Shown here: in pieces, positions 1-64,000 of the stretch
Layout of the letters: the number at the start of each line of letters is the position of its first letter
Position numbering within the stretch: position 1 is the first letter of the stretch
Source of the DNA: an uncultured Clostridia bacterium
GTDB taxonomy: Bacteria; Bacillota; Clostridia; Christensenellales; Borkfalkiaceae
DNA length: 64,000 nt
Reading direction: 5' to 3'
Assembly: GCA_947625385.1 (NCBI GenBank)
Contig: CANQOB010000006.1
Coordinates: 815-64,814, forward strand
Position numbers and translations under genes: made by a program
Notes under the pieces: model-generated
Databases searched by the model: none
Told to the model about the DNA's origin: nothing
The model's input: the letters and a program-made list of their open reading frames with translations, nothing else

Positions 1-1
1 G

Positions 2-2311
2 ATTCTGCTCTTTATCATCTTTCTCAATGCGTTCGTGGGATTTTTGCAGCAATACCGGGCGGACGCGGCGATCGAAAATCTGAAAAAGCTCTCCAAATGC
101 GAGGCGAAGGCGATACGGGACGGCAAGGTCGTCAAAATCGACGCGGAGGAGCTCGTCCCCGGCGATGTCGTCGAGATCGAAGAGGGCGACCGCGTGCCGG
201 CGGACTGCCGAATCCTTTCGAGCGAAGATCTCCGCTGCGACGAATCTGCGCTCACGGGGGAGTCGGAGCCCGTCAAAAAGCGGGACTGCGTTATCAAAAA
301 GAGCGCCCTCGCGGAGAGGGCGAATACGGCGTTTTCCTCGACCTTCTGCGTGAAGGGGTGGGCGCGGTGCGTCGTCGTCTCGTGCGGCAAGGACACCGAG
401 ACGGGCAAGATCGCAAATCTTCTCGAAGAGAGCCGCGCGGCGCTTTCGCCTCTCGATAAGACCATTGCCAAGCTCGGCAAGATCGTTACGGCGGTCGTCA
501 TCGCGGTCGCGGCGGCGCTGTTCTTCGGCGGTTTGCTTTTCAGGCGGGTGAGCCTTCTCGACAACATCATGGCAGCCGTTGCCGTCGCCGTGGCGGCGAT
601 TCCCGAAGGGATGGGGGCGGTCGTCACGGTCATCCTTGCGATGGGGGTGCAGCGCATGGCGAAGGAGGGGGCGGTCATGCGGCGGCTCTCCGCGGTCGAG
701 GCGCTCGGCAGTTGCAGCGTAATTTGTTCGGATAAGACGGGGACGCTCACCAAAAATCGCATGACGGTGGAGAAAACGGACGTCTGCTTTGCGGACGCCG
801 ACCGTGCGGAGGAGGAGCTTTTGCGGTGCATGCGCGCCTGCCATTCCGTAAAGGGGAGCGCGGGAAGCTATCTCGGCGACCCGACGGAGATCGCCCTGCT
901 CGAATATGCCGACAGGCGGAATTTTTCCTTTGCGTTCCGCGCTGCGGGGGGAGTTCCCTTCTCCTCGGAGCGCAAGATGATGAGCGTGCTCGCCATCTTC
1001 GAGGGGGGAGAAAGACTGTATGTAAAGGGGGGTGCGGACGTGCTCCTCAAAAAGTGTACGAAGAGGCTCTCGGGCGAAAACGAGGTACCCATGTCCGCGA
1101 AAGACCTCTCCGAAATACGGTCATGTACGGCACGGTACTCGCGGGAAGCGATGCGCGTGCTTGCCTTTGCCTACGGAAAAAAAGAGGAGAAAGAGCTCGT
1201 GTTTTTGGGGCTTGCCGCCATGCTCGACCCTCCCAAGGAGGGGGCGAAGGAGGCGGTCGCAGCGTGCAGGGAAGCGGGCGTCAAGACGGTGATGATCACG
1301 GGGGACAGCGCGGAGACCGCCTTCGCCATCGCCTCCCGCCTCGGCATCGCAGAGAGCCCCGAGGAGGTCGTCACGGGCGAGGAGATCGACGGGATGGGGG
1401 AAGCGCTTGCGCAAAGCGCCGACCGTTTTTCCGTCTACGCGCGCGTTGCGCCCGTCCACAAATCGCAGATCGTGAAGGCGCTGCAAGCGAGAGGGGAGGT
1501 CGTCGCCATGACGGGGGACGGCATCAACGACGCGCCCGCGCTCAAAGCCGCGGATATCGGCGTCGCCATGGGCTCGGGCACCGACGTAACGAAAAACGCC
1601 GCCGACGTGGTGATCTCGGACGACGATTTTTCGACGATGGTGCGCGCCGTCGAGGAGGGGCGCGGCGTTTTTTTCAATATCAAACGGACCATTTCCTTCT
1701 TCCTCTCCACCAACCTCGGGGAGGTGCTGTGCGTGCTCATCGTCTCCCTCTTCTTGTGGAGAGCCACCTTCCTCACGTCCACCCAGCTGCTGTGGGTCAA
1801 TCTCATTACGGATTCTTTGCCCGTTTTGGCGCTCGGCGTGGAGAGGACGAAGGGCGCGATGAAGCGTCCGCCCGTCTCGGACAAGGAGATCTTTTCGAAG
1901 AGCGCACTGCTGCGCATCGGATTTTTCGGCGCAGTGCAGACGGTCATCCTCGTCGCGGCGTTCGTGCTCGCGCTCTCGCAGTGGGGGAACGCCGTTGCGA
2001 GCACGGTCGCGTTCGTACTGCTCTCCAACCTCGAACTGCTGCATGCCTTCAACGTCCGCGCCGAGGACGGTGCGGGCGCGCCCCCGAACAGAGCGCTCTT
2101 TGTCACGGTGGCGATCGGGATCCTGCTCTCCGTTCTGCTCGTCGCAACGCCGCTCTGTGCGCTCTTTTCGCTTGTGCCGCTCTCGGCGGCGCAGTGGGCG
2201 TTCACTTCGGCGGCGTCCCTGCTCATTCTGCCCGCCGGGGCGCTGTACCGCGCCGCGGAAAATTTCAGAGGGCGCAAAAGACGTATCCGCGCCGCCGGAA
2301 TCCGTCGATGA
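2..2311 (+). CDS. P-type cation-transporting ATPase (type II, Ca2+-ATPase-like); 5' end cut by the window edge
   Basis: The frame is open from position 2. Motifs: TGES actuator (LTGESEP), phosphorylation site [11 protein letters not shown], hinge TGDGINDAP, and a hydrophobic C-terminal TM region. Confidence 0.9.
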
Positions 2312-2945
2312 TGGCGGGAAGCGCGCTTGCGGTCGCCTTTTGGGGGGCGGAATCGTGCAAGAGGAGGGTGACGCACTGCTTGCCCTCGGCGGTCTTTGCC
2401 GCGGTGCGCGCGAGGGTGGCGGCGTCGGCATACGGGTCGGTGCCGTCTCCGCAGACGGCGTTCCAATCCACGATGTGGTAGCCGCGCTCGGTCAGAAGGG
2501 CGCGCTCGCGGGCGTGCGTGCCGCCCCCGGGGAACCGGTAGAGGGTGGGGTGTTGCCCCGTCACCGCATAGATGACGGCGGCGCAGTCCTCCACGTCCCG
2601 AAGAAAGATCTCCTCGTCGGAATAGATTTTTTTGTATTCATGGCTCATCGAATGGACCCCGATGCTGTGCCCCTCTTCGGCGATGCGGGACAGGGTCTCT
2701 TCGCGCCCGTAGACGCGCTCGCCCACGATGAAGAAGGTCGCCTTGACGCCCTCCCGTTTCAATGTATCGAGGATGCGGTTGGTGACGACGGTGCTCGGAC
2801 CGTCGTCGAAGGTGAGATAGACCCGTTTTTCCTCCGCGGCGAAAGTGAACGTCTCGATGGCGGTCATCCTGCCGCCGAAGTGCGCGAGCAGCACGAGCAG
2901 CACGACGAAAAAGACGATGGCGATGCGGAGAGGCTTTTTGTTCAT
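2265..2945 (-). CDS. Polysaccharide deacetylase (NodB homology domain) with an N-terminal membrane anchor
   Basis: Motifs YLTFDDGPS, ATFFIVGERV and GVHSMSHE, plus a hydrophobic N-terminus (IAIVFFVVLLVLLA). ATG at 2945 is preferred; the track ORF extends to a TTG at 2984. The 3' end overlaps the convergent ATPase by 47 nt. Confidence 0.8.
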   Translation of the reverse strand: MNKKPLRIAIVFFVVLLVLLAHFGGRMTAIETFTFAAEEKRVYLTFDDGPSTVVTNRILDTLKREGVKATFFIVGERVYGREETLSRIAEEGHSIGVHSMSHEYKKIYSDEEIFLRDVEDCAAVIYAVTGQHPTLYRFPGGGTHARERALLTERGYHIVDWNAVCGDGTDPYADAATLARTAAKTAEGKQCVTLLLHDSAPQKATASALPAIIDGFRRRGYVFCAL

Positions 2946-3018
2946 ACCCCGAGTTTGGGGTATTTTTTTGCATTTTATGTGCAACAGAGCCCATTCGCGG
3001 GCGCGCGGAAATTTTTGA

Positions 3019-3048
3019 TTGACAAGGGCGCGCGGGGTGTGTTATAAT
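3019..3048 (+). promoter_or_regulatory. Sigma-A type promoter upstream of galM
   Basis: TTGACA at 3019-3024 and TATAAT at 3043-3048 (18-bp spacer). Confidence 0.5.
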
Positions 3049-3076
3049 TTTTCCGGTTTGTTACGGAGGGTCGCTT

Positions 3077-4075
3077 ATGATCACGGTTTCTGAATTCGGA
3101 AGGCTTTCGGACGGCACGCCCGTACATGCGTTCACCCTGCATGACGGCGAGCGCTCGGTGACGGTTCTCGACTATGCGGGCGCGGTGCAGAGCATCGTGA
3201 CGCCGGACAGGGAGGGGCGCCTTGTCAATGTTGCGCTCGGATATCCCGACGCGGCGGGCTACGAAAACGATACGTTCCACCTCGGCGCCATCGTGGGAAG
3301 GTGCGCGGGACGCATCAAGGAGGGCATGCTCGTCATCGACGGAAAGCTCTACAAGCTCAACTGCACGGACAGGGGGAACCATCTGCACGGCGGACCGGGA
3401 GGGTTCAGCCATAAACTCTTTTCGTATGCGGTCGTGGGGGATACGCTTGCGCTCACCTATATCTCCCCCGACGGCGAAGAGGGGTATCCGGGAAGGCTCA
3501 CCGCGACGGTCGTCTATACCTTTTCGGACGGCGCGCTGCGAATCCGCTACCTCGCCACGACGGACGCGCCCACGGCGGTCAACCTCACCAACCATACCTA
3601 CTTCAATCTCAGCGGCGGAGGGGATGTTCTCGGACACGTCGTGCGGCTGCATGCGGACAAGATCGTCAAAACGGACGAGACGATGGCAAGCTGCGGCGGA
3701 TTCCGCGACGTCGCGTTTACAGCCTACGATTTCAATACGCCCAAGGAAGTGGGGCGGGACATCAAGGGGGATGCGGGGCTCCTCTCGGAGGGCGGCTACG
3801 ACCATTCCTACCTCAATGCGGGCGGCGAGTTCGCCGAGATCTTCTCGCCCGTGACCGGCATCCGCATGACGCTGACGACCGATTTGCCTTCCGTACACTT
3901 CTATACGGGAAACGCGCTCCATGATGCGTTTTTGCCGCACGCGGGGCTGTGCCTCGAAGCGCAGCTCATCTCCAATAACGTCAATGTGGCGGAGTACCGC
4001 GCGCTTGGGAGCTCCTTCCTCCGCCCGGGGGAGAGATACGAACATACCGCAGTTTATCGGTTCGACACCGTTTAA
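3077..4075 (+). CDS. galM: Aldose 1-epimerase (galactose mutarotase)
   Basis: Motifs NHLHGGPGGF, EEGYPG and TNHTYFNL. SD GGAGGG lies upstream of the ATG. Confidence 0.85.
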   Translation: MITVSEFGRLSDGTPVHAFTLHDGERSVTVLDYAGAVQSIVTPDREGRLVNVALGYPDAAGYENDTFHLGAIVGRCAGRIKEGMLVIDGKLYKLNCTDRGNHLHGGPGGFSHKLFSYAVVGDTLALTYISPDGEEGYPGRLTATVVYTFSDGALRIRYLATTDAPTAVNLTNHTYFNLSGGGDVLGHVVRLHADKIVKTDETMASCGGFRDVAFTAYDFNTPKEVGRDIKGDAGLLSEGGYDHSYLNAGGEFAEIFSPVTGIRMTLTTDLPSVHFYTGNALHDAFLPHAGLCLEAQLISNNVNVAEYRALGSSFLRPGERYEHTAVYRFDTV

Positions 4076-4097
4076 CTCTTCGGATTTGCAGAGGATT

Positions 4098-4140
4098 CCG
4101 CGCCCCGCGTTGCGCCGCAACGCGGGGCGCGGTCTCGTTT
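4098..4140 (+). terminator. GC-rich hairpin terminator after galM
   Basis: CCGCGCCCCGCGTT..AACGCGGGGCGCGG at 4098-4132, followed by TCTCGTTT. Confidence 0.6.
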
Positions 4141-4171
4141 CGGTGCACGCGTTCCGGAAAAAAATCATAGG

Positions 4172-4975
4172 ATGGAGCGACCGCATTTTACGGGGGTCTT
4201 ACAAATGCAGTGGTTCCTATCTCTCGCGGCGTGGCAGCAGGCGATTCTCGTCTCGCTCGGGCTCTACCTGTCTACGGCGCTCGGCGCAAGCCTCGTGTTC
4301 TTCTCCAAAAAATTCCGTCCCGCCGCGCTCACCTTTCTTCTCGGACTGTCGGCGGGAATCATGGTCGCGGCAAGCTTTTTTTCGCTGCTTCTGCCCGCAC
4401 TTTCCTATGAGGGGGCGCTTCCCGCCTATGTGACGGTGACGCTCGGGTTCCTGCTCGGCGGCGCGTTCATCGTCGGCTCCGACTTCGTCTTTTCGCACAC
4501 AAAACACCGGGAGCGCACGCTCGGGCGGGAGAACAGCCTGCTCTTTCTTGCCGTGACGCTGCACAACATCCCCGAGGGAATGGCGGTCGGCGTCGCGCTC
4601 GCGGCGGCGGGCGGGGAAGCGGGTGCGCTCGCGGCGGCGGTCATCTTTGCGTTCGGAATCGCCGTGCAGAACTTCCCCGAGGGGGCGTGCGTCGCCTTTC
4701 CCCTGCGCGCGGCGGGCATCTCGCCCTTGAAGAGCTTTCTCTTTTCGCAGGGCTCGGGCGCGGCGGAGATTCCCTCCTGCATCCTCGGCGCGCTCGCGGC
4801 GACGGTCATCGGCGGATTTCTTCCGTGGGCGCTCTCCTTCTCCGCGGGGGCGATGATCGCCGTCGTCTGTGCCGAACTCATCCCCGAATGTTATGCGGGA
4901 AATAAGACGGTCGCCTCGTTCGGCGTGACCGTCGGGTTCGCCGTCATGATGATCCTGGACGTGGCGCTCGGATGA
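4172..4975 (+). CDS. ZIP family metal cation transporter (ZupT-like)
   Basis: Multi-TM protein with HNIPEGMAVG and QNFPEGA motifs. An alternative start at 4205 (MQWFLS) is possible. Confidence 0.8.
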   Translation: MERPHFTGVLQMQWFLSLAAWQQAILVSLGLYLSTALGASLVFFSKKFRPAALTFLLGLSAGIMVAASFFSLLLPALSYEGALPAYVTVTLGFLLGGAFIVGSDFVFSHTKHRERTLGRENSLLFLAVTLHNIPEGMAVGVALAAAGGEAGALAAAVIFAFGIAVQNFPEGACVAFPLRAAGISPLKSFLFSQGSGAAEIPSCILGALAATVIGGFLPWALSFSAGAMIAVVCAELIPECYAGNKTVASFGVTVGFAVMMILDVALG

Positions 4976-5967
4976 AGCACGATCGCGCCTTTGGGCGGGG
5001 ACGAGGAAAAATTCGGCAAAAGAGGAATAAGAAGCGCACGAACGCGCATACTTCGGGTATGAAATCGGAAAATCGTGCCGCCGAAAGCGGCGAAACCGCG
5101 GAAGAAAAAACGGAAAAGAAGCAGCGGGAACACGCCGCACCCGCAGAGAGCGCAAACGACCATACCATGCCCGCAAGACGGGTCGCAGTGATCGTCGGCG
5201 GGTCGTCCGGAATCGGGCGGGAGACCGCGCTCAAACTGCTCTCGCGCGGCTATCGCGTGTTCAATGTCTCGCGGACTCCCTTCAAGGGGGAACGGGTCAA
5301 AACGTACGTCGCCGACGCGGCGCGGGAGGGCGAGATCTCGGATGCCGTGCGCGCGGCGGGGGAGGAGACGGGTGCGGTCGACCTCGTCATCTACTCCGCG
5401 GGATTTTCCATGGCGGCGCCCATCGAGCACGCAAAGAGCGGGGATTACCGCTACCTCTTCGAGGTCAATTATTTCGGCGCGGTGGAAACGTTGCGCGCCG
5501 CCGCTCCGTTTTTGAAGCGCAGAGGCGGAAGAGCGATTCTCGTCGGCTCCATGGGGGCGGATCTCCCCATCCCGTACGACAGCTTCTATTCCTCCTCCAA
5601 GGCTGCGCTCTCCATGCTGGCGCGCGAAGCGGATATGGAGCTCAGACCGCACGGCGTGCGCGTCTCCGCGCTCCTGCCCGGAGGGACGGCGACGGACTTT
5701 ACCTACAACAGGAAGGTGTATAAGGAGCCCGAAAGCCTCTCCTATGCGCCCTCCGTCAAGAAGGCGTCGGCGGCGCTTGCGAATATGGAACAGGGGGGCA
5801 TGAGTCCCTCCCTCGTCGCGGAAGCCGTCCTCAAACTCGCGGCGCGCAAAAATCCGCCCCCCGTCACCGCGGTGGGCGGGGTGAACAACTTCGTGCGGTA
5901 TGCTTCGAAGATGCTCCCCGAACGCGTGACGGATTGGTTCGTGCGCAAAAAGTTCAATCAGAAATAA
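4972..5967 (+). CDS. Short-chain dehydrogenase/reductase (SDR) family oxidoreductase
   Basis: Rossmann motif VIVGGSSGIGRE and catalytic YSSSKAA. The ATG at 4972 overlaps the ZIP stop (ATGA). The first 65 aa are a K/R/E-rich extension, and the catalytic domain would also be complete from ATG 5167. Confidence 0.75.
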   Translation: MKHDRAFGRGRGKIRQKRNKKRTNAHTSGMKSENRAAESGETAEEKTEKKQREHAAPAESANDHTMPARRVAVIVGGSSGIGRETALKLLSRGYRVFNVSRTPFKGERVKTYVADAAREGEISDAVRAAGEETGAVDLVIYSAGFSMAAPIEHAKSGDYRYLFEVNYFGAVETLRAAAPFLKRRGGRAILVGSMGADLPIPYDSFYSSSKAALSMLAREADMELRPHGVRVSALLPGGTATDFTYNRKVYKEPESLSYAPSVKKASAALANMEQGGMSPSLVAEAVLKLAARKNPPPVTAVGGVNNFVRYASKMLPERVTDWFVRKKFNQK

Positions 5968-5970
5968 ACC

Positions 5971-6001
5971 GAGCGCCGCCCGCAAACATTGGGCGGCGCT
6001 C
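5971..6001 (+). terminator. Hairpin after the SDR gene
   Basis: GAGCGCCGCCC (5971-5981), 9-nt loop, GGGCGGCGCTC (5991-6001). There is no clear U-tract. Confidence 0.45.
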
Positions 6002-6032
6002 CCTCGTCCGAAAAAAATATTGTGTAAAATAC

Positions 6033-6061
6033 TTGACAAGCGTGACTCTTTTTGATACAAT
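6033..6061 (+). promoter_or_regulatory. Sigma-A type promoter of lipoprotein gene 6102
   Basis: TTGACA at 6033-6038, 17-bp spacer, TACAAT at 6056-6061. Confidence 0.5.
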
Positions 6062-6101
6062 AAAGAAAAACAAAGGCTCCCTGTGAGCAAGGAGAAAAAG
6101 C

Positions 6102-7103
6102 ATGAAAAAATTGTTGGCTGTCTTATGCGCGCTTGCAATGTGCTTTGCACTTGCGGCGTGCGGGGAGAACGCGTCCGTAGGGGACGGAACGGATAACGGA
6201 ACAGACATCGGTTCGGATACGGGGTCGGACGTCGGGTCGGACGTCGGGTCGGACGACCGCGGGGAGAGCGGCTCCCCCGAAGAGGAGCTTGCCTCGCCGC
6301 TTGCGGCGCTCGAGACCATCGACCTCGAAACGGCGTTCGAGGGCAAAAGCGGGATGCTCGCCCTTGCCGCCGACTTCGGCACGGGATATTCGTTCCGCTG
6401 GACGAGCGGCGTGAGCGGAAGAGAGAAATTTTTCGCGGGGCTCGTTGCGGACATCGCTCTCGAAGATAAAATCGGCATCGAAGAAAAGGGACTCGTCGGG
6501 GGAGGGAACATCACCCTCGGCGCGACCTTGCAGGCGCCCTCCTCGGAGGGCGAACCGCTGCGCAAAGAGTTCGAGGCGGGCATCGTCCATGACGGGGAAT
6601 GGGTCGTCTATTCGCAGATGAACGGCGATGAGGGGCGGATCTCCATCGGAGACATCGGCGCAAAGGCAGAGGAAGTCTCGGGTGCGCTCTCGCCGCTGTA
6701 TGCCGCGGTCACGGAGATCTTCGATACCGCCGCGGAGGGCGGCACGCTCCGCCTCGGCGTGGAGAGGCTCCTCTCCCTCGGCTTTACCGCCGTCGTGGAT
6801 ACTTCGGACGGGGTCAGGGTGCACCTTGCGGCGTCAAAGGGATTTTTCACCGATCTTTTGAACGATATGCTCGAACGCTTCCTGCCCGAAGATTGGCTGC
6901 CGTACATCCCCCGCGCGGACTTCCGCTATACCTCGAATACGTTCGATATCACGCTCGCCTTCGACGCGGAGGGAAAATTCGAGGAATACACCGTGGAGAG
7001 CAACGTCGACCTCGGGCTGTCCCTCCGGATCAGGGGACTGTTCACCGCCGAGAGCGGCATGACGCAGGCGGGCGGATTCTCCATTCGCCGCACAACGGCT
7101 TAA
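6102..7103 (+). CDS. Lipoprotein of unknown function
   Basis: Signal peptide with lipobox MKKLLAVLCALAMCFALAAC|G, followed by a G/S/D/T low-complexity linker (GSDV repeats). SD AAGGAG is present. Confidence 0.7.
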   Translation: MKKLLAVLCALAMCFALAACGENASVGDGTDNGTDIGSDTGSDVGSDVGSDDRGESGSPEEELASPLAALETIDLETAFEGKSGMLALAADFGTGYSFRWTSGVSGREKFFAGLVADIALEDKIGIEEKGLVGGGNITLGATLQAPSSEGEPLRKEFEAGIVHDGEWVVYSQMNGDEGRISIGDIGAKAEEVSGALSPLYAAVTEIFDTAAEGGTLRLGVERLLSLGFTAVVDTSDGVRVHLAASKGFFTDLLNDMLERFLPEDWLPYIPRADFRYTSNTFDITLAFDAEGKFEEYTVESNVDLGLSLRIRGLFTAESGMTQAGGFSIRRTTA

Positions 7104-7121
7104 AACTGCTTAAATTATAAT

Positions 7122-7155
7122 AATCCCCCCTTGTCCGTCGGGACGAGGGGGGATT
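7122..7155. terminator. Bidirectional hairpin between the convergent lipoprotein and XRE genes
   Basis: AATCCCCCC (7122-7130) pairs with GGGGGGATT (7147-7155), with an inner GTCC/GGAC stem. Confidence 0.55.
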
Positions 7156-7181
7156 TGCATGTCGGTGGAAAAATAAGGACG

Positions 7182-7508
7182 TTATTCTTTCTTCAAAGCG
7201 GCAAGATAGCCTTCCAATTTGAGGCGACCTTCCCGTCCGAGAGCGCGGTAGCCTTCGAGCAATGCGCGCTCGTCCTGCAAGAGCGCGGTGTCCGACGCGT
7301 GCGCGCCGTCCGTCCTTCCCAAAAGCTCGTCCGTGGTAACGCCGAACAGGTCGGCGATGGCTATGAGCGTGTCGAAAGAGCATTCCCGCCCGCCCGTCTC
7401 CCAATAGGAGATGAGACGGGGGGAGACGTTCAATTTCTCCGCAAACTGTTTTCTCGTCAAGCCCGCTTCCGCACGGAGCTCGATGATTCGGCGACCAAAT
7501 TCATTCAT
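7182..7508 (-). CDS. XRE-family helix-turn-helix transcriptional regulator
   Basis: HTH_3 signature: IIELRAEAGLTRKQFAEKLNVSPRLISYWETG ... IADLFGVTTDELL. 108 aa with no peptidase domain. Confidence 0.85.
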   Translation of the reverse strand: MNEFGRRIIELRAEAGLTRKQFAEKLNVSPRLISYWETGGRECSFDTLIAIADLFGVTTDELLGRTDGAHASDTALLQDERALLEGYRALGREGRLKLEGYLAALKKE

Positions 7509-7520
7509 ATTCTTATTTTA

Positions 7521-7595
7521 GAACAATCTGTTCCAAATTACTTGACAAGGAACAATCTGTTCTGTTATAATTCTGTAAAAAAGAACAGAATGTTC
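7521..7595. promoter_or_regulatory. Three copies of a 13-bp palindromic operator GAACA-N3-TGTTC in the divergent XRE/lipoprotein control region
   Basis: GAACAATCTGTTC at 7521-7533 and 7550-7562; GAACAGAATGTTC at 7583-7595. The second copy fills the spacer of the TTGACA(7542-7547)/TATAAT(7566-7571) promoter. Confidence 0.65.
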
Positions 7596-7613
7596 TGATT
7601 ACGGAGGTAAAAC

Positions 7614-8507
7614 ATGAAAAAATTTTTGACGCTCATCTGCGCGCTCGCCATGTGCTTTGCGCTCGCGGCATGCGGGGAGGGCAATCTGCCCCAAAACCCG
7701 TCCGACGGGGACGGGAAAGAGCAGGGCGGCACCGAAGTCACCGATCCGTCCGACGGGGATGGAGAAGAGCAGGGCGGCACCGAAGTCACCGACCCGTCCG
7801 ACGGGGACGGGGAAGAACAGGGCGGCTCCGAAGTCACCCTCACGGCGGACACCGATTTCGACGCGCTCGTCTCGGACAAGGTGACTGCGGAGGAGTGGGA
7901 TGCGGTGTTCACGAACGAATCGTTCGCGGGCTGCACGGTGGAGTATGCGAGAAGGTCGAACCGTACGAAGGCCTCGTTCGGCTACAAGCCGTTCGACGGG
8001 GGGTACGATTACTACCTCAACGTGTCGACTACCGACGTCTCCGACGGCGCTCCCGTCACCTATTCGCAGGAGATGATCGCCCATATCGAGGGGACGACGG
8101 CAAGACAGTACGGGAAAAATCTCGACGATCCGAACGACCCCGCCTACTATTATGTGGATTTGAATTTGGAGGGGGACGGCGACGTGGATACCGTCGTGGT
8201 CAAAGAGTGGATACTGACGTTCCGCTCCATGATTTCCTACGATTTCTCGGGGAAGAGCGCGCAGTTCTCCTATGACGAGACGCTCGGCGCCTATACCTAT
8301 CAGGGGACAGACCTGCGCGTCAAATATTCGCCGATGGAAGCGGGCGAATACACCGTCGCCAAAGCCGTTTTGAAGTTCGCGGGCGGCAAGCTCGCCTATG
8401 CGGCGGTGACGCTCTCCGGAAACGCCGAAGAGACGTTCAAATACTACGACTACGGCAAGACGGGGACGTTTGTTCCCGAGAACGCGAAGCCCTATACCGC
8501 AAACTGA
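7614..8507 (+). CDS. Lipoprotein of unknown function with a tandem 16-aa acidic repeat
   Basis: Signal peptide and lipobox MKKFLTLICALAMCFALAAC|G are nearly identical to those of the 6102 gene. It carries 3 copies of PSDGDGEEQGGTEVTD. SD GGAGG is present. Confidence 0.7.
   Translation: MKKFLTLICALAMCFALAACGEGNLPQNPSDGDGKEQGGTEVTDPSDGDGEEQGGTEVTDPSDGDGEEQGGSEVTLTADTDFDALVSDKVTAEEWDAVFTNESFAGCTVEYARRSNRTKASFGYKPFDGGYDYYLNVSTTDVSDGAPVTYSQEMIAHIEGTTARQYGKNLDDPNDPAYYYVDLNLEGDGDVDTVVVKEWILTFRSMISYDFSGKSAQFSYDETLGAYTYQGTDLRVKYSPMEAGEYTVAKAVLKFAGGKLAYAAVTLSGNAEETFKYYDYGKTGTFVPENAKPYTAN
7697..7840 (+). repeat. Three in-frame tandem copies of a 48-bp repeat inside the lipoprotein gene
   Basis: CCGTCCGACGGGGA(C/T)GG(G/A)(A/G)AAGA(G/A)CAGGGCGGC(A/T)CCGAAGTCACC... 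begins at 7697, 7745 and 7793. Confidence 0.9.
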
Positions 8508-8512
8508 TCAGG

Positions 8513-8560
8513 CGCCCTTCTTCGGCGTACGCGCCGAAGAAGGGCGTTATGACTTTTTTT
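8513..8560 (+). terminator. Intrinsic terminator after lipoprotein gene 7614
   Basis: CGCCCTTCTTCGGCG (8513-8527), loop TACG, CGCCGAAGAAGGGCG (8532-8546), then a T-run at 8554-8560. Confidence 0.75.
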
Positions 8561-8608
8561 GTAAGTATCTTTCAGAAAAATCCGTTTTGGATTTCGGCGA
8601 CGGTTTGC

Positions 8609-8637
8609 TTGACGCGCGCGCAAATTTATACTATAAT
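8609..8637 (+). promoter_or_regulatory. Sigma-A type promoter of the pur operon
   Basis: TTGACG at 8609-8614, 17-bp spacer, TATAAT at 8632-8637. The implied leader before purE is about 120 nt. Confidence 0.55.
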
Positions 8638-8705
8638 GTTGCCATGAGAACGGTTGGAATTGGTCTGCTCTTTGGCAGAATAAAATTTCAGACGAACCCG
8701 AAAGC

Positions 8706-8750
8706 GGCAGGTTTTTTCGCATAGAAAATTCCTGCCCTTTTACTTTTTTT
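8706..8750 (+). terminator. Terminator-like hairpin inside the purE leader (candidate attenuator)
   Basis: GGCAGG (8706-8711) pairs with CCTGCC (8731-8736), with an inner TTTT/AAAA stem, followed by CTTTTACTTTTTTT. It ends 15 nt before the purE ATG. Confidence 0.55.
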
Positions 8751-8764
8751 GAAAAGGAGATTGC

Positions 8765-9259
8765 ATGAAAAAGGTAGCAGTCATCATGGGGTCGGATTCC
8801 GACCTGCCCGTCGTCGAAAAGGCGATCGGCGTCTTGCGCGAGTTGGAGATTCCCTTCGAGGTCCGCGTCTGTTCCGCACACCGTACCCCCGCCGAGGCGA
8901 GAGATCTCGCCCTGCATGCGGAGGAGAACGGATTCGGCGTCATGATCGCCGCCGCGGGCATGGCGGCGCATCTCGCGGGCGCGATCGCCGCAAACTGCGT
9001 GCTGCCCGTCATCGGGATTCCCGTCAAGAGCGGCGGACTCGGCGGGATGGACGCGCTCCTTTCGACGGTGCAGATGCCCTCCGGGATTCCCGTGGCTGCC
9101 GTTGCCATAGACGGCGCGAAGAATGCGGCGTATCTCGCCGCGGAGATCCTCGCCGTTTCCGAGCCCGCGCTTGCGGACAAGCTCCGCGCGCTCAGGTGCG
9201 CGGCGGCGGAGGAAGTGCTCGAAAAGGACCGGAAACTTTCCGCAAAGTTCCGTCCGTAA
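8765..9259 (+). CDS. purE: N5-carboxyaminoimidazole ribonucleotide mutase (class I PurE)
   Basis: VAVIMGSDSDLPV and the class I signature CSAHRTP. SD AAGGAG is present. Confidence 0.9.
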   Translation: MKKVAVIMGSDSDLPVVEKAIGVLRELEIPFEVRVCSAHRTPAEARDLALHAEENGFGVMIAAAGMAAHLAGAIAANCVLPVIGIPVKSGGLGGMDALLSTVQMPSGIPVAAVAIDGAKNAAYLAAEILAVSEPALADKLRALRCAAAEEVLEKDRKLSAKFRP

Positions 9260-9325
9260 GGCGTCCCGCGCCATGCGCGGCGCGCCGAAATCTTGAAATT
9301 CTTTTCTTTTTAAGGAGATACAGGT

Positions 9326-10039
9326 ATGGAAAAAAGATCGCAGATCTATGAAGGCAAGGCAAAGAAAGTGTATGCAACGGACGACGAGAATCTCTGCATC
9401 GTCTCCTATAAGGATGACGCGACTGCTTTCAACGGATTGAAGAAGGGGACCATCGTCGGGAAGGGCGTCGTCAACAACCGCATGACCAATATGATGATGC
9501 AACTCCTTGAACAGAGGGGCGTTCCCACCCACTTCGTCCAAGAGCTCTCCGAGCGCGACACCCTCGTCAAACGGGTCAAGATCGTGCCCCTCGAAGTCAT
9601 CATCCGCAACGTCTCCGCGGGGAGCTTTGCCAAGCGCTACGGCGTGGAGGAGGGCATTCCCTTCGACGAACCGACCATCGAGTTCTCCTATAAGAACGAC
9701 GACCTCGGCGACCCGCTCATCAACGACTACCATGCGATCGCTTTGAAACTTGCGACCAAAGAGGAGATCGCGCTCATCAAGGAATACGCGTTCAAGGTCA
9801 ACGACGTGCTCAAAGAATACTTCCTCTCCCTCGGCGTGCGGCTCATCGACTTCAAGCTCGAGTTTGGCAAGACCGCGGACGGGAAGATCGTGCTCGCCGA
9901 CGAGATCTCTCCCGACACCTGCCGCTTCTGGGACGCCGAGACGGGCGAAAAGCTCGACAAGGATCGCTTCCGCCGCGACCTCGGCGGGGTGGAGGAAGCG
10001 TACAGGGAGATCTTCAAGCGGGTGACGGGCGCAAACTGA
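9326..10039 (+). CDS. purC: SAICAR synthetase
   Basis: [10 protein letters not shown] ... [13 protein letters not shown], typical of PurC. Confidence 0.9.
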
Positions 10040-10071
10040 GCCGCCGCGGAAAAAGAGAATAAGAGGTTTTT

Positions 10072-11523
10072 ATGAGTAACATCCATGAGGAATGCGGCGT
10101 GTTCGGCGTGTTCGCGCCCCAAAGGCAGGATGTGGCGAGCACCGCATACTATGCGCTCTTCGCCCTGCAACACAGGGGACAGGAGTCGGCGGGAATCGTC
10201 GTCAACGACGACGGTGTTTTCCGCACCTACAAGGACGCGGGGCTCGTCAACGACGTCTTTACGGCGCGTCATCTCTCGCGCCTCGGCGAGGGGAACATGG
10301 CGGTCGGACATGTGCGCTATTCCACGACGGGAGGGGGCGGAAGAGAGAACGCGCAGCCCGTCGTCGTCAACCACCTCAAAGGCAATATGGCGCTCGCGCA
10401 CAACGGCAATCTCGTCAACGCCTATGAGCTGCGGACAGAGCTCGAAAACGAGGGGAGCATCTTCCATACGACCTCGGACAGCGAGGTCATCGCCTACATC
10501 ATCACCAAGGAGCGCGTGCGCTCGCATTCCATCGAGGAGGCGGTCCTCGCCGCGATGGACAGGCTGAAAGGGGCGTATTCCGTCGTCGTGATGTCGCCCT
10601 CCAAGCTCATCGCTCTGCGCGATCCGCACGGGTTCCGTCCGCTCTGCTACGGCAAGAGGGACGACGGCGCGTATGTCGTCGCTTCGGAATCCTGCGCGCT
10701 CGACGCGATCGGCGCCACGCTCATCCGCGAGATCGAGCCCGGGGAGATGCTCGTCTTTACCAAGGACGGCATCGTCAGCAACCGCGACCACTGCACGAGT
10801 TCCCATCATCTGTGCGTGTTCGAATATCTCTATGTCGCGCGTCCCGACAGCGTTATCGACGGGCATTCGGTGCACGAGGCGAGAAAACAGGCGGGAAGAT
10901 TCCTCGCCGAGCAGTATCATATCGATGCGGACGTCGTTGTCGGTGTGCCCGATTCGGGGCTGGACGCCGCCTACGGCTATGCGGAGGCATCGGGCATTCC
11001 CTATGCCATCGGATTCATCAAAAACAAATACATCGGCCGTACCTTCATTGCCCCCGGGCAGGCGGCGAGGGAGGACAGGGTGCGCATCAAGCTCAACGTC
11101 CTCAAAGCCGCCATCGAGAACAAGCGCGTGGTGCTCGTCGACGACAGCATCGTGCGCGGCACGACGTGCGGAAGAATCGTCAAACTTCTGCGCGACGCGG
11201 GCGCGAAAGAGGTGCACATGCTCTCCTCGGCGCCGCCCTTTCTCAATCCCTGCTATTACGGCACGGATATCGATTCCAAGGAAAACCTCATCGCGTGCCA
11301 CCACAGCGTGCCCGAGATCGCCGAGATCATCGGTGCGGACAGCGTGGGGTACCTCGATCTCGCCAAGGTGAGCCTCCTCACGCACGGGGACGGCACGGGA
11401 TTCTGCTGTGCCTGTTTCGACGGGAACTATCCCACGCAGGAGCCCTCGGTGAGCGCAAAGAGCAGATTCGAGCGGTGGGAGCGTCCCATCAGCGAAAATC
11501 CGAAATACAAGAAGGGAGAATGA
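10072..11523 (+). CDS. purF: Amidophosphoribosyltransferase
   Basis: N-terminal nucleophile ECGVFGV, a PRTase motif VVLVDDSIVRGTT, and C-terminal Cys residues. Confidence 0.92.
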   Translation: MSNIHEECGVFGVFAPQRQDVASTAYYALFALQHRGQESAGIVVNDDGVFRTYKDAGLVNDVFTARHLSRLGEGNMAVGHVRYSTTGGGGRENAQPVVVNHLKGNMALAHNGNLVNAYELRTELENEGSIFHTTSDSEVIAYIITKERVRSHSIEEAVLAAMDRLKGAYSVVVMSPSKLIALRDPHGFRPLCYGKRDDGAYVVASESCALDAIGATLIREIEPGEMLVFTKDGIVSNRDHCTSSHHLCVFEYLYVARPDSVIDGHSVHEARKQAGRFLAEQYHIDADVVVGVPDSGLDAAYGYAEASGIPYAIGFIKNKYIGRTFIAPGQAAREDRVRIKLNVLKAAIENKRVVLVDDSIVRGTTCGRIVKLLRDAGAKEVHMLSSAPPFLNPCYYGTDIDSKENLIACHHSVPEIAEIIGADSVGYLDLAKVSLLTHGDGTGFCCACFDGNYPTQEPSVSAKSRFERWERPISENPKYKKGE

Positions 11524-11524
11524 T

Positions 11525-12556
11525 ATGAAGAGCTTCTCGGAGAGTTACAAGCAGGCGGGCGTGGATATCACGGCGGGCTACCGTGCGGTGGAGCTCATGA
11601 AAGAGCATGTCGCGCGCACCATGCCGGACGGAAAGGCGGACATCGGCGGCTTCGGCGGTCTCTTTCCGCTCGCGCTCGGCGGGATGAAGGAGCCCGTGCT
11701 CGTCTCGGGCACGGACGGCGTGGGCACCAAGCTCCGCATCGCCCAGCTCATGGAGGTGGACGACACCATCGGCATCGATTGCGTGGCGATGTGCGTCAAC
11801 GATATCCTCTGCTGCGGCGCAAAGCCGCTCTTTTTCCTCGACTATATCGCGTGCGGAAAGAATTTCCCCGAGAAGATCGCGCGAATCGTCGGCGGCGTGG
11901 CGGAAGGCTGCGTGCGGGCGGGCTGCGCCCTCATCGGCGGCGAAACGGCGGAACATCCCGGTACCATGTCCGAGACGGACTATGATATCGCGGGGTTTGC
12001 GGTCGGAATCGTCGACAAAGCAAAGATCATCGACAATACCAAAATGAAGGCGGGGGATGTCATGCTTGCGCTCCCCTCCACGGGCGTCCATTCCAACGGA
12101 TTTTCCCTCGTGAGAAAGGTGTTCGACGTCGAGAATATCGACCTCATGCAGCCCGTGGAAGAGCTCGGAGGGGCTTCCCTCGGGGAGACGCTGCTTGCGC
12201 CCACCGCGATCTATGTGAAGCCCATGCTTGCGCTCTTCGAAAAGGTCGAAGCGCTCGGCGTCTCGCACATCACGGGCGGCGGCTTCTATGAAAATATGCC
12301 CCGTTCCCTGCCCGAAGGGCTCGGGGTGCGGATCGCCAAAAAAGACGTCAAGATCCCGCCCGTGTTCGAGCTCATCCGCTTGCGCGGAGGCATCACCGAG
12401 CACGACATGTTCAACACCTTCAATATGGGGGTGGGGATGAGCGTCGTCGTGCGCAGAGAGGATGTGCCGAGGGCGGTCTCCGTCCTCCGCCGCTTCGGCG
12501 TGGACGCCTATGTGCTCGGCGAGATCGTAAAGGGCGAGGGCGTGGAGATCGTATAG
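11525..12556 (+). CDS. purM: AIR synthetase (phosphoribosylformylglycinamidine cyclo-ligase)
   Basis: SGTDGVGTKL and HITGGGF motifs. Confidence 0.92.
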   Translation: MKSFSESYKQAGVDITAGYRAVELMKEHVARTMPDGKADIGGFGGLFPLALGGMKEPVLVSGTDGVGTKLRIAQLMEVDDTIGIDCVAMCVNDILCCGAKPLFFLDYIACGKNFPEKIARIVGGVAEGCVRAGCALIGGETAEHPGTMSETDYDIAGFAVGIVDKAKIIDNTKMKAGDVMLALPSTGVHSNGFSLVRKVFDVENIDLMQPVEELGGASLGETLLAPTAIYVKPMLALFEKVEALGVSHITGGGFYENMPRSLPEGLGVRIAKKDVKIPPVFELIRLRGGITEHDMFNTFNMGVGMSVVVRREDVPRAVSVLRRFGVDAYVLGEIVKGEGVEIV

Positions 12557-12558
12557 CG

Positions 12559-13170
12559 ATGGAAAAGGTGAGAATCGCCGTCCTCTGTTCGGGCGGCGGC
12601 ACAAATTTTCAGGCGATTTATAACGCATGGGAGGCGGGACTCATTCCCGACGGCGAGATCGTGCTCGTCGTCTGCGACCATGCGGGCGCGTTCGTTGCGG
12701 AGCGGGCAAGGCGTGCGGGAATCCCCTGCGCCGTGTTCGACCGCAAGGAAATTCCCGACCGCACCATGCGGGAGAGGGAGATTCTCGATTGCCTCAAACG
12801 GCATGACATCGGGCTCGTTGTGTTTGCGGGGTTCATGACGATTTTGAGCGAGAACTTCGTAAAAGCATACGAGGGGCGCGCGATCAATATCCATCCCGCG
12901 CTCCTGCCGAGCTTCGGCGGGAAGGGATATTACGGCTTGCATGTGCATGAAGCCGTAATAAGAGCGGGGGTGAAGGTGACGGGCGCGACCGTCCACTTCG
13001 TCACCGCAGAGTGCGACGCGGGTCCCATCATCGCGCAGAAAGCGGTGGAAGTCAAGGAGGGGGATACGCCCGAGGCGCTGCAAAAGCGCGTGATGCGCGA
13101 GGCGGAGTGGGTCATCTTCCCCGAAGCGGTGGAAACGGTCTGCCGTCAGCTGCGGCAGCCGAATACTTAA
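12559..13170 (+). CDS. purN: GAR formyltransferase
   Basis: SGGGTNFQAI, NIHPALLPSFGG and HFVTAECDAGPII motifs. Confidence 0.9.
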   Translation: MEKVRIAVLCSGGGTNFQAIYNAWEAGLIPDGEIVLVVCDHAGAFVAERARRAGIPCAVFDRKEIPDRTMREREILDCLKRHDIGLVVFAGFMTILSENFVKAYEGRAINIHPALLPSFGGKGYYGLHVHEAVIRAGVKVTGATVHFVTAECDAGPIIAQKAVEVKEGDTPEALQKRVMREAEWVIFPEAVETVCRQLRQPNT

Positions 13171-13199
13171 AAGAAAAAAGATAAGGAGGGCAGGCAGAA

Positions 13200-13916
13200 A
13201 TGAGAAAGAGCATGCAGAAGCTGCTGGCGGCAAACACGTATCCGGGAAGAGGAATCGTCGTCGGCAAATCCAAGGACGGCAGAAAAGCCATCTTCGCCTA
13301 CTTCATCATGGGCAGAAGCGAGAACAGCCGCAACCGCGTGTTCGCCGAGTACGGCGACGAAGTGAGAACGGAGCCCTTCGACAGGAGCAAGGTCATCGAC
13401 CCCTCGCTCATCATCTATTCCCCCGTCAAGGTCGTGGAGCGCGACATCATCGTCACCAACGGCGACCAGACGGATACCATCGAACAGTCTCTGAAAGAGG
13501 GGAGATGCTTCCGTCACGCGCTCATGTCGCGCACGTTCGAGCCGGACGACCCCAACTTCACCCCCCGCATCAGCGCGATCATGCACCTCGGCAGAAAGAT
13601 CTCCGACTACTGCTACGAGCTCGCGATCGTCAAGAGCGCGGACGGCAAGGGCAAAAAGACGAACCGCTTTTTCTTCACCTATGAGCCCGAAAACGGGACG
13701 GGACACTTCCTCCACACGTACAAACGGGACGGGAATCCGCTCCCTTCCTTTGAGGGAGAGCCCGTCCGCGTGAAGATTCCCGCGAGCGCAAAGGAGTTCG
13801 CGGACGAGATCTGGGAAAACCTCAATGAGGACAACAAGATCTCCCTCGTCGTGCGTTCCGTAGATCTGAGGACGGGCGCCGTCGAAAGCATTCTCATCAA
13901 CCGCCACACGAGGTGA
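13200..13916 (+). CDS. IMP cyclohydrolase, PurO-like (IMP_cyclohyd family)
   Basis: YPGRGIVVGKS ... AYFIMGRSENSRNR resembles the stand-alone archaeal-type IMP cyclohydrolase. It sits exactly where the PurH cyclohydrolase domain would be expected. Confidence 0.75.
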   Translation: MRKSMQKLLAANTYPGRGIVVGKSKDGRKAIFAYFIMGRSENSRNRVFAEYGDEVRTEPFDRSKVIDPSLIIYSPVKVVERDIIVTNGDQTDTIEQSLKEGRCFRHALMSRTFEPDDPNFTPRISAIMHLGRKISDYCYELAIVKSADGKGKKTNRFFFTYEPENGTGHFLHTYKRDGNPLPSFEGEPVRVKIPASAKEFADEIWENLNEDNKISLVVRSVDLRTGAVESILINRHTR

Positions 13917-13921
13917 AACGC

Positions 13922-15106
13922 ATGAAAGAATTTTCTCTGAAATACGGCTGCAATCCCAACCAGAAGCCCGCGCGCATCTTTATGGCGGACGGCTCCGAGC
14001 TGCCCGTCGAGATTCTCAACGGCAAACCGGGCTATATCAACTTCCTCGACGCGTTCAATTCGTGGCAGCTCGTCAAGGAGATCAAGGAAAATACGGGGAT
14101 GGTCGCGGCGACGAGCTTCAAGCACGTTTCGCCGACCTCCGCCGCGGTGGGCAAAAAGCTCTCGCCCGCCCTGAAAAAATCCTGTTTCGTGGAAGATATC
14201 GAGGGGCTGGACGACAGCCCGCTCGCCTGCGCCTACGCGCGCGCACGGGGCACCGACCGCATGTCCTCCTTCGGGGACTGGATAGCGCTCTCCGACGAGT
14301 GCGACGAGGTGACCGCGCGCATCATCGCACGCGAGGTCTCGGACGGCATCATCGCCCCCGGTTATTCCCCCGCGGCGCTCGGGATTCTCAAAGCCAAGCG
14401 CAAAGGGGGATATAACATCGTGCGCATCGACCCCGCCTATACGCCCGCGGAGATCGAGCGCAAGCAGGTGTTCGGCATCACTTTCGAGCAGGGGAGAAAC
14501 AATTTCAAGATCGACCGTGCGCTCCTTTCCAATATCGTGACGGAGAATACGGTTTTGCCCGCGGACAAGGCGATCGACCTCATCATCTCCCTCATCACGC
14601 TCAAATACACGCAGTCCAATTCCGTCTGTTTTGCGACGGACGGGCAGGCGATCGGCGTTGGCGCGGGACAGCAGTCGCGCATCCATTGCACCCGCCTTGC
14701 GGCACAGAAAGCCGACCTGTGGCACCTGCGCCAGCATGAGAAAGTGCTCTCTTTGCAGTTTGCGGACGGCGTGGGCAGACCCGAAAAGAACAATCTCATC
14801 GACCTCTACCTCTCGGACGACGCGGAGGACGTCATCGGCGAGGGCGTGTGGCGGGACAATTTCAAAGTGCGTCCCGCGCCCTTCTCCCGCGAAGAAAAGG
14901 CGGAATATCTGAAAACGATCTCGGGCGTTTCGCTCGGGAGCGACGCCTTCTTCCCCTTCTCCGACAACATCGAGCGCGCCTATAAAAGCGGCGTCTCCTA
15001 TGTCGCCGAACCGGGCGGCTCCGTGCGCGACGACCTCGTTATCGAGGCTGCGAACCGCCACGGCATGGTGATGGCGTTCACGGGGATGAGACTGTTCCAT
15101 CACTGA
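13922..15106 (+). CDS. purH: AICAR formyltransferase (the PurH AICARFT domain only)
   Basis: KYGCNPNQ and GVGAGQQSRIHC motifs, with no MGS-like cyclohydrolase domain. ATG at 13922 has SD GAGGTG; the track ORF starts at GTG 13913. Confidence 0.85.
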   Translation: MKEFSLKYGCNPNQKPARIFMADGSELPVEILNGKPGYINFLDAFNSWQLVKEIKENTGMVAATSFKHVSPTSAAVGKKLSPALKKSCFVEDIEGLDDSPLACAYARARGTDRMSSFGDWIALSDECDEVTARIIAREVSDGIIAPGYSPAALGILKAKRKGGYNIVRIDPAYTPAEIERKQVFGITFEQGRNNFKIDRALLSNIVTENTVLPADKAIDLIISLITLKYTQSNSVCFATDGQAIGVGAGQQSRIHCTRLAAQKADLWHLRQHEKVLSLQFADGVGRPEKNNLIDLYLSDDAEDVIGEGVWRDNFKVRPAPFSREEKAEYLKTISGVSLGSDAFFPFSDNIERAYKSGVSYVAEPGGSVRDDLVIEAANRHGMVMAFTGMRLFHH

Positions 15107-15139
15107 GACCGTACGGCGAAGAACATATTCGGAGGAATC

Positions 15140-16411
15140 ATGGATATTTTGGTGATCGGGGGCGGCGGAAGAGAACATGCCGTCATCAAGAGTCTGAAAA
15201 AGAGCAAACGGTGCGGGAAAATCTACTGTCTCCCCGGAAACGGCGGCATCGCCGCGGACGCGGAGTGCTTCCCCGTCAAGGCGACGGATATCGGCGGCAT
15301 CGTGGCGTTTGCCAAGGAGCACCGCGTGGACTTTGCCGTCGTCACCCCGGACGATCCGCTCGTCCTCGGCTGCGTCGACGCGCTCGAAGAGATCGGCGTT
15401 CCCTGCTTCGGTCCGAACAGGGACGCGGCGATCTTGGAGGGCAGTAAAGTCTTTTCCAAAAATCTGATGCTGAAATACGGCATTCCCACGGCGGCGGCGA
15501 GAGAATTCGACGACCCCATGTCCGCGATCGGGTATCTGAAAACGTGCGATTTCCCCGTCGTCATCAAGGCGGACGGGCTGGCGCTCGGCAAGGGCGTCGT
15601 CATCGCCGCGACCTTCGAAGAGGCGCAATGCGCAGTCACGGATATGATGCTCTCCAAGGTGTTCGGCGAGAGCGGGAGCCGCATCCTCATCGAGGAATTT
15701 CTGACGGGACCCGAGGTATCCGTTCTCTCCTTTACGGACGGAAAGACGGTGGTGCCGATGGTCTCCTCCATGGACCACAAGCGCGCCTTTGACGGCGACG
15801 AGGGTCCGAATACGGGCGGCATGGGTACGGTCGCGCCCAATCCCTACTATACGCCCGAGATCGCAGAGCGGTGCATGCGCGAGATCTTTTTGCCGACCGT
15901 GCGCGCGATGGCGAGCGAGGGGAGACCTTTTTGCGGCTGTCTCTATTTCGGGCTCATGCTCACGCCGAAAGGTCCCAAAGTCATCGAATACAACTGCCGC
16001 TTCGGCGATCCCGAGACGCAGGTCGTGCTTCCGCTCCTGGAAAGCGACCTTCTCGAAATCATGCTTGCGGTCAGAAACGGGAGCCTTACCCCGGACATGG
16101 TACGCTTCTCTTCGGGCGCGTGCTGCTGCGTCGTGCTTGCCTCCAAGGGATATCCCAAGAAATACGAGACGGGGTTCGAGATCGAGATTCCGCGCACGGA
16201 GCGGGGAGAACAGATCTTCATCGCGGGCGCGAAGCGCGCGGACGGCAAGCTCTATACCTCGGGCGGAAGGGTGCTCGGCGCGGTCGCAACGGCGGATACC
16301 CTCAAAAACGCCGTCGAAAACGCGTACCGCCTTGCCCGCCGCATCCGGTTCGAAAACGCCGTGATGCGCAGCGACATCGGCGCACGCGCTCTTCGCGCGA
16401 GAGACGAATGA
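15140..16411 (+). CDS. purD: GAR synthetase (phosphoribosylamine-glycine ligase)
   Basis: ILVIGGGGREHA and an ATP-grasp region. SD GGAGGA is present. Confidence 0.92.
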   Translation: MDILVIGGGGREHAVIKSLKKSKRCGKIYCLPGNGGIAADAECFPVKATDIGGIVAFAKEHRVDFAVVTPDDPLVLGCVDALEEIGVPCFGPNRDAAILEGSKVFSKNLMLKYGIPTAAAREFDDPMSAIGYLKTCDFPVVIKADGLALGKGVVIAATFEEAQCAVTDMMLSKVFGESGSRILIEEFLTGPEVSVLSFTDGKTVVPMVSSMDHKRAFDGDEGPNTGGMGTVAPNPYYTPEIAERCMREIFLPTVRAMASEGRPFCGCLYFGLMLTPKGPKVIEYNCRFGDPETQVVLPLLESDLLEIMLAVRNGSLTPDMVRFSSGACCCVVLASKGYPKKYETGFEIEIPRTERGEQIFIAGAKRADGKLYTSGGRVLGAVATADTLKNAVENAYRLARRIRFENAVMRSDIGARALRARDE

Positions 16412-16490
16412 TCGGACGTCCGTAAAAGCGCAAAAGCGAATTCGCTCGTGAAATTTGTTGCCAAAACAAATTTCATGAAAGGAGAAATTT

Positions 16491-19400
16491 ATGGTTTACA
16501 GGGTGTACGTTGAGAAAAAAAGAGGATTCGACCATGAGGCGCAGACTCTCTTCGGCGAGTGCCGCGAACTTTTGAACCTCGGCGAGGTGGAGGGCGTCCG
16601 CATCCTCAACCGCTACGACGTCGAGGACATCGATGCGGACCTCTTTGACGTGGCGGTCAGGACGGTGTTCTCCGAGCCGCAGATGGACGTGGCGAGCGCG
16701 GGTGTGGACTTGAACGGCGCGCGCGTGTTCGCGACGGAGTTCCTGCCCGGGCAATTCGACCAGCGTGCGGACAGCGCGGCACAGTGCATCCAGCTCATCT
16801 CGATGGGCAAACGTCCCGTCATCCGCACGGCGAAGGTCTATGCGGTGTACGGGGAGAACGTCACCGAAGAGACGCTGTCCGCGCTCAAAAAATATGTCAT
16901 CAACCCCGTGGAGAGCAGGGAGGCGAGCCTTGCCATTCCCGCAACGCTGAAGATCGAGCATTCCATCCCCACCGAGGTGGAGACGCTGCACGGCTTCAAT
17001 GCGCTTGGTGCCGAAGAGCTCGCCGAATTCGTCAAACGGTACGCCCTCGCCATGGATGAGGACGACATCGCCTTCTGCCAGAATTATTTCCGCGGCGAGA
17101 GACGCGACCCCACGATCACGGAGATTCGCATGATCGATACCTATTGGTCCGATCACTGCCGCCATACCACCTTTCTCACGACGATCGACGGGGTGCATTT
17201 CGAGGACGAGCTCCTGCAAAAGACCTATGAAGAATACCTCGCGGCGCGCAGGGAACTCAGCCGCACCAAGCCCGTCAACCTCATGGATATCGGCACGATC
17301 GCGTGCAAACTTTTGAAAAAGCGCGGGCTGCTCGACAAACTCGACGAGAGCGAGGAGATCAACGCCTGCACCGTCAAGATCAAGGTCGACCGCGACGGAA
17401 CGAAAGAGGACTTTTTGCTCCTCTTCAAGAACGAGACGCACAACCATCCCACGGAGATCGAGCCCTTCGGGGGGGCGGCGACCTGCATCGGCGGTGCGAT
17501 CCGCGACCCGCTCTCGGGGCGGAGCTACGTCTATGCCGCCATGCGCGTGACGGGGGCGGGCGACCCGCTCGTGCCCGTCGGCGATACCCTTCCCGGGAAG
17601 CTTCCCCAGCGCAAGATCGTCACGACCGCTGCCGCGGGATATTCCTCCTACGGCAACCAGATCGGACTCGCGACGGGGCAGGTCGACGAAATGTATCATC
17701 CGGGATATGTCGCAAAGCGCCTCGAGATCGGAGCGGTCATTGCCGCGACGCCGGCGGAGAACGTGAGGCGGGAGCGTCCCGCGCCGGGGGATAAGGTCAT
17801 CCTTCTCGGCGGAAGGACGGGTCGGGACGGCTGCGGCGGGGCGACGGGGTCGTCCAAGTCGCACACCCTCGAATCCCTCTCCGTGTGCGGCGCGGAAGTC
17901 CAGAAGGGCAATGCGCCCGAGGAGCGCAAATTGCAGCGGCTCTTCCGCTCGCGGGAGGCGATGCTGCTCGTCAAGCGGTGCAATGACTTCGGCGCGGGCG
18001 GCGTGTCCGTCGCCATCGGAGAGCTCGCGGACGGGCTCGATATCGACCTCGACCTCGTTCCCAAAAAATATGACGGGCTCGACGGCACGGAGCTTGCGAT
18101 CTCGGAGAGCCAGGAGCGTATGGCGGTCGTCGTCGAGGCGGACAAGGCTATGCGGTTCATCGAGCTCGCGAACGAGGAAAACCTCGAAGCGACCGTCGTC
18201 GCCACGGTGACGGCTTCTCCCCGCCTCGTGATGCGCTGGAACGGAAAGGTCATCGTGAACGTTTCGCGCGAATTTTTGAATTCCAACGGCGCGGAGAAGC
18301 ACACCGACGTCGCTCCCGAAGCCTGCAAGGACTTCGCGCGGGAGATTCCCGGCACGTTCTCCGCGGGGCTGCGAAGCCTCGCTGCCGACCTCAACGTCTG
18401 TTCCAAGAGGGGACTTGCGGAACGGTTCGACAGCACCATCGGCGCGGGCACCGTGCTCATGCCCTTCGGCGGGAAGTACCAGATCACGCCGCCGCAAGCC
18501 ATGGTGCATCTCATCTCCTGCGAAACGGGTCACACCGACACCGTCTCCTATATGGCGTGGGGCGCAAATCCGTACATCGCCGAAAAGAGCCCTTACCACG
18601 GCGCGTATTTCGCCGTCGTGGAGAGCGTTGCAAAGCTCATCGCGAGCGGCGCGTCCTTCGATGACGTCTATCTCACCTTCCAGGAATATTTCTTAAAGCC
18701 CGGGAAGGAGCCCAAGCGCTGGGGGCAGCCGTTCGCGGCTCTTTTGGGCGCATTCAAGGCGCAATGCGATCTCGGCGTCGCCGCCGTCGGCGGAAAGGAT
18801 TCGATGAGCGGCACCTTTGAGCAGATCGACGTTCCGCCCACGCTCGTCTCCTTTGCGGTGACGACGGGGAATGTCTCCGAGACGATCTCTCCCGAGTTCA
18901 AGGGCGCGGGGCATAAAGTGGTTTTGCTGGAACCCGCCTATGACGAAAACGGCTTGCCCGTGCCGCAGTCGCTGATCGCCAATATGCGCACGGTGACGGC
19001 GCTCGCCCGCGCAAATAAAGTGCTCGCCTGCTTTACGCCCGGATACGGCGGCATAGCGGAGGGCATCATGAAGAGCTGCTTCGGGAACAGAATCGGCATC
19101 CGAATCGCGGACATGGTACCCCTGAAAACGATCTTCGAATATAAATACGGCGCGTTTGTCCTCGAACTTTCCGACGAGAGCGAGGTGGGGAGCGAGCTCG
19201 GCAGGACGACGGGTGCGGAGCTCATCGGTCACGGGCTGGATATCGTCTCCCTCGCCGAATTGCAGGCGGTCTATGAGAAAAAACTCGAGCCCGTGTATCC
19301 CTGCAACATTCCCGCCCCGAACCGTGCGGCGGAAAACTTTACCTTCGCCGAACGGGGGAATTTCTCCTCCCTTGTCAAGGCGGCGCGCCCGAAGGTGCTC

Positions 19401-20183
19401 TTGCCCGTGTTCCCGGGCACAAACTGCGAATACGATACCGCAAAAGCGTTTGCCGACGCCGGCGCGGATACGGAGACGTTCGTCGTCCGCAACGCGACTT
19501 CCGACGAGGTGGCGCGCTCCGCGGAAGAGTTCGCCCGCCGCATGAGGGACGCGCAGATCGTCTTTATCCCCGGCGGTTTCTCGGGCGGGGACGAACCCGA
19601 CGGCTCCGGGAAATTCATCACCGCATTCTTCCGCGGGGAAGCCGTCAAAGAGCAAGTCGAGCGGCTCCTCGGCGAGCGCGACGGGCTGATGGGCGGCATC
19701 TGCAACGGATTTCAGGCGCTCGTCAAGCTCGGTCTGGTGCCCTTCGGCAAGATCGTGGACACCGACGAGAACTGCCCTACTCTGACCTACAACGACATCG
19801 GCAGACACCAATCGCGCATCGTGCGCGTGCGCGTCGCCTCCGTGAAGTCGCCTTGGCTTGCGGGCGTGAATGTCGGAGATGTGTTTTCCGTCCCCATTTC
19901 GCACGGGGAGGGCAGATTTGTCTGCCCCGACGAGCTCGTAAGGTCTCTGGCGGAAAACGGTCAGATCATGACACAGTACGTGGATTTGGAGGACAATGCG
20001 ACGATGGATGTGCGCTTCAACCCCAACGGGAGCGCGTATGCGATCGAAGGCATCCTCTCCCCCGACGGCAGGGTGTTCGGCAAGATGGGACATTCCGAGA
20101 GAAAGGGCGCGGGACTGTACAAGAACGTTGTCGGCAATTACGATATGAAACTCTTCGAGAGCGCGGTCAAATATTTCAAATAA
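16491..20183 (+). CDS. purL: FGAM synthase, single-chain large form with a C-terminal glutamine amidotransferase
   Basis: 1230 aa. Core motifs NHPTEIEPFGGAATC and DFGAGG; GATase motifs GICNGFQAL and SHGEGRF. Confidence 0.92.
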   Translation: MVYRVYVEKKRGFDHEAQTLFGECRELLNLGEVEGVRILNRYDVEDIDADLFDVAVRTVFSEPQMDVASAGVDLNGARVFATEFLPGQFDQRADSAAQCIQLISMGKRPVIRTAKVYAVYGENVTEETLSALKKYVINPVESREASLAIPATLKIEHSIPTEVETLHGFNALGAEELAEFVKRYALAMDEDDIAFCQNYFRGERRDPTITEIRMIDTYWSDHCRHTTFLTTIDGVHFEDELLQKTYEEYLAARRELSRTKPVNLMDIGTIACKLLKKRGLLDKLDESEEINACTVKIKVDRDGTKEDFLLLFKNETHNHPTEIEPFGGAATCIGGAIRDPLSGRSYVYAAMRVTGAGDPLVPVGDTLPGKLPQRKIVTTAAAGYSSYGNQIGLATGQVDEMYHPGYVAKRLEIGAVIAATPAENVRRERPAPGDKVILLGGRTGRDGCGGATGSSKSHTLESLSVCGAEVQKGNAPEERKLQRLFRSREAMLLVKRCNDFGAGGVSVAIGELADGLDIDLDLVPKKYDGLDGTELAISESQERMAVVVEADKAMRFIELANEENLEATVVATVTASPRLVMRWNGKVIVNVSREFLNSNGAEKHTDVAPEACKDFAREIPGTFSAGLRSLAADLNVCSKRGLAERFDSTIGAGTVLMPFGGKYQITPPQAMVHLISCETGHTDTVSYMAWGANPYIAEKSPYHGAYFAVVESVAKLIASGASFDDVYLTFQEYFLKPGKEPKRWGQPFAALLGAFKAQCDLGVAAVGGKDSMSGTFEQIDVPPTLVSFAVTTGNVSETISPEFKGAGHKVVLLEPAYDENGLPVPQSLIANMRTVTALARANKVLACFTPGYGGIAEGIMKSCFGNRIGIRIADMVPLKTIFEYKYGAFVLELSDESEVGSELGRTTGAELIGHGLDIVSLAELQAVYEKKLEPVYPCNIPAPNRAAENFTFAERGNFSSLVKAARPKVLLPVFPGTNCEYDTAKAFADAGADTETFVVRNATSDEVARSAEEFARRMRDAQIVFIPGGFSGGDEPDGSGKFITAFFRGEAVKEQVERLLGERDGLMGGICNGFQALVKLGLVPFGKIVDTDENCPTLTYNDIGRHQSRIVRVRVASVKSPWLAGVNVGDVFSVPISHGEGRFVCPDELVRSLAENGQIMTQYVDLEDNATMDVRFNPNGSAYAIEGILSPDGRVFGKMGHSERKGAGLYKNVVGNYDMKLFESAVKYFK

Positions 20184-20210
20184 TTCCAAATAGGGGATAA
20201 GGAGGCAAAG

Positions 20211-21251
20211 ATGAAAATTTGCAAAAAATGCGGCGCGAAGGCGGGGGACGGGGTGCGCTTTTGCCCGATGTGCGGCGAAAAATTCCCCCCGGACATGCCG
20301 AGGACGTGGAAAGAGGCGTCCGTTCCCGTGCGAAAGGGAAATCTCGTCACGTTCGGGATCTATCCGCAGAGCGCGAAGGCAAAGAGCGTCAAACTCGAGC
20401 GCACGGAAACCTTGCCGTTCGGCTCCGCAATCGAAGACAAGTTCAATAAATATCCCCTTTGGAGAGGAGACGACGGCGAATACTATACCGGCTCGTCCTC
20501 GGACATTTATTCCGGTGAGGAGTTCAAATACGAGCCTATCGTCTGGCGCGTCATCCGCGAAGAGGGCAAAAAGCTCCTGCTCCTTTCCGATAAGATCTTG
20601 GATACGTGCGGCCACATCGTTGGATACCGGTTCGACTGCAGCTATGGCGTCCGATACTATACCAAAAATCTCAAAGTTTATGATCAGGGATGGCGTAATG
20701 ATGTTTGGGTGTTCTACTCCGAAGAGGAGATGGGAAAGAGCGCGTATGAAGAAAGCGACGCGCGAGGATGGCTGAACGGGAAATTTTTGAACAGTGCATT
20801 CTCTCCCGAGGCGCAAAAGTACATTCTCACTGCCAAAGTGGATAACAGCGCAAGGAGCATGGGAGACAAGGACAACTTTTTGGCAGGGGCGAGCACGCGG
20901 GACAAGATTTTTCTTTTGAGTTATTCAGAGGCGGCGCAGACGCTCGGGCTCACCGACGCGTCGAGAAAGCGCAAGCGCACCGACTTTGCCGCGTATTACA
21001 GGCACATCGGGGATGATTGCTCTTGGATCTTGCGTTCCCCGAGCGGGGTCCCGGGCGTGAAAACCGAAAAGTGCGTGGAGGGCAGTCCGATGGAGAGCGC
21101 GCTGATTAAGAACGGATATAGGGAGACGGGCTCGTCGCTGGTCGGCGGGTGGTGGCACGCGTGCATGGTGCGGGAAGATGGCACGGTTTTCCGCCCCACA
21201 TACGATACCATTGAGTATGCCGTTCCCGCGATGTGGATCCAAATGCCGTAA
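20211..21251 (+). CDS. Zinc-ribbon protein with a DUF6273-like C-terminal domain (function unknown)
   Basis: N-terminal CKKCG...CPMCG zinc ribbon, then VTFGIYPQ ... EPIVWRVI ... LLLLSDKILD, a pattern I associate with DUF6273. SD AAGGAGG is present. Confidence 0.6.
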   Translation: MKICKKCGAKAGDGVRFCPMCGEKFPPDMPRTWKEASVPVRKGNLVTFGIYPQSAKAKSVKLERTETLPFGSAIEDKFNKYPLWRGDDGEYYTGSSSDIYSGEEFKYEPIVWRVIREEGKKLLLLSDKILDTCGHIVGYRFDCSYGVRYYTKNLKVYDQGWRNDVWVFYSEEEMGKSAYEESDARGWLNGKFLNSAFSPEAQKYILTAKVDNSARSMGDKDNFLAGASTRDKIFLLSYSEAAQTLGLTDASRKRKRTDFAAYYRHIGDDCSWILRSPSGVPGVKTEKCVEGSPMESALIKNGYRETGSSLVGGWWHACMVREDGTVFRPTYDTIEYAVPAMWIQMP

Positions 21252-21311
21252 GGTTGCACTTTCGGAAAAAAATATCGGCGAAAAAAATACCGGTCAAGGA
21301 GAGATCATAGA

Positions 21312-22976
21312 ATGAAAACAGATATCGAGATCGCACAGGAAGCGAAATTAGAGCACATCAAAGACATTGCCGCAAAACTCGGGCTCCGAGAAGAGGACAT
21401 CGAATATTACGGCAAATACAAGGCGAAGATAGAGCCGTTCGCCCTGGAAGGAAAGCCCGAAAGGGGCAAGCTCATCCTCGTGACTGCCATCACGCCCACG
21501 CCTGCGGGCGAGGGCAAGACGACGACCACCATCGGGCTTGCCGACGGGCTCGCGCGGCTCCGAAAGAAGGTCGTCGTTGCGCTCCGCGAACCCTCTTTGG
21601 GACCCGTGTTCGGCGTGAAGGGGGGCGCTGCGGGCGGCGGATATGCGCAGGTCGTGCCCATGGAGGACATCAATCTCCACTTTACGGGGGACTTCCATGC
21701 GATCGGCGCAGCGAACAACCTGCTCGCTGCCATGCTCGACAACCACATCTTCCAGGGGAACGAACTCGACATCGACCCCGAGCGTATCCCGTGGCACCGC
21801 TGCGTGGACATGAACGACCGCCAGCTCCGCTATCTTGAGGACGGGTTGGGCGGTCCCAAGTCGGGCGTCCCGCGGCGGGACAGCTTCGACATCACCGTCG
21901 CCTCCGAGGTCATGGCGGTCCTGTGCCTTGCGACCTCTCTCGAAGATCTGAAAGCAAGGCTTTCCCGCATCGTCGTCGCCTACAACAGGAAGGGGGAGCC
22001 CGTCACGGCGGGAGACCTCAAAGCCGCGGGCGCGATGTGCGCTCTCCTCAAAGACGCGATGAAGCCCAACCTCGTGCAGACCCTCGGGGGCACGCCCGCG
22101 CTCGTACACGGCGGACCCTTCGCCAACATCGCGCACGGTTGCAACTCCGTCGTGGCGACGAGGGCGGCGCTCAAACTCGGCGACTATGTTGTCACGGAGG
22201 CGGGATTCGGCGCAGATCTCGGTGCGGAGAAGTTCCTCGACATCAAGTGCCGTTTCGCGGGATTGAAGCCCGCGGCGGTGGTCATCGTCGCGACGGTGCG
22301 CGCGCTCAAAATGCACGGCGGGCTCCCCAAGACCGAGCTCGGCAGCGAGGATCTCGGCGCGCTCGAGCGGGGGCTCCCCAATCTTTTGCGCCATGTCTCG
22401 AATATCAAGAACGTATACGGGCTTCCCGCCGTCGTCGCGGTCAACCGCTTCCCGACGGATACCGACGCGGAGATCGCGCTCGTCATTGAAAAGTGCAAAG
22501 AGCTCGGCGTGAACGTGCGGCTCTCCACCGTCTGGGCGGAGGGCGGCAAGGGCGGCGAGGCGCTCGCCGAAGAGGTCGTGCGGCTGTGCGAAGAGAAGAG
22601 CGATTTCCGCTTCTGCTATGACGAAAAGCTCCCCATCAAGGAGAAGATCGAGGCGGTCGTCACCAAAATTTACGGGGGCGACGGCGTTGAATATACGCCC
22701 GAAGCGGAGGAGCAGATCGCGACCCTCGAAAGGCTCGGATTCGGCAAAACGCCGATCTGTATGGCAAAAACGCAATATTCCTTCTCGGACGACGCCGCCA
22801 AACTCGGCGCGCCGGAGCATTTCACCGTCACCGTGCGCAGCGTGAAGATCTCCGCGGGCGCGGGATTCGTCGTCGTGCTCACGGGCAACATCATGACGAT
22901 GCCCGGGCTCCCCAAAAAGCCCGCCGCGGAGAACATCGACGTCGACGCGAACGGCAACATCACGGGTCTCTTCTGA
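21312..22976 (+). CDS. fhs: Formate-tetrahydrofolate ligase
   Basis: [17 protein letters not shown]-loop and full-length similarity to FTHFS. Confidence 0.92.
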
Positions 22977-23974
22977 TGGAGGACGCCCGAAGAGTATCGC
23001 TTGCGGTACCGCTCGTGTTAGAGTGGTACCGTATTTTCAAACGCGACCTCCCGTGGCGCAGGGAGCGCACCCCGTACAGCGCGCTGGTCGCGGAACTCAT
23101 GCTGCAACAGACGCGCGTCGAGGCGGTGAAGGAGAAGTATGTCGCCTTCATGCGGCGGTTCCCCACGGCGGAGGCGCTCGCCGCGGCGAGCGAGGACGAG
23201 GTGTTCAAGAGCTGGGAAGGGCTCGGCTATTATTCTCGTGCGCGCAATCTCCATAAAGCGGCGAAGATCATCGCGCAGGAGGGATTCCCTCGGACATGGG
23301 TAGGGGTAAGAGCGTTGCCGGGGGTCGGAGATTACACCGCGGGCGCGATCTCTTCCATCGCGCTCGGGCTCAAAGAACCCGCCGTGGACGGAAATGTTCT
23401 GCGAATCTTGACGAGATTGCTCGCGGACGGCTCGAATATCGACGAATCCGGCACGAAAGCGCGCTTCAAGGCGCTGCTTGCGGAGGTCTATCCCGATGAG
23501 ACGGCGGATTTCTGCGAAGCGCTCATGGAGCTCGGCGCGCTCGTCTGTGTGCCCAACAGACCGCCGATGTGCGGGGCATGTCCGTGGTCTGACCTCTGTA
23601 AAGCGCACATCGAGGGCAGGGAGACCGAGTTTCCCGTGCGCTTTCCCAAAAGGGAGAGAAAGCAAGTCGAAGCGAGCGTGCTCGTCCTTCGGTGCGGCAA
23701 CAAATACGCTCTCGAAAAGCGGGAGAAGGGGCTTCTCAAAGGGCTGTACGGCTTTCCCTTTTTCGAGGGGGAGATCGCGCCCGCCGCATACGGCACCGTG
23801 TTGGAAAGCAAGCGCGCCGTGCATATCTTCACCCATGTCGAATGGGACATGACGGGCTACCTTGTGGATACAGCTTCGGAGGGGTGGGGATACCTTTGGA
23901 AAACCGCGGAGGAGATCGCGTCCGCATGCGCGTTGCCCTCGGCTTTTTGCGCGTTCAAGGCATGGCTGTTCTGA
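22976..23974 (+). CDS. mutY: A/G-specific adenine DNA glycosylase
   Basis: LMLQQTRV, HhH-GPD motif LPGVGDYTAGAI, and the 4Fe-4S cluster CVPNRPPMCGACPWSDLC. Confidence 0.88.
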   Translation: MEDARRVSLAVPLVLEWYRIFKRDLPWRRERTPYSALVAELMLQQTRVEAVKEKYVAFMRRFPTAEALAAASEDEVFKSWEGLGYYSRARNLHKAAKIIAQEGFPRTWVGVRALPGVGDYTAGAISSIALGLKEPAVDGNVLRILTRLLADGSNIDESGTKARFKALLAEVYPDETADFCEALMELGALVCVPNRPPMCGACPWSDLCKAHIEGRETEFPVRFPKRERKQVEASVLVLRCGNKYALEKREKGLLKGLYGFPFFEGEIAPAAYGTVLESKRAVHIFTHVEWDMTGYLVDTASEGWGYLWKTAEEIASACALPSAFCAFKAWLF

Positions 23975-24000
23975 GAAAACAAAAAATTTGCGAAGATTTG

Positions 24001-24029
24001 TTGACTTTTTGTAAGTTTCGCTTTATAAT
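24001..24029 (+). promoter_or_regulatory. Sigma-A type promoter of degV
   Basis: TTGACT at 24001-24006, 17-bp spacer, TATAAT at 24024-24029. Confidence 0.5.
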
Positions 24030-24061
24030 GAACATGATAAAATGATTACATCAGGGAGGAT

Positions 24062-24913
24062 ATGATGAGCGTACTCATTTGCGATTCAAACGGCGAACTT
24101 TGGCATACACGGGCGAAAGAGCTCGGGTTGGACTATATCTCCATGCCCTACTATGTGGGCGGGAAGGAATATTTTTACGATCTCGGGGAGCACACCGACT
24201 TCAAGGCGTTCTACGCCGCCGTCCGCGGGGGAGAGATTCCCAAGACGCAGGCGCTCAATCCCGAGGATTACAAGCGCATCCTCATTCCCTATTTCGAGCG
24301 CGGGGAGGACATTTTGTACGTCTCCTTCTCCCACAAGCTGTCCGGCACGTTCACTTCGCTCGAAGCGGCGCTCGCAGAGCTGAAAGAGAGCTATCCCGAG
24401 AGGACCTGCACGGTGTTCGACACCAAAAATATCTGTCTCGGCACGGGGATTCAGGCGGAGGAGGCGGCACTGCTCAAACAAAAGGGCGCTTCCGACGGGG
24501 AGATCCTCTCCTTCCTGGAGGACTTCCGCGACCGCGTGCGCACCTACTTCATCGTGGACGACCTCATGCACTTGAAGCGCGGCGGTCGCTGCTCGGGACT
24601 TGCCGCCGTCGCGGGGACCGTCCTCGGGCTCAAACCCATGATCTGCGTGCAGGACGGCGAGCTCAAAGTCATCGGCAAGGTGAACGGCAAAAAGCGCGTC
24701 ATCTCCACCCTCGCAAACAAGGTCATCGAGGAGCTCAAAGACGAGGAAAAGCATGTCTATGTCGTGGACGCGGATTGCCCCGAGGAGGGGGACAAGCTGC
24801 GCGATCTCATCCTCGAACAGCGTCCGGGGGCAAAGATCGTGCGGCAGACGGTCGGACCCGTCATCGGCTCGCACTGCGGACCCGGGACGCTCGGGGTCAT
24901 CTTTTCCGCGTAA
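24062..24913 (+). CDS. DegV family fatty-acid-binding protein
   Basis: DegV-like pattern: SFSHKLSGTF ... HLKRGGR ... GPVIGSHCGPGTLGV. Confidence 0.8.
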   Translation: MMSVLICDSNGELWHTRAKELGLDYISMPYYVGGKEYFYDLGEHTDFKAFYAAVRGGEIPKTQALNPEDYKRILIPYFERGEDILYVSFSHKLSGTFTSLEAALAELKESYPERTCTVFDTKNICLGTGIQAEEAALLKQKGASDGEILSFLEDFRDRVRTYFIVDDLMHLKRGGRCSGLAAVAGTVLGLKPMICVQDGELKVIGKVNGKKRVISTLANKVIEELKDEEKHVYVVDADCPEEGDKLRDLILEQRPGAKIVRQTVGPVIGSHCGPGTLGVIFSA

Positions 24914-24931
24914 ATCCTTGAAATCTTCTCG

Positions 24932-24959
24932 TCCCGCGTTGACAACGGCGCGGGATTTT
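24932..24959 (+). terminator. Terminator hairpin after degV
   Basis: TCCCGCG (24932-24938) pairs with CGCGGGA (24949-24955), followed by TTTT. Confidence 0.5.
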
Positions 24960-24967
24960 GTTATAAT
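24939..24967 (+). promoter_or_regulatory. Sigma-A type promoter of tmk
   Basis: TTGACA at 24939-24944, 17-bp spacer, TATAAT at 24962-24967. The -35 box lies in the loop of the degV terminator hairpin. Confidence 0.5.
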
Positions 24968-24974
24968 TGGAAAT

Positions 24975-25607
24975 ATGGCAAAGGGTAAATTTATCGTCTT
25001 TGAGGGTACGGACGGCAGCGGAAAGTCCACCCAGATGCAACTTCTCGGCAAATATCTCAAAGAGCACGGCGTCCCGTGCTACCTCACGCACGAGCCTACG
25101 GATTCGCCCTTCGGGGCGCTTCTGCGCGCGTGCATGAACGGGCGCATCGACGCGGATGAGAGGACGATCGCGCTTTTGTTCGCCGCCGACCGCATCGACC
25201 ATATCCAAAACGGCGTCAACGGCATCAAGGAAAAGCTCGAAGAGGGCGTCACCGTGCTCTGCGACCGCTATTATTTTTCCTCGTTCGCCTATAACGGCGG
25301 GTTCGTCCCGCTTGAATGGGTCGTGGAGCTCAACCGTCCCGCGATGGAGCTGCTCCGCCCCGACCTCGTTATCTATCTCGACCTCGACGCGGAAGAGGGC
25401 ATGAAGCGCATTGCCCGCCGCGGGGAGACCGAGCGCTATGAGAGCTTCGAGCGGCAGCGAAAGATCCGCGAGCAGTATTTCAAGGTCTTTGCAATGTTCA
25501 AGGACGAGGAAAACATCGTGATCGTGAAGAGCGAAGCGAAAAAGGAGGAGACGCAAGCCAATCTCCACCGCCTTGCGGACGACCTCTTTTTCAAGGGGGA
25601 AGCATGA
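24975..25607 (+). CDS. tmk: Thymidylate kinase
   Basis: P-loop FIVFEGTDGSGKST and the DRY motif CDRYYFSS. The true ATG at 24975 follows a consensus promoter; the longer track ORF (24753) runs through the degV 3' end. Confidence 0.88.
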   Translation: MAKGKFIVFEGTDGSGKSTQMQLLGKYLKEHGVPCYLTHEPTDSPFGALLRACMNGRIDADERTIALLFAADRIDHIQNGVNGIKEKLEEGVTVLCDRYYFSSFAYNGGFVPLEWVVELNRPAMELLRPDLVIYLDLDAEEGMKRIARRGETERYESFERQRKIREQYFKVFAMFKDEENIVIVKSEAKKEETQANLHRLADDLFFKGEA

Positions 25608-26101
25608 GAGAACTCGAAGTCGGCGTCATCTTAAAACCGCAGGGCATCCGCGGCGAACTGAAAATCAAGCCGTTCACGGACAGCGCGGAGACCTTCTTTG
25701 CGTTCGAGCGCGTCTTTTTGGATGGAACGCCCTATCGGGTGCTCTCCGCGCGCGCCGCGGACGGGTGTGTGTTTTTATGCCTGCGCGGCGTTCCCGACCG
25801 CAACGCCGCCGAACTTCTGCACGGGAAGAGGGTGACCGTTCCCCGCGATGAGGCGCCCGAGCTTCCCGCAGGGAGCTATTATATCGCCGACCTGTTGGGC
25901 AGCGAGATCGTCACGCGGGAGGGCGAGCGCATCGGCACGCTCAAAGACATCACCAAGGCGGCGACGGATATTTATACCGCCGGGATGGACGGGCGCGACG
26001 TGCTCTTCCCCGCGGCAAAGGGGGTCGTGGTCGAAGTGGACCTTGAAAGGAGGCGGCTTGTTGTGGATAAAACGCGTTTTTATGAGGTCGCCGTGCTATG
26101 A
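25604..26101 (+). CDS. rimM: 16S rRNA processing protein RimM
   Basis: [20 protein letters not shown] ... YYIADLLG. Confidence 0.88.
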
Positions 26102-26769
26102 AGATCACTATTCTCACGCTCTTTCCCGAGATGTTTTCGGCGCTCTCGTCGAGCATCATCGGCAGGGCGCAGCGGGAAAATAAAGTGGAGATCGACGTCG
26201 TCGATCTTCGTGCGTTCACCGAGGACAAGCATCTCAAATGCGACGATTATCCCTTCGGCGGCGGCGCGGGCATGGTCATGATGGCGCAGCCCATCGGAAG
26301 CGCGATCGAGAGCGTAGACCCCGGACATGGTGCCCTCCGAATCTATCTGTCGCCCAAAGGGGAGCGGCTCTCCCAGAGCAAGGTCATCTCCCTTTGCGCC
26401 TGCGAGCGGCTCGTGCTCCTTTGCGGGCACTATGAGGGCGTGGACCAGCGCGCGATCGACCTGTTCATCGACGAGGAGATCTCCATCGGGGACTATGTGC
26501 TCACGGGCGGGGAACTTCCCGCGATGGTGCTCTGCGACTGCGTCTCGCGCTATGTGGACGGTGTGCTCTCCCCGGGCTCCCTCGTGGACGAGAGTTTTTC
26601 GGACGGATTGCTCGAATATCCGCAATATACCCGTCCCGTCAATTACCGCGGTCTCACCGTTCCCGAGGTGCTGCGCAGCGGAAATCACGCCGAAATCGAC
26701 AAATGGAGGCGGGAAAAGGCGCTCGAACTCACCGAGGCGCGCCGTCCCGATTTGATAAAGCGCACATGA
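26098..26769 (+). CDS. trmD: tRNA (guanine37-N1)-methyltransferase
   Basis: [34 protein letters not shown] and GGELPAMV motifs. Confidence 0.92.
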
Positions 26770-27635
26770 AAACCATCCAATGGTTCCCCGGGCACATGGC
26801 GAAAGCCATGCGCATGATGGAGGAAAACAGCAAGCTCTGCGACGCCGTGCTGTATGTGCTCGACGCGCGCTGTCCCGCGGCAAGCTTCAACCGGCGTCTC
26901 TTGGAGATCACGGGCACAAAGCCCGTGCTCTTTGTCTTGAATAAAGCCGACCTTGCGGACATGGGTGCCTCCGATTGCGTCAACGCGCTGCAAGCGGGGG
27001 GACGGTCCGCCGTCGCGATCTCGGCAAATGCGCCCGTTTCGGCGCGGATTCTGCGGGAGAGGGCGGAGGCGCTGGTCGCCGAAAAGGCGGAGCGCCGACG
27101 GAAGATGGGGTCGTCGCGCCCGATGCGCTTCCTCGTCGCGGGAATCCCGAACACCGGGAAGAGCACGCTCATCAACCTGCTCGCCGGCGCGAAAAAGGCG
27201 CAGACGGGGGACAAGGCGGGCGTGACGAGGGGCAAACAGTGGGTCAAATGCGGGACGTTCGAACTGCTCGACACCCCCGGGACGATGCCGCCCGCCTGTG
27301 AAAACCAGAAATTTGCGCGCAGGCTCGCCTATGTGGGGAGCATCCACGACGAGATTCTCGCCTTGGACGAGATCGCGCTCGCCCTCCTCGGCGAGATGTG
27401 GGAGAAGTATCCCGACCGTCTGCGGGAGCGGTACGGAGCGGAGGGCGGCGACCCCTTGGAGATGCTCGGCGCGGTGTGCAGCAAGCGGGGGTTCATGATA
27501 AGGGGCGGACAGTTCGACTATGAGCGCGCCGAACGCGCCCTCCTCGACGATCTCCGCAAGGGGAAGCTCGGCAGGGTCTGTTTCGATTCAAAAGAAGAAT
27601 GCAAGGAGGCGGGGTTGCTCGATCGACCCTTGTGA
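26766..27635 (+). CDS. rbgA: Ribosome biogenesis GTPase A (YlqF/RbgA), circularly permuted GTPase
   Basis: [12 protein letters not shown]4 LNKADL placed before G1 GIPNTGKST, and G3 DTPG. The ATG at 26766 overlaps the trmD stop. Confidence 0.88.
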
Positions 27636-27636
27636 T

Positions 27637-28257
27637 ATGGATCATCCGATATACGAAAGAGAATATTTTGAAAAAGGTTTTTGCGCCGTTGCGGGCGTGG
27701 ACGAGGTGGGAAGGGGTCCCCTGGCGGGTCCCGTCGTGTGCGCCGCCGTCATTCTGCCCGTCGAGGACGAGCTGCGCATCGCCGGCGTGAACGACAGCAA
27801 GAAGCTGTCCGCAAAAAAACGGGACGCGCTCGCTGAACTCATCCGCGAGCGGGCGTTGGCGTTCGCCGTCACCGAAGTGGACGAGAGCACCATCGACGAG
27901 ATCAATATCTTGCAGGCGACCCGTCTCGGCATGAAGCGCGCCGTCGAAGCTCTATCCGTCCCTGCGGACATGGTACTCACCGACGGTGACATGACCCTCG
28001 ATATTGCGGCTTCGCAGAGGAGCATCGTCAAGGGGGACGCGCTCGTGTATTCCATCGGCGCGGCGAGCATCCTCGCCAAAGTTCACAGGGATTCGATCAT
28101 GAAAAAGTACGCCGAGGAATACCCCGAATACGGGTTCGAACACAACGTCGGCTACGGCACGGCGGAGCACATCGAGGCGATCAGGGAGTACGGGATATGC
28201 AAGATTCACAGAAAGACCTTCGTAAGAAGATTTTGGGACGGCAGGGTGAGGACCTGA
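27637..28257 (+). CDS. rnhB: Ribonuclease HII
   Basis: AGVDEVGRGPLAGPVV and DSKKLS motifs. ATG at 27637 is directly after the rbgA stop. Confidence 0.9.
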   Translation: MDHPIYEREYFEKGFCAVAGVDEVGRGPLAGPVVCAAVILPVEDELRIAGVNDSKKLSAKKRDALAELIRERALAFAVTEVDESTIDEINILQATRLGMKRAVEALSVPADMVLTDGDMTLDIAASQRSIVKGDALVYSIGAASILAKVHRDSIMKKYAEEYPEYGFEHNVGYGTAEHIEAIREYGICKIHRKTFVRRFWDGRVRT

Positions 28258-28556
28258 CCTGCAAGTATCTCAAAAAACACAGATATAAGATCTTGAAACG
28301 CAACTATACGACGCCCTTCGGCGAGGCGGACATCGTGGCGAAGAGCCCCGACGGCTACATCTGTTTCGTGGAAGTCAAGGCGCGGGAGACGGACGCCTTC
28401 GGGCTGCCCACCGAGGCGGTCACGCGGGAAAAACAGCGCAGATACCGCCTGATGGCGCAGTACTGGTGTTTGGGACTCGGCAAAGAAGTCCCCGTCCGGT
28501 TCGACGTCGCTTCCGTCTGGAAGGGCGAACTCGAATATTTCGAGAATGCCTACTGA
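28197..28556 (+). CDS. YraN family (UPF0102) endonuclease-like protein
   Basis: GRQGEDLTCKYLKKHRYKIL.RNY...GEADIVA...FVEVKAR matches the YraN pattern. It overlaps the rnhB 3' end by 61 nt. Confidence 0.8.
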   Translation: MQDSQKDLRKKILGRQGEDLTCKYLKKHRYKILKRNYTTPFGEADIVAKSPDGYICFVEVKARETDAFGLPTEAVTREKQRRYRLMAQYWCLGLGKEVPVRFDVASVWKGELEYFENAY

Positions 28557-28634
28557 GTTCACGAATTTTGTCTTGGCGACAAAATTCCGTGAGGGGTAAA
28601 TGGGAAACGATAAAATATTGGCTGTAAGCGTTTG

Positions 28635-28661
28635 AAAAAAGCGCCCCGGTTTAACCGGGGC
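28635..28661 (-). terminator. Intrinsic terminator of the minus-strand permease gene
   Basis: Perfect 20-bp palindrome CGCCCCGGTTAACCGGGGCG (28642-28661), followed on the minus strand by a U6 tract (A6 at 28635-28640). Confidence 0.75.
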
Positions 28662-28671
28662 GTATCTGTAT

Positions 28672-29973
28672 TCAGAGCAGTAAGACGAGTTGCAGCGTGC
28701 CCAGCGCGGCGGCGAGGGCGGGAATCGCCACGCATACCCCGATCTTCAAAAAATCCAAATAGCCGAATTTCACACCGTAGCGCTGCAAGATGTGGCTGAA
28801 CATGATGCCCGCGAGCGCGCCGACCGGCGTGAGCAGGGCGCCCAAATTCGAGCCGATGATCGTCGCAAAAACCGCCCCCATATCCCCATTTCCCGCCGCC
28901 AGCACGGAGGAAAACAGCACGCTCATCGGGATATTGTTGATGAGGTTTGCCGCCAAAAAGGAACTCGCCCCGTATTTGAGGACGCCGAGGCTGTCCCCGA
29001 AAAAGTTTGCGATCTCCGCGGTGACGCCCTTCTCGGCGAGCCCCACGATGAGCACGAACATGGACAGAACGAAGGGGATGAGCTCATAGGGCGCGCGCTT
29101 CAAGCAGCCGAACAGGGCGCGGTCGGGACGGCGGCGGGTGAGCGCCACGATGCCGGATACGAGGAAGAGGCTCCCCACGCTCCCCAGCGCGATGTACCAC
29201 ATTTCCAGACCGAGATAGGAGGCGACCGCGAGCATCACCGTGCACGCCCCGAGATGGACGAGTCCCACGGTGAGCTGTGCGCGGTCCTCGATGTGCACCT
29301 CCTCCGCTTCCCCCTCGATGGGCGCGGAGAGCTTCTTGCGGAAGAGCAAAAAGAGGAGCGCGAGCGAGACAAGCCCCGCCGCGAGCGTGGGCAGGATGCT
29401 CACTTGCAGATAGGAAACGAAGTCCACGCCGAGCGCGGTCGAGAGGTAGATATTCGTCGGATTGCCGATGATGAGCGCCATGCTCCAAGTGTTCGCCGCG
29501 ACAAATTCCGCAGCGAGATAGGGGAGAGGGTCGATCTTCGCGTGCTTTGCAAAGTAGCAGATGAAGGGGGTAAAGGAGAGGATGATGACGTCGTTGGAGG
29601 TAAAGACGGTGAGAATCGAGACGAGGGCGTAGAGCGCGAAGAAGAGCTTGCGCTGCCCCGTTCCCGCCCGTTTCAGAACAAAATTCGCGAAATAGCGGAA
29701 GAAGCCGTTTTCATCGAGAAAGACGGAGAGAATCGTCATCGAGAGAAAGAGGACGAGAATCTTCAAAGGATTGACGGCGGTGTCTGCGACGAGCGCCTTC
29801 CCGACTTCGGCGGCGTCCGCCTGTCCGCTTGCAAGCAGGACGGCTGCGCCGAGCAGGGTCACTATCCAATAGGTGGAGATATGGACCTTGCCGATTTTCA
29901 AAGCGGGGAAGAACAGGACACATGCGATCATTGCAAGGCAGGTGACGCCGCAGATGATGAGGGTTGCGACCAT
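28672..29973 (-). CDS. ArsB/NhaD superfamily anion permease (citrate-transporter-like membrane protein)
   Basis: 433-aa polytopic membrane protein (NPLKILVLFLSM, SNDVIILSFTP, IGNPTN). Only this 3' part of the 1439-aa minus-strand track ORF is real. A bidirectional terminator lies just downstream. Confidence 0.75.
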   Translation of the reverse strand: MVATLIICGVTCLAMIACVLFFPALKIGKVHISTYWIVTLLGAAVLLASGQADAAEVGKALVADTAVNPLKILVLFLSMTILSVFLDENGFFRYFANFVLKRAGTGQRKLFFALYALVSILTVFTSNDVIILSFTPFICYFAKHAKIDPLPYLAAEFVAANTWSMALIIGNPTNIYLSTALGVDFVSYLQVSILPTLAAGLVSLALLFLLFRKKLSAPIEGEAEEVHIEDRAQLTVGLVHLGACTVMLAVASYLGLEMWYIALGSVGSLFLVSGIVALTRRRPDRALFGCLKRAPYELIPFVLSMFVLIVGLAEKGVTAEIANFFGDSLGVLKYGASSFLAANLINNIPMSVLFSSVLAAGNGDMGAVFATIIGSNLGALLTPVGALAGIMFSHILQRYGVKFGYLDFLKIGVCVAIPALAAALGTLQLVLLL

Positions 29974-30119
29974 AGCTGTTCCGTTCGTAAAATCATTCTG
30001 TATTCTATCAAATGCCGCGGGGGATGTCAAACGATTATCCGCAAGATTTTTCTTTCCGCCGAAAAAAGTGCGGCGCGCAAATGCCGCGCGAGAAAAATTC
30101 GGAAAGTGGCGCGAGCGAT

Positions 30120-30148
30120 TTGCTTTTTCCGCGCGGATATGGTATAAT
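30120..30148 (+). promoter_or_regulatory. Extended -10 promoter upstream of the helicase gene
   Basis: TTGCTT at 30120-30125, 17-bp spacer, TGgTATAAT ending at 30148. Confidence 0.45.
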
Positions 30149-30210
30149 ACAGCGGAAAAGTTGCGAATAATTTGTTCCGCGCAAAATGCGCGCGCGGGCG
30201 GAGAAAATGT

Positions 30211-33200
30211 ATGGCAGTCAAACGAAAAGTCATTACGGAAAAACTTACGGTAGGGCTCTCGTTCCCCAAATACATCGGCTATGCCGATTATTTTTTGCAG
30301 ACTCCCTTGCGGATCCGCATCAAGAGCACCTTCGAGGAAGCGCTCACGCTCACCGTGTCCGTCTCGGGCGCGGAGGGCTTGCTCCTTCCCTATGAGCGGA
30401 CGGTGGAGGTGCCCTTCGAGAGCGCCGTCTCCGTCGAAAACAGCGGCGTGTTCTCGCCCGAGTATCTCGCGGAGGTCACCGAACCCCATACGGTGAGCGT
30501 AAACGTCTCGGTGCGTCTCGACGGGAAGGAGGTCGCGGGAGAATCCGCGGAGATCACCGTTCTGCCCTTCGACTTCTGGGAGGGGCTTTCCGGCAATGCG
30601 GAGAGAATCGCCTGCTTTGTGCGTCCCCGCAACAACGATTGCGCAGTCCTCCTTGCCGATGCAGGCAAACAGCTGAAAAAATGGAGGGCGGACGCCGAAT
30701 TTTACGGCTATTCGGGCACGGACAAGAACACCGTGCGCCGCATTCTTGCCGCCATCTATCAATCCGTCAAGACGGCGGGCATCGCAAAGGACGGGGAGAC
30801 CGACTGCTCCGCGCCCCTTTCCGCCGTGCGGGAGACCTCCGTGCTCAAAGAGAAGCGCGCGACCGCCTTCCAGCTCGCCGTGCTCGCCGCGTCCTGCCTC
30901 GAAGCGGCGCACTTCCACCCCGTCATCGCGGTGGGGAAGGACGTCGCCGTGGGCGTCTGGCTGTACGACAGCTGCTTCCTCGAACCCGCGTTCGACGACG
31001 CGGAGATCGTCGAACGGTATGTCTCGGACGGCATCAATAATTTGAGCTTTTTTGACGCGGACGACCTCTTCGTCGGCAGCAGCGCGCCCTTTACTCCTTC
31101 GGAGGGGCATTTCAGGAGCAAGCTGAAAGAGGGATATTACGAGTATTTCGTCGATATCAGGCGGTGCCGCATGGGGGGCATCGGAAGCTGTCCCATGCGC
31201 GGCAAAAGCATCAAGGGATTCGAGGTTTACAGCGAGGAGAGCGGGGATGAGCCCGCGCCGCTGCCCGTGTTCCGCGACCTCAAACTCGACGGAAAACTTC
31301 CCAAAAACAAACTTTGGGAGAGGCGGCTTCTCGACCTCACCTACAAGAATACCCTGCTCTCCTTCGAGGGGAAGAACGCTCTGCATCTCGCTTCCCCCGG
31401 CTGCGACGCGCTCCTTCTCCGCCTCGCCGAAAAGGGAAGCATGAAACTTAAAGCGGGCGGCGAGGAGGCGTTCGGCGCCGAAGTCTCCCCCCAAAAGAGA
31501 TCGCTCTATGAGCTCGAACAGCAGAAGGGGATCCTGCGCGTGCTCGCCGACCAAAAAACGCTGACCGAGACGGCGGGAAAGCTCCTGCGCAGGCGGCGGG
31601 AAGCCGTGGAAGAGACGGGTGCGAAGATTCTCTATCTCGCGCTCGGATTCCTCAAATACGTCAGCCGTGAGGACGGGCTGCCCAAGTGCGCGCCCCTCGT
31701 CCTCTGCCCCGTCTCCCTTGCGCGAGCAAAGGGGAACGAGGATTTCTCCGTGCTCGCCGCCGACGAGGGGTACTTCGTCAACGCGACGCTGCTCGAATTC
31801 CTCAAACAGGAATTCAACATCGATATCCGCGGGCTGGGCGGGGACGTCTCCGCGCTGAAACTTTCCGAGATCTTCGCCATGGTGCGCGCGGAGACCGCCT
31901 CCATGAAGGGATGGGACATCGCGGAGGACGTCTATCTCTCCGTGTTCTCCTTCCAGAATTTTTTGCTCTGGAACGACATCCGCACGCACATCGACGAGTT
32001 TTCCAAGAACGCGACGGTCTCGGCGCTCCTGACGGGATATGCCGAAAAGCGGGAATTCCCCGCCGCGCAGGAGGAGGACAACGACGACCCGGAGCGCATC
32101 CTCTTGCCTCTGCCGCTCGACAGTTCGCAGTACGGCGCGGTCTCTCTCGCGGACACGGGTGCCTCGTTCGTGCTCCACGGACCCCCGGGAACGGGCAAGA
32201 GCCAGACCATTTCCGCCATCATCGCGAACGCGCTCTTGCACGGAAAGCGCGTGCTCTTCGTCGCCGAAAAGAAGGCGGCGCTCGACGTCGTTAAAAAGAG
32301 GCTCGACGCCATCGGAATCGGCGATTTCAGCCTCGAATTGCATTCCAACAAGACGGACAAGGCGGGCGTTCTGCGCCGCATGGAGGCGACCCTCGCCCTC
32401 GCGGGGAGGGAGGAACCCGTCGGCTTCGGCGAGCGCACGCGCGAGCTCGTCGCCCTCCGCGAAGAGCTCAAAGAGCCCATGCGCGCCCTGCATAAAACAC
32501 GGCGGCTGGGAATCTCCGTCTACCAAGCCATTCTCGGGTACCTCAAAAACAAGAACGCGCCCGATATCCTCGACATCGAGAGCTCCTTCTACGATTCCCT
32601 CGATGAGAAAAAACTCTCCGAATGCAAGCAGATGATTCTCACCGCCGCGGCGGCGGCGAAGGACTGCGGCGGGGTGTTCAACTCGCCCTTCGAGAACGTC
32701 AACCGCACGGTGTATTCCCAGGAGCTGCGCGACCGCCTGTTTTGCGCCTGCGAAGTCATCCTCACCGAGATCAAGCATCTGCGCGCCTTTCTTGCGCTCT
32801 TTCTGGAATTTTACCGCCAGCGCATTTCCACGCTGACGAGAAAAAAACTGCTCTCGCTCACCGAGATCGCGAAAGATCTCGCCTCGGGGAAATACCGCAA
32901 GTACTTTGCGGACGTCGACGAGGGGGAGTTCTATCGCTTCTACAACGCCAACAGAAGGCTGGACGCCTGTCTCGCGTATTATTTCAGACATTTTAAGGCT
33001 CCCGTGGAGACGGAGGACGCCGAGGAGATCGCGCGCATGCTCGAAAACGGCGGGGACTGGAAACTCTTCCGCCCCGCAAGGGCTGCCTTCAAGAGGCTGT
33101 CACGGGTGGCGATTCTCCCGCTCGACGAGGCGGACGCGCCCAAATTTTTGCAGACGCTCGCCGACATCGACGCGGCGCAAAAGCGCATCACGGAGAACAC

Positions 33201-35790
33201 CCCGCTCGGTGCGAATTTCTGCGACCGCAACGGCAGAATCAACGAAAAGAAGAGGCAGGAGTTCCTCAAAGACCTCTATGCCCTGCATGCGCAGGCGGAG
33301 GAGACCTTCCTCGATTACAATCCCGACGCATTCGACGGTATGTGCATCCGCGCCGCAAACGGCTATACCATGCCCGTGCTCGAAGGGTGCATCAAGGCTG
33401 CGGAGAGCTACTTTGCGGCGGAGGGGAGCTTCCTTGCGGTGACCTGCGCGGACCCCGCCAAGGTGCGCGGCGAGGACGTGTTCGACTACTTCTCGCAGAA
33501 GGCTTCCGCGCTCATCGACAACGTGGATATGCTCCCCAACTGGTGCATGTACCGCGCGACGGCGAAAAAACTTGCCGCCATGGGGCTCAACTTCATTACG
33601 GACGCCTTGGAGAGCGGCAGGCTCAAAGTCGAGAACGTGCTTGCGGGCTTCGAAAAGAACGTCTACAAGAACTTCCTCGAGATCACCATTCCGCAGGACG
33701 AGGCGCTTTCCCGTCTGACGGTGGGCACCCTCGAGGATACGGTGGAAAAATTCCGCCTTGCGTGGGAGGAATACAGCAGAATCTCCCGCGACTGTCTGCG
33801 CGCCGCTTTGATCTCCCGTCTGCCGAAGCCGGACGGCGAGGGGATGCTCGGACCGGAGCTCTCCGCGTTCACCCGCCTTGCCAAGACAAACCTGCGCGGC
33901 TCGGGCATCCGCGCGATGCTTGCCGAGATCCCGTCGCTTGCCGCCGTCGTCTGCCCCTGTCTGCTCATGAGCCCCATCACGGTGGCGCAATATCTCAAAC
34001 CCGAGGCGGACGCGTTCGACCTCGTGATCTTCGACGAGGCGTCCCAGATGACGACCGCGGAGGCAGTCGGCTCGATCGCCCGCGCCAAGGCGTGCGTCGT
34101 CGTCGGCGACCCCAAACAGCTCCCGCCCACCGCCTTCTTCCGCTCCTCCTATACGGATGAGGAGGCGGAAGGGGAGGAACTCGAGAGCGTGCTCGACGAC
34201 TGTCTCGCCCTCGGGATGCCCGAGCGGCATCTCCTCTGGCACTACCGCAGCAAGCACGAGAGTCTCATCGCGTTCTCCAACAGCATGTACTACGGCAACC
34301 GGCTGTGCACCTTCCCCTCCCCCGACGCGCTCGAAAGCAGGGTGAAACTCGTCAAGGTGGACGGCACCTACGACCGCGGGTTCACCAAGCGCAACAAGAA
34401 GGAGGCGGAGGCGCTCGTCGCCGAGGTCGTCAGGCGGTTGCAGGATCCGGAACTCTCCAAACGGAGCATGGGAATCGTCACCTTCTCGACGGCGCAGAGG
34501 GACGACATCGAGAGACTTTTGAACCGCGAGATCGCGCGTTTCAAACTCGAAGCCGCCGCATTCGACAGAGAGGAACCGCTCTTCGTCAAGAACCTCGAAA
34601 ACGTGCAGGGGGACGAGCGGGACGTCATCCTGTTCTCCGTCTGTTACGGTCCCGACCGCTTGGGGCGCGTCTCGCTCAATTTCGGACCCCTCAACCAGGC
34701 GGGCGGCTGGCGGCGGCTCAACGTCGCGGTGTCGCGTGCAAGAGAGGAGATGCTCGTGTTCTCCACCATGACCTCGCCCATGATCGACCTCGCAAAAACG
34801 ACGTCCAAGGGCGTCGCGGGGCTCAAAGCGTTCCTCGAATTTGCGGAGAGGGGCAAGACGACGCTTGCCGTGCGCGCCGACAGCGTGCGCTTCGGCGCGG
34901 GAATCGGAAAATACCTCGCCGCCGAACTCGAAAGCTACGGCTACGATTGCCGCTACGACGTGGGCGCCTCCGATTTCAAGCTCGACGTCGCCGTCGTCGA
35001 CCCCAAGAACAAGCACCGCTTTTTGCTCGGCATCCTCTGCGACGGCACGGAGGAATTCTCCGTCAAAGACAGAAATATCTTGCAGGTACAGACCTTAAAG
35101 CGCATGAATTGGAACGTTCTGCGCGTCAACAGCGTCAATTACTATAATAACCCCAAGCGGGAGCTCAAACGCATCAAGGATGTGCTCGACCGCCTGACGG
35201 GCGCGGACAAGAAGGGAGACCGGCTGTCCAAATACCGCAAACCGTACAAATTCGTCAAACAGACCGCCTCCGAGACGGCGGCGTTCGTCACTTCCGGCGA
35301 CAACGACGCGGAGATCGTCGCCCGCCTCAAAGAGATCGTCGCGACGGAGGAACCCATCTCGCGCGCATTTCTGCGGAAACGCTGTCTCATGAGCTTCGGA
35401 ATCGCCAAGAGCGGCACCCGCGTGGACGCCCGTCTCGACGCGCTCATCGACAGCTGCGCCTTCCCCCGCGACCGCGTGCAGGGCGTGGACTACTTCTACA
35501 AGAATCCCCGCTGTCTGCAACTCGGGAAATTCCGCGTGGAGAGCGTTTCTCCCGCTTTGCGGCGGGGGGAGGACGATTTCACGGTGTACGAGGTCGTCTC
35601 CCTCATCAAGGGCGCGCTGGAAGAGCGGGTAGCGCTCTATCCCGACGAGCTCACCGCCCTGCTCGGGAATGTGTTCGCCGATCTGCGCTCGGGAGAACGC
35701 TTCCTCGCGTTTTTGCAAAGCTGTATCACCTACGGCGAAGAGAAGGGACTCTTCGTGAGATCGGTGTCGGATAGGATAAGCTTGGCTTAG
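30211..35790 (+). CDS. Large SF1 (UPF1/DNA2-like) helicase with a DUF4011-like N-region, a restriction-endonuclease-like domain and a DUF3320-like C-terminus
   Basis: Walker A VLHGPPGTGKSQT, Walker B LVIFDEASQM, VVGDPKQLPPT, HYRSKHESLI, VQGDERDVILFS, LNVAVSRAREE. DUF4011-like LLDLTYKNTLLSF. REase-like DVGASDFKLDVAVVD...LGILCDG. SD GGAG lies 8 nt upstream of ATG 30211. Confidence 0.85.
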   Translation: MAVKRKVITEKLTVGLSFPKYIGYADYFLQTPLRIRIKSTFEEALTLTVSVSGAEGLLLPYERTVEVPFESAVSVENSGVFSPEYLAEVTEPHTVSVNVSVRLDGKEVAGESAEITVLPFDFWEGLSGNAERIACFVRPRNNDCAVLLADAGKQLKKWRADAEFYGYSGTDKNTVRRILAAIYQSVKTAGIAKDGETDCSAPLSAVRETSVLKEKRATAFQLAVLAASCLEAAHFHPVIAVGKDVAVGVWLYDSCFLEPAFDDAEIVERYVSDGINNLSFFDADDLFVGSSAPFTPSEGHFRSKLKEGYYEYFVDIRRCRMGGIGSCPMRGKSIKGFEVYSEESGDEPAPLPVFRDLKLDGKLPKNKLWERRLLDLTYKNTLLSFEGKNALHLASPGCDALLLRLAEKGSMKLKAGGEEAFGAEVSPQKRSLYELEQQKGILRVLADQKTLTETAGKLLRRRREAVEETGAKILYLALGFLKYVSREDGLPKCAPLVLCPVSLARAKGNEDFSVLAADEGYFVNATLLEFLKQEFNIDIRGLGGDVSALKLSEIFAMVRAETASMKGWDIAEDVYLSVFSFQNFLLWNDIRTHIDEFSKNATVSALLTGYAEKREFPAAQEEDNDDPERILLPLPLDSSQYGAVSLADTGASFVLHGPPGTGKSQTISAIIANALLHGKRVLFVAEKKAALDVVKKRLDAIGIGDFSLELHSNKTDKAGVLRRMEATLALAGREEPVGFGERTRELVALREELKEPMRALHKTRRLGISVYQAILGYLKNKNAPDILDIESSFYDSLDEKKLSECKQMILTAAAAAKDCGGVFNSPFENVNRTVYSQELRDRLFCACEVILTEIKHLRAFLALFLEFYRQRISTLTRKKLLSLTEIAKDLASGKYRKYFADVDEGEFYRFYNANRRLDACLAYYFRHFKAPVETEDAEEIARMLENGGDWKLFRPARAAFKRLSRVAILPLDEADAPKFLQTLADIDAAQKRITENTPLGANFCDRNGRINEKKRQEFLKDLYALHAQAEETFLDYNPDAFDGMCIRAANGYTMPVLEGCIKAAESYFAAEGSFLAVTCADPAKVRGEDVFDYFSQKASALIDNVDMLPNWCMYRATAKKLAAMGLNFITDALESGRLKVENVLAGFEKNVYKNFLEITIPQDEALSRLTVGTLEDTVEKFRLAWEEYSRISRDCLRAALISRLPKPDGEGMLGPELSAFTRLAKTNLRGSGIRAMLAEIPSLAAVVCPCLLMSPITVAQYLKPEADAFDLVIFDEASQMTTAEAVGSIARAKACVVVGDPKQLPPTAFFRSSYTDEEAEGEELESVLDDCLALGMPERHLLWHYRSKHESLIAFSNSMYYGNRLCTFPSPDALESRVKLVKVDGTYDRGFTKRNKKEAEALVAEVVRRLQDPELSKRSMGIVTFSTAQRDDIERLLNREIARFKLEAAAFDREEPLFVKNLENVQGDERDVILFSVCYGPDRLGRVSLNFGPLNQAGGWRRLNVAVSRAREEMLVFSTMTSPMIDLAKTTSKGVAGLKAFLEFAERGKTTLAVRADSVRFGAGIGKYLAAELESYGYDCRYDVGASDFKLDVAVVDPKNKHRFLLGILCDGTEEFSVKDRNILQVQTLKRMNWNVLRVNSVNYYNNPKRELKRIKDVLDRLTGADKKGDRLSKYRKPYKFVKQTASETAAFVTSGDNDAEIVARLKEIVATEEPISRAFLRKRCLMSFGIAKSGTRVDARLDALIDSCAFPRDRVQGVDYFYKNPRCLQLGKFRVESVSPALRRGEDDFTVYEVVSLIKGALEERVALYPDELTALLGNVFADLRSGERFLAFLQSCITYGEEKGLFVRSVSDRISLA

Positions 35791-36185
35791 GTTTCGCGCG
35801 ATTTCTTTTGCTGCGCAAAATAAATACGCGCGAGCGAATGAGCATGTATGCCTCAATAAGCTTGATTCCGATTATATGTTTCATCGGACAGTAAGCCTGC
35901 GGTGGCGTTGCAAATGGGGTCGCGCAGCGCAAAAGCGTGGTTTTGCTCGCGCACAAAATTTAAGAATTTCGGCGAAAATCTTTGCTGCGCAAATATTTTC
36001 GTCGAGCGAATGGGCGTTGGCGGCTTAATTGACTTGGCTCCGATTAGATGTTTCATCGGACAGTAAGCCGAAAGGGTTCGGCAACTTGGGTCGCCCACGG
36101 CGGAAGTGAATTCCGCCTAAGGCACAAAATTTAAGAGTTTCGCGCGGTTTCTTTTGCTGACGCAAAATAAATACGCGCGAGCGAA
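35791..36185 (+). repeat. Array A of an unrecognised hairpin-rich intergenic repeat: units 35791-35966 and 35967-36137 plus a terminal head module 36138-36185
   Basis: Head-to-tail units share head modules (GTTTCGCGCGATTTCTTTTGC..GCAAAATAAATACGCGCGAGCGAA and TTTCGGCGAAAATCTTTGC..GCAAATATTTTCGTCGAGCGAA), the core CCGATTAGATGTTTCATCGGACAGTAAGCC and the tail ACAAAATTTAAGA. The array starts directly after the helicase stop codon. Confidence 0.9.
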
Positions 36186-36233
36186 GAGGAGTCAAGGCTT
36201 CGAGGGCTCGATCGTATTCGTTCATCAAATCGG

Positions 36234-36262
36234 TTGACAAATACCGCGGTTTGTGATACAAT
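36234..36262 (+). promoter_or_regulatory. Sigma-A type promoter of ktrBA
   Basis: TTGACA at 36234-36239, 17-bp spacer, TACAAT at 36257-36262. Confidence 0.5.
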
Positions 36263-36282
36263 CGCTCAAAACCGTAAGAATT

Positions 36283-37647
36283 ATGAAATTTCCCAAGCTC
36301 AAACACAAGTTGAGCGTATGGCAGTACCTCGCGCTCGGATATTTCGCGGTCATCGTCGTCGGGACCGTGCTGCTCGTTTTGCCCCCCGCAAAGCAGGGGG
36401 AGGGCGGCGCATACTTTATCGACGCGCTCTTCACCGCCGTCTCCGCCGCCTGCGTGACGGGACTCGTCCCCTTCGCCTCCGTGCAGTGGACTCTGTACGG
36501 ACAGATCGTCATCCTCATCCTCATCCAGCTCGGCGGGCTGGGGTTCATGACCTTCGTCTCCCTCATCCTGCTCGCCGTGCGCGGCGGTCTCAAACAGTAT
36601 CAGCGGCGCGCAGTCCTGCAAGCCATGGGCGGCGGCAATCTGAACGGCGTCAAGCGGCTCATCCGCAGAATCATTCTCGGCACGATGCTCTTCGAGGTGT
36701 CGGGCGCGGGGCTGCTCTGTATCCGTTTCATCCCCGAATACGGGGTGCGGCGCGGCATCTATTATGCGGTGTTCCACGCCGTCTCCTCCTTCTGCAATGC
36801 GGGATTTGACGTGATCGGCACAGAGAGCCTCTCCAAATATGCGACGGACCCGCTCGTCTCGCTCACTCTGTGCGTGCTCATCATTGTGGGAGGGCTCGGC
36901 TTCTGCATCTTGCAGGACGTCGTTGACAGCCGCTTCCGTCCCACACGGTTCCAATTCTATACGCGGGTCATTCTGTGCGTGAATACCGTTTTGCTCGTCG
37001 GCGGGACGGCGCTCTTTTTGCTCTTCGAACGCAACAACCCCGTCTATGACGGCTATACGTTTGGGGAAAAGCTGCTCTGCGCCCTCTTCAACAGCACGAC
37101 GGCGCGCACCGCGGGCTTCTATACCACCCCGCCCGAGACGCTCTCTTCGAGCGGGTACTTCCTCATGGTCATCCTCATGTTCATCGGCGGCAGCTCGGGC
37201 AGTACCGCGGGCGGCATCAAGGTGGGGACGTTCGTCGTCATCGTCATGGGTATGGTCGCCGTCATGCGCGGCAAGCGCGACCTCAACATCGGTAAACGCC
37301 GCATCGACATGACGCTTCTCTGGCAATCGCTCGCCATCCTGACGGCGTATCTGGCGCTCATACTCGTCTCGACGATGCTCATCTGCGCCGTCGAACCCGC
37401 CCCCGCCATAGGAGATGCGAGCGGCTATATGTTCCGCCGCGCGCTCTTCGAATGCGTCTCCGCGCTCGGCACCGTGGGACTGTCCGTGGGAGGATTCACC
37501 GAGAGTCTTTCCGTCGTGTCCAAACTCGTCCTCATCTTCCTCATGTACACCGGGAGGGTGGGGATTCTCACCGTCGCTTCCGCCATGCGGAGCAAAAAGG
37601 GAGTCTCCTCCGTGAGAAAACCCGTCGATATGTTCTTCATCGGCTGA
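36283..37647 (+). CDS. ktrB: Potassium uptake protein, TrkH/KtrB family membrane subunit
   Basis: Repeated pore-loop pattern (TAVSAACVTGL, SSFCNAGFD, NSTTARTAGF, ECVSALGTVGLS). The track start GTG 36253 lies inside the predicted -10 box, so ATG 36283 is preferred. Confidence 0.85.
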   Translation: MKFPKLKHKLSVWQYLALGYFAVIVVGTVLLVLPPAKQGEGGAYFIDALFTAVSAACVTGLVPFASVQWTLYGQIVILILIQLGGLGFMTFVSLILLAVRGGLKQYQRRAVLQAMGGGNLNGVKRLIRRIILGTMLFEVSGAGLLCIRFIPEYGVRRGIYYAVFHAVSSFCNAGFDVIGTESLSKYATDPLVSLTLCVLIIVGGLGFCILQDVVDSRFRPTRFQFYTRVILCVNTVLLVGGTALFLLFERNNPVYDGYTFGEKLLCALFNSTTARTAGFYTTPPETLSSSGYFLMVILMFIGGSSGSTAGGIKVGTFVVIVMGMVAVMRGKRDLNIGKRRIDMTLLWQSLAILTAYLALILVSTMLICAVEPAPAIGDASGYMFRRALFECVSALGTVGLSVGGFTESLSVVSKLVLIFLMYTGRVGILTVASAMRSKKGVSSVRKPVDMFFIG

Positions 37648-37794
37648 GCAGCCTCCGCGGCGGCGGTTTCAAGGCATATGTGCCGAACAACAGATGTGCG
37701 GCGGCGCTTTTGACGGAATTTTTCGAAGAATTGCACCGGAAAGCAGATGTGCGCAGGCGCATGGCACAAAAATTTGCATAGAAAGGAGAAAATT

Positions 37795-38448
37795 ATGATT
37801 TCCGTGTTATTGATCGGTATGGGAAAATTCGGGCGGACGCTCGGCGAGCAGCTCCTCAGCATGGGCGACGAAGTTATGATCGTCGACAAAAAAGAGGACG
37901 TCATCAACACGCTCGCGCCCCGCTATACCAACGCGCTCATCGCGAACTGCGCCGAGGCGGACAATCTCCGCGTCATGGATATCCCTTCCTTCGACGTGTG
38001 CATCGTCGCCATCGGCGAGGACTTCCAGTCCTCCCTTGAGATCACTTCCAATCTCAAAGATCTCGGCGCGAAACGGGTCATCTCCAAGGCTTCGACCGAG
38101 ATTCAACGCAAATTCCTCCTCCGCGAGGGCGCGGATGAGGTCATCTATCCCGACCGCGATATCGCAGAGAAGCTCGCCGTCCGCCTCAATTCCTCCAACG
38201 TCATCAATTTTATCGACCTCGACGCCCGCTATTCCATCTTCGAGATCGCATGCCCAGCAAAGTGGCAGGACAAAAAACTTATCGACGTCAACCCGCGCAA
38301 ACGGTACGGCATGAATATCCTCACCGTCAAAAAGGGAGACGAGGTCATCACGAGCCTCGACGGGGAGTATGTGTTCACTGCGGGGGATCAACTCGTCGTG
38401 TTCGGCGACACGCAGACCATTCTCAAATTTACGAACTCGCACAAATAG
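37795..38448 (+). CDS. ktrA: Potassium uptake regulatory subunit, TrkA-N/KtrA type
   Basis: Rossmann motif LLIGMGKFGRTLG, with RCK_N and RCK_C in 217 aa. SD AGGAG is upstream of ATG 37795. Confidence 0.85.
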   Translation: MISVLLIGMGKFGRTLGEQLLSMGDEVMIVDKKEDVINTLAPRYTNALIANCAEADNLRVMDIPSFDVCIVAIGEDFQSSLEITSNLKDLGAKRVISKASTEIQRKFLLREGADEVIYPDRDIAEKLAVRLNSSNVINFIDLDARYSIFEIACPAKWQDKKLIDVNPRKRYGMNILTVKKGDEVITSLDGEYVFTAGDQLVVFGDTQTILKFTNSHK

Positions 38449-38670
38449 TTTCGGCGAAAATCTTTCCTGCGGAAATATTTTCGTCGAGCGAATAGGCGGG
38501 TATGCTTTAATAAACGTGATTCCGATTAGATGTTTCAACGGACAATGTGCGTCCCGTGGGGCGCAAATGCAGTGAAAAAGCAAAAAGTGTGATTTTTGCT
38601 TTTTCCTTTATTTTTAGGTTTCGCGCGATTTCTTTTGCTGACGCAAAATAAATACGCGCGAGCGAATAGG
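38449..38670 (+). repeat. Array B of the same repeat family: unit 38449-38617 plus a terminal head module 38618-38670
   Basis: Same module order as arrays A and C. It starts at the nucleotide after the ktrA stop codon TAG (38446-38448). Confidence 0.9.
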
Positions 38671-38690
38671 TGAGTTTCATTTTTATCATC

Positions 38691-38721
38691 AAAAAATCCT
38701 CGCTTGCGGCGAGGATTTTTT
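38691..38721. terminator. Bidirectional intrinsic terminator (fba on the - strand; repeat array B on the + strand)
   Basis: AATCCTCGC (38695-38703) pairs with GCGAGGATT (38709-38717), flanked by an A6 tract and a T6 tract. Confidence 0.75.
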
Positions 38722-38758
38722 CGGTCTTTTTATTCCAAAATTGCAAAATGGGGGCGGG

Positions 38759-39694
38759 TTATGCCTTGTTTGCGGAGCCGAGCACGTCGCAGATCTTGTG
38801 CTTGACCATCGCTTTCATGCTCGCGCGGGCGTCGGTGAGATACTGTCTCGGGTCGAAGTGAGAGGGGTTCTCCGCAAAATGCTTTCTGATCGCCGCCGTG
38901 AACGCGACGCGGAGATCGCTGTCGATGTTGATCTTGCACACCGCGAGCGCCGCAGCCTTTTTGAGCTCGCTCTCGGGAATGCCGATGGCGTTGGGCATGC
39001 TGCCGCCGAACTCGTTGACGATAGCGACCTGGTCCTGCGGCACGCTCGACGCGCCGTGCAGCACGATGGGGAAGCCGGGAAGGCGTCTGCCGATCTCTTC
39101 GAGGATGTCGATGCGCAGTTTGGGGTCCTGCCCCGGTTTGAATTTATAGGCGCCGTGCGAGGTGCCGATGGCGATGGCAAGCGAATCGATGCCTGTCCTC
39201 GCTGTGAACTCCTCCACTTCGTCGGGAGAGGTGAACATGGCGTCCTTGTCGGCGACATGGACGTCGTCCTCCACGCCCGCGAGCTTGCCGAGCTCGGCTT
39301 CGACGACCACGCCGTGGTCGTGCGCGTATTCGACGACCTTGCGCGTGAGGGCGATGTTCTCCTCCCAGGGCTTGGAGGAGGCGTCGATCATGACGGAGGT
39401 GAACCCGCCGTCGATGGACGACTTGCAGATCTCGAAATCCGCGCCGTGGTCGAGGTGCATGGCGACGGGGATGTCCGTCGTCTCGACCGCCGCCGCGACG
39501 AGGTGGCGCAGATACACGGGATTTGCATATTTTCTCGCGCCCGCAGAGACCTGCAAAATGACGGGAGAGCGGCATTCGTTCGCCGCTTCGACGATCGCCT
39601 GTATCATCTCCATATTGTTGACGTTGAACGCGCCGACGGCATAGCCGCCCGCATACGCTTTTTTGAACATGTCTGTCGTGGTTACCAAAGGCAT
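38759..39694 (-). CDS. fba: Class II fructose-1,6-bisphosphate aldolase
   Basis: GYAVGAFNVNN, VAMHLDHG, LAIAIGTSHGAYK and VLHGASS motifs. SD GGAGGAA is present. Confidence 0.92.
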   Translation of the reverse strand: MPLVTTTDMFKKAYAGGYAVGAFNVNNMEMIQAIVEAANECRSPVILQVSAGARKYANPVYLRHLVAAAVETTDIPVAMHLDHGADFEICKSSIDGGFTSVMIDASSKPWEENIALTRKVVEYAHDHGVVVEAELGKLAGVEDDVHVADKDAMFTSPDEVEEFTARTGIDSLAIAIGTSHGAYKFKPGQDPKLRIDILEEIGRRLPGFPIVLHGASSVPQDQVAIVNEFGGSMPNAIGIPESELKKAAALAVCKINIDSDLRVAFTAAIRKHFAENPSHFDPRQYLTDARASMKAMVKHKICDVLGSANKA

Positions 39695-39858
39695 AAAAAA
39701 TTCCTCCGAGGTTTTTTTCCATTATACCCGTTTTTTGCGGAAAATGCAAGAAAAGCGGGGAGGTTTTTGAAAATTTTCAAGGCTTTGGGGGAAATGTCTC
39801 TTCAAAAGAAAAATTTGTGGATATGCCGTGAAATTTTCCCCCGAACAAGGCGAATTGC

Positions 39859-39888
39859 TTGACAAATGTATGAAAAAACAATTATAAT
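39859..39888 (+). promoter_or_regulatory. Sigma-A type promoter of the giant lipoprotein gene
   Basis: TTGACA at 39859-39864, 18-bp spacer, TATAAT at 39883-39888. Confidence 0.45.
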
Positions 39889-39959
39889 GGAATAGCTTCG
39901 TTATAATTTGCATAAATGCAGACCGTTTCATGAATATTTGTATAAGGAGTAGAGGAGCA

Positions 39960-42900
39960 ATGTCGAAAAAACTGAAAAAGATCCTCATAACGGTGCTTGC
40001 CGCGGCGTTCGCCGCCGTGCTTGCCTTTGCGGTGGCGGCGTGCACAAATACTACGGTTTCCGTCACGTTCGACGCCAACGGCGGCGAATTCGAGGGCGGG
40101 AAACAGAGCGTGAGCGTCGAAGGGAATGCGGGGGAGGAACTCAAAGTTCCCCAAGACCCCGCGCGGGGCGGCTTCAACTTCATCGGCTGGGCGTCGGAAA
40201 AGGACGGCGACCCCGTCGGCGTTCCCGAAAAGATTCCCGAGGAGAGCCAAACCTATTATGCCTGTTGGATTCCCGAAGGAGAGGTCGCGGTCACCTTCGA
40301 CGCCAACGGGGGGAACTTTGCGGGCAACACGTTGCGCGTTCTGACGGGAAAACCCGGGGACGTGCTCGTCCCGCCGCAGGATCCCACCCGCGAGGGGTTT
40401 TCCTTCTCGGAATGGTCGTCGACGAAGAACGGCACTCTTACGTCGGTGCCCATGGTATTCCCCGACCATAATCTCACCTTCTATGCGATCTGGCAGGAGA
40501 CCGGCGCGCAGAGCTATACGCTGACGGTCACCTACGGCATCCGCGACGGACGGGTGGGCGCACAGACCACGAGGGTGCGCGACGTGCTCCCCGGCACTTC
40601 CATTGCGGGCGCGCTCGCCGAGGTCGACCCCGCTTCGGGAGACTCCGAGATCGTGTTCGACGGTTGGTACTATGCGGACGGCACGAAACTCGCGGAGGGC
40701 GCGGCGATGCCCGCGGAGAATCTCACCCTGCGCGCGAAATATACGGTGGCGTACACCCTCACCGTGTCCTTGCAGGAGAAGGACGGCGAGACGTACGGCG
40801 AGCCCTCTACGACGACCGAGAGGGGATTTTACGGCGAACGGTTCACCTATCAGGCGCCCGAGGGCTTCGAGACGGACGCCCGCCACGAGGGGAGCAAGTT
40901 CTCCTCCGAAAGACTGGATAAGGGCGAGACCTTTACCGTGTTTGCGGCGCGCCGCCGCTATACCGTGACCTTCACCGTGGGCGGCAACGGCGTGAACGAG
41001 GCGCGCGACTTCTTGACACTCTGGTATGGGGCGGAGTACGTGATTCCCTCGTTTGAAACGACTTCGCTCTCGGGCATGGTGCCCGCCGATGTGTTCGTGT
41101 TCTCGTGGACGACGGCGGAGGGAGATACGCTGCGCGCGGGGGATACGCTCACGGTCTCGGGTGCGATGACGGTGCGCGGCGACATCAGCTTCGGCAAGAC
41201 GGACATCTTCGGCGGCGACGATCATCTGTTCGTGGACGGGGACACGGCGTTTTTGCGCCGCGGCGCTCTCGAACGCATGGGCTCCTTTGACCGCACGACG
41301 GGCGTTTTCCGCTTTGAAAACGGCGGCAAAGAGGTGCTCGGCGGCGTCGCCATGAGCGAAACTTTCTACTTCTACAACGACACGACGGAGAAGGATTACG
41401 TCGATTTCTTCGGCGGGGCCGCCAAGCTTCGCTTCCTCTATCACGGCGAGGCGGAGTACACCCCCGCGGGTTCCTCTTCGGCGGCGAGCGGCAAGCTCAC
41501 GGTCTCCGAGGAGACGGGGCGCTACACCTTCACCCCCGCGGACGGCGGCGATTCCGTCGAATTCACGCTCGACGTGCTGTACGATGCGCACGATGTGCCG
41601 CATCCCGCGTTCCGCACCGAGAGCGAGCACGAAGAGGGCGCGTTTGCCCGTCTTGAGGACAAGAGCGACCCCTACGGCTACGACTACACGGTGCTCGTCT
41701 TTGACGGGTTCGGCTATGTGACCGAGTACTACGACCCCACGCTCGCCGACTCCTCCGATGAGTACGAGCGCGAGTTCTTCGGACATTACAACGGCTCGGT
41801 GGGCAGATACTACCGCTATACCGACGAACTTTGGGCGGGCGCGGAATACTATACCATCGAGTTCCCCGACGGCGACAGCTACACCGTCGAGCTCACCTTT
41901 GCCGACGGGCTTCCCGCCCTCGACAACAGACCGCTCGCGGGGACTTGGTTCGCATACGACGGCATGCTCGGCGAGGGCGACTACCTCGTGGGCGTCCCCA
42001 TTGCGGGCGGCAGAGCCGCGGGTTTCTGCGCGGGCATCAACGCCTCCAACGCCTCCCTCATTTTGGACGGCTTCGGCAACGCGCTGTTGGACCTCGGCGC
42101 AACCTATGACGAGACCAACTGCACCTACGCCGATCTCCATTGGACGGGCACCTATGTGATTCGCAGTGAGGTCGTCTACGGCTACGGTCTCGACGGCATG
42201 GGCGCCTACACTTCGGCGACCATGCTGGATTGGATAGAATACACCGATTCCGAGACGGGGGAGGTCACGCTGTACTCCTTCGATATGTCGTACAGGACGT
42301 ATGCCGAGATGGCATCCGCGCCCAAGCGGTACACCGTTGCCGCGGACGACCTCTCTATCTTCGGGACGAGCGTAATGGAAGAATACTTCTACAAGTCGAA
42401 GATTCCCTTCACGGAAGTGCTCTTTTTGGACGTGCGCGGCGATGCGACCGAGATCTATATCTACGGACGGCGGGACGACGCGCCGATCTGGTCCGCAACG
42501 GACGGCAGAGAGATCGTTGCACTCTATGAGCCCATCGAAGCCGGCGTGGCGACGCATGCGGACGGCGTGTACACCTTTACCTCCTCTTCGCAGACGCCGA
42601 CCATCGCGACGATGCGCTTCACGCTCAACGAGGTCACGATGACGGTGGATGTCCTCTCCGGCGCCGAGGAGCCCGCGGAGGAGCAGATCATCACCGACGA
42701 AGAGACGGGAGAGGTGTTCCGCCTCGACGAAAGCGGCGCCGCCTACTACCAAAAGAGCGAAAGCGACGAGGAAGTGGAGATCACCGCCCACCGCGACACG
42801 CTCGGCGAGGAGGACGACGACTTCGAGACCGGCGAACAGTACGCCGTGTGGAGATCGGGCTTCTACCGCTTCGATTTGCCCGACGGCACGACGGCATACT

Positions 42901-45900
42901 TTACCTACCGCATCGAAGAGGACGGCAGCGTCACCTACACGCGCATCGAAGAGCCGACGTTCTACACGCTGACCTCTGCCTCCTATCTCGACAGACCCGA
43001 GCTGGAAATCTACTTCTATAAGACGGACGACGGGAAATATTACCTTGGCTACATGCCCGACGACGGATATACCTTCTGGGCGGGCGAGACCACCCCGATC
43101 GAGGGGATAGACAATGCCTTTACGTTCGTCATGCAGGAGACCTTCCGCGAGACCTTCGAATATTACACGGGCGTCTCGACGGAGAACCTGCGCTTGAAGC
43201 TCTCGGAGAGCGACCACACCTTCGTGCTGTATGACGGCACGCTCACCGCGACCGACTCCTTGACGAATACAACGATGTCGACGGACGGGTTCGGCACGCT
43301 GACGCTGACGGTCGGCGGCGAAGAGACGCAATATCCCTATGCGTTGCGCGACGTCGGGGACGGCAAGACCGTGCTCGTGTATGCGACCTATGCAAAGGAA
43401 TATGTGAACGACGACGGGCTCACCATCGGGCAGGCGGAGGAGCACTACATCATCGTCGACACGGCGAACAACACCTTTGTGTTCGCCGAGAAGGATGCGG
43501 GCGTGTACTATGCCGCCAGCCTCACTTCGGGAGGCGTCGGAATCGCCCAATATGCCTTCGAACTCGACGGGGACGGGCACGTCATCCTCTCCGAGCCCAA
43601 CGTCGCCGAGCGGCGCGGCACCTACGAGGAGACGGGCACGTTGGCAAATTCCGCCACCATGCTCTCGCTGGTCGGGTTCGAATACGACCTCACCCTCTAC
43701 ACCTTCACCTTCACGGATGAGGAGGGGAACGAGGACAAGGTGGACGTCGCGGCGTTCCACACGAACGAACTCACCTATGTCATGGACGGCGAGACCTACC
43801 TCTTCGTGCCCTTGGGGTTCTTCTTCGAGAGGATGCCCGCCGCCACGGCAGATATCAAGACCGAGGACGGCATGGGCTTCATCAAGTCGGACGGCTATGT
43901 CTCCTACAACACCATTGCCATCGCAGACGCCGTCTATGATAACGGCATGCGCGTCTATGTCGGCACCGTGATGCGCGGCACCTATGTGAACGACAGCTTC
44001 TATGCCGAGGAGCGAGACTTCGTGTTCGATGAAGAGGGCACGGGCACCATGCTCCTCTTCGAGGCGTATGACGAAAACAACGAGGTCTCCGACCAGTTCT
44101 TCTTCGACATCATCGAAAAGGACGGCGTCGAATACGCAAGACTGCGCACGACGGATTCCGGGCTCTATGTGGAGACCGTGGGCGGGGACATCACCAACAA
44201 TACCCTTCTTCTCGACGGCTACGGCAATGCCACCCTCACGCGGAGCGGCGAAGAGATCGAGGGGACGGTGGAACGCGTGGACGGCGAATGGGGCTCCTAC
44301 ATCTTTACGGGCAAGGACGACAACGAGACGACCTTCAAATTCGGCTTGTTCCTTCTGACCGCAAATTCGGGAGATTACGTCTATACCTTCGTCTATGCCA
44401 ATGACGGAGACGCGGCGGGATATCTCGTCGGCGACGACTGGTCGGTGCTCTACCTCGACGACTACTTCAACGCCTACTATATCGACCATGCGGGCAAGCG
44501 CTACGACGGCGCATATTCCTTCCTCACCGAGAGGCGCAGCATCGCGAGCCTGACGCTCGAGGACGGCAGCATATTGTACTTCGACCTCGACTTCGAGCAC
44601 GGCTCCTTCGAGCTCGACGAGCGCGATTTCATCGTCGAGGAGGGCGGCGACGGCACGCTGCTCGCCTACACGGGCAACGGCTCCATTTCCAAGTTCCCCG
44701 ACGAGGTCAAGCGCATCACGCGCAATTCCTTCCCTTACGGCGACTATATCAGCGCGCCCGGGACGATGGACCTCAACAAGGTCGAGGTCATCGACGCACA
44801 CGCCTTCCACTTTGTCAACCTCGGCGCAAGTCTCATCTCGGGACCCAACGTCAGGGAGATCGGGGACTATGCGTTCCGCCAGGAGTTCTTCGACTTCGGC
44901 GAGTACGGCATCTACCATTCCGTGAGCGCATTCTCCTTCCCGAATGCGGTGAGCGTCGGCGATTACGCCTTCTGCGGCGACTATACGGTCTCCTCCTTCG
45001 TGTTCGGCAGCGCCCTTCAAAGCATCGGCGTCAATGCGTTCTCCGTGCGGCAGGGGCTGCCCGTGAGCTTGGATCTGTCCGCGATGACGGCGGAGGAGCT
45101 GGCGGCGGTCTCGATCGGCGAGAATGCCTTCCAGAGCTACTATCTCGGCGAACCCGTCGACAACAGCATCATCAACGCGCTTGTGTACGTCAAGGATGTG
45201 GAGACCCTCGTTGCCTTCTGGAAGGACGGGACGTGGCCTCTCGCATTCCGCAACGGCGCGACGCTGCGCTCGGCGCATGCAGACGACCTCGACGGGTACG
45301 ACTTCTACTCCTTCTCGGCAGGGAAGTATCTGCACTTCTCCGAGGGACGCGTCTCCTTCATCGGAGAGGACGGCACCTCCGAGCCGCAGGCGATGTACTT
45401 TATCGAAGAGGACGGCAGCGTCAAGGTCATTCGCCGCAGCGCTAACGACGAAGTGAGCTATGTCGAGCTCGTGCGCACGGACGACATCATCCAATATGGT
45501 GGTCATAAGTACTTCCGCGCCTCCAACCTCATGAAGGGCAACACCCAGCACGGCGTGCAGCTTGACGATGGCGTCATGTTCTACTTCGAGCTCCTCATTA
45601 CCCGCGACATCGAGGACGACGCCTACGAATCCCGTTCCGTGCGCGGGGTCTATGTGAACGACCGCAGCGAGGATGCGCGCATCGTGCCCGAATCCTACGA
45701 CTATGCGGACGGCAAGCTCACGATCGTCTTTGTCTATGACGGCACGGACATCGCAAAGGGCAAGTACACCGTCACCGTCGATCTCGAGGGCGACACGCTG
45801 AGCGCGACGTACTCCATGATCGACCAGCGGTATGTCTACAATGTAGAAGAGGGTACGAGCTACAACAGAAGTTCCTACCGTATCCTTGCGGACTTCGCAG

Positions 45901-46448
45901 GCGACAAGATCGAGAAGATTCACATGGTCGAGAACTATAACTACTACGGTCTCGACCCGTGGGACCGCTTCACCGTCCTCGCCGAGCGCACGAACAAGAA
46001 CGGAACGCATACGGTCTACGCCGAAGGACAGCGGCAGAACGGCTATGGCGTCATCGGCGTGCTCTATACCATCTCCTACAATGCGGATACCGACATTATT
46101 ACGATGGAGGAGAAGCGCGACGGGAACAACATGACGGGCATGGTGTCGGTAGAATTCGATACAGCGCATGAAACGCAGGCGCCGTATGACAGGCTGACCG
46201 TCAACGTCATCACCTACACGGCGGGAGATGAAGAGGCGCACATGTTCGCCTTCGGCTCCGTACGTCACTTCGAGTACGATACGCAGCGCAACACGTACCT
46301 CTCCACCTATCCGGAATATACCGTGACGGAGGCGGACTACCTCAACGGCACATTCACCGTGCAGGTCGGCGATACGACCTATACGGTCACGACGAGCTAC
46401 GACGAAGAGACGGCGGCTTGGAAGCTCGCAGTCACCGTCGCCGAGTAA
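39960..46448 (+). CDS. Giant (2162 aa) cell-surface lipoprotein with Listeria-Bacteroides (Flg_new) repeats and a BspA-type LRR segment
   Basis: Signal peptide and lipobox LAFAVAAC|T. At least 4 N-terminal repeats of the VTFDANGG...F.GW type. LRR_5-like segment around nt 44640-45130 (IDAHAF, IGDYAF, VGDYAF, IGVNAF). Long D/E/T/Y-rich central region with no recognisable domain. Confidence 0.8.
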   Translation: MSKKLKKILITVLAAAFAAVLAFAVAACTNTTVSVTFDANGGEFEGGKQSVSVEGNAGEELKVPQDPARGGFNFIGWASEKDGDPVGVPEKIPEESQTYYACWIPEGEVAVTFDANGGNFAGNTLRVLTGKPGDVLVPPQDPTREGFSFSEWSSTKNGTLTSVPMVFPDHNLTFYAIWQETGAQSYTLTVTYGIRDGRVGAQTTRVRDVLPGTSIAGALAEVDPASGDSEIVFDGWYYADGTKLAEGAAMPAENLTLRAKYTVAYTLTVSLQEKDGETYGEPSTTTERGFYGERFTYQAPEGFETDARHEGSKFSSERLDKGETFTVFAARRRYTVTFTVGGNGVNEARDFLTLWYGAEYVIPSFETTSLSGMVPADVFVFSWTTAEGDTLRAGDTLTVSGAMTVRGDISFGKTDIFGGDDHLFVDGDTAFLRRGALERMGSFDRTTGVFRFENGGKEVLGGVAMSETFYFYNDTTEKDYVDFFGGAAKLRFLYHGEAEYTPAGSSSAASGKLTVSEETGRYTFTPADGGDSVEFTLDVLYDAHDVPHPAFRTESEHEEGAFARLEDKSDPYGYDYTVLVFDGFGYVTEYYDPTLADSSDEYEREFFGHYNGSVGRYYRYTDELWAGAEYYTIEFPDGDSYTVELTFADGLPALDNRPLAGTWFAYDGMLGEGDYLVGVPIAGGRAAGFCAGINASNASLILDGFGNALLDLGATYDETNCTYADLHWTGTYVIRSEVVYGYGLDGMGAYTSATMLDWIEYTDSETGEVTLYSFDMSYRTYAEMASAPKRYTVAADDLSIFGTSVMEEYFYKSKIPFTEVLFLDVRGDATEIYIYGRRDDAPIWSATDGREIVALYEPIEAGVATHADGVYTFTSSSQTPTIATMRFTLNEVTMTVDVLSGAEEPAEEQIITDEETGEVFRLDESGAAYYQKSESDEEVEITAHRDTLGEEDDDFETGEQYAVWRSGFYRFDLPDGTTAYFTYRIEEDGSVTYTRIEEPTFYTLTSASYLDRPELEIYFYKTDDGKYYLGYMPDDGYTFWAGETTPIEGIDNAFTFVMQETFRETFEYYTGVSTENLRLKLSESDHTFVLYDGTLTATDSLTNTTMSTDGFGTLTLTVGGEETQYPYALRDVGDGKTVLVYATYAKEYVNDDGLTIGQAEEHYIIVDTANNTFVFAEKDAGVYYAASLTSGGVGIAQYAFELDGDGHVILSEPNVAERRGTYEETGTLANSATMLSLVGFEYDLTLYTFTFTDEEGNEDKVDVAAFHTNELTYVMDGETYLFVPLGFFFERMPAATADIKTEDGMGFIKSDGYVSYNTIAIADAVYDNGMRVYVGTVMRGTYVNDSFYAEERDFVFDEEGTGTMLLFEAYDENNEVSDQFFFDIIEKDGVEYARLRTTDSGLYVETVGGDITNNTLLLDGYGNATLTRSGEEIEGTVERVDGEWGSYIFTGKDDNETTFKFGLFLLTANSGDYVYTFVYANDGDAAGYLVGDDWSVLYLDDYFNAYYIDHAGKRYDGAYSFLTERRSIASLTLEDGSILYFDLDFEHGSFELDERDFIVEEGGDGTLLAYTGNGSISKFPDEVKRITRNSFPYGDYISAPGTMDLNKVEVIDAHAFHFVNLGASLISGPNVREIGDYAFRQEFFDFGEYGIYHSVSAFSFPNAVSVGDYAFCGDYTVSSFVFGSALQSIGVNAFSVRQGLPVSLDLSAMTAEELAAVSIGENAFQSYYLGEPVDNSIINALVYVKDVETLVAFWKDGTWPLAFRNGATLRSAHADDLDGYDFYSFSAGKYLHFSEGRVSFIGEDGTSEPQAMYFIEEDGSVKVIRRSANDEVSYVELVRTDDIIQYGGHKYFRASNLMKGNTQHGVQLDDGVMFYFELLITRDIEDDAYESRSVRGVYVNDRSEDARIVPESYDYADGKLTIVFVYDGTDIAKGKYTVTVDLEGDTLSATYSMIDQRYVYNVEEGTSYNRSSYRILADFAGDKIEKIHMVENYNYYGLDPWDRFTVLAERTNKNGTHTVYAEGQRQNGYGVIGVLYTISYNADTDIITMEEKRDGNNMTGMVSVEFDTAHETQAPYDRLTVNVITYTAGDEEAHMFAFGSVRHFEYDTQRNTYLSTYPEYTVTEADYLNGTFTVQVGDTTYTVTTSYDEETAAWKLAVTVAE

Positions 46449-46461
46449 GCGAAAAACAAAG

Positions 46462-46487
46462 AAGGACGGCAGACGCCGTCCTTTTTT
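46462..46487 (+). terminator. Intrinsic terminator after the giant lipoprotein gene
   Basis: AAGGACGGC, loop AGAC, GCCGTCCTT, followed by a T-run. Confidence 0.8.
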
Positions 46488-46499
46488 CATGGGTTTTCC

Positions 46500-46528
46500 T
46501 TGACAAGAGAGGGGATTTCGGGTACAAT
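46500..46528 (+). promoter_or_regulatory. Sigma-A type promoter of ruvC
   Basis: TTGACA at 46500-46505, 17-bp spacer, TACAAT at 46523-46528. Confidence 0.5.
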
Positions 46529-46534
46529 AAAAAT

Positions 46535-47032
46535 ATGGTCATTCTTGGGCTGGACCCCGGCTACGGCACGATGGGGTACGGCGTCATCGAAAAGGACGCA
46601 AGGGGAAATTGCACCTGCGTGGACTATGGTGCGGTCAAGACTCCCGCCTCGGAGAGCTTCCCCGTGCGGCTGTGCATGCTCGAAGAGGGCGTCAATGCGC
46701 TGTTCGACAAATTTCATCCCGAAGAAGCGGCAATGGAGGAGCTGTTCTTCTCCAAAAATATCACGACGGGTATCGCCGTCGCGCATGCGCGCGGGGTCAT
46801 TCTGCTCACCTGCAACAAGCGCTGCGGCAGAATCTTCGAATATACGCCCAATCAGATCAAACAGGCGCTCACGGGCTACGGCGGCGCGGATAAAGGGCAG
46901 ATGCAGAGGGTGGTCGCCTCGCATCTGCGCCTCAAAAGGATTCCTCGTCCCGACGACGCCGCGGATGCCCTCGCCGTCGCGCTCTGCCATGCGTTCACGA
47001 GCAGATTTTCGGGGATGTTTGGAATCAAATAA
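46535..47032 (+). CDS. ruvC: Crossover junction endodeoxyribonuclease RuvC
   Basis: ILGLDPGYGTMGYGVI ... EELFF ... DAADALAVALCH. ATG 46535 follows a consensus promoter. Confidence 0.9.
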   Translation: MVILGLDPGYGTMGYGVIEKDARGNCTCVDYGAVKTPASESFPVRLCMLEEGVNALFDKFHPEEAAMEELFFSKNITTGIAVAHARGVILLTCNKRCGRIFEYTPNQIKQALTGYGGADKGQMQRVVASHLRLKRIPRPDDAADALAVALCHAFTSRFSGMFGIK

Positions 47033-47034
47033 GA

Positions 47035-47424
47035 TTTCGGCGAAAATCTTTGCGTGCGCAAATCTTTTCGTCGAGCGAATTTACTTCTGCGCCTTAACGA
47101 ACTTGGCTCCGATTAGTCGTTTCAACGGACAGTGTGCGTCCCGTGGGGCGCAAATTGTGTCGCGCAGCGCAAAAGCGTGGTTTTGCTCGCGCACAAAATT
47201 TAAGAGGTTTCGCGCGATTTCTTTTGCATTCGCAAAATAAATATGCGCGAGCGAATGGGCGTTTACGCCTCAATAGGCTTGGCTCCGATTAGTCGTTTCA
47301 TCGGACAGTGTGCGTCCCGTGGGGCGCAAATTGTGTCGCGCAGCGCAAAAGCGTGGTTTTGCTCGCGCACAAAATTTAAGAGTTTCGGCGAAAATCTTTG
47401 CGTGCGCAAATCTTTTCGCCGAGG
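47035..47424 (+). repeat. Array C of the same repeat family: units 47035-47206 and 47207-47382 plus a terminal head module 47383-47424
   Basis: Segments 47101-47206 and 47277-47382 are identical apart from one mismatch. The array starts 2 nt after the ruvC stop codon. Confidence 0.92.
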
Positions 47425-47481
47425 CAAAAATACAAAAGATACGAACTAAATTCACCGCGATAGAGCGCGGAAAGAGGATAT

Positions 47482-48084
47482 ATGATCGGGTATCTGAAAG
47501 GAAAAGTGAAACATGTGGCTCCCGAGAGCGTGCTTTTGGAAGTCGGCGGCGTCGGCTACGAGATCGTGTGCTCCGGTGCGGCGTTTTCCCGCCTTGCGAG
47601 CGTCAAGAGCGGCGAGGAGGGCGAAGTCTTTACCTATCTGCGCGTTTCGGAGGACGACATCACCCTCTTCGGCTTTGCGGACCTTCGCGAAAAGGAGCTC
47701 TTTTTGCGGCTCACCTCCGTGCAGGGCGTGGGGGCGAAAGTCGCCATGAGCATCCTCTCCTCCATGCGCCCCGCAGATGTCTCCGAGGCGATCGCAACGG
47801 CGGATGCAAAGCGGCTCTCCGCGGCAAAGGGCGTGGGCAAAAAGGTTGCCGAACGCATCATTTTGGAGCTGCACGGCAAGATCTCCGCGGACGAGCTCCT
47901 CGGCTCGGAATCGGTGGGCGGGAGAGTATCGGCGGCACCCATGTCCGAGGATGAGGACGCAGTTTCCGCGCTCATGGGGCTCGGATTCACACGGCAGGAG
48001 AGCGCGCAGGCGGTCTCCCGCGCAAAGGCGCAAGGGGCGAAGTCCGTCGAGGAGATCATCGCAACGGCTCTGAGGGGGATATGA
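47482..48084 (+). CDS. ruvA: Holliday junction DNA helicase subunit RuvA
   Basis: MIGYLKGKV ... VGGVGYEI ... LTSVQGVGAKVA, typical of RuvA. Confidence 0.9.
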   Translation: MIGYLKGKVKHVAPESVLLEVGGVGYEIVCSGAAFSRLASVKSGEEGEVFTYLRVSEDDITLFGFADLREKELFLRLTSVQGVGAKVAMSILSSMRPADVSEAIATADAKRLSAAKGVGKKVAERIILELHGKISADELLGSESVGGRVSAAPMSEDEDAVSALMGLGFTRQESAQAVSRAKAQGAKSVEEIIATALRGI

Positions 48085-48878
48085 TGAAGGAGTTCACCGT
48101 CAAGGAAGGGACCGTCAAGGTGGACGGCATGGAAGTCGAGGAGGACTGTACCCGCCTCATCCTTCCGCCGAGCGTAAGAGAGATCGACGACTTTGCCTTC
48201 TTCGGCAACGGGACGCTTGAAGAGGTCGTCTTTTCCGAGGGGCTTCAACGCATCGGGGACTGTGCGTTCCGCGAATGCACGGCGCTCAGATCGCTCGTCT
48301 TTCCCGCGAGCCTGCAAACGGTCGGAAGTTCGGCGTTCATGGACTGCTCTTCCCTCGAAAGCGCCGTCTTTACGGGCGGCGGTCCCAAGGAGCTCCCCAC
48401 GGAGATGTTCTGCAACTGCAAGGCATTGAAAACGGTTCGGCTCGGTTCGGCGCTCCAAAATCTGAGTACGGGCATGGAGATCGGCGGCACCTTCGAAGAT
48501 TGCCTCTCGCTCGAAGAGATCGTTTTGCCCGAAGGGTGCGAGATCATCGACTGGGCGGCATTTTCGGGCTGCAAAAACCTCTCCCGCATCGTGCTCCCCT
48601 CCACATTGCAGAAGGTCGGCGAGAAATCGCTCTACGGCACGGCGGTCAAAGAGCTCGTCTTTGCGGAGGGGCTTCGGAGCCTCTGGAAGGCGATATACGG
48701 CTGCGAAAAGCTCACGCGCATCGTGCTCCCCTCCACGGTGACGTCGCTCTCCTACAAGGAGTTCGGCGGGGGACTTCCGAGCCTTCGCGAAGTCGTTTTG
48801 CCGAAAAGGTTCGAAGGGGACCTCGAGCTGTACTTTCAAAAAGAGGACTTCAGGCGCATCCACATCACGTTTATTTGA
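48081..48878 (+). CDS. BspA-type leucine-rich repeat (LRR_5) protein with no signal peptide
   Basis: Repeats of the form I.D.AF..C..L..VV.P..L..IG..AF. The start overlaps the ruvA stop (ATGA). Confidence 0.75.
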   Translation: MMKEFTVKEGTVKVDGMEVEEDCTRLILPPSVREIDDFAFFGNGTLEEVVFSEGLQRIGDCAFRECTALRSLVFPASLQTVGSSAFMDCSSLESAVFTGGGPKELPTEMFCNCKALKTVRLGSALQNLSTGMEIGGTFEDCLSLEEIVLPEGCEIIDWAAFSGCKNLSRIVLPSTLQKVGEKSLYGTAVKELVFAEGLRSLWKAIYGCEKLTRIVLPSTVTSLSYKEFGGGLPSLREVVLPKRFEGDLELYFQKEDFRRIHITFI

Positions 48879-48887
48879 GGAAGAACC

Positions 48888-49940
48888 ATGTTTGACGACG
48901 ACTTAGAGGAGGGCAGACTGCTCTCCGGCAACAAGAGCGAGCTCGACATCGAGGAAAATATCCTCCGTCCCAAGACGATGGAGGAGTACGTTGGGCAGGA
49001 AAAGGTCAAGGAAAACCTTGCGGTCTACATCGCCGCGGCAAAACAGCGCGGCGAGGCGCTCGACCACGTCCTTTTGTACGGTCCCCCCGGGCTCGGCAAG
49101 ACAACGCTCGCGCACATCATCGCGAACACGATGGGGACGCAGATCAAGGTGACGAGCGGACCCGCCATCGAGCGCGCGGGAGACCTCGCCGCCATCCTTA
49201 CCAATCTCAACGAGGGGGATATCCTCTTCATCGACGAGATTCACCGCCTCAACCATCAGGTGGAGGAGATCTTGTATTCCGCGATGGAGGATTATGCCCT
49301 CGACATCATCGTGGGGAAGGGTCCGTCCGCGCGCAATATCCGTTTTTCCCTGCGCAGGTTCACCCTCATCGGGGCGACGACGCGCGCGGGGATGCTCTCC
49401 TCGCCGCTTCGGGACCGCTTCGGCATCATGTGCCGTCTCGATATGTATTCTCCCGAAGAGCTCCAACGCATCGTCACCAGATCGGCGCGCACCCTCGGCA
49501 TCTCCATCGAGGAGGACGGGGCGTTCGAGATCGCACGGCGCTCGCGCGGCACGCCGCGCATCGCAAACCGGCTCTTGAAGCGCGTGCGGGATTTTTCCGT
49601 CGTGCTCGGTTCCTCCGCCGTCTCCCGCGGGGACGCCATGAAGGCGCTTGCCCGCATGGAGATCGACGAACTCGGGCTCGACGAGACCGACCGCAACCTC
49701 CTGCGCGCGCTGATCGAGAAATTCAACGGCGGACCCGCGGGGCTCGATACGCTCGCCGCGACCATCAACGAGGACGTCGGGACCATAGAGGACATCTACG
49801 AGCCCTACCTTTTGCAGCTCGGGTTCATCGCCCGCACGCCGCGCGGCAGGGTGTGTCTGAAAGGCGGTTATGAGCACATGGGGGTCAGAATGCCCGAGAG
49901 CGTACGGCGGCAACTTTCCGTGTTCGATACGGACGATTAA
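48888..49940 (+). CDS. ruvB: Holliday junction DNA helicase RuvB
   Basis: [12 protein letters not shown], Walker [10 protein letters not shown], Walker [10 protein letters not shown]. Confidence 0.93.
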
Positions 49941-49958
49941 AACGAAAAGGGGAAAAGC

Positions 49959-50765
49959 ATGGCGATCCAAGTAAAAAACCACGTTCTCATAAACGGCTGG
50001 GGAGAGGGCGGAGATCTCGTCATCCCGAGCGCTGTGGACGGAGCCGCCATCGAGGCGATCGGCATGAGCGCGTTTTTCGCAAATGCGCGGCTTACGGGCG
50101 TCACGATCCCGCGCGGCGTGAAACGAATCGGGGACAGTGCATTCTGCGGCTGTGAAAACATGAGGGCCGTTACCCTTCCGGAGGGGTTGCAAACGATCTG
50201 CGCGAGCGCGTTCCGCGGTTGCAGTTCTCTTCGGAGCGTCGTCATTCCGGACGGCATGACGGGCATCGGACCGAGCGCATTTGCTTCCTGTACTTCACTT
50301 GAGCACGTCGTCCTTCCCAAAGGCATGACGGACATTTCCTATGGTGCATTCTACGGCTGCACTTCTCTGAAAAGCGTCGTCTTTTCGGGCAGCATGAAGT
50401 CGATCGGACCAAAAGCATTTTCGCAGTGCACTTCCCTGAAAAGCGTCGTCTTTCCTGACGGCGCGGAACTCTCGGAAGACATCTTGGAAGGATGTTCCGC
50501 CCTCGAGAGCGTCGATCTGACGGCGTCGTCGGATTACTACCATGATCCGATGCCCCGCATCAACGCCCCCGCTACCCTCAAAAGGGTGAGCATCAGGGCA
50601 TGGAAAAACTCGTCGTGGGACGTTTGCGGCGGCAACTACAATTGGACCGGGTGGCTCCATGAGCTCCTTTCCGCGAATCCCGGCATCCGCGAACTCATTC
50701 TTCCCAAGGATGCCGAGACCGGACATGTGCCCATCCCCCCGAACTGCCGCATTACAAGAAGATAG
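49959..50765 (+). CDS. BspA-type leucine-rich repeat (LRR_5) protein with no signal peptide
   Basis: Repeats: [59 protein letters not shown]... Confidence 0.75.
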
Positions 50766-50773
50766 AATTCACG

Positions 50774-51772
50774 ATGAAAACTTCGGATTTTAACTACGAT
50801 CTGCCCGAGGAGCTCATCGCGCAGACCCCTGCGGAGCCGCGGGATTCTTCGCGGCTCTTAGTCTACCGCAGGGACACCAAAACCATCGAGCACCGCATCT
50901 TCCGCGACATCACGGACTATCTCAGAGCGGGGGATGTGCTCGTCGTCAACCGCACGCGGGTGCTGCCCGCGCGTCTCTTTGCCTATACCGAAAAGGGCGC
51001 AAAGGTGGAACTGTTGCTCCTCAAACGGCTCGCAATCGACGAGTGGGAGACCCTCGTAAAGCCCGGGAAGAAGTGCAGACCGGGGAAGCGGCTCACCGTG
51101 AACGGGGAGCTCTCCCTCGAGATCCTCTCCGTGACCGAGAGCGGCGAACGGCGGGTGAAGTTCTTCTTCGAGGGCGCCTTCGAGGACGTGCTCTCGCGCG
51201 TCGGCACCGTGCCGTTGCCGCCCTATATCCACGAAAAGCTGCAAGACCCCGAACGCTACCAGACGGTGTACTCCAAGGAGAACGGCTCCGCGGCGGCGCC
51301 CACCGCGGGACTGCACTTTACGAACGGACTTTTGGAGAAGATTCGCGGCATGGGGGTGGAGATCGTCGAAGTTCTGCTCCATGTCGGGCTCGGGACCTTC
51401 CGACCCGTCAAAGAAGAGGACGTGGAAAAACACGTCATGCACAGCGAATTTTACGAGGTCTCCGAGGAGGCAGCCGCCGCCGTCAACCGCGCCAAGCAGG
51501 AGGGCAGAAGGGTGATCTGTGTGGGGACGACTTCGGTGCGCACGCTCGAGTCCGTTGCGGACATGGGTGGCACGATTCATGCGGGAAGCGGGGAAACGAG
51601 CATCTTTTTGTACCCGCCCTACCGCATGAAGTGCGTGGATGCGCTCATCACCAATTTCCACCTTCCCCAGAGCACGCTGCTCATGCTTGTGTCCTGCCTC
51701 TGCTCGCGGGAGGAAGTCCTCGAAATCTACAAAGTGGCGGTCGAGGAGAAATATCGTTTCTTTTCTTTCGGC

Positions 51773-51793
<21 letters not shown>
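50774..51793 (+). CDS. queA: S-adenosylmethionine:tRNA ribosyltransferase-isomerase
   Basis: [12 protein letters not shown] ... TAGLHFT ... [10 protein letters not shown] ... RFFSFGDA. Confidence 0.92.
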
Positions 51794-53095
<1,302 letters not shown>

Positions 53096-53131
53096 AATTC
53101 TCGCGAAAAGGAAAATAAAGCGGGAAAACGC

Positions 53132-53160
53132 TTGCCAAAATTTTCCGGATAGGGTACAAT
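53132..53160 (+). promoter_or_regulatory. Sigma-A type promoter of yajC
   Basis: TTGCCA at 53132-53137, 17-bp spacer, TACAAT at 53155-53160. Confidence 0.45.
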
Positions 53161-53189
53161 ATCATTGAGAAAAAAAGGAGAATTTGGTT

Positions 53190-53717
53190 ATGAATTGGTT
53201 CTTGTTATTGGCAGAAGAAGGTTCCGAAACAACGACAACGACGGGAGGAAATATGGGTTGGGTGACTTGGGTCATCCTCGCCGTCGTCGTGGTGGCGTTC
53301 ATCGCGTGGTTCGTGTTCTCGAACAGAAAGAACAAAAAACAGCAGAAGGAATATGTGGAGCAGATCGAAGCCATCCGTCCCGGTCATAAGATCAAGACGG
53401 TGGGCGGACTGTGCGGAATCGTTGTCGAAGTCTGCGACGACAACACCGTCATCATGGAGACGGGCAGCGAGCAATCGGGCAAGTCCTACTTCAAGTTGGA
53501 CAAGGAGTATATCTATCAGACGGACGCAAAGGGTCCGACGCAGATCGCGCGCGAGGAAGCGGAGGCGGCAAAGAAGGCTGCCAAAGAGGCTCCCGCCGAG
53601 GGCGAGACGCCGGCAGAAGCCCCTGCGGAGCCGGTCGCCGAGACGCCCGCAGAAGCTCCCGCGGAGCCTGTCGAGACTCCCGTTGAATCCGCGACCGATG
53701 CGCCCCGCGACGAATAA
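53190..53717 (+). CDS. yajC: Preprotein translocase subunit YajC with an acidic/proline-rich C-terminal extension
   Basis: A TM helix followed by IRPGHKIKTVGGLCGIVVEV. ATG 53190 lies 9 nt after SD AGGAG; the track ORF starts at TTG 53184. Confidence 0.8.
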   Translation: MNWFLLLAEEGSETTTTTGGNMGWVTWVILAVVVVAFIAWFVFSNRKNKKQQKEYVEQIEAIRPGHKIKTVGGLCGIVVEVCDDNTVIMETGSEQSGKSYFKLDKEYIYQTDAKGPTQIAREEAEAAKKAAKEAPAEGETPAEAPAEPVAETPAEAPAEPVETPVESATDAPRDE

Positions 53718-53737
53718 GATCGAGAATATCCGGACAG

Positions 53738-53772
53738 ACCTCCGCATACCGTAAGGATAGCGGAGGTTTTTT
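53738..53772 (+). terminator. Intrinsic terminator after yajC
   Basis: ACCTCCGC (53738-53745) pairs with GCGGAGGT (53760-53767), then a T-run to 53772. The 3' arm contains the GGAGG that would serve as SD for the next gene. Confidence 0.7.
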
Positions 53773-53774
53773 GT

Positions 53775-54152
53775 ATGGAAGGTTGGAAAAGTGCGGTCAA
53801 GGAAGTTGCGCTCGCGGCGGTCGCGGGAGCCGTTTTCTATCTTTTGGCGGCGGCGGTGTTCGCGGCGCTCGTCAAAGCCTATGCGCCGCCCGAGAGCGTG
53901 GTGACGGCGACGAATTGGGTCCTCAAAGGCGTGGGGAGCCTGCTCTTCCCCCTGCTCTTCATCCATAAGGGCAAGGCGCTTTTGAAGGGCGCGGCGGCGG
54001 GTGCGGTCGGCTGCATCGTCAGCATGCTGCTCTTTGCGGCGATCGGCGGAGGGTTTCATCTCACCGTATTTTTCCCGCTCGAGCTCCTGTTCTGTGCGGC
54101 AATCGCCGCCGTCGGCGCGCTTTGCGGCGTAAAATTGCGCAAAGAGGGATAA
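53775..54152 (+). CDS. Small multi-TM membrane protein (possibly TIGR04086-like, which I recall often neighbouring SCIFF)
   Basis: 125 aa with 3-4 predicted TM helices. It sits between yajC and scfA. Confidence 0.6.
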   Translation: MEGWKSAVKEVALAAVAGAVFYLLAAAVFAALVKAYAPPESVVTATNWVLKGVGSLLFPLLFIHKGKALLKGAAAGAVGCIVSMLLFAAIGGGFHLTVFFPLELLFCAAIAAVGALCGVKLRKEG

Positions 54153-54157
54153 AATGC

Positions 54158-54186
54158 TTGTCATTTGATGCGAAGTGTAGTATAAT
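54158..54186 (+). promoter_or_regulatory. Sigma-A type promoter of scfA-scfB
   Basis: TTGTCA at 54158-54163, 17-bp spacer, TATAAT at 54181-54186. Confidence 0.5.
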
Positions 54187-54212
54187 AGAGAAAAACATTT
54201 TGGAGAACCGTC

Positions 54213-54368
54213 ATGATCAAAACGATTGCAAAACCGACCGAAAAGAAAGTTACGGGCTGCGGCGAGTGCAGAAGCACCTGCCAATCCGCTTGCAAGACGA
54301 GCTGCACCGTGGGCAACCAGTCCTGCGAGAGAGTCACCCGCGAGCAGAAGATCGAAGAAGTGAAATAA
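54213..54368 (+). CDS. scfA: Six-cysteine ranthipeptide precursor SCIFF (51 aa; absent from the supplied ORF track)
   Basis: My translation is MIKTIAKPTEKKVTGCGECRSTCQSACKTSCTVGNQSCERVTREQKIEEVK. It carries the hallmark GCGEC..(S/T)CQSACKTSCTVGNQ.CE with six Cys. SD GGAG and a consensus promoter lie upstream, and the radical SAM maturase is immediately downstream. Confidence 0.9.
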   Translation: MIKTIAKPTEKKVTGCGECRSTCQSACKTSCTVGNQSCERVTREQKIEEVK

Positions 54369-54382
54369 CCGTAACGGTGCGG

Positions 54383-54408
54383 AAAGCGGCGCGCGGGCGT
54401 CGCTTTTT
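54383..54408 (+). terminator. Hairpin plus T-run between scfA and scfB (partial terminator/attenuator)
   Basis: AAAGCGGCGC, loop GCGG, GCGTCGCTTT (one G-U pair), then TT. Confidence 0.55.
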
Positions 54409-54422
54409 CCCGTATTTTTTAT

Positions 54423-55730
54423 ATGAGACACGTCTTTTCCTATCACGAGAAATACTATATCTATGACGTGGGGAGCGGGAGTCTGCACGAATGCGACGAG
54501 GCGACGGCGAAACTTCTTTCGGGAGAGCCCGTTTGCATCGGCAGCGGCGAGCTGTCCTCCGCAGTCTCCGGCATCCGCGCCCTCCGCGACGCGGGGCTTT
54601 TGGACGCGCCCGAGACGGCGGTGCGTCCCGTCAAGTCGCACGACATCAAGGCGCTTTGCCTGCATGTCTCGCACGACTGCAACCTGCGCTGCCGCTACTG
54701 CTTTGCGGACGAGGGCGCCTATCATTCCGCGCGCGAGGTGATGAGCTTTGAGACGGCGAAGGCGGCGATCGACTTCCTTCTTCGCAACAGCGGAACGAGA
54801 CAGGTGCTCGAAGTGGATTTCTTCGGCGGCGAGCCGCTCATGAATCTCGGCGTCGTCAAAGAGACGGTGTACTACGCAAAGCGCGAGGCGGCGAAGCTCG
54901 GCAAGAAATTTCTCTTTACGACGACGACGAACGGACTGCTTTTGGACGACGAGACCATCGAATTTTTCAACGAGGAGATGGAGAACGTCGTTTTGTCCCT
55001 CGACGGGAGAAAGGAAGTGCACGACGCCGTGAGAAAGACGGTCAGCGGCAAGGGAAGTTTCGACGCGGTGATCGGGAAGATCAAGAAATTCGTCAAAGCG
55101 AGAGGGGACAAGCATTACTATGTCCGCGGCACCTTCACGGCGAACAATCTCGATTTTTCCAAGGACGTGCTCTTCCTCGCCGACAACGGCTTCGACAGCA
55201 TCTCCATGGAGCCCGTCGTCACCGATCTCGACGATTTGCAGATCAAAGAGGAACATCTGCCCGTCATCGAGCGGGAGTACGAGACACTCTGCGACGAGTA
55301 TGTAAAGCGCGAACGGGAGGGAAGGGGATTTCTCTTCTTCCATTTTCAGATCGATCTCGAAGGCGGACCCTGCCTCGCAAAGCGCGTGTCCGCATGCGGC
55401 GCGGGAAACGAGTATTTTTCCGTCGTTCCCTGCGGCGATATCTATCCCTGCCATCAATTTGCGGGCGACAAGGATTTTTGCATGGGCAACGTATTCGAGG
55501 GCGTCCTCGACGAAACGATTCGGGATAAATTTGCCGCGAGCAGTCTCTTCACGCGGGAGAAATGCGGGGATTGCTTCGCCAAATATATCTGCTCGGGCGG
55601 GTGCAGCGCGAACAACTATCATTTCACGGGCGACATCAACAAACCCTACGAGATGACGTGCGCCATGATGAAAAAACGCATCGAATGTGCGATGCATGTG
55701 CTCGCGATGAGAAAATCTTCGGAAAATTGA
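54423..55730 (+). CDS. scfB: Radical SAM/SPASM thioether cross-link-forming SCIFF maturase
   Basis: CNLRCRYCF radical SAM cluster, C-terminal SPASM cysteines (CGAGNEYFSVVPCGDIYPC ... CGDCFAKYICSGGC), adjacent to scfA. Confidence 0.9.
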   Translation: MRHVFSYHEKYYIYDVGSGSLHECDEATAKLLSGEPVCIGSGELSSAVSGIRALRDAGLLDAPETAVRPVKSHDIKALCLHVSHDCNLRCRYCFADEGAYHSAREVMSFETAKAAIDFLLRNSGTRQVLEVDFFGGEPLMNLGVVKETVYYAKREAAKLGKKFLFTTTTNGLLLDDETIEFFNEEMENVVLSLDGRKEVHDAVRKTVSGKGSFDAVIGKIKKFVKARGDKHYYVRGTFTANNLDFSKDVLFLADNGFDSISMEPVVTDLDDLQIKEEHLPVIEREYETLCDEYVKREREGRGFLFFHFQIDLEGGPCLAKRVSACGAGNEYFSVVPCGDIYPCHQFAGDKDFCMGNVFEGVLDETIRDKFAASSLFTREKCGDCFAKYICSGGCSANNYHFTGDINKPYEMTCAMMKKRIECAMHVLAMRKSSEN

Positions 55731-55772
55731 CGGAAAAAAGAGAAGAAAATTCATCAAGCGGCGCATTTCGGC

Positions 55773-55801
55773 TTGACGAAAAACCGCATTTCCTATATAA
55801 T
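55773..55801 (+). promoter_or_regulatory. Sigma-A type promoter of secDF
   Basis: TTGACG at 55773-55778, 17-bp spacer, TATAAT at 55796-55801. Confidence 0.5.
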
Positions 55802-55862
55802 TATGAAATAGTGAGTTACCGAGCGGTCACGCAAGTTGCCGCTTCGCATACAGGAGGAGCCA

Positions 55863-57467
55863 ATGAACAAGGTAAAATCGGCAATTTGTCTCACCTTGAT
55901 CACGATACTCATCGCCGGCGTCATATTCATGTGCTCGGCGATGTTCACGCACGGTCAGGCGGGCGCGTCGAGGTACAACAATATCGTATCCATGACGGAT
56001 AAGGACGCGCAGTACGGCGGGTTGACCTTCGACGACGACGGAACGGACTTTGCGGAAGGCAAAGCCGAGGATAAGGAAAACTATTACCGCGGCGGCGGAT
56101 TTGTCGCCGTCTACTATCCCGCCGGCGTCCTTTCGGAGAGCGAATACGCCGCGAACCTCGCCGCCTATGAGAACAACGACGAGCAGAGAGAGGAGTACGA
56201 AAAGCAGTACGGGAACCGCGTGGGCTCGCTCTATTTCGAGAGCGACCTCGTCGAGAAGGCGACGGACGGAACGTTTACGCCGACCGAGGATTTCCTCGCG
56301 GATTTCGACAACGCCGTCTCCCAGCTCAAAACGCGCATCGAGCGGCTGGAAATGGCAAACGCCCGCGTCGACCTCATCAACGAGTACGCCGTGCGCGTGT
56401 ACCTGCCCTCCGTGAGAGCGCGCCAGGACAACAGCGAACTTCTCACCGTGTTCAACAGCGTCCGCCGCATCGGAGAATTTACCGTGAGCGCGGGCTCGTC
56501 CGAGACCGACGCAACGCCCATTTCCTACGGAAAGAAGGAAGTGAACGGCGTCTATGAGGACGAGACGATCTCCGACTATGTGAGCGGCGTCTCGCCCTAC
56601 ATCGTGGGCTCGGCTGCGGTCGTCAACGTCGATTTCACCGACAAGGGGCAGCAATGGTTGCAGGAGCACACTGCGGAAGCAGCCAGCTCCGCGGTCACCC
56701 TCGTGTTCAAGATCGGGGAAGAGACGGTCGCCTCCGTCTCTACGAGCGAGACGATCACCTCCCGCACCGTGCAGTTCGGCAAATCGGGCGGCTCCACGAT
56801 GACGGCGTTTTCTCCCTTCGAGGCGCGCGCCGTCGCGGCTTCCCTGAATACCGCCATCCGCAACGCCGACAATTCTCTCTCCTTCACGGTGGGGGACTTC
56901 ACCTTCGAGAAGGCGCAGTTCGGCGACCTTGCGCTCACCCTGCTCTACATCGCGTTCGCCGTGCTCTTTGTCGGCATGATGGTGTTCTTCTTCGTGCGCT
57001 ACCACGGACTTGCGATCGCGCACCTCTATTCCTTCCTCATCTATGTGTTGCCCATGATCGTGCTCGTCTGGGCGATTCCCTTCCTCAATCTGAGCGTCTG
57101 GACGGTGGTTGCCATCGCGCTCGGCGGGCTGCTGCTCTCCGTCTGCAATGTCATCTCCTATGAGAGCGCGCGCAAGGAGTTTGCGCTCGGCAAGACGATC
57201 GCGTCCTCCGTCAAGACGGGGTACAAGAAGTGCTTCTGGCTCATCTTCGACCTGCATATCGCGGTCGCGCTCTTCGGCTTCGTCACCTATTTCATTGCGC
57301 TTACCCAGCTCTCTGTGTTCGCGTTCACGCTCGGGCTTGCCGCCGTCTTGTCCGGTCTCTGCTCGCTCGCGGTCAACCGCTTCCATTGGGCGATGCTCAT
57401 GACATTCACGAAAAAGCCCGGTGATTTCTGCAACTTCAAGCGCGAGGAGGTCGCCGACGATGAGTAA
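55863..57467 (+). CDS. secD: Protein translocase subunit SecD
   Basis: N-terminal TM helix, a large periplasmic-type domain and a C-terminal 5-TM SecD/F core. SD AGGAGGAG is present. Confidence 0.85.
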   Translation: MNKVKSAICLTLITILIAGVIFMCSAMFTHGQAGASRYNNIVSMTDKDAQYGGLTFDDDGTDFAEGKAEDKENYYRGGGFVAVYYPAGVLSESEYAANLAAYENNDEQREEYEKQYGNRVGSLYFESDLVEKATDGTFTPTEDFLADFDNAVSQLKTRIERLEMANARVDLINEYAVRVYLPSVRARQDNSELLTVFNSVRRIGEFTVSAGSSETDATPISYGKKEVNGVYEDETISDYVSGVSPYIVGSAAVVNVDFTDKGQQWLQEHTAEAASSAVTLVFKIGEETVASVSTSETITSRTVQFGKSGGSTMTAFSPFEARAVAASLNTAIRNADNSLSFTVGDFTFEKAQFGDLALTLLYIAFAVLFVGMMVFFFVRYHGLAIAHLYSFLIYVLPMIVLVWAIPFLNLSVWTVVAIALGGLLLSVCNVISYESARKEFALGKTIASSVKTGYKKCFWLIFDLHIAVALFGFVTYFIALTQLSVFAFTLGLAAVLSGLCSLAVNRFHWAMLMTFTKKPGDFCNFKREEVADDE

Positions 57468-58497
57468 AATCAATTTCCGTAAACTGCTTCCCATTTTCAT
57501 TGCGATCTCCTGCGTGGTGATCGTGGCGGGCATCGTGCTCTTTGCCGTGCTCGGCTTCAACAATGCGTCCGACGAGCCCGTCCGTCAAATCCTCGACGTG
57601 CGGTACAACCAAGGCATCAACTCCGCAGCCGACGGCAACAACGACGAGACGCTCCAAACCTTTGTGGAAGATACCCTGACCGCCGAACACATCTCTTACG
57701 AGAAAGCGGTCGTTCCCGAATTCGCCGATTCCGGCAGCCTGCTCACGCCCGATTCTTACTTGGTCGCGCGCTATACGCTGCACGGCGCCGACGAAGAGAC
57801 GCTCGCCTCGGTCAAGGACAAGATCGACGCGCATATCCGTGAAAACTCCGCGGAGGAGACGGGCATCTATGCGTTTGCGGACGCCTCCGTGTCCTACTAC
57901 ACGGCGAACCTTTTGGGCTTCGAGCCCGACCCCGCCGCATGGCGCGGTGCGATCGCCCTTGCGGTCGGTGCCATCGTTGCGCTTGCCTATATCACCTTCC
58001 GCTTCGGCGTGGGCTGCGGCGTTGCGGGGCTCGTGACGGGCGTGCATGACGCGTTCTTCACGCTCGCGCTGTTTGCCATCTGCCGAATCCCCGTGTTCGG
58101 GTTTGCGCCCCTTCTGTACGCGGCGGTCGCGCTGTTCACTTCCGCCGTCCTGTGGATCTTCTACGGGCACGCGCTTCGCACCAACTATAAGGAACCCGAA
58201 TTCGCTTCCCTTCCCGCCGAAGAGGTCGCAGACCGCACGAGAAGCACGACTTGGAAACAGACGCTGCTCCTTGCGGGGCTCATTGCGGCGGTCGTCCTCA
58301 TCCTCGGGCTCGTCGGTGCGCCCGGAACGATGAATTTGGTGCTCCCCGCGCTCATCGGCGTCGTTGTCCCCGTCTATTCGACGTTGGGCATCGGACCTGC
58401 GGTATTCGCAGCCATCCGTGCGAAACTCGACAAGCGCCGTGCGGCGAAGAACCGCGTGTATGTCGGCAAAAAGAAGAAAGCGGAATCCGAGAACTGA
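57460..58497 (+). CDS. secF: Protein translocase subunit SecF
   Basis: SecF core (ITFRFG...HDAFFTLALFAI). The start overlaps the secD stop. Confidence 0.85.
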   Translation: MSKINFRKLLPIFIAISCVVIVAGIVLFAVLGFNNASDEPVRQILDVRYNQGINSAADGNNDETLQTFVEDTLTAEHISYEKAVVPEFADSGSLLTPDSYLVARYTLHGADEETLASVKDKIDAHIRENSAEETGIYAFADASVSYYTANLLGFEPDPAAWRGAIALAVGAIVALAYITFRFGVGCGVAGLVTGVHDAFFTLALFAICRIPVFGFAPLLYAAVALFTSAVLWIFYGHALRTNYKEPEFASLPAEEVADRTRSTTWKQTLLLAGLIAAVVLILGLVGAPGTMNLVLPALIGVVVPVYSTLGIGPAVFAAIRAKLDKRRAAKNRVYVGKKKKAESEN

Positions 58498-58519
58498 CCG
58501 CTGAAAAAACAAACAAAGC

Positions 58520-58543
58520 GGCGGGCATCGTCCCGCCCTTTTT
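58520..58543 (+). terminator. Intrinsic terminator after secF
   Basis: GGCGGG (58520-58525), 6-nt loop, CCCGCC (58532-58537), then CTTTTT. Confidence 0.7.
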
Positions 58544-58557
58544 GATAAGGAAAAAGC

Positions 58558-60861
58558 ATGAAGAAACTCGTCCGCGAATTTGAATTTTCGCCCGAACAAC
58601 TTCATACCGTACAAGAGCTTTCCTATCGCCTCGGGCTCTCCGAGACCGTGACGGGCATCCTGTATGCGCGCGGCATGGATACCGAGGAGAAGATGCAAAA
58701 ATTCCTGCATCCCGGGGCGAAGAACTTCCTCTCGCCCTTCCTTTTGAAGGGCATGCGGGAGGCGGTCGACCTCATCACCGCGGCGAGAGACGGGGAGTTG
58801 AGGGTCGCCGTGTTCGGAGACTACGACGCGGACGGCGTCGGCGCGTGTGCCGTCCTCTCCCGCGCGCTCGCCATGTTCGGCATCGAGCCCTATGTGTTCG
58901 TGCCCGAACGTGCGGACGGGTACGGACTTTCCGTCGGCGCCATCGACAGAATCTTCGACGAATTTTTGCCCGACCTCGTCATCACCGTGGACTGCGGCAT
59001 ATCCTGCCGCAAAGAGGTCGAATATATCAAAGAGTTGGGGGCGGACGTCATCGTCACCGACCACCACGAATTGCCCGAGCAGCTGCCGGACTGCATCCTC
59101 ATCGATCCCAAGCTGGGAGGGGACTACCCTTACGACAATCTGTGCGGCGCGGGCGTGGCGTTCAAGCTCGCACAGGCGCTCATCGGGGAGAGGGCGCTCC
59201 CGCTCGTGGATTTCGCCGCCATCTCCACGGTGGCGGACAGTGTTCCTCTCACGGGCGAAAACCGCGATATCGTCGCGGAGGGTCTGCGCAGAATCGAACG
59301 CGAGCCCCGTCCCGCGATCGCGGCGCTTCTCGGCAAGGCGGAGGTCTCCGCGCAGTCGCTTGCCTTCACGATCGCGCCCCGCATCAACGCGGCGGGACGG
59401 ATGGGGCACGCCCATGCCGCGCTCGCCCTCTTCACGAGCGAGGACGGGGAAGAGATCGAACAGCTCGCCGCCCTGCTCGAACGGTACAATGCGGAGCGCC
59501 AGCGTGCCTGCGACGAACTCTATTGCCGCGTTTCGGCGCAGATCGCAAAAGAGGGACCCTACGACAACGTTATCATGCTCGCGGGGACGGGTTGGAACGC
59601 GGGATTTGCGGGCATCGTCGCCGCGCGCGTCGCGGAGGAGTACGCCCGTCCCGCCCTGCTCTTCACCAAGCGCGAGGGCGCCTATAAGGGCAGTGCGCGC
59701 TCTGTCGAGAACGTCAACATCTTCGAGGCGCTCAAAAGCTGCTCGGCGTATATTTCCGAGTTCGGCGGTCATGCGCAGGCGGCGGGCATCAACGTTTCGG
59801 AGGAGAACTTTGAAGCGCTCAAAGGGGCGCTGAACGCCTATATCGGCGAACACTACACGAGGGAGGACTTCGTGCCTTCCGTCGCCGTCGCGGGGGAGCT
59901 CTCGGGGGACTTCCGCAGAATCGCGCGGGAGCTTACCATGCTCGAACCGTGCGGGATGGGCAACAAGCGCCCGCTCTTCTATCTCGAAGCGGAGCGCACG
60001 GACGCCGCGCCGATGAAGGAGGGCTCGCCGCACCTTGCCATGAACATCAGGGGCGCGGATTTCGTCTATTTCGGCGGTGTCAAATCCCTCGAACTGTTGA
60101 AGAGCGACCTGAAAAAGAAGATCGTGTTCGAATGCAACCTCTCCCGTTTCAAGGGGAGGGAATACATCAAGGGACTGGTGCGCTGCGTGCTCACGGACGG
60201 CATGAGCGGAAGAGACATCGAACTCGACGCGTTCGGGCACGCGGTCGGCTTGCTGTCGCAGGCTCCTTCAAGTGCCCGAATCCTCGACATGGGTGCCGCG
60301 GATTCGCTCATACGGGAAAAAATCGCGGCATGCGCATACGGACTGTGCGCCGTCGTGCAAAACAGGGCGTCCCTTGCGTCGTTCCCCTCGCTTTCGGGGC
60401 TCGAACTCGATATTTTCCGCCCGTCGGGAGCCGGCGCCGCCAACTGTGTGCTCTATTCGCCTGCCCCCGATGCGTCCTTGGAGGCGTTCCGGGAGATCGT
60501 GTGCCTCGATTTCCCGCCCGCATTGCCCAAAACGGGGAACGCAGAGATATTTTTCTGCACCGAACTTGCGGACATGGGTGCCCTGAAACGCGTTTCGTGC
60601 GTGCGGGACGACCTCGTGCTCACCTATACCGCGCTGCGTGCGGCGGAAGGGCGGAACGTCGGCACGGAGTATGCGGAGGCGGCGCGGGCGCTCGGACTCG
60701 GCATCGCGCCCGAGCAGGTGATCTTCGCCCTCGCGGTATTTTGCGAGCTCGGTCTCATCTCCATCGGGGACGGGACGCTGCGCATCGTCCGCGGCAGACA
60801 TGCAGATCTCGAACAGTCGTCCGTCTATACGACCGTTCGCCGTTTGAAGGAGGGTGCATAA
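58558..60861 (+). CDS. recJ: Single-stranded-DNA-specific exonuclease RecJ
   Basis: DHH motifs (VFGDYDADGV, ITVDCG, VTDHHE) and DHHA1 (GGHAQAAG). Confidence 0.9.
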   Translation: MKKLVREFEFSPEQLHTVQELSYRLGLSETVTGILYARGMDTEEKMQKFLHPGAKNFLSPFLLKGMREAVDLITAARDGELRVAVFGDYDADGVGACAVLSRALAMFGIEPYVFVPERADGYGLSVGAIDRIFDEFLPDLVITVDCGISCRKEVEYIKELGADVIVTDHHELPEQLPDCILIDPKLGGDYPYDNLCGAGVAFKLAQALIGERALPLVDFAAISTVADSVPLTGENRDIVAEGLRRIEREPRPAIAALLGKAEVSAQSLAFTIAPRINAAGRMGHAHAALALFTSEDGEEIEQLAALLERYNAERQRACDELYCRVSAQIAKEGPYDNVIMLAGTGWNAGFAGIVAARVAEEYARPALLFTKREGAYKGSARSVENVNIFEALKSCSAYISEFGGHAQAAGINVSEENFEALKGALNAYIGEHYTREDFVPSVAVAGELSGDFRRIARELTMLEPCGMGNKRPLFYLEAERTDAAPMKEGSPHLAMNIRGADFVYFGGVKSLELLKSDLKKKIVFECNLSRFKGREYIKGLVRCVLTDGMSGRDIELDAFGHAVGLLSQAPSSARILDMGAADSLIREKIAACAYGLCAVVQNRASLASFPSLSGLELDIFRPSGAGAANCVLYSPAPDASLEAFREIVCLDFPPALPKTGNAEIFFCTELADMGALKRVSCVRDDLVLTYTALRAAEGRNVGTEYAEAARALGLGIAPEQVIFALAVFCELGLISIGDGTLRIVRGRHADLEQSSVYTTVRRLKEGA

Positions 60862-62994
60862 GTGGAACCCGTTCTCATGAAACTGTATGAATTCTACACG
60901 GGAGAGGAGCGCGAAATGCTCCTCCATGCGTATGACTATGCCAAAAATGCGCACAAGGACCAAAAGCGCGCATCCGGCGAACCCTATTTCATCCACCCGT
61001 GTTCGGTCGCGGAGATTCTCGTCGACCTCGGGCTCGACGCGGAGACCGTCGCCGCGGCGCTTCTGCATGACGTCATCGAGGACACCGAAGCGACGGACGA
61101 GGACATCCGCCGCGAATTCGGGGAGGGGGTGCTCACCCTCGTTTCGGGCGTCACAAAGCTCGACAAGATCGTCTTTAAGTCGCAGGAGGAAGAGGAGGCG
61201 GAGAACTTCCGCAAGATCTTCATCGCGATGGCGAAGGATATCCGCGTCATCATCATCAAGCTCGCCGACAGGCTGCACAACATGCGCTCGCTCAACTACC
61301 TGTCCCCCGAGCGGCAGCAGAAGATGGCGCAGGAGACCCTCGACATCTATGCGCCCATTGCGGGCAGGCTCGGTATCAGCCAGGTCAAGTGCGAGCTCGA
61401 AGATCTGTGCCTCAAATATCTCGACCCCGCCGCGTTCGAATATCTCGTGGAGAACATCCACCAGAAGTTGGAGGAGCGCAACCGTTTCGTCAATTTCGTC
61501 GTGGAGGAGATCAAGGCGATTCTCAAAGAATCGGGAATCGCCGGCGAGGTATTCGGGCGTCCCAAACACTTCTATTCCATCTATAAAAAGATGAAAACCA
61601 AACAGCGCACGCTCGACCAGATCTACGACCTGACCGCTGTGCGCGTCATCGTCGATACCATCGACGAATGTTACGAGGTGTTCGGAAAGATCCACAAGAA
61701 GTGGAAGCCCGTCCCGGGGCGCATCAAGGACTATATTGCGACGCCCAAGCCCAACATGTACCAATCCCTGCACACGACCGTCGTCACCGACTTCGGGCAG
61801 CCCTTCGAGATTCAGATTCGCACCGAGGAGATGCACCGCACGGCGGAGTACGGTATCGCGGCGCACTGGAAATACAAGGAGCAGCGCGATTCGGAGACGA
61901 CGCTCGACCAAAGAATCGCATGGATCCGCGAGATGATGGAGCTCCAAGGCGGACTGCGCGATTCCAAGGAGTTCATGAATACGGTCAAGGAGGAGCTGTA
62001 CAGCACCGAACTGCTCGTGTTCACCCCGCGCGGCAAGGTGATCTCCCTGCCCGAAGGGGCGACGCCCGTCGATTTTGCCTATGCCATCCATTCCGAGGTG
62101 GGCAACCATTGCACGGGCGCAAAGGTCAACGGCAAGATCGTGCCGCTCAACTCCAAGCTCGAACTCGGCGACGTCGTGGAGATCATCACCTCGCCCGCGA
62201 GCAAGGGTCCCTCCCGCGACTGGCTCAAATTCATCAAATCCTCCTCGGCGCGCGCGAAGATCAAGGCGTTCTACAAAAAACAGACCAAAGAGGAGAACAT
62301 ACGGCTCGGAAAGAGCATGCTCGAAGAGGCGGCAAAGCGCAGGGGGTATACCCTTGCGGAGCTGCTCACGTCGGAGAGCTTCAAAAAGATCTCCGAAAAA
62401 CTCAACTTCGACACGCAGGAAGAGGCGTTCGCCGCGGTCGGGTACGGCGCGATCAGCATCAACCAGATTCTCTTCAAACTCATCGACTACTTCCGCAAAG
62501 AGGTGCCGCAGCCCCTCGACGTGCGCCCGTATAAGGAGAAAAACGTCTCGGGCACGGTCACCGTCAAGGGACTTTCGGGGTTGCTCGTCTCCTTCGCGGG
62601 GTGCTGTTCGCCCGTCCCCGGAGACGATATCATCGGATTCGTCACGCGCGGGAGGGGGGTCGTCATCCATCGGCGGGACTGCCCGAACATGAAGAATGTG
62701 GAGCCCGAGCGTCTGCAACCCGCCGAATGGTGCAGGCAGGAAGGAGTAGCGCGCTTCCGCGCCGCCATCACCGTCTACTCGGAGGATCAGGGCGCTGCGC
62801 TCTCCGCGATCTCTTCGGGCGTCAACGAGATGAAGCTCTCCATCACGTCCATCAACGGGCGGTACGGCAAGAACGGGGACGCGATCGTCGAAGTGACGGT
62901 GAGCCTTTTGAACAGACAAGATGTGGAAATTCTCATCGGGAAGATTCGCAGCTACCCCCGCATTATCGACGTCAGGAGGATGAACAACGGATGA
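60862..62994 (+). CDS. relA: Bifunctional (p)ppGpp synthetase/hydrolase (RelA/SpoT homolog)
   Basis: HD domain (HPCSVAEIL, LLHDVIEDT), synthetase domain (RIKDYIATPKPNMYQSLHTT), TGS and ACT. GTG 60862 lies 7 nt after SD AGGAGGG; ATG 60877 is an alternative start. Confidence 0.9.
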   Translation: MEPVLMKLYEFYTGEEREMLLHAYDYAKNAHKDQKRASGEPYFIHPCSVAEILVDLGLDAETVAAALLHDVIEDTEATDEDIRREFGEGVLTLVSGVTKLDKIVFKSQEEEEAENFRKIFIAMAKDIRVIIIKLADRLHNMRSLNYLSPERQQKMAQETLDIYAPIAGRLGISQVKCELEDLCLKYLDPAAFEYLVENIHQKLEERNRFVNFVVEEIKAILKESGIAGEVFGRPKHFYSIYKKMKTKQRTLDQIYDLTAVRVIVDTIDECYEVFGKIHKKWKPVPGRIKDYIATPKPNMYQSLHTTVVTDFGQPFEIQIRTEEMHRTAEYGIAAHWKYKEQRDSETTLDQRIAWIREMMELQGGLRDSKEFMNTVKEELYSTELLVFTPRGKVISLPEGATPVDFAYAIHSEVGNHCTGAKVNGKIVPLNSKLELGDVVEIITSPASKGPSRDWLKFIKSSSARAKIKAFYKKQTKEENIRLGKSMLEEAAKRRGYTLAELLTSESFKKISEKLNFDTQEEAFAAVGYGAISINQILFKLIDYFRKEVPQPLDVRPYKEKNVSGTVTVKGLSGLLVSFAGCCSPVPGDDIIGFVTRGRGVVIHRRDCPNMKNVEPERLQPAEWCRQEGVARFRAAITVYSEDQGAALSAISSGVNEMKLSITSINGRYGKNGDAIVEVTVSLLNRQDVEILIGKIRSYPRIIDVRRMNNG

Positions 62995-63599
62995 AGATCG
63001 AAACGCTATTTCCGCAGGGATTTGCCGCAAACACCTATTTTATCACCGGGGCGGAGGGGACGGTCGTCATCGACCCCGCACAGCCGCGTGCGCTCGATGA
63101 GGCGAAACGGTTGGGGTTGGAAGTGCGGTACGTCCTGTTGACGCACGCCCACTTCGACCATTTGGGCGGTTGCGCCGCCATGAAGGCGGCGGGGGCGCAG
63201 ATCGGCTGCCTCGACCGCGAACGCAACGCCGTGGCGGCATACAACGTCGCCCTGCTCGTCTACGGCGAGGATGCCCCGCAAACACCTCTCGATTTCACCG
63301 TGACGGACGGGCAAATTCTGTCGCTTTGCGGGCTCGAAGTGCGCGTCATCGCGACGCCCGGACATACCATGGGGAGCTGTTGCTTCCTGATCCGCGACGG
63401 GGAGGAGACCGCCCTCTTCTCGGGGGACACCCTCTTCCGCGGCAATGTGGGCGATACCGAACGCTCCATCAACAAGCTGCGGGCGCTCGAAGCGTCTCTC
63501 GAAAAGCTCTCCAAATTGGAAAACTGCACGGTCTATCCCGGACATGGGTTGCCCACAACGATCGACGAGGAGAAGAAAAATGGTATCCTGCCAATGTGA
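62991..63599 (+). CDS. MBL-fold metallo-hydrolase (hydroxyacylglutathione hydrolase-like)
   Basis: LLTHAHFDHLGG and ATPGHT motifs. The ATG overlaps the relA stop. Confidence 0.85.
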   Translation: MKIETLFPQGFAANTYFITGAEGTVVIDPAQPRALDEAKRLGLEVRYVLLTHAHFDHLGGCAAMKAAGAQIGCLDRERNAVAAYNVALLVYGEDAPQTPLDFTVTDGQILSLCGLEVRVIATPGHTMGSCCFLIRDGEETALFSGDTLFRGNVGDTERSINKLRALEASLEKLSKLENCTVYPGHGLPTTIDEEKKNGILPM

Positions 63600-64000
63600 T
63601 TGGCTCTTGCCCGAGCTCATGGACGTTGTGCGGCTCTTCCCGGGAGCGGAGACGCTCGACATCGTGCATACCTGCACGGTCTCGGGCGAGGAATTCCGCA
63701 ACCGTTTTTGCATCGGCGGGGAGGAGTTCTGCTTTACGGACAGGGAGACATACACGGACGGGACGCAGCAAAAGAGCCTCGTCAAGCGGTTTTCCAAACT
63801 CGGGCTCTATCGGATTTTATCAAAACGGTATCAAAAAACGCTGCCGTGGGGGTCTCTCACGGGCATCCGTCCGACCCGTCTCGCCTACCAAAATCTCGAA
63901 AAGAAGGGGGAATTCGAAGCGTTTTTCCGCACGCTCGGCGTCTCTGAGGAGAATATCGCCCTCACCGCGCGCGTCATCGCGGGGCAGAGGGGAATCTACG
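63580..64000 (+). CDS. hemZ: HemZ-like coproporphyrinogen dehydrogenase family radical SAM protein (N-terminal part; runs off the window)
   Basis: Translated by hand in the GC3-rich frame: MVSCQCDWLLPELMDVVRLF ... LPWGSLTGIRPTRL (I recall PWG.LTGIRPT as a HemZ N-terminal hallmark). SD GAGGAG lies upstream. This frame is not in the ORF track because it has no stop within the window. Confidence 0.6.
   Translation, partial: MVSCQCDWLLPELMDVVRLFPGAETLDIVHTCTVSGEEFRNRFCIGGEEFCFTDRETYTDGTQQKSLVKRFSKLGLYRILSKRYQKTLPWGSLTGIRPTRLAYQNLEKKGEFEAFFRTLGVSEENIALTARVIAGQRGIY

Follow-up and report, generated by a model that had tools for sequence, protein, structure and literature searches.

The window, the whole 64-kb stretch of DNA analysed here, contains three arrays of a structured repeat, named A, B and C. 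Nearly all its genes are on the + strand, which GC skew suggests to be the leading strand. Array A (35791..36185, + strand) starts 0 nt after the TAG stop codon (35788-35790) of an ORF of 1872 amino acids (30172..35790, + strand), which encodes a helicase/REase-like protein with DUF4011/AAA_11/AAA_12/MTES_1575 domains and is context, not part of the element. This array shows two units, A1 (35791-35966) and A2 (35967-36137), and an additional terminal head (36138-36185). Downstream of it there is a strong sigma-70-like promoter of trkH (36234..36262, + strand), with the arrangement TTGACA-17-TACAAT and a TG; therefore, array A is a 3' UTR element of the helicase gene and not a trkH leader. Array B (38449..38668, + strand) shows only one unit, B1 (38449-38619), and a terminal head (38620-38668). 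It begins immediately (0 nt) after the TAG that ends trkA (38446-38448) and lies between this codon and an intrinsic terminator (38691..38721, + strand) with a 14-bp stem and a T run, beyond which a convergent aldolase gene is found. Array C (47035..47424, + strand) is located between ruvC (46418..47032, + strand) and ruvA (47482-48084, + strand), begins after the TAA of ruvC (47030-47032) plus GA, and contains units C1 (47035-47207) and C2 (47208-47382) and a terminal head (47383-47424). Thus, the three arrays start 0-2 nt past a stop codon, and the genes that flank them share no functional theme. No internal promoter or terminator was found in the window arrays, except for a terminator-like flag on the A/T-rich hairpin 3 of B1 (38574-38605). 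Pfam scans covered 48 of the 50 ORFs called in the window and agree with the earlier note, which had reported no transposase, RAYT, cas, integrase or reverse transcriptase gene; Y1_Tnp gave zero matches among these ORFs.

Sequence reading and repeat finding recovered the five full units and eight strong head hairpins that had been described at these coordinates, all of them on the + strand. The core pattern TCCGATTANNNGTTTCANCGGACA has five matches in the window and none in 100 shuffles, and the eight array heads score 33.7-61.1 bits on the + strand with a head-only covariance model, against merely 13-17 bits on the reverse strand at the same sites. The heads belong to two flavours, which are genuine: heads of one flavour are 79-94% identical, heads of different flavours 64-73%. 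Flavour 1 is found in A1, C2 and the terminal heads of arrays A and B, flavour 2 in A2, B1, C1 and the terminal head of array C, and the two alternate in the three arrays. C1 and C2 differ in head flavour but share 90% identity in their bodies; between loci of the window genome, the bodies show 57-83% identity. The stem differences noted previously are present too. Hairpin 2 has the stem GCCGAA/TTCGGC in array A, where that of A1 is badly formed, versus GCGTCCC/GGGGCGC in arrays B and C, and hairpin 3 differs between units, with GGCGGAA/TTCCGCC (36099-36117) in A2 and the variant GAAAAAGCAAAAA/TTTTTGCTTTTTC in B1. In A1 this third hairpin, called P5 below, contains the 20-mer CGCAAAAGCGTGGTTTTGCT (35928-35947, + strand), identical at 47168-47187 in C1 and at 47344-47363 in C2. 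The core CTTGGCTCCGATTAG..TTTCAWCGGACAGT, reported as conserved, is so in the window but is genome-specific, and relatives retain GACAAnAAG alone.

Outside the arrays, the window shows a ninth head, solo and of a third flavour, at 28556-28599 (+ strand; 27.5 bits, E 3.9e-5 with the head-only covariance model). It reads GTTCACGAATTTTGTC..GACAAAATTCCGTGAGGGG, a flavour common in relatives, and its first base is the last base of the TGA stop codon of a UPF0102 (YraN-like) gene. This solo head is absent from the list of the earlier note. A weak degenerate head-like hairpin is found on the - strand at 16439-16480 (16.2 bits, E 0.04 with the covariance model; nhmmer E about 1e-4); it is followed by CGAGCGAAT, is antisense to the flanking pur genes and ends just 5' of the ribosome-binding site of the FGAM synthase gene.

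Each unit measures about 175 nt, and its modules follow a fixed order: P1, P2, P3, GACAAnAAG, P4, CAAAUUGRG, P5 and a tail. P1, the head, is a hairpin of about 45 nt with an imperfect stem of about 16-20 bp; its sequence drifts freely with the pairing retained. P2 is opened by GAG(C/G)G and has a small hairpin nested inside it, P3 is a weak helix followed by GACAAnAAG, and P4 is a helix of about 5-6 bp followed by the single-stranded CAAAUUGRG. P5 comprises an outer stem, a bulge of one nucleotide and a C/U mismatch; its 5' arm is rich in purines, and in its loop of 6 nt G and pyrimidine alternate and the last base is a purine (GYGYGR, e.g. GCGUGG). An A/U-rich tail closes the unit, and the body between heads is a covarying stretch of about 125 nt with four helices.

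Against shuffles, folding gives z = -5.2 for array C and z = -2.6 for array A, and the + strand of array C folds better than its - strand by 19 kcal/mol. Covariation bears out the conserved structure with changing sequence that had been proposed for these repeats: 90.7% of cells are paired in 142 copies, against 64.6% in shuffled alignments and 40-53% with slid partners, and 40 of the 42 pairs show compensatory double changes, counts made on a model-fitted alignment of copies that are not independent. The covariation score is 0.377 against about 0.055, and the observed score was reached by 0 of 500 shuffles. The paired fraction is 87-96% in the head, 83% in P2, 68% in P3, 96% in P4 and 97-98% in P5, and pair counts back every helix but P3. 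An alignment free of any structure model shows 12/14 compensatory pairs in hairpins 2 and 3, and the head alone is 89% paired versus 72% when shuffled, with 12 of its 16 pairs compensatory (69 copies). The ratio of G-U pairs to A-C mismatches is 17:1 in P4 and 77:18 in P5; the head, with 57:43, shows no asymmetry. Simple recent duplication, which had also been argued against before, is excluded because the helices are kept, with differing stems, in genomes whose RuvA proteins are just 62-86% identical. The best reading of these data is that selection keeps the sense-strand fold; an RNA fold and a ssDNA fold are both compatible with them, and they cannot tell one from the other.

Further copies, as anticipated, exist in related genomes and in metagenomes, where they were found with nhmmer and with a covariance model. 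With nhmmer, 20 of the 80 ruvA loci taken from related genomes show copies, 31 in total without those of the window; the carriers are uncultured Clostridia, Christensenellaceae-like bacteria and Candidatus Gallimonas. Copies are also present in 76 gut-metagenome loci, the addition of metagenome loci brings the nhmmer count to 136, and with the covariance model R1 the count is 142 over 0.96 Mb. Beyond the window the family occupies about 100 loci in many genomes, and it covers many species and genera, with two subfamilies (types A and B). The exact core pattern of the window, with zero matches in GTDB species genomes, JGI/ENA metagenomes and IMG/VR, is lineage-specific. Head flavours vary between genomes, some units show no middle modules (locus L051), and solo heads and half-heads occur. 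Arrays in relatives also have their heads in direct orientation. A terminal head follows the last unit in the three window arrays and, by eye, in several relatives; it is not universal, and its detection is limited by the head model R2, which recognises just 49 of the 139 unit heads in relatives. ORF clustering of 120 metagenome loci found no recurrent mobility gene or ORF cluster near the copies. Overall, the repeats are best explained as a superfamily spread across a whole lineage of uncultured gut Clostridia (Christensenellaceae/Gallimonas-like), whose members are modular, interspersed and non-coding.

The units occupy operon junctions and 3' UTRs, mainly in sense orientation and many of them flush with a stop codon, and the operons that host arrays include ruvCAB, ilvND and trk. 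An upstream gene was called for 110 arrays, of which 80 have its orientation and 30 are antisense to it (about 73% versus 27%); 35 of the 80 sense arrays start between -6 and +5 nt from the stop codon, and the flanking genes are mutually co-directional in 85 of the 99 arrays with both flanks called. The ruvC-ruvA spacer is just 0-20 nt in most relatives, and the ruvC-ruvA and ilvN-ilvD junctions are empty (0-37 nt) in many relatives and filled in others, in either orientation. Many relatives have nothing inserted at the orthologous junction, so the element must be mobile and has a fast turnover; array composition varies even between genomes whose flanking proteins are >96% identical. Comparison of filled and empty ruvC-ruvA and ilvN-ilvD junctions showed no target duplication. 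The bases 5' of the heads are variable (TAG, TAAGA, TGA, ATG, GGG), and a fixed TAG insertion target was discarded: TAG is frequent beside heads but the motif is inconstant. The flush placement at stop codons may in part be what selection leaves in junctions of 10-20 nt.

The reading preferred here, with a probability of about one half, is a REP/BIME- or BOX-like modular repeat that is co-transcribed, acts in cis as RNA and has its sense-strand fold under selection. The units would be transcribed within the mRNA of the upstream gene and would most likely act there in cis, as RNA. They may form a structured barrier and processing module that shields the cistron before it from 3'-to-5' exonucleases, a double-strand RNase that splits cistrons could enter at the long duplexes of the heads, and P5 is a candidate protein-binding hairpin. 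The units probably proliferate as non-autonomous elements, and it is at the heads that arrays would grow or shrink, by addition or recombination. Solo heads and half-heads exist, which makes the head the smallest module that occurs independently. Two observations run against a cis-acting RNA: the antisense fraction of about 27%, since a strictly RNA-level function predicts otherwise, and the lack of G-U versus A-C asymmetry in the head. Moreover, the window genes are mostly on the + strand, leading by GC skew, so the sense bias and the G-T asymmetry fit a ssDNA hairpin on the lagging-strand template equally well.

The strongest alternative, possible but rather doubtful, is a purely selfish non-autonomous DNA element moved as ssDNA, with the logic of REP/RAYT or IS200/IS605, by a HUH/Y1 transposase that recognises hairpins and has its gene elsewhere in the genome; a point for it is that the folding strand is probably the lagging-strand template. 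The hairpins would then be features of the transposase and ssDNA, and the head-to-tail arrays would result from repeated insertion beside an existing copy. Such an element would account for orthologous junctions that are filled or empty in both orientations, for the missing terminal inverted repeats and target duplications at filled versus empty sites, for the TAG, TAA or TAAGAG-like sequence that precedes hairpin heads, and for the lack of a functional theme among flanking genes. Solo heads and half-heads would correspond to solo REPs, and genome-specific head flavours to cognate REPs (PMC2817692). However, no Y1/HUH transposase, TnpB or RAYT was found among the 48 scanned ORFs of the 64 kb and no ORF cluster recurs beside the copies of the 120 metagenome loci. 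In contrast to IS200/IS605 elements with their left and right ends, the hairpins at the two ends of the unit (head and P5) show no sequence relationship, the heads are all direct and do not alternate as in BIMEs, and no single fixed tetranucleotide is found 5' of them. Five helices and two single-stranded linkers are kept across genera, far beyond the need of an end-recognising enzyme.

If the arrays were instead polycistronic precursors, head-duplex cleavage would free bodies of about 125 nt as trans regulatory RNAs or protein sponges. The extra terminal head would be explained because every body would need a processing hairpin on both sides, and the (head-body)n-head form is found in the three window arrays and in several relatives. 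The heads are duplexes of 16-20 bp, CAAAUUGRG and GACAAnAAG, both conserved and single-stranded, might serve for recognition, and the strong G-U asymmetry of P4 and P5 also agrees with a released RNA. Nevertheless, such processing is improbable: most units in relatives are single with no recognisable terminal head after them (as far as R2, with 49 of 139 unit heads recognised, can detect it), solo heads without a body exist, middle modules are missing in units such as that of L051, and bodies diverge fast within a genome (57-83% identity) compared with same-flavour heads (79-94%).

The whole-unit fold conserved on the sense strand, the A/U-rich tail, the rapid copy turnover and the sense bias with location behind expressed genes would also fit an RNA-mediated mobile element, whose transcript is recognised via its fold and copied to DNA by a trans-acting reverse transcriptase; sense insertions behind expressed genes would propagate best. 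This mechanism has no known bacterial precedent and is very improbable, as no reverse transcriptase was found among the 48 scanned ORFs of the window or recurrently near copies, 27% of arrays are antisense, and poly-A-like or target-primed signatures were not seen. The head-to-tail units and the 90% identical bodies of C1 and C2 could suggest a tandem duplication that is local and recent or due to chance, or else a CRISPR or integron attC array (CALIN) read wrongly, but these readings are already refuted: the window alone has copies at four or five separate places and about 100 other loci lie in many genomes, the 'spacers' between heads are mutually homologous (57-90% identity) where a CRISPR array has unique ones between identical short repeats, the 48 scanned ORFs of the window include no cas gene or domain and no integrase, and the heads begin with (G)TTYSNS and end with SNSGAG, by motif the reverse of the RYYYAAC...GTTRRRY arrangement of attC sites.

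P5 is found beyond the family. The exact 20-mer CGCAAAAGCGTGGTTTTGCT recurs in unrelated small intergenic elements of other taxa, on contigs of 29-63% GC, and this sequence and variants that obey the P5 rule (C/U mismatch, G-C and C-G pairs, four purine-pyrimidine pairs, GYGYGR loop) take a corresponding position in small structured elements between genes, of at least three further kinds, with host contigs from marine, sediment and gut sources. Rfam searches of the loci of these other classes, at gathering and permissive scores, gave nothing relevant; a 'Pistol' match of 21.6 bits at one class-I locus did not recur at two further loci of that class and was taken as noise. BLAST of the hairpin against plasmids and E. 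coli genomes matches only Walker-A-coding stretches of ABC transporter genes. The 20-mer is present in one IMG/VR contig, itself among the metagenome loci, and a looser pattern retrieves seven IMG/VR contigs, none of which matches the covariance model, so a phage link was rejected. That P5 is an ancient recognition module for a widely distributed partner, a protein or a mobilisation machinery, is a speculative and unlikely proposal. If true, the window repeats would belong, as one branch, to a class of structured elements that crosses phyla and is built on one shared hairpin, and such elements could be processed RNAs or could be mobilised via an RNA or ssDNA fold. A common ligand of the shared P5 would connect many intergenic elements that look unrelated.

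REP/BIME, BOX and Correia repeats shape mRNA stability, operon polarity and genome plasticity, and, to our knowledge, interspersed structured repeats are known almost solely from cultured model bacteria. Abundant uncultured gut Clostridia carry an elaborate counterpart, with a five-helix unit, strong covariation and stop-flush arrays in housekeeping operons. The model lets annotators mask or label regions that otherwise draw false ORF and false 'novel ncRNA' calls, and the family is a concrete test case for selection on RNA versus ssDNA in such repeats.

The earlier note had not recognised the repeat as a known family, and Rfam 15 indeed gives zero matches at gathering score in the whole window; at E up to 10 only microRNA, ctRNA and aceE-II noise of 11-16 bits appears, and the Rfam families IS605-orfB and HEARO are not among the matches. 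A literature search for the hairpin sequence found nothing. The family is a real addition, previously uncatalogued in Rfam and in the searched literature. A type III toxin-antitoxin system (ToxI-like, with tandem repeats of about 36-40 nt before a terminator and an endoribonuclease toxin gene) was rejected, with a unit of about 175 nt and trkH, ruvA or a terminator and aldolase gene downstream, and bridge-RNA and TnpB-guide readings were rejected by anatomy and by missing partner genes. The PATEs and TnpB guide-RNA right ends of IS200/IS605 have subterminal hairpins and a size of about 150-200 nt, with no inverted repeats and no target duplication. The repeat resembles them in all these features and in an orientation compatible with the lagging-strand template; it differs in its unrelated left and right hairpins (head and P5), in a target tetranucleotide that is not fixed, and in tnpA/tnpB being neither in the window nor recurrent near copies. 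Correia/NEMIS repeats of Neisseria and hairpin MITEs are small non-autonomous intergenic repeats that are co-transcribed, with a long hairpin in the mRNA that is a potential RNase III substrate, and the present repeat would share these features. They also end in inverted repeats and duplicate a TA target. In contrast, the first and last 20-25 nt of the unit are not inverted copies of each other and no target duplication is found; the arms of the head match each other and not the tail, and flavours 1 and 2 flank one body, so a MITE model with terminal inverted repeats was discarded.

The closest likeness is to BOX and REP/BIME. BOX (boxA-boxB(n)-boxC), RUP and SPRITE of Streptococcus pneumoniae are modular hairpin-rich intergenic repeats of a Gram-positive bacterium, and BOX elements are co-transcribed and were judged likely to affect co-transcribed genes, by way of secondary structure (PMC3049150). 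As in BOX, modules are repeated or missing, no transposase is encoded and the clade is narrow, with co-transcription inferred here. This likeness, by description, is one of organisation only, with no sequence relationship evident (PMC3049150): the modules differ, BOX does not show head-to-tail arrays of whole units flush with stop codons, and the present family covers many species and genera with subfamilies. REPs and BIMEs are abundant extragenic imperfect palindromes located after genes in transcription units, encode no protein, have a species-specific sequence and a fast turnover, and occur solo or in composite, regularly spaced mosaics with more than one palindrome type and other motifs (PMC2817692). 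The repeat is likewise extragenic, located after genes, solo or mosaic, species-specific, non-coding and of fast turnover. The head, a short imperfect extragenic palindrome in many copies (9-10 heads in 64 kb, 16 modelled pairs), resembles a REP, and the arrays resemble BIMEs. It differs from REP in its greater length, about 45 nt, and from BIMEs, in which REPs alternate in orientation, in that all heads are direct (34-61 bits on the + strand versus 13-17 on the - strand). Between heads, BIMEs have a short linker motif, whereas a conserved covarying body of about 125 nt with four helices is found here. REP/BIME are known from Enterobacteria, Pseudomonas and Stenotrophomonas; the host clade here is Clostridia. 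In REP genomes a cognate RAYT (Y1 transposase) gene lies between two inverted REPs, and no RAYT gene was found among the 48 scanned ORFs of the window. Since REP/BIME and BOX behave similarly, the repeat is not a new kind of thing; it shares their lifestyle and differs from them in sequence and architecture.

The window contains three arrays of a non-coding repeat, each unit of about 175 nt being composed of a head hairpin (P1) and a body, and reading of the three loci together with a repeat finder gives a period of about 172-176 bp. Arrays A (35791-36185) and C (47035-47424) each show two units and an extra head, and array B (38449-38668) shows one unit and an extra head, all on the + strand. 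Each array starts 0-2 nt 3' of a stop codon, which according to Pfam belongs to a gene for a large DUF4011/AAA_11/AAA_12/MTES_1575 helicase-nuclease-like protein (A), TrkA (B) or RuvC (C); on the 3' side lie TrkH (A), an intrinsic terminator (B) and RuvA (C). GC content is 42-51% in the arrays vs 59.6% for the window. The earlier note described these arrays with eight heads in one orientation, which agrees with the locus reading, the repeat finder and a head-only covariance model (R2): R2 recovers exactly the eight array heads at 34-61 bits on the + strand, and the same sites score just 13-17 bits on the - strand. The list of heads was not complete, since R2 adds two. One is a solo head of a third flavour (28556-28599, + strand), whose first base coincides with the final A of the TGA stop codon of a UPF0102/YraN-like gene, and which shows that heads occur without bodies; a GC-rich terminator-like hairpin is found 3' of it, at about 28640-28665. 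The other (16439-16480, - strand) is a weak, degenerate head-like hairpin with CGAGCGAAT, situated in the interval from purD to the FGAM synthase gene and antisense to both; its end adjoins, on the upstream side, the ribosome-binding site of the FGAM synthase gene, and it is probably a decayed antisense copy.

The array heads fall into the two flavours of the original description, with 79-94% identity within a flavour and 64-73% between flavours, and the order alternates in all three arrays: 1-2-1 (A), 2-1 (B) and 2-1-2 (C). Unit bodies in the window share 57-90% pairwise identity. Arrays C and A both fold better than shuffled sequences (z = -5.2 and -2.6, respectively). In minimum-energy folds of whole arrays (47035-47429 and 35791-36187) the first and last heads, which share one flavour, pair in a panhandle that closes the array; this predicted panhandle may be artefactual, the same palindrome being present twice, or may be the reason why neighbouring heads differ in flavour.

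The body contains helices P2, P3, P4 (hairpin 2) and P5 (hairpin 3). When 37 units are aligned with MAFFT alone, RNAalifold predicts both hairpin 2 and hairpin 3, and 12 of their 14 pairs show compensatory changes. A whole-unit covariance model (R1), built from a hand-written five-helix consensus on a 19-sequence alignment, gives 142 matches at E up to 1e-3 in 97 loci (0.96 Mb). In these 142 copies, which are related by descent and aligned by fitting to R1, standard pairs occupy 90.7% of cells, compared with 64.6% after shuffling of columns and 40-53% in controls with partners slid by 1-3 columns; 40 of 42 pairs show double changes, and the covariation score is 0.377 vs about 0.055 in the slid controls. 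By helix, 87-96% of cells are paired in the head, 83% in P2, 96% in hairpin 2 and 97-98% in hairpin 3; P3 is weak (68%) and is not relied on. In 69 heads, likewise related copies fitted to R2, 89% of cells are paired vs 72% in shuffles, and 12 of 16 pairs are compensatory. We argue that the covariation signal is real despite model-fitted alignments and kinship of the copies, because it is found in the structure-free MAFFT/RNAalifold result and exceeds the slid controls. The structure of the family is under selection, and the earlier proposal of selection on an RNA or ssDNA fold holds.

G-U pairs far outnumber A-C mismatches in hairpin 2 (17:1) and hairpin 3 (77:18) and are about even with them in the head (57:43), and the + strand of array C is 19 kcal/mol more stable than the - strand; thus the folding strand is the + strand, in sense orientation to the neighbouring genes. 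The + strand carries 47 of the 50 called window genes, with GC and AT skews that are positive for the most part, and is therefore probably the leading strand; the strand that folds would then be exposed as lagging-strand template too. The strand evidence fits an RNA fold and an ssDNA fold alike.

The ruvA neighbourhoods of 80 related species genomes were sampled, in which RuvA identity reaches 86%. The source organism falls among uncultured Clostridia MAGs of rabbit, sheep, chicken and mouse gut, some related MAGs being labelled Christensenellaceae, Candidatus Gallimonas, Coproplasma or Borkfalkiaceae. A profile search with the five window units found 31 more copies in 20 of the 80 loci, two named Gallimonas species being among the carriers. 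Module order is constant in these copies while sequence varies: a head hairpin that differs greatly between copies, GAG(C/G)G, a helix around a small hairpin, GACAAnAAG, hairpin 2, CAAATTGRG, hairpin 3 and an A/T-rich tail. The conserved core reported earlier stands in the window (five occurrences vs none in 100 shuffles); its exact sequence is absent from GTDB species genomes, the metagenome collection and IMG/VR, and because relatives keep the module order with changed sequence, this core is lineage-specific. Unrelated intergenic repeats lie beside the family in L001 (330-440 and 9020-9140), in the ruvC-ruvA spacer of L024 and downstream of units in L087, L100 and L105 (L-numbers denote fetched loci): one opens GCAAACGCATTC..GCGCACAGCACAGTGCGCTGTGCGCGGCGTTTGC, another is palindromic and resembles CCTGTCATCCTGAGGAGCGAAGCGACGAAGGATC, and C-rich CCCCTCCC blocks are also found in relatives. 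Several repeat families appear to be abundant in the carrier genomes.

Scanning metagenomes with the 20-mer of hairpin 3, CGCAAAAGCGTGGTTTTGCT, gave at least 120 loci. The family is present in 76 of the 120 listed, many of them with a second subfamily, type B (L113 373-567, L122 876-1069 and L185 5142-5359, gut metagenomes), which shares with the window family its head and its hairpin 2-CAAATTGRG-hairpin 3 domain but differs in the middle: GAGGGCGTTGCCCTC, an TTGCCGCAAT..ATTGCGGCAA helix and ATTCACC..CTGAG. In the other 44 listed loci the exact 20-mer is part of different intergenic elements, small and structured and of at least three kinds (e.g., L102 5986-6094, L093 1940-2065 and L084 491-631), which lie on contigs of 29-63% GC in either orientation relative to neighbours and have no Rfam family matches. 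Class I elements are about 105 nt long with inverted GGATTATCGGCAA/TTGCCGAAATCC arms at the borders; classes II and III have many hairpins with loops that read GGA on the opposite strand, and one such hairpin overlaps a stop codon upstream of a putative sufC-like gene (N-terminus read by eye). Those contigs contain further copies of the elements in which the hairpin at this position varies yet keeps to the stem and loop rule, such as CGCAAAATCGTCGTTTTGCT and CGCAGAGGCGCGACTCTGCT, and hairpin 3 varies in parallel within the window family (CGGAGGG..CCCTCCT and CGCAGGG..CCCTGCT). The 20-mer and its rule-keeping variants across element kinds are the basis on which P5 may be read as the recognition module of a widespread partner.

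Genomic context was collected for 126 arrays, with the upstream gene called for 110 and both flanks for 99. Eighty arrays are sense to the upstream gene and 30 opposite, and the flanking genes are co-directional and operon-like in 85 of 99. The array starts -6 to +5 nt from the stop codon in 35 of the 80 sense arrays, and in about ten antisense arrays the head end lies 10-20 nt 5' of the next start codon, flush with the ribosome-binding site. Flush placement may partly arise because a junction of 10-20 nt offers a sole neutral spot between stop codon and ribosome-binding site; it also occurs where room is larger (arrays A and B, solo head). The window arrays contain no promoter-like site, and hairpin 3 of unit B1 (38574-38605), which is A/T-rich, is the sole terminator-like call within them. 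Strong signals lie 3' of two of the arrays, a trkH promoter after A and a terminator after B, a layout that places the units within 3' UTRs or intercistronic spacers.

Most of the 80 relatives have 0-20 nt between ruvC and ruvA; this spacer is filled straight behind the ruvC stop codon in the window and in L015, L025 and L029, in reverse orientation in L010, L011 and L022, and by a head 5' arm alone in L001. The ilvN-ilvD spacer is empty (0-37 nt) in six relatives and filled right 3' of the stop in nine others, with unit number and kind varying between genomes whose flanking proteins are >96% identical, and with some units of L051 lacking the middle modules. Filled and empty junctions at these two sites show neither a target duplication nor terminal inverted repeats. 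This pattern marks a proliferating, recombining repeat and not a fixed regulatory site.

As the earlier note supposed, the whole window lacks Rfam 15 matches at gathering score, with noise alone at E up to 10, and Pfam detects neither a transposase or integrase nor a Cas protein or reverse transcriptase in 48 of the 50 ORFs. ORF calling relied on a crude script for GC at third codon positions, which could have overlooked very small genes. The ORFs cover purine biosynthesis, rimM-trmD-ylqF-rnhB, trk, fba, ruvCAB, queA-tgt-yajC-secDF-recJ-relA and surface proteins. Two BspA-type leucine-rich-repeat genes (48081-48878 and 49959-50765) interrupt the otherwise conserved ruvA-ruvB-queA cluster and account for short direct repeats at 48276-50462. 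Two adjacent ORFs without Pfam match have start regions (6084-6167 and 7596-7679) that are 80% identical and consist of a ribosome-binding site and a lipoprotein-like signal peptide; the second also has three 48-bp tandem repeats (7696-7838). Another 48-bp direct repeat, 77% identical (51767-51814 and 51922-51969), extends from the end of queA to the beginning of tgt.

A cis-acting RNA role is ranked first because the conserved structure exceeds the needs of an end-binding transposase: the unit would act as an exonuclease barrier, the head duplexes as processing sites and P5 as a protein-binding hairpin. A purely selfish element mobilised as ssDNA is a close second. Membership in REP/BIME, MITE or IS200/IS605 families fails on the features compared: BIME palindromes alternate in orientation whereas every head here is direct, MITEs have terminal inverted repeats and duplications and this family neither, and IS200/IS605 ends are alike whereas the two end hairpins here are unlike each other; no RAYT (REP) or TnpA (IS200/IS605) gene was found among the 48 scanned ORFs of the 64-kb window. 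Distinctive for the family are five helices and two conserved single-stranded linkers kept across genera; the fold is unusually rich and conserved, and the shared hairpin (P5) is intriguing. By analogy, its lifestyle matches that of REP/BIME (PMC2817692) and pneumococcal BOX elements (PMC3049150), which are abundant, hairpin-forming, modular, clade-specific, intergenic, co-transcribed and non-coding; the family, with its subfamilies, is new and well supported, and belongs to a kind of genome feature already known.

Follow-up and report, generated by a model that had tools for sequence, protein, structure and literature searches.

The window, by which we mean the whole 64,000-nt stretch of DNA analysed here from an uncultured Clostridia bacterium, contains a hairpin repeat of about 175 nt at three plus-strand loci, designated A, B and C, each of the form head-(body-head)n (Table 1). 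Two bodies are present in arrays A and C and one in array B, and every head within an array has the same orientation. At locus B, the single unit begins directly 3' of the gene trkA, so placed that the first base of head 1 adjoins the TAG stop codon (38446-38448), and a canonical bidirectional intrinsic terminator lies outside the repeat on its 3' side. The initial annotation had counted five units and eight heads in the window, which was correct, and we add a ninth, diverged solo head that sits between two plus-strand genes 79 bp apart. Across locus B, an independent assembly (L001, ENA ERZ27249389) has exactly this sequence, so that the locus is not an assembly artefact.

Table 1. Repeat modules of loci A, B and C and adjoining features (positions in the window).
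Feature	Position	Strand	Description
Diverged solo head	16438-16483	-	TGAAATTTGTT-TTGGC-AACAAATTTCA then CGAGCGAAT; 13.1 bits
Locus A array	35792-36186	+	head2-body-head1-body-head2; 1 nt after the TAG stop (35788-35790) of a 1872-aa helicase-like gene; ends upstream of the trkH promoter (36234-36262)
Locus A heads	35792-35839, 35967-36011, 36138-36186	+
trkA	37795-38448	+	TrkA_N/TrkA_C
Locus B	38449-38667	+	one unit, head-body-head
Locus B head 1	38449-38493	+	type 1; 76.8 bits with the head covariance model
Locus B body	38494-38618	+	P2, motif, P4, GCAAAT linker, P5, T-rich end closing with TTTTTAGG
Locus B P2	38496-38509	+	weak hairpin
Locus B core motif	38520-38544	+	TTCCGATTAGATGTTTCAACGGACA
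Locus B P4	38549-38564	+	GCGTCC-CGTG-GGGCGC, one G.U-type pair
Locus B P5	38574-38605	+	perfect 13-bp A/T-rich stem, loop GTGTGA, then CTTTATTTTT
Locus B head 2	38619-38667	+	type 2; TCGCGCGATTT-C-TTTTGC-TGAC-GCAAAA-T-AAAT(A)CGCGCGA plus tail GCGAAT
Intrinsic terminator	38691-38721		canonical, bidirectional, outside the repeat; between trkA and the convergent aldolase gene
Aldolase gene	38759-39694	-	convergent with trkA
Locus C array	47035-47423	+	head1-body-head2-body-head1; 2 nt after the ruvC stop TAA (47030-47032); upstream of ruvA (47482)
Locus C heads	47035-47080, 47208-47256, 47383-47423	+

The heads, which are all intergenic, are about 45 nt long and consist of a GTTTCG foot, a lower stem of 11 bp that a conserved C/T 1x1 internal loop separates from an upper stem of 5-6 bp, a closing loop of 3-4 nt, and the tail GAGCGAAT after the stem. 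With their interrupted stems of 16-17 bp, they are imperfect palindromes within the 20-50-nt range of REP sequences. Two head types, type 1 (TCGGCGAAAAT.../...ATTTTCGTCGA) and type 2 (TCGCGCGATTT.../...AAAT(A)CGCGCGA), alternate along the window arrays, and a purine-rich WARG context precedes the heads. The bodies are about 125 nt long. A weak P2 hairpin comes first and is followed by the motif GTTTCAWCGGACA(A/G)T; next come hairpins P4 and P5, joined by the linker GCAAATNGNG, and the body finishes in an A/T-rich stretch whose last bases are TTTAAGAG or TTTTTAGG. Within the window, the bodies are homologous to one another, with a mean column identity of 81%.

At locus B, head 1 is composed of 11 bp, the C/T 1x1 internal loop, 5 bp of TTTCC/GGAAA, a TGC loop and the tail GAGCGAAT, and head 2 differs from type 1 on both sides of six lower-stem pairs. 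The core motif TTCCGATTAGATGTTTCAACGGACA has four matches in the window at up to three mismatches, compared with none expected; only GTTTCAWCGGACA(A/G)T is common to the window core and that of the sister species. The position of P4 is occupied in other copies by GCCGAA/TTCGGC, GCAAA/TTTGC, GCAGA/TCTGC or GCGCGA/TCGCGC. Three of the 13 pairs of the locus B P5 are G:C, and with its tail CTTTATTTTT this hairpin combines a stem of at least 5 bp with a T-run, as in intrinsic terminators; it is the only P5 that a consensus scan flagged as terminator-like, and the terminator at 38691-38721 is stronger. At locus B, P5 and its T-run probably provide trkA with an additional terminator or protect its 3' end. 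The whole locus folds better than dinucleotide shuffles (z = -4.5 on the plus strand and -5.7 on the minus strand), with predicted RNA folding energies of -78.3 and -64.9 kcal/mol, respectively, and it also folds better than shuffles as single-stranded DNA (ssDNA).

The strings and coordinates quoted in the initial annotation were all correct when re-read from the window sequence. The head that starts at 38449 reads TTTCGGCGAAAATC-TTTCC-TGC-GGAAA-TATTTTCGTCGAGCGAAT, the other copies read TTTGC-TGC-GCAAA (35981-35993) or TTTGC-GTGC-GCAAA (array C), and positions 38574-38605 form a perfect 13-bp stem, GAAAAAGCAAAAA-GTGTGA-TTTTTGCTTTTTC. The proposed compensatory substitution, G to C on one arm and C to G on the other, is a genuine paired double change, but it did not arise at locus B: TTTCC...GGAAA heads are also present in the sister species L083, at 9372 (loop TAC), 9647 and 18160. 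Since this variant is common to L083, where the site orthologous to locus B is empty, the double change must be old and have come to locus B with the copy; moreover, a distance of 5 nt between the two changed bases means that any conversion tract would carry both.

The third hairpin of locus B had been described as an unrelated replacement of the stem found elsewhere, and here the comparison led to a different result, in that P5 is a diverged positional homologue with a preserved AGC/GCT centre. Aligned by column with the P5 at 47153-47188, it keeps GT..AGC..AAA...TTTTGCT; only outer G:C pairs have turned into A:T, and the A-run, the T-run and the GTG-containing loop are kept. A similar or intermediate A/T-rich P5, TTGCTGCACAAAA-TTGTGA-TTTTGCTTGCAA, is found in the distant relative L022, which carries a possible diverged fragment of the family. 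The GTG loop motif, described as present in the other versions too, occurs in four of the five P5 variants and is missing in L003 (loop ATCAA). The hairpin given as GCGTCCC/GGGGCGC is present, with a 6-bp stem and a 4-nt loop instead of 7-nt arms, because the longer arms would leave a loop of 2 nt. Similarly, the conserved core is kept as a sequence motif, but its CCGAT/ATCGG stem is lost in L083 and L097, where GTTTCAWCGGACAAT or TAAGACAATAAGC nevertheless persists; P2 is likewise poorly kept among copies. We infer that both the TTTCC/GGAAA stem and the A/T-rich P5 of locus B are inherited or converted module variants and not local changes.

Relatives were gathered by a TrkH-anchored scan of one genome per species, by TrkA homologues and then from their contigs, which gave a whole sample of about 12 units and 20 heads from five species. 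Fourteen heads were aligned without gaps by deleting 3 nt (the bulged A and one upper-stem T-A pair) from each type-2 row and the bulged A alone from the L005 row. The view that the fold is kept while the stem sequence changes was borne out by this alignment, in which pairing extends to 98.2% of cells, column shuffles giving 78.3% (0/500), and both partners have changed in 8 of 16 pairs; when the partner was slid by 1-3 columns as a control, 32-57% of cells were paired. Similarly, 91.7% of cells are paired in P4 and P5 (six copies, four species), compared with 76.6% in shuffles (0/500), and both sides are changed in 7 of 16 pairs. Native hairpins are much more stable than chimeric ones that join a 5' arm to the 3' arm of a different variant (-17.6 versus -7.5 kcal/mol for P1, -6.0 versus -2.1 for P4 and -12.8 versus -4.3 for P5). 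In addition, RNAalifold on an ordinary MAFFT alignment recovered the head apex, the base of P4 and P5, with 10 compensated pairs. As the copies are few and related, these figures describe a consistent pattern and are not probabilities, and they support the conclusion that hairpin pairing has been kept beyond chance through changes on both sides. The covariance model of type-1 heads gives type-2 heads only 17-27 bits and misses the heads of L003, L005 and L097.

Members of the family were found only in the window organism and in four related uncultured Clostridia, mostly metagenome-assembled genomes from rabbit gut. They comprise L083, L084 and L085 (TrkA 93% identical; GCA_947631925.1), L097 (TrkA 78%), L003 (TrkH 65%) and L005, which has a solo head. 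Genes of L083 share 80-86% nucleotide identity with those of the window, in the same order. Its arrays follow the stop codons of the helicase gene and of a leucine-rich repeat (LRR) gene, and a further one, of 2.5 units, lies between trkH and trkA. The trkA-fba spacer of L083, orthologous to locus B, is empty (70 bp), and its ruvC-ruvA spacer contains a truncated head only; in relatives whose TrkA is about 80% identical, the spacers at all three sites are compact and devoid of the element. Over 18.4 kb, L083 and L084 share 99.7% identity; their internal differences all fall within repeat regions (7379-7421 and 9363-9460), and in one of them part of a unit has been overwritten with sequence from a different unit. 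Variants of P4 and P5 occur in shuffled combinations (i+a, i+b, iii+b, ii+a and ii+c), truncated heads are present, half-heads remain after stop codons, and other small elements are nested in the apical loops of family hairpins. Copies are thus gained and lost at orthologous sites and trade modules by gene conversion. Filled sites have flanks that do not align with those of empty sites; the hairpins at both ends are in direct orientation, with no terminal inverted repeats and a recurrent but degenerate WARG context on the 5' side.

Each of the 11 plus-strand arrays, which come from five species, begins 0-6 nt beyond the stop codon that ends a co-oriented gene, and six different genes lie upstream of them (helicase, trkH, trkA, ruvC, the LRR gene and a Flg_new_2 gene). 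TA(A)G(A/G) precedes the heads, internal ones included, and resembles the 3' end of the body. This placement would be expected if the element preferred targets that resemble a stop codon and match its own end, which would also account for the tandem arrays; it fits, too, purifying selection that spares just this position in very short spacers. Exceptions with the opposite orientation are a complete array in L003 (12140-12385) and solo or truncated heads in the window (Table 1) and in L083 (7723-7772). Outside the 11 arrays, a truncated 5' half-head was observed directly after the stop codon of a radical-SAM gene in L100.

Several observations bear on which strand is folded. Among the 14 aligned heads, the cells that are not Watson-Crick pairs are either of the G.U type on the plus strand (8 cells at three positions) or T.C, and A.C is absent; plus-strand G.U pairs also occur in P4 and P5. 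In 7 of 10 units, RNA folding energy favours the plus strand over the minus strand, which, together with the G.U pairs, indicates that the plus strand is the relevant single strand. The head covariance model scores 70-77 bits on the plus strand and 28-32 bits on the minus strand. Nearly all genes of the window are on the plus strand, which is the mRNA sense strand and, very probably, also the lagging-strand template. As the orientation matches transcription and, probably, replication, the G.T bias fits RNA and top-strand ssDNA alike. As ssDNA, the hairpins are equally stable on both strands, and folding energy alone does not choose between strands, because RNA and DNA folds are significant on both. 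The arrays are located in 3' UTRs and intercistronic spacers and would therefore be co-transcribed and fold in mRNA; since no promoter-like sites were found inside the window arrays, any transcription of them would be read-through from the upstream gene.

Searches against known families returned no match. At gathering score, the Rfam 15 cmscan of the whole window gave no matches, and at E<=10 the segment 35700-38800 gave sub-threshold noise only (at most 25 bits, compared with gathering scores of 48-84); a tRNA and tmRNA search found none. The exact body core pattern had no match in one-genome-per-species and metagenome contig collections, nor had the exact type-1 head pattern in metagenome and viral contig collections, and blastn of locus B against plasmid and phage collections returned no match. 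Several known kinds of repeat were considered and rejected. Self-cleaving ribozyme repeats were set aside for want of an Rfam ribozyme match, and an 18-aa peptide (ATG...TAA) in units A1 and A2 was dismissed as the copies in B1, C1 and L083 have no start codon or frame. CRISPR arrays have unique spacers and cas genes, and integrons carry ORF cassettes with attC (GTTRRRY core) and intI. In the present arrays the "spacers" are mutually homologous (81% mean column identity) with no cas genes nearby, and the bodies have no conserved ORF and no intI nearby. ToxI-like arrays were rejected as no toxin gene is nearby, and a classical MITE as GTTTCG... and ...TTTAAGAG, at the two ends of the unit, do not form an inverted repeat and no consistent duplication is seen at A, B and C.

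Interspersed hairpin repeats of the REP/BIME, REPIN and NIME kinds are well studied in Proteobacteria, and we know of no description of them in uncultured gut Clostridia. REPs are palindromes of 20-50 nt that follow a tetranucleotide, usually GTAG, and form tandem mosaics (PMC8266576), and compensatory changes are reported to be common in REPIN hairpins (PMC3116915). The present family shares with REP/BIME and REPIN repeats its short imperfect palindromes, which are extragenic, transcribed and located after genes, as well as the maintenance of pairing by compensatory changes and a presence or absence that varies among strains. It also has in common with them a short conserved motif that directly precedes the stem on its 5' side, a stem with a conserved mismatch or bulge, and two hairpin types that alternate in tandem mosaics, as do BIME y and z. 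However, the 5' motif of the family is WARG followed by (G)TT instead of GTAG, and GTAG precedes just one of about 22 heads (L083, 19268-19271). In addition, successive heads are direct and not inverted, the linker is a 125-nt homologous structured body and not a short variable spacer, and no Y1 transposase domain was found among 10 window ORFs scanned, a RAYT not being identified.

In NIMEs, units of 50-150 bp are flanked by hairpin repeats and form dynamic arrays (PMC1797815); a dedicated nuclease, SsnA, cleaves the hairpins in their ssDNA form (PMC11893778). The family resembles them in its hairpin-unit-hairpin-unit-hairpin order with a hairpin at both ends, in units of 50-150 bp, in arrays that are dynamic, recombinogenic and host to other repeats, and in hairpin flanks that are oriented and non-palindromic; in keeping with the dynamic arrays of NIMEs, array content differs among the window, L083 and L084. 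On the other hand, there is no similarity to dRS3/NTS (ATTCCC-N8-GGGAAT), and the SRM pattern has one match in the window, compared with 0.45 expected, which lies outside the repeats. The bodies belong to one family of module variants, in contrast to the more than 100 unrelated RS families of NIMEs, the arrays adjoin stop codons, and no ssnA-like gene was seen among the 10 window ORFs. A second repeat family in the relatives likewise has no SRM or NTS match.

Two further comparisons are instructive. Like the PATEs of IS200/IS605 elements, the family has similar hairpins near both ends on one strand (head 1 and head 2 at locus B), neither terminal inverted repeats nor an obvious duplication of the target, a left hairpin preceded by a short recurrent sequence that resembles the element's own 3' end, and an orientation that follows co-directional genes and, very probably, also the lagging-strand template. 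It differs in that the left hairpin adjoins the putative target, leaving no room for a separate guide tetranucleotide, in its n+1 heads for n bodies, and in that tnpA and tnpB were not found among the 10 window ORFs. BOX repeats (Streptococcus pneumoniae), Correia elements, RUP and bcr1 are likewise modular intergenic repeats, with a boxA-boxB(n)-boxC type of organisation and a variable module number, and are co-transcribed with predicted stable stem-loops. However, the family has no sequence similarity to these BOX and MITE-like elements, its head recurs at both ends and between units, it has no terminal inverted repeats, and it is placed beside stop codons. The best-supported reading is that the family is new, a lineage-restricted variant of interspersed mosaic hairpin repeats that needs the fold of its top strand.

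We are inclined to regard locus B as a copy of a lineage-restricted, non-coding and non-autonomous mosaic repeat family of the REP/BIME or NIME kind. By analogy of architecture and behaviour, the family appears to resemble REP/BIME and NIME repeats more than a dedicated RNA gene. The initial annotation had taken the kept fold as the mark of a functional structured nucleic acid; structural conservation is indeed evident, but a dedicated functional RNA is not supported. A mobile DNA repeat with its hairpins as the substrate is indicated by the varying occupancy of orthologous sites, the shuffled modules, the truncated and nested copies and the restriction of strain differences to the repeats. 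Covariation in repeated hairpins does not by itself identify an RNA gene. Under such a model, the element would spread and recombine via a folded single top strand recognised by a hairpin-specific enzyme, which might be a Y1/HUH transposase of the RAYT or IS200/IS605 kind, an Ssn-like ssDNA nuclease or a recombinase, and the need for the folded strand would be what holds the stems paired. No transposase or hairpin nuclease was found among the 10 small or minus-strand window ORFs scanned, and neither terminal inverted repeats nor target-site duplications were identified at the arrays. What counts against this model is that the bodies form one homologous structured family whose unpaired motifs are kept across species with 65-78% protein identity, a degree of conservation more typical of functional RNA than of NIME spacers.

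This conservation is the starting point for the readings in which RNA is central. A cis-acting role in 3' UTRs is a live alternative and does not exclude a mobile repeat. The stronger form is possible, although we would not call it probable: the element would act first of all in cis, as a structured RNA within 3' UTRs and between cistrons, and selection on RNA would maintain both the body hairpins and the head hairpin next to the stop codon, with dispersal secondary. It might block 3'-5' exonucleases, direct RNase processing, bind protein at its unpaired motifs or modulate translation termination. It would explain why full arrays in the window, L083 and L097 lie in sense orientation 0-6 nt after stops without promoters of their own, why G.U pairs are confined to the sense strand and 7 of 10 units fold more stably as plus-strand RNA, why single-stranded motifs (GAGCGAAT, GTTTCAWCGGACAAT and GCAAATNGNG) are conserved between covarying stems, and why P5 of locus B, with its T-run, is terminator-like. 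However, the complete array of L003 is antisense to its flanking genes, as are solo or truncated heads; housekeeping genes of close relatives have no element, so that none of the sites requires it; neither P2 nor the core stem is kept; the element differs between near-identical strains; and an Rfam family match is absent. The same absence, and the variation in copy presence between sister species, also weigh against a family of trans-acting sRNA genes in which the heads would be processing sites of a crRNA or ToxI-like kind. Tandem, head-delimited units of about 175 nt whose conserved unpaired motifs could pair with targets would suit such genes, but the arrays have no promoter-like sites, a terminator-like end is present at locus B alone, and no nuclease, cas or toxin gene is nearby, which makes this account very improbable.

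It may also be asked whether structural selection is needed at all, since DNA quasi-palindromes could be kept complementary by intrastrand template switching or gene conversion, in which one arm serves as template for its partner or the two arms move as one, with covariation a by-product of a few subfamily founders. In favour of such mutational mechanics, the two changed bases of locus B, 5 nt apart and shared with another species, indicate one founder event, block conversion between copies is seen directly, and the copies are non-independent, so that shuffle controls overstate significance. We nevertheless consider this explanation distinctly unlikely, as at least eight head, three P4 and four P5 pairs have both partners changed, in several distinct variants and four species, while 92-98% of cells remain paired, covarying arms are up to 30 nt apart, unpaired motifs are conserved too, and mismatches are overwhelmingly G.T on one strand, with no A.C in 14 heads, a bias that strand-symmetric mechanics do not predict. 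A more far-reaching proposal, which we regard as rather doubtful, is an undescribed mobile structured element that homes to the first few nucleotides after stop codons, with a unit of about 175 nt, three covarying hairpins and conserved unpaired motifs; it would be either a functional RNA module placed in 3' UTRs, where it would influence termination, decay or the release of ribosomes at the stop codon, or else a substrate for some new ssDNA enzyme that is guided by hairpins and has a stop-codon-like target.

Taking the mosaic repeat of the REP/BIME or NIME kind as our preferred reading, the family is of interest for its combination of a REP-like hairpin with a long structured and conserved body. 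In addition, the strict placement after stop codons suggests a testable target-site rule or a 3'-UTR function. As the repeats differ between otherwise identical strains, they provide strain markers and are likely assembly breakpoints.

In the mosaic family of intergenic repeats, in which head hairpins bracket longer bodies, the apical loops of the head or of P5, the second conserved hairpin of the body, were found to be the exact insertion points of other short GC-rich hairpin sequences, and the stems split in this way remain intact on both sides. Such insertions were observed in three contigs of related uncultured gut Clostridia (L003, L097 and L083; see table). A comparison over 18.4 kb of L083 and L084, two assemblies of one sister species of the window organism obtained from separate samples, revealed that the differences are confined to repeat regions (L083 7379-7421 and 9363-9460), with ~17 kb of genes identical in the two.

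A second intergenic repeat set, unrelated to the head-body family, adjoins or lies within the head-body arrays of relatives, and no copy of it was seen within the window. Its hairpin units start with GTCAT(G/T/C)YTGAGC and end with GTCGAA..ATMTCC, and the set also includes a GC-rich unit of ~300 nt. The likeness of this set to the neisserial NTS/SRM hairpins cut by the Ssn nuclease (PMC11893778) is superficial; the published SRM pattern, run against the second repeat set of the relatives, gave no match.

Features located in the window and in related contigs
Feature	Sequence	Positions	Remarks
GC-rich hairpin in family apical loop	L003	11381-11447	
GC-rich hairpins in family apical loops	L097	18521-18556, 18668-18716	
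GC-rich hairpin in family apical loop	L083	9497-9600	
Second repeat set	L083	7395-7700, 9700-9950, 18325-18660	
Second repeat set	L097	10860-10925, 18765-18830	
Second repeat set	L003	11620-12110	
Second repeat set	L100	430-480, 21790-21910	
Promoter	window	36234-36262	TTGACA-17-TACAAT, near-consensus (11/12 matches), upstream TG
Tandem repeat, coding	window	7696-7838	48-nt x3, 90% matches
Direct-repeat family, coding	window	48276-48380, 50220-50462	36-nt, 69-nt spacing
Small Cys-rich ORF	window	54213-54368	MIKTIAKPTEKKVTGCGECRSTCQSACKTSC...
ORF of radical-SAM size	window	54423-55730	next after Cys-rich ORF

The trkH promoter is positioned just downstream of array A, the head-body array preceding this gene, and 20 nt ahead of trkH; in the repeat-free relative L089, the same promoter directly follows the helicase stop codon.

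Repeats were also observed within coding sequence. The 36-nt direct repeats are probably repeated protein modules (LRR-like, 23-aa period) rather than a non-coding repeat. In addition, the start regions of two adjacent genes are 80% identical (6084-6167 vs 7596-7679) and encode a lipoprotein-type signal peptide (MKK...LALCALAMCFALAACG).

Across the 64 kb, searches for tRNA, rRNA and Rfam families found none. The plus strand carries ~40 of the 45 likely genes, and the real genes have a GC3 of ~0.8. The syntenic counterpart in L100, another related contig, of the Cys-rich and radical-SAM-size ORF pair is annotated as SCIFF (PF13165) and Radical_SAM.

Follow-up and report, generated by a model that had tools for sequence, protein, structure and literature searches.

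NIMEs of Neisseria consist of dRS3 inverted repeats flanking RS units. The repeat described here resembles NIMEs in several ways. Three of its arrays have the form (hairpin-unit)n-hairpin with a palindrome at both ends, both systems lie downstream of genes, and both have interchangeable internal units, which suggests recombination between palindromes. The two differ in that they share no sequence similarity, the host here belongs to a Gram-positive-type Clostridia lineage, and arrays in related genomes often lack a terminal head and run into other modules. The present repeat is also not known to be tied to a phage integrase or IS.

The MITE-like RUP, BOX, and bcr1 elements of Firmicutes are also comparable. 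Like the present repeat they are non-coding modular units of approximately 100-200 nucleotides (BOX A-B-C) with hairpins, and their copy number differs from strain to strain; they share transcripts with the neighbouring genes, as the present repeat probably does (pneumococcal repeats, PMC3049150). The present repeat differs in having no terminal inverted repeats beyond the head palindrome, and no cognate IS was found.

The repeat is also akin to the RAYT-associated GTAG REPs and BIMEs. As described by Di Nocera et al. (2013, PMC3733652), these are short, imperfect, high-copy palindromes with G-T pairs in their stems. They are intergenic, located between unidirectional or convergent genes, and often clustered as mosaics, and a TAG terminus lies beside the palindrome; these features are shared with the present repeat, the TAG at part of its array starts. 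According to that paper, the TAG-containing terminus in many cases supplies or overlaps the stop of the ORF before it. The differences are that the head is 45-49 nucleotides long here (20-40 nucleotides for a REP), that it is the first module of a multi-hairpin unit of about 175 nucleotides, that there is no constant GTAG/CGTC tag (the flank is TTAG, ATAG, TAAG, or TTTG), and that no RAYT was found in the approximately 509 kb examined, a fraction of the genomes. The heads within any array are all in direct orientation, whereas REPs in a BIME alternate. Small mosaic repeats are well known from Proteobacteria, pneumococci, and Neisseria and have hardly been described in uncultured gut Clostridia.

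The repeat was identified in a 64,000-nucleotide stretch of DNA, referred to here as the window. The ruvC gene (46535 to 47032, + strand) encodes a 165-amino-acid protein (PF02075) with a native C-terminus ending in FSGMFGIK and a TAA stop codon at 47030-47032. A sigma-70-like promoter (46500 to 46528, + strand, TTGACA-17-TACAAT) precedes ruvC; no other promoter-like site occurs from 46300 to 47700. The ruvA gene (47482 to 48084, + strand, 200 amino acids) has its ATG at 47482. The gap between the two genes is 449 nucleotides, as originally read from the sequence, and array C occupies 47035-47423 within it.

Array C has the module order head1-body-head2-body-head1. The type 1 head of unit C1 (47035 to 47079, + strand) is an imperfect palindrome of −18 kcal/mol that starts 2 nucleotides past the ruvC stop (TAA-GA/TTTCGG, with the slash marking the junction). 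The body of unit C1 (47080 to 47206, + strand) contains three hairpins (TCCGAT..ATCGGA, GCGTCCC..GGGCGC, and GCGCAGCGCAAAA..TTTTGCTCGCGC) and has the tail AAAATTTAAGAG. The type 2 head of unit C2 (47207 to 47255, + strand) is formed by GTTTCGCGCGATTTCTTTTGC..GCAAAATAAATATGCGCGAGCGAA with a ∆G of −19 kcal/mol, and the body of unit C2 (47256 to 47382, + strand) is a near-copy of the first. The two units had been described as identical over 106 bp apart from one mismatch. The single mismatch is present (position 47125), and the matching length is 105 nucleotides (47278-47382 against 47102-47206). The array closes with a lone type 1 head (47383 to 47423, + strand), where homology to the unit stops at CGCCGAG. 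The unique spacer that follows (47424 to 47481, + strand) holds the ruvA ribosome-binding site (RBS), GAAAGAGGA, at 47470-47478. The last 20 or so nucleotides of this spacer are similar to the same region in a relative (L005). An independent ENA contig (L001) has an identical ruvC-array C junction and unitigs of rabbit-gut metagenomes cover the array; array C is therefore not an assembly artefact.

Three further copies were located in the window. Array A (35790 to 36185, + strand) is head2-body-head1-body-head2 and is flush behind the TAG stop of a DUF4011 helicase gene. Array B (38449 to 38667, + strand) is head1-body-head2, is flush behind the TAG stop of ktrA, and is followed by a bidirectional terminator at about 38690-38720. 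A degenerate fourth copy (16375 to 16475, − strand) has the opposite orientation to arrays A, B, and C, and its head end is immediately upstream of the RBS of a + strand gene starting at 16491. The core motif occurs five times in the window against zero expected.

The repeat unit is approximately 175 nucleotides long and is composed of the palindromic head (45-49 nucleotides, −18 to −21 kcal/mol) and a body of about 125 nucleotides built from interchangeable hairpin cassettes; an A/T-rich tail (ATTT[T/A]AG..) closes the unit. The head occurs as two types, among which several loop variants exist, and the last hairpin is found in three unrelated versions. Alternative sequences occupy the hairpin positions and all still fold. 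These variants were folded separately because the cassettes are out of register in a mixed alignment, for which RNAalifold returned only 12 pairs. In the related MAG bin91, additional C-rich modules come after the unit, so that mosaics of 400-750 nucleotides result. Many arrays in the relatives have a full unit or other modules as their last part, often without a terminal head.

Together, the window, its sister contig, and three MAGs from rabbit gut gave 77 nhmmer hits; about 290 kb were sampled from one MAG, and these contain at least 40 arrays. All mapped arrays are outside called genes. No copies were found in JGI metagenomes or viral contigs with the head pattern, or in plasmids or phages with blastn; among the sequences searched, the repeat is restricted to a few rabbit-gut Clostridia. 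The body-core motif TCCGATTANNNGTTTCANCGGACA had no match in genome contigs or metagenome contigs and is specific to the genome of the window. The roughly 509 kb examined, which is a fraction of the genomes, yielded no gene for a transposase, a RAYT, or another mobilising enzyme, and a tblastn search with E. coli RayT gave no match better than E = 0.66. One contig (L031) has inverted arrays around a 1.7-kb segment; the segment encloses rplM, rpsI, and an acetyltransferase gene, not a transposase gene.

Other element types were compared and rejected. MITE and IS630-like origins are at odds with the ends of arrays A, B, and C, where the left flank does not recur on the right and no TA duplication is present. 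An IS200/IS605-derived PATE does not fit left flanks that vary (TAG, TAAG, TTTG, CTTG, TTTT, ATGA, and others) with no constant target of 4-5 nucleotides, or a hairpin foot only 0-3 nucleotides from the junction. The CTTG that might indicate IS91-like targeting belongs to a duplicated half-head leader, and no attC core site of the integron type is present.

The first heads of arrays A, B, and C begin 0-2 nucleotides after the stop codon, as the sequence-only reading had stated. The first junctions are GCTTAG/GTTTCGCG (helicase), AAATAG/TTTCGGCG (ktrA), and AAATAAGA/TTTCGGCG (ruvC). Base pairing in the head hairpin begins 0-2 nucleotides past the stop or already with the G of TAG. The internal junctions are TAAGAA/, TAAGAG/, TTTTAG/G, TAAGAG/G, and TAAGAG/. 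All eight window heads are thus preceded by TAG or TAAGAR, which had been proposed for every head; the pattern holds in the window and does not extend to the relatives as a general rule. Five of the eight window junctions are the conserved 3' tail of the unit itself. Being copies of one tail, the five internal junctions are not independent observations of the motif. The unit tail of the relatives is TTTTAGG or TTTTAAG, and the TAAGAR form is limited to the tail in the genome of the window.

The window and three related MAGs supplied 43 non-redundant arrays for a census, with the gene ends of the relatives taken from our own codon-score gene calls rather than curated annotation. The association with gene 3' ends was confirmed: 13 of the 43 arrays start no more than 4 nucleotides from a co-oriented stop codon, and 19 do so within 11 nucleotides. 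This distance of 4 nucleotides or less is found for 0.7% of random non-genic positions and for 2% of those preceded by TAG or AAG (binomial p of about 2e-12 against an expectation of 2% or less). Since only 2% of TAG/AAG-preceded positions are this close to a stop, the 3-nucleotide motif is insufficient to produce the enrichment, and selection or another targeting cue must contribute. The stop-adjacent position is not general, however. Eleven of the 43 arrays instead abut the RBS of a divergent gene, with the head end directly against the RBS and 12-34 nucleotides from the start codon, and others follow the T-runs of terminators.

The flush stops are TAA in nine cases, TAG in three, and TGA in one, against a background of 47%, 9%, and 44%, respectively. 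The depletion of TGA has a p value of 0.0055; the enrichment of TAG by itself is not significant (p = 0.11). In 13 of 43 arrays, with 4% expected, the last base of a TAA or TAG is 0-2 nucleotides ahead of the head. TAG, TAAG, or TTAGG is found ahead of the head at 13 of the 43 array starts and at most internal junctions; the other 30 array starts lack it, and the base before TAG varies. Six genes have an array 5-11 nucleotides past the stop, and four of these six stops are TGA. Behind TGA, the head tends to lie 5-9 nucleotides on, twice after an out-of-frame TAG. An out-of-frame TAG or TAAG abuts the head at three of the six genes (two with TGA and one with TAA). The preference acts at the level of sequence, not of reading frame. 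At positions −2 to −9 the left flanks have an A/T content of 70-90%, at −1 they carry G in 29 of 43 arrays, and they score nearer to the unit tail than do control gene ends or random sequence. Relative to neighbouring genes, about 21 arrays are sense and 12 antisense, a ratio more in line with an element acting at the DNA level than with a strand-specific RNA.

Replacement of terminal codons by the element had been suggested, and was not borne out in orthologues of KtrA, KtrB, the helicase, or RuvC, apart from RuvC of bin91. KtrA and KtrB have the same final residue with or without the element. The helicase tail RSVSDRISLA is common to 74 of 120 homologues, down to 59% identity, and most RuvC homologues end in FG[IV][KRQ] at 165 amino acids. 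The likeness of the ktrA and helicase 3' ends to the unit, which the sequence-only reading had pointed out, is therefore native, conserved coding sequence.

Arrays are gained or lost in a lineage-specific manner. A 15-kb region is syntenic between the window and bin91 and has five gene ends with an array in either genome, all flush. The sites after ktrB, ktrA, and a lipoprotein gene are each occupied in one genome only. The helicase site is occupied in both, with a different head type and junction. The bin91 ruvC site has only a 21-nucleotide half head, and the bin91 RuvC is one codon short, with GTG-TAG followed directly by the half head. A 164-amino-acid RuvC also occurs without any element (L052). 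Other metagenome strains have K-TGA/GTTTCGCGCG and K-TA/GTTTCGCGCG at the end of ruvC, for a total of four differing flush junctions among strains. The ruvC-ruvA spacers of relatives range from 9 to 145 nucleotides. The 9-nucleotide spacer (L051 and L052) is essentially the RBS alone and is the ancestral state. Element-free spacers elsewhere, such as ktrA to terminator and ktrB to ktrA, are 22-148 nucleotides. No unitig linking both flanks of array C, as an empty site would, was present in four metagenomes, and no pair of empty and filled alleles within one species was recovered.

No terminator-like site was found on either strand in 47033-47481, and the G+C-rich stem and U-tract of an intrinsic terminator are absent there. 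The nearest terminator-like sites are upstream of ruvC and inside ruvC. Array C also contains no promoter-like site. The suggestion that terminator hairpins uncouple ruvAB from ruvC thus has no support in the sequence, and the ruvCAB mRNA most likely extends through the array and includes it. The window has no Rfam 15 match that reaches the gathering threshold, and for 46980-47520 none appeared at E ≤ 1. The sole RNA run found (X20) is uninformative on ruvC-ruvA read-through because it contains only the last hairpin module, in other sequence contexts.

We lean, by a modest degree, toward array C being a local expansion of a lineage-restricted, non-autonomous mosaic repeat of the REP/BIME/NIME kind whose head lands at TA-rich gene boundaries. 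Copies would spread and turn over at the DNA level, and recombination between heads would let them grow into head-to-tail arrays. The head end may insert or recombine at a short TA-rich sequence followed by G, through preference or microhomology. In this 59% GC genome such sequence is concentrated at gene boundaries, in TAA and TAG stops and the T-rich complement of the RBS. Selection would then retain only insertions that spare the reading frame, RBS, and terminator, leaving a head hairpin at the stop and an unaltered protein. Landing on a short TA-rich boundary sequence, the best reading here, has been reported for GTAG REPs (PMC3733652).

An RNA-level module under selection, with function setting its position, is an unlikely alternative. 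Its hairpins, flush to the translated region, would protect or process mRNA ends, in sense as a 3' exonuclease barrier right after the stop and in antisense as a 5' stabiliser upstream of the RBS. The head hairpin beginning beside or within the stop codon, the antisense heads placed against the RBS, and the retention of hairpins despite complete sequence replacement are consistent with this, as is an array inside an operon without a terminator, which would be transcribed. REPs are described as mRNA stabilisers (PMC3733652). Both orientations are nevertheless present, no Rfam family matches, the one RNA run has the last hairpin module alone, and array number, head type, and presence vary among close relatives at the same gene. 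The ancestral 9-nucleotide junction also functions without the element. Rather improbable is an origin without targeting, in which a few old insertions into operon spacers of very small length were passed on by vertical descent, with gene conversion keeping them alike, and appear flush because the rest of the spacer (RBS, promoter, terminator) is uninterruptible. The short ancestral ruvC-ruvA spacer, the right-hand gaps of 54-103 nucleotides that contain an RBS, promoter, or terminator, the presence of the element at the helicase and ruvC sites in the window as well as in bin91, and the near-identical bodies of array C, which suggest recent conversion or duplication, are in its favour. Constraint alone, however, would not be expected to give the TAA/TAG-over-TGA bias or the A/T-rich left flanks. 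Three of the five syntenic sites are occupied in one genome only, and arrays take the first 0-2 nucleotides although element-free spacers offer far more room.

True homing to stops, in which the machinery recognises a stop or termination site or the element brings its own TAG or TAA as the host stop, is judged to be very unlikely. The three window arrays and five occupied syntenic gene ends are all flush, an array flanks two of the four window genes that end in TAG, the shortened bin91 RuvC runs into a half head, and four distinct flush junctions exist at ruvC. Yet a co-oriented stop is close by for only 13-19 of the 43 arrays and 11 face a divergent RBS, the stop distance spreads over 0-11 nucleotides and is not fixed, and three loci have an out-of-frame TAG or TAAG beside the head. 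C-termini do not depend on whether the element is present, the 164-amino-acid RuvC does not require it, and TAG enrichment alone is not significant. Equally doubtful is a process of insertion or recombination steered to the end of translation and marked by the head palindrome. The steering cue could be R-loops or nascent RNA free of ribosomes immediately beyond the stop, or it could be a nuclease reading TA[A/G]G beside the hairpin. If such steering were true, this would be a stop-codon-homing repeat that could renew or supply stops and build structured 3' UTRs in operons.

The positional pattern of the family is unusually sharp, with a palindromic end a few bases from the stop in about one third of copies. 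The ruvC-ruvA junction, normally 9 nucleotides, is inflated to 449 nucleotides without a terminator. The repeat is a natural system for site choice by hairpin repeats, for any effect of a stop hairpin unwound by the ribosome on termination, mRNA decay, and expression of the next gene, and for the de novo origin of 3' UTRs inside operons. In practice, it can mislead stop-codon and operon calls in MAGs, and it breaks short-read assemblies exactly at gene ends. An example is contig L001, which terminates inside array C.

The ruvC gene (46535-47032, + strand; 165 aa, Pfam RuvC) ends with the TAA at 47030-47032, and ruvA starts on the same strand at 47482. As the sequence-only reading had proposed, a repeat array parts the two genes. 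Array C (47035-47423) lies in the 449-nt spacer and is arranged head-to-tail, with a type 1 head (47035-47079), a first body (47080-47206), a type 2 head (47207-47255), a second body (47256-47382) and a terminal lone type 1 head (47383-47423). The bodies share 105 nt that are identical except at position 47125. The 58 nt of spacer 3’ of the array are unique and include the ruvA ribosome binding site (RBS). An independent ENA contig (L001) has the same ruvC-array junction and breaks off within the repeat, and unitigs of rabbit-gut metagenomes cover array C, so the array is real DNA and not an assembly artefact.

Array A (35790-36185, head order 2-1-2) is located 3’ of a DUF4011 helicase gene, and array B (38449-38667, head order 1-2) is located 3’ of ktrA. 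The core motif of the repeat occurs five times in the window versus zero expected. All three arrays start 0-2 nt past a stop codon, as first noticed by eye, with the junctions (caret) GCT-TAG^GTTTCGCG for the helicase, AAA-TAG^TTTCGGCG for ktrA and AAA-TAA-GA^TTTCGGCG for ruvC. The claim that internal heads follow TAG or TAAGAR also holds, as all five are preceded by TAAGAA, TAAGAG or TTTTAG. Each unit has a conserved 3’ tail (...ACAAAATTTAAGAG) that is copied along with it, and the internal junctions are this tail. The motif is mostly the unit’s own tail, which leaves the three array starts as the sole independent events among the window junctions. A degenerate fourth copy in opposite orientation (approximately 16375-16475, - strand) has a head-like perfect hairpin (GAAATTTGTT..AACAAATTTC) directly 5’ of the RBS of a + strand gene starting at 16491, and parallels the antisense class of arrays in relatives.

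Heads are imperfect palindromes, 45-49 nt long, that fold with an MFE between -18 and -21 kcal/mol (z-scores between -2.5 and -3.7). The stem starts at the G of GTTTCG; where the junction is TAG^TTTCG, pairing thus begins with the G of the stop codon. In an alignment of 47 distinct units, each hairpin position has alternative versions, all of which still fold. The two head types include several stem-loop variants (GC..GC versus CC..GG), and the last hairpin has three unrelated versions (GCGCAGCGCAAAA/TTTTGCTCGCGC, GGCGGAA/TTCCGCC and AAAAAGCAAAAA/TTTTTGCTTTTT). The repeat is a cassette-like mosaic rather than one conserved RNA, and neither the Rfam gathering threshold nor a cut-off of E <= 1 gave a family match. 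On either strand, the fold of the array is more stable than that of shuffled sequence, as expected of palindromes.

An nhmmer profile built from the five window units gave 77 hits, which reduce to 43 non-redundant arrays. Gene ends were called by codon score; the model had been trained on long ORFs and separated real genes from shadow frames. Thirteen of the 43 arrays start 0-4 nt past a real co-oriented stop codon, and 19 start within 11 nt (0, 0, 0, 1, 1, 2, 2, 2, 2, 2, 3, 3, 4, 5, 5, 6, 7, 9 and 11 nt). Random non-genic positions lie this close (<=4 nt) in 0.7% of cases, and positions behind TAG or AAG in 2% (p ~2e-12 for 13/43 versus 2%). Eleven arrays instead adjoin a divergent gene 12-34 nt from its start codon, against its RBS, and a duplicated half head or the T-run of a terminator precedes the remainder. 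Statistically, the association with stop codons is strong, but it is partial; the proposed tie to gene 3’ ends stands for the arrays near stops and fails for those against a divergent RBS.

A 15-kb block syntenic between the window and the rabbit-gut MAG Lapin-021 bin91 (L005) gives independent support for the association. Five gene ends in this block carry an array in either genome, and all five sites are 0-6 nt from the stop. At the helicase end both genomes have an array, but its head type and junction differ between them. The ktrB and large lipoprotein ends have one in bin91 only, and the ktrA end in the window only. The ruvC end has the full array in the window and a 21-nt half head in bin91. 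Metagenome unitigs of other strains contain two more ruvC junctions, K-TGA^GTTTCGCGCG and K-TA^GTTTCGCGCG.

The preference appears to be for local sequence, either TA-rich sequence plus G or microhomology with the tail, and frame-aware recognition is not indicated. This is suggested by four features. Background stops at these loci are TAA (47%), TGA (44%) and TAG (9%), while the 13 flush genes have TAA in nine, TAG in three and TGA in one, a depletion of TGA (p = 0.0055). Of the six genes with an array 5-11 nt past the stop, four end in TGA; three of the six, two with TGA and one with TAA, have a TAG or TAAG out of frame immediately 5’ of the head (TGAGTTAG^, TGAAAGATAG^ and TAAGGTTTTATAAG^). 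From -2 to -9 the left flanks of the arrays are 70-90% A/T, and 29 of the 43 have G at -1; in score they are nearer to the unit tail than are random sequence or control gene ends. The expected enrichment of the junction motif was found for TAA or TAG ending 0-2 nt 5’ of the head (13/43 arrays versus 4% of control positions, p = 8e-9; four of the 13 differ from the gene’s own stop), but not for TAG alone at flush stops (p = 0.11). A 3-nt motif is too common to produce the observed enrichment, so selection for intact genes, RBSs and terminators, or another cue, must contribute.

The suggestion that the element replaces terminal codons is refuted by the protein ends. In the window, where ktrA has the element, KtrA ends ...KFTNSHK-TAG; in bin91, where ktrA lacks it, the end is ...KFMNSTK-TAA. 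For KtrB the window lacks the element (...FFIG-TGA) and bin91 has it (...FFIG-TAA). The stop triplet differs between the two states. Of 120 helicase homologues, 74 have the tail RSVSDRISLA, at identities as low as 59%, and the others have conservative variants of equal length. Most of 120 RuvC homologues are 165 aa long and end in ...FG[IV][KRQ]. The bin91 RuvC is one residue shorter (FGV-TAG^GTTTCGTGCG...), and a 164-aa RuvC also occurs without any element in contig L052 (TCGATA-TAA-AGGTGGAAT-ATG). Given these conserved ends, the likeness of CTCGCACAAATAG to the unit tail and of ATAAGCTTGGCT to its core, both at gene 3’ ends, reflects native, conserved codons. Homing to stop codons, or their supply, is therefore very improbable, since protein ends are the same with and without the element and the TAG/TAAG at heads can be out of frame.

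We lean towards a REP/BIME/NIME-like non-autonomous mosaic repeat, whose palindromic head end would land on TA-rich sequence at gene boundaries. Insertions would then be filtered by selection, and arrays would enlarge and alter by recombination between heads. Overlap with stop codons has a known precedent (GTAG REPs, PMC3733652). The likeness to known systems is incomplete: BIME heads alternate, whereas all heads here are in direct orientation; a MITE should have a TSD, and arrays A, B and C have none; an IS200/IS605 PATE should have a constant target, which is absent here. A tblastn search with E. coli RayT gave no significant hit in the 509 kb examined. A hairpin module selected at mRNA ends would fit the persistence of folding among alternative sequences, but approximately 21 arrays are sense and 12 antisense to their genes, which better fits a DNA-level element and makes this module unlikely. 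Vertical inheritance under constraint alone, with gene conversion, is quite unlikely, as three of the five syntenic sites are occupied in one genome only and constraint would not produce the bias towards TAA and TAG. Sense arrays with well-defined neighbours have a left gap of <=3 nt and a right gap of >=54 nt, so short spacers do not account for the flushness.

The ruvC-ruvA spacer is 9 nt in L051 and L052, the RBS alone, and 51, 90, 115, 116 and 145 nt in L048, L009, L053, L005 and L002; this range makes tight linkage the likely ancestral state. The junction appears to be a hot spot for hairpin-type inserts. Array C has neither a terminator-like nor a promoter-like site, contrary to the idea that its hairpins act as terminators, and the sole predicted promoter at the locus is 5’ of ruvC (46500-46528). 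Read-through into ruvA is thus predicted, rather than uncoupling. The element leaves protein ends untouched and brings no terminator to this spacer.

In L002 (RuvC 91% identical to the window), the spacer (10499-10643) is occupied by a different low-complexity repeat of AAAACAGCGG / AAAACAGCGC units, opening with TAAGAG directly 3’ of the stop. Head-like hairpins or fragments directly follow the ruvC stop in L053 (10499-10613; TAAG^TTTAAAAATAATTCCGAAAAAGAC..TTTTTTCGGAA), L048 (10499-10549; TTTCCGAGG) and L009 (10499-10588; ATTCGCGGGATC). These may be decayed heads; nhmmer gave them no statistical support. Insertions in the ruvA-ruvB-queA-tgt string also differ among relatives (L009 13704-13979; L002 11257-12045 and 13136-13894; window 48081-48878). 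One relative has a GIY-YIG gene between queA and tgt, and LRR_5 proteins, encoded between ruvA and ruvB and past ruvB, are present in some and missing in others.

The distribution of the repeat was surveyed by pattern scans and contig look-ups. The body-core pattern had no match in public collections. In genome_contigs, the head-1 pattern matched 36 loci, every one of them in one of three MAGs of ‘uncultured Clostridia’ from rabbit gut (Lapin-021 bin91, Lapin-032 bin126 and Lapin-027 bin2). JGI metagenomes and viral contigs had no match to the head pattern, and blastn gave no hit in plasmids or phages. Window sequence is present in sequencing runs that are, for the most part, metagenomes of rabbit gut or of other gut and faecal samples. 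Most copies in bin91 consist of one unit that runs on into additional shared modules, GAACTCGTACCCACCCCCCTACCCCCCTCCGCGGGAGGGGG and GGAAATGACACCCCCTCAGTCACTGCGTGACAGC among them, which the window lacks; the resulting mosaics are 400-750 nt long (L005 411-1157 and 9374-9873; L031, L037, L041, L044 and others). In L031, inverted mosaics with heads inward (1537-2029, - strand; 3730-4192, + strand) flank a 1.7-kb segment. A transposase was considered there and rejected, as the enclosed genes are rplM, rpsI and one for a hexapeptide acetyltransferase. In rabbit-gut metagenomes, the last hairpin module (GCGCAGCGCAAAAGCGTGGTTTTGCTCGCGC; window 47144-47193 and 47329-47369) has summed unitig depths of 1500-3200 versus approximately 12 for flanking genes. 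It is also the only part of the repeat present in the single RNA-seq run, where it is embedded in different sequence. The circulation of this module is therefore much wider than that of the complete unit.
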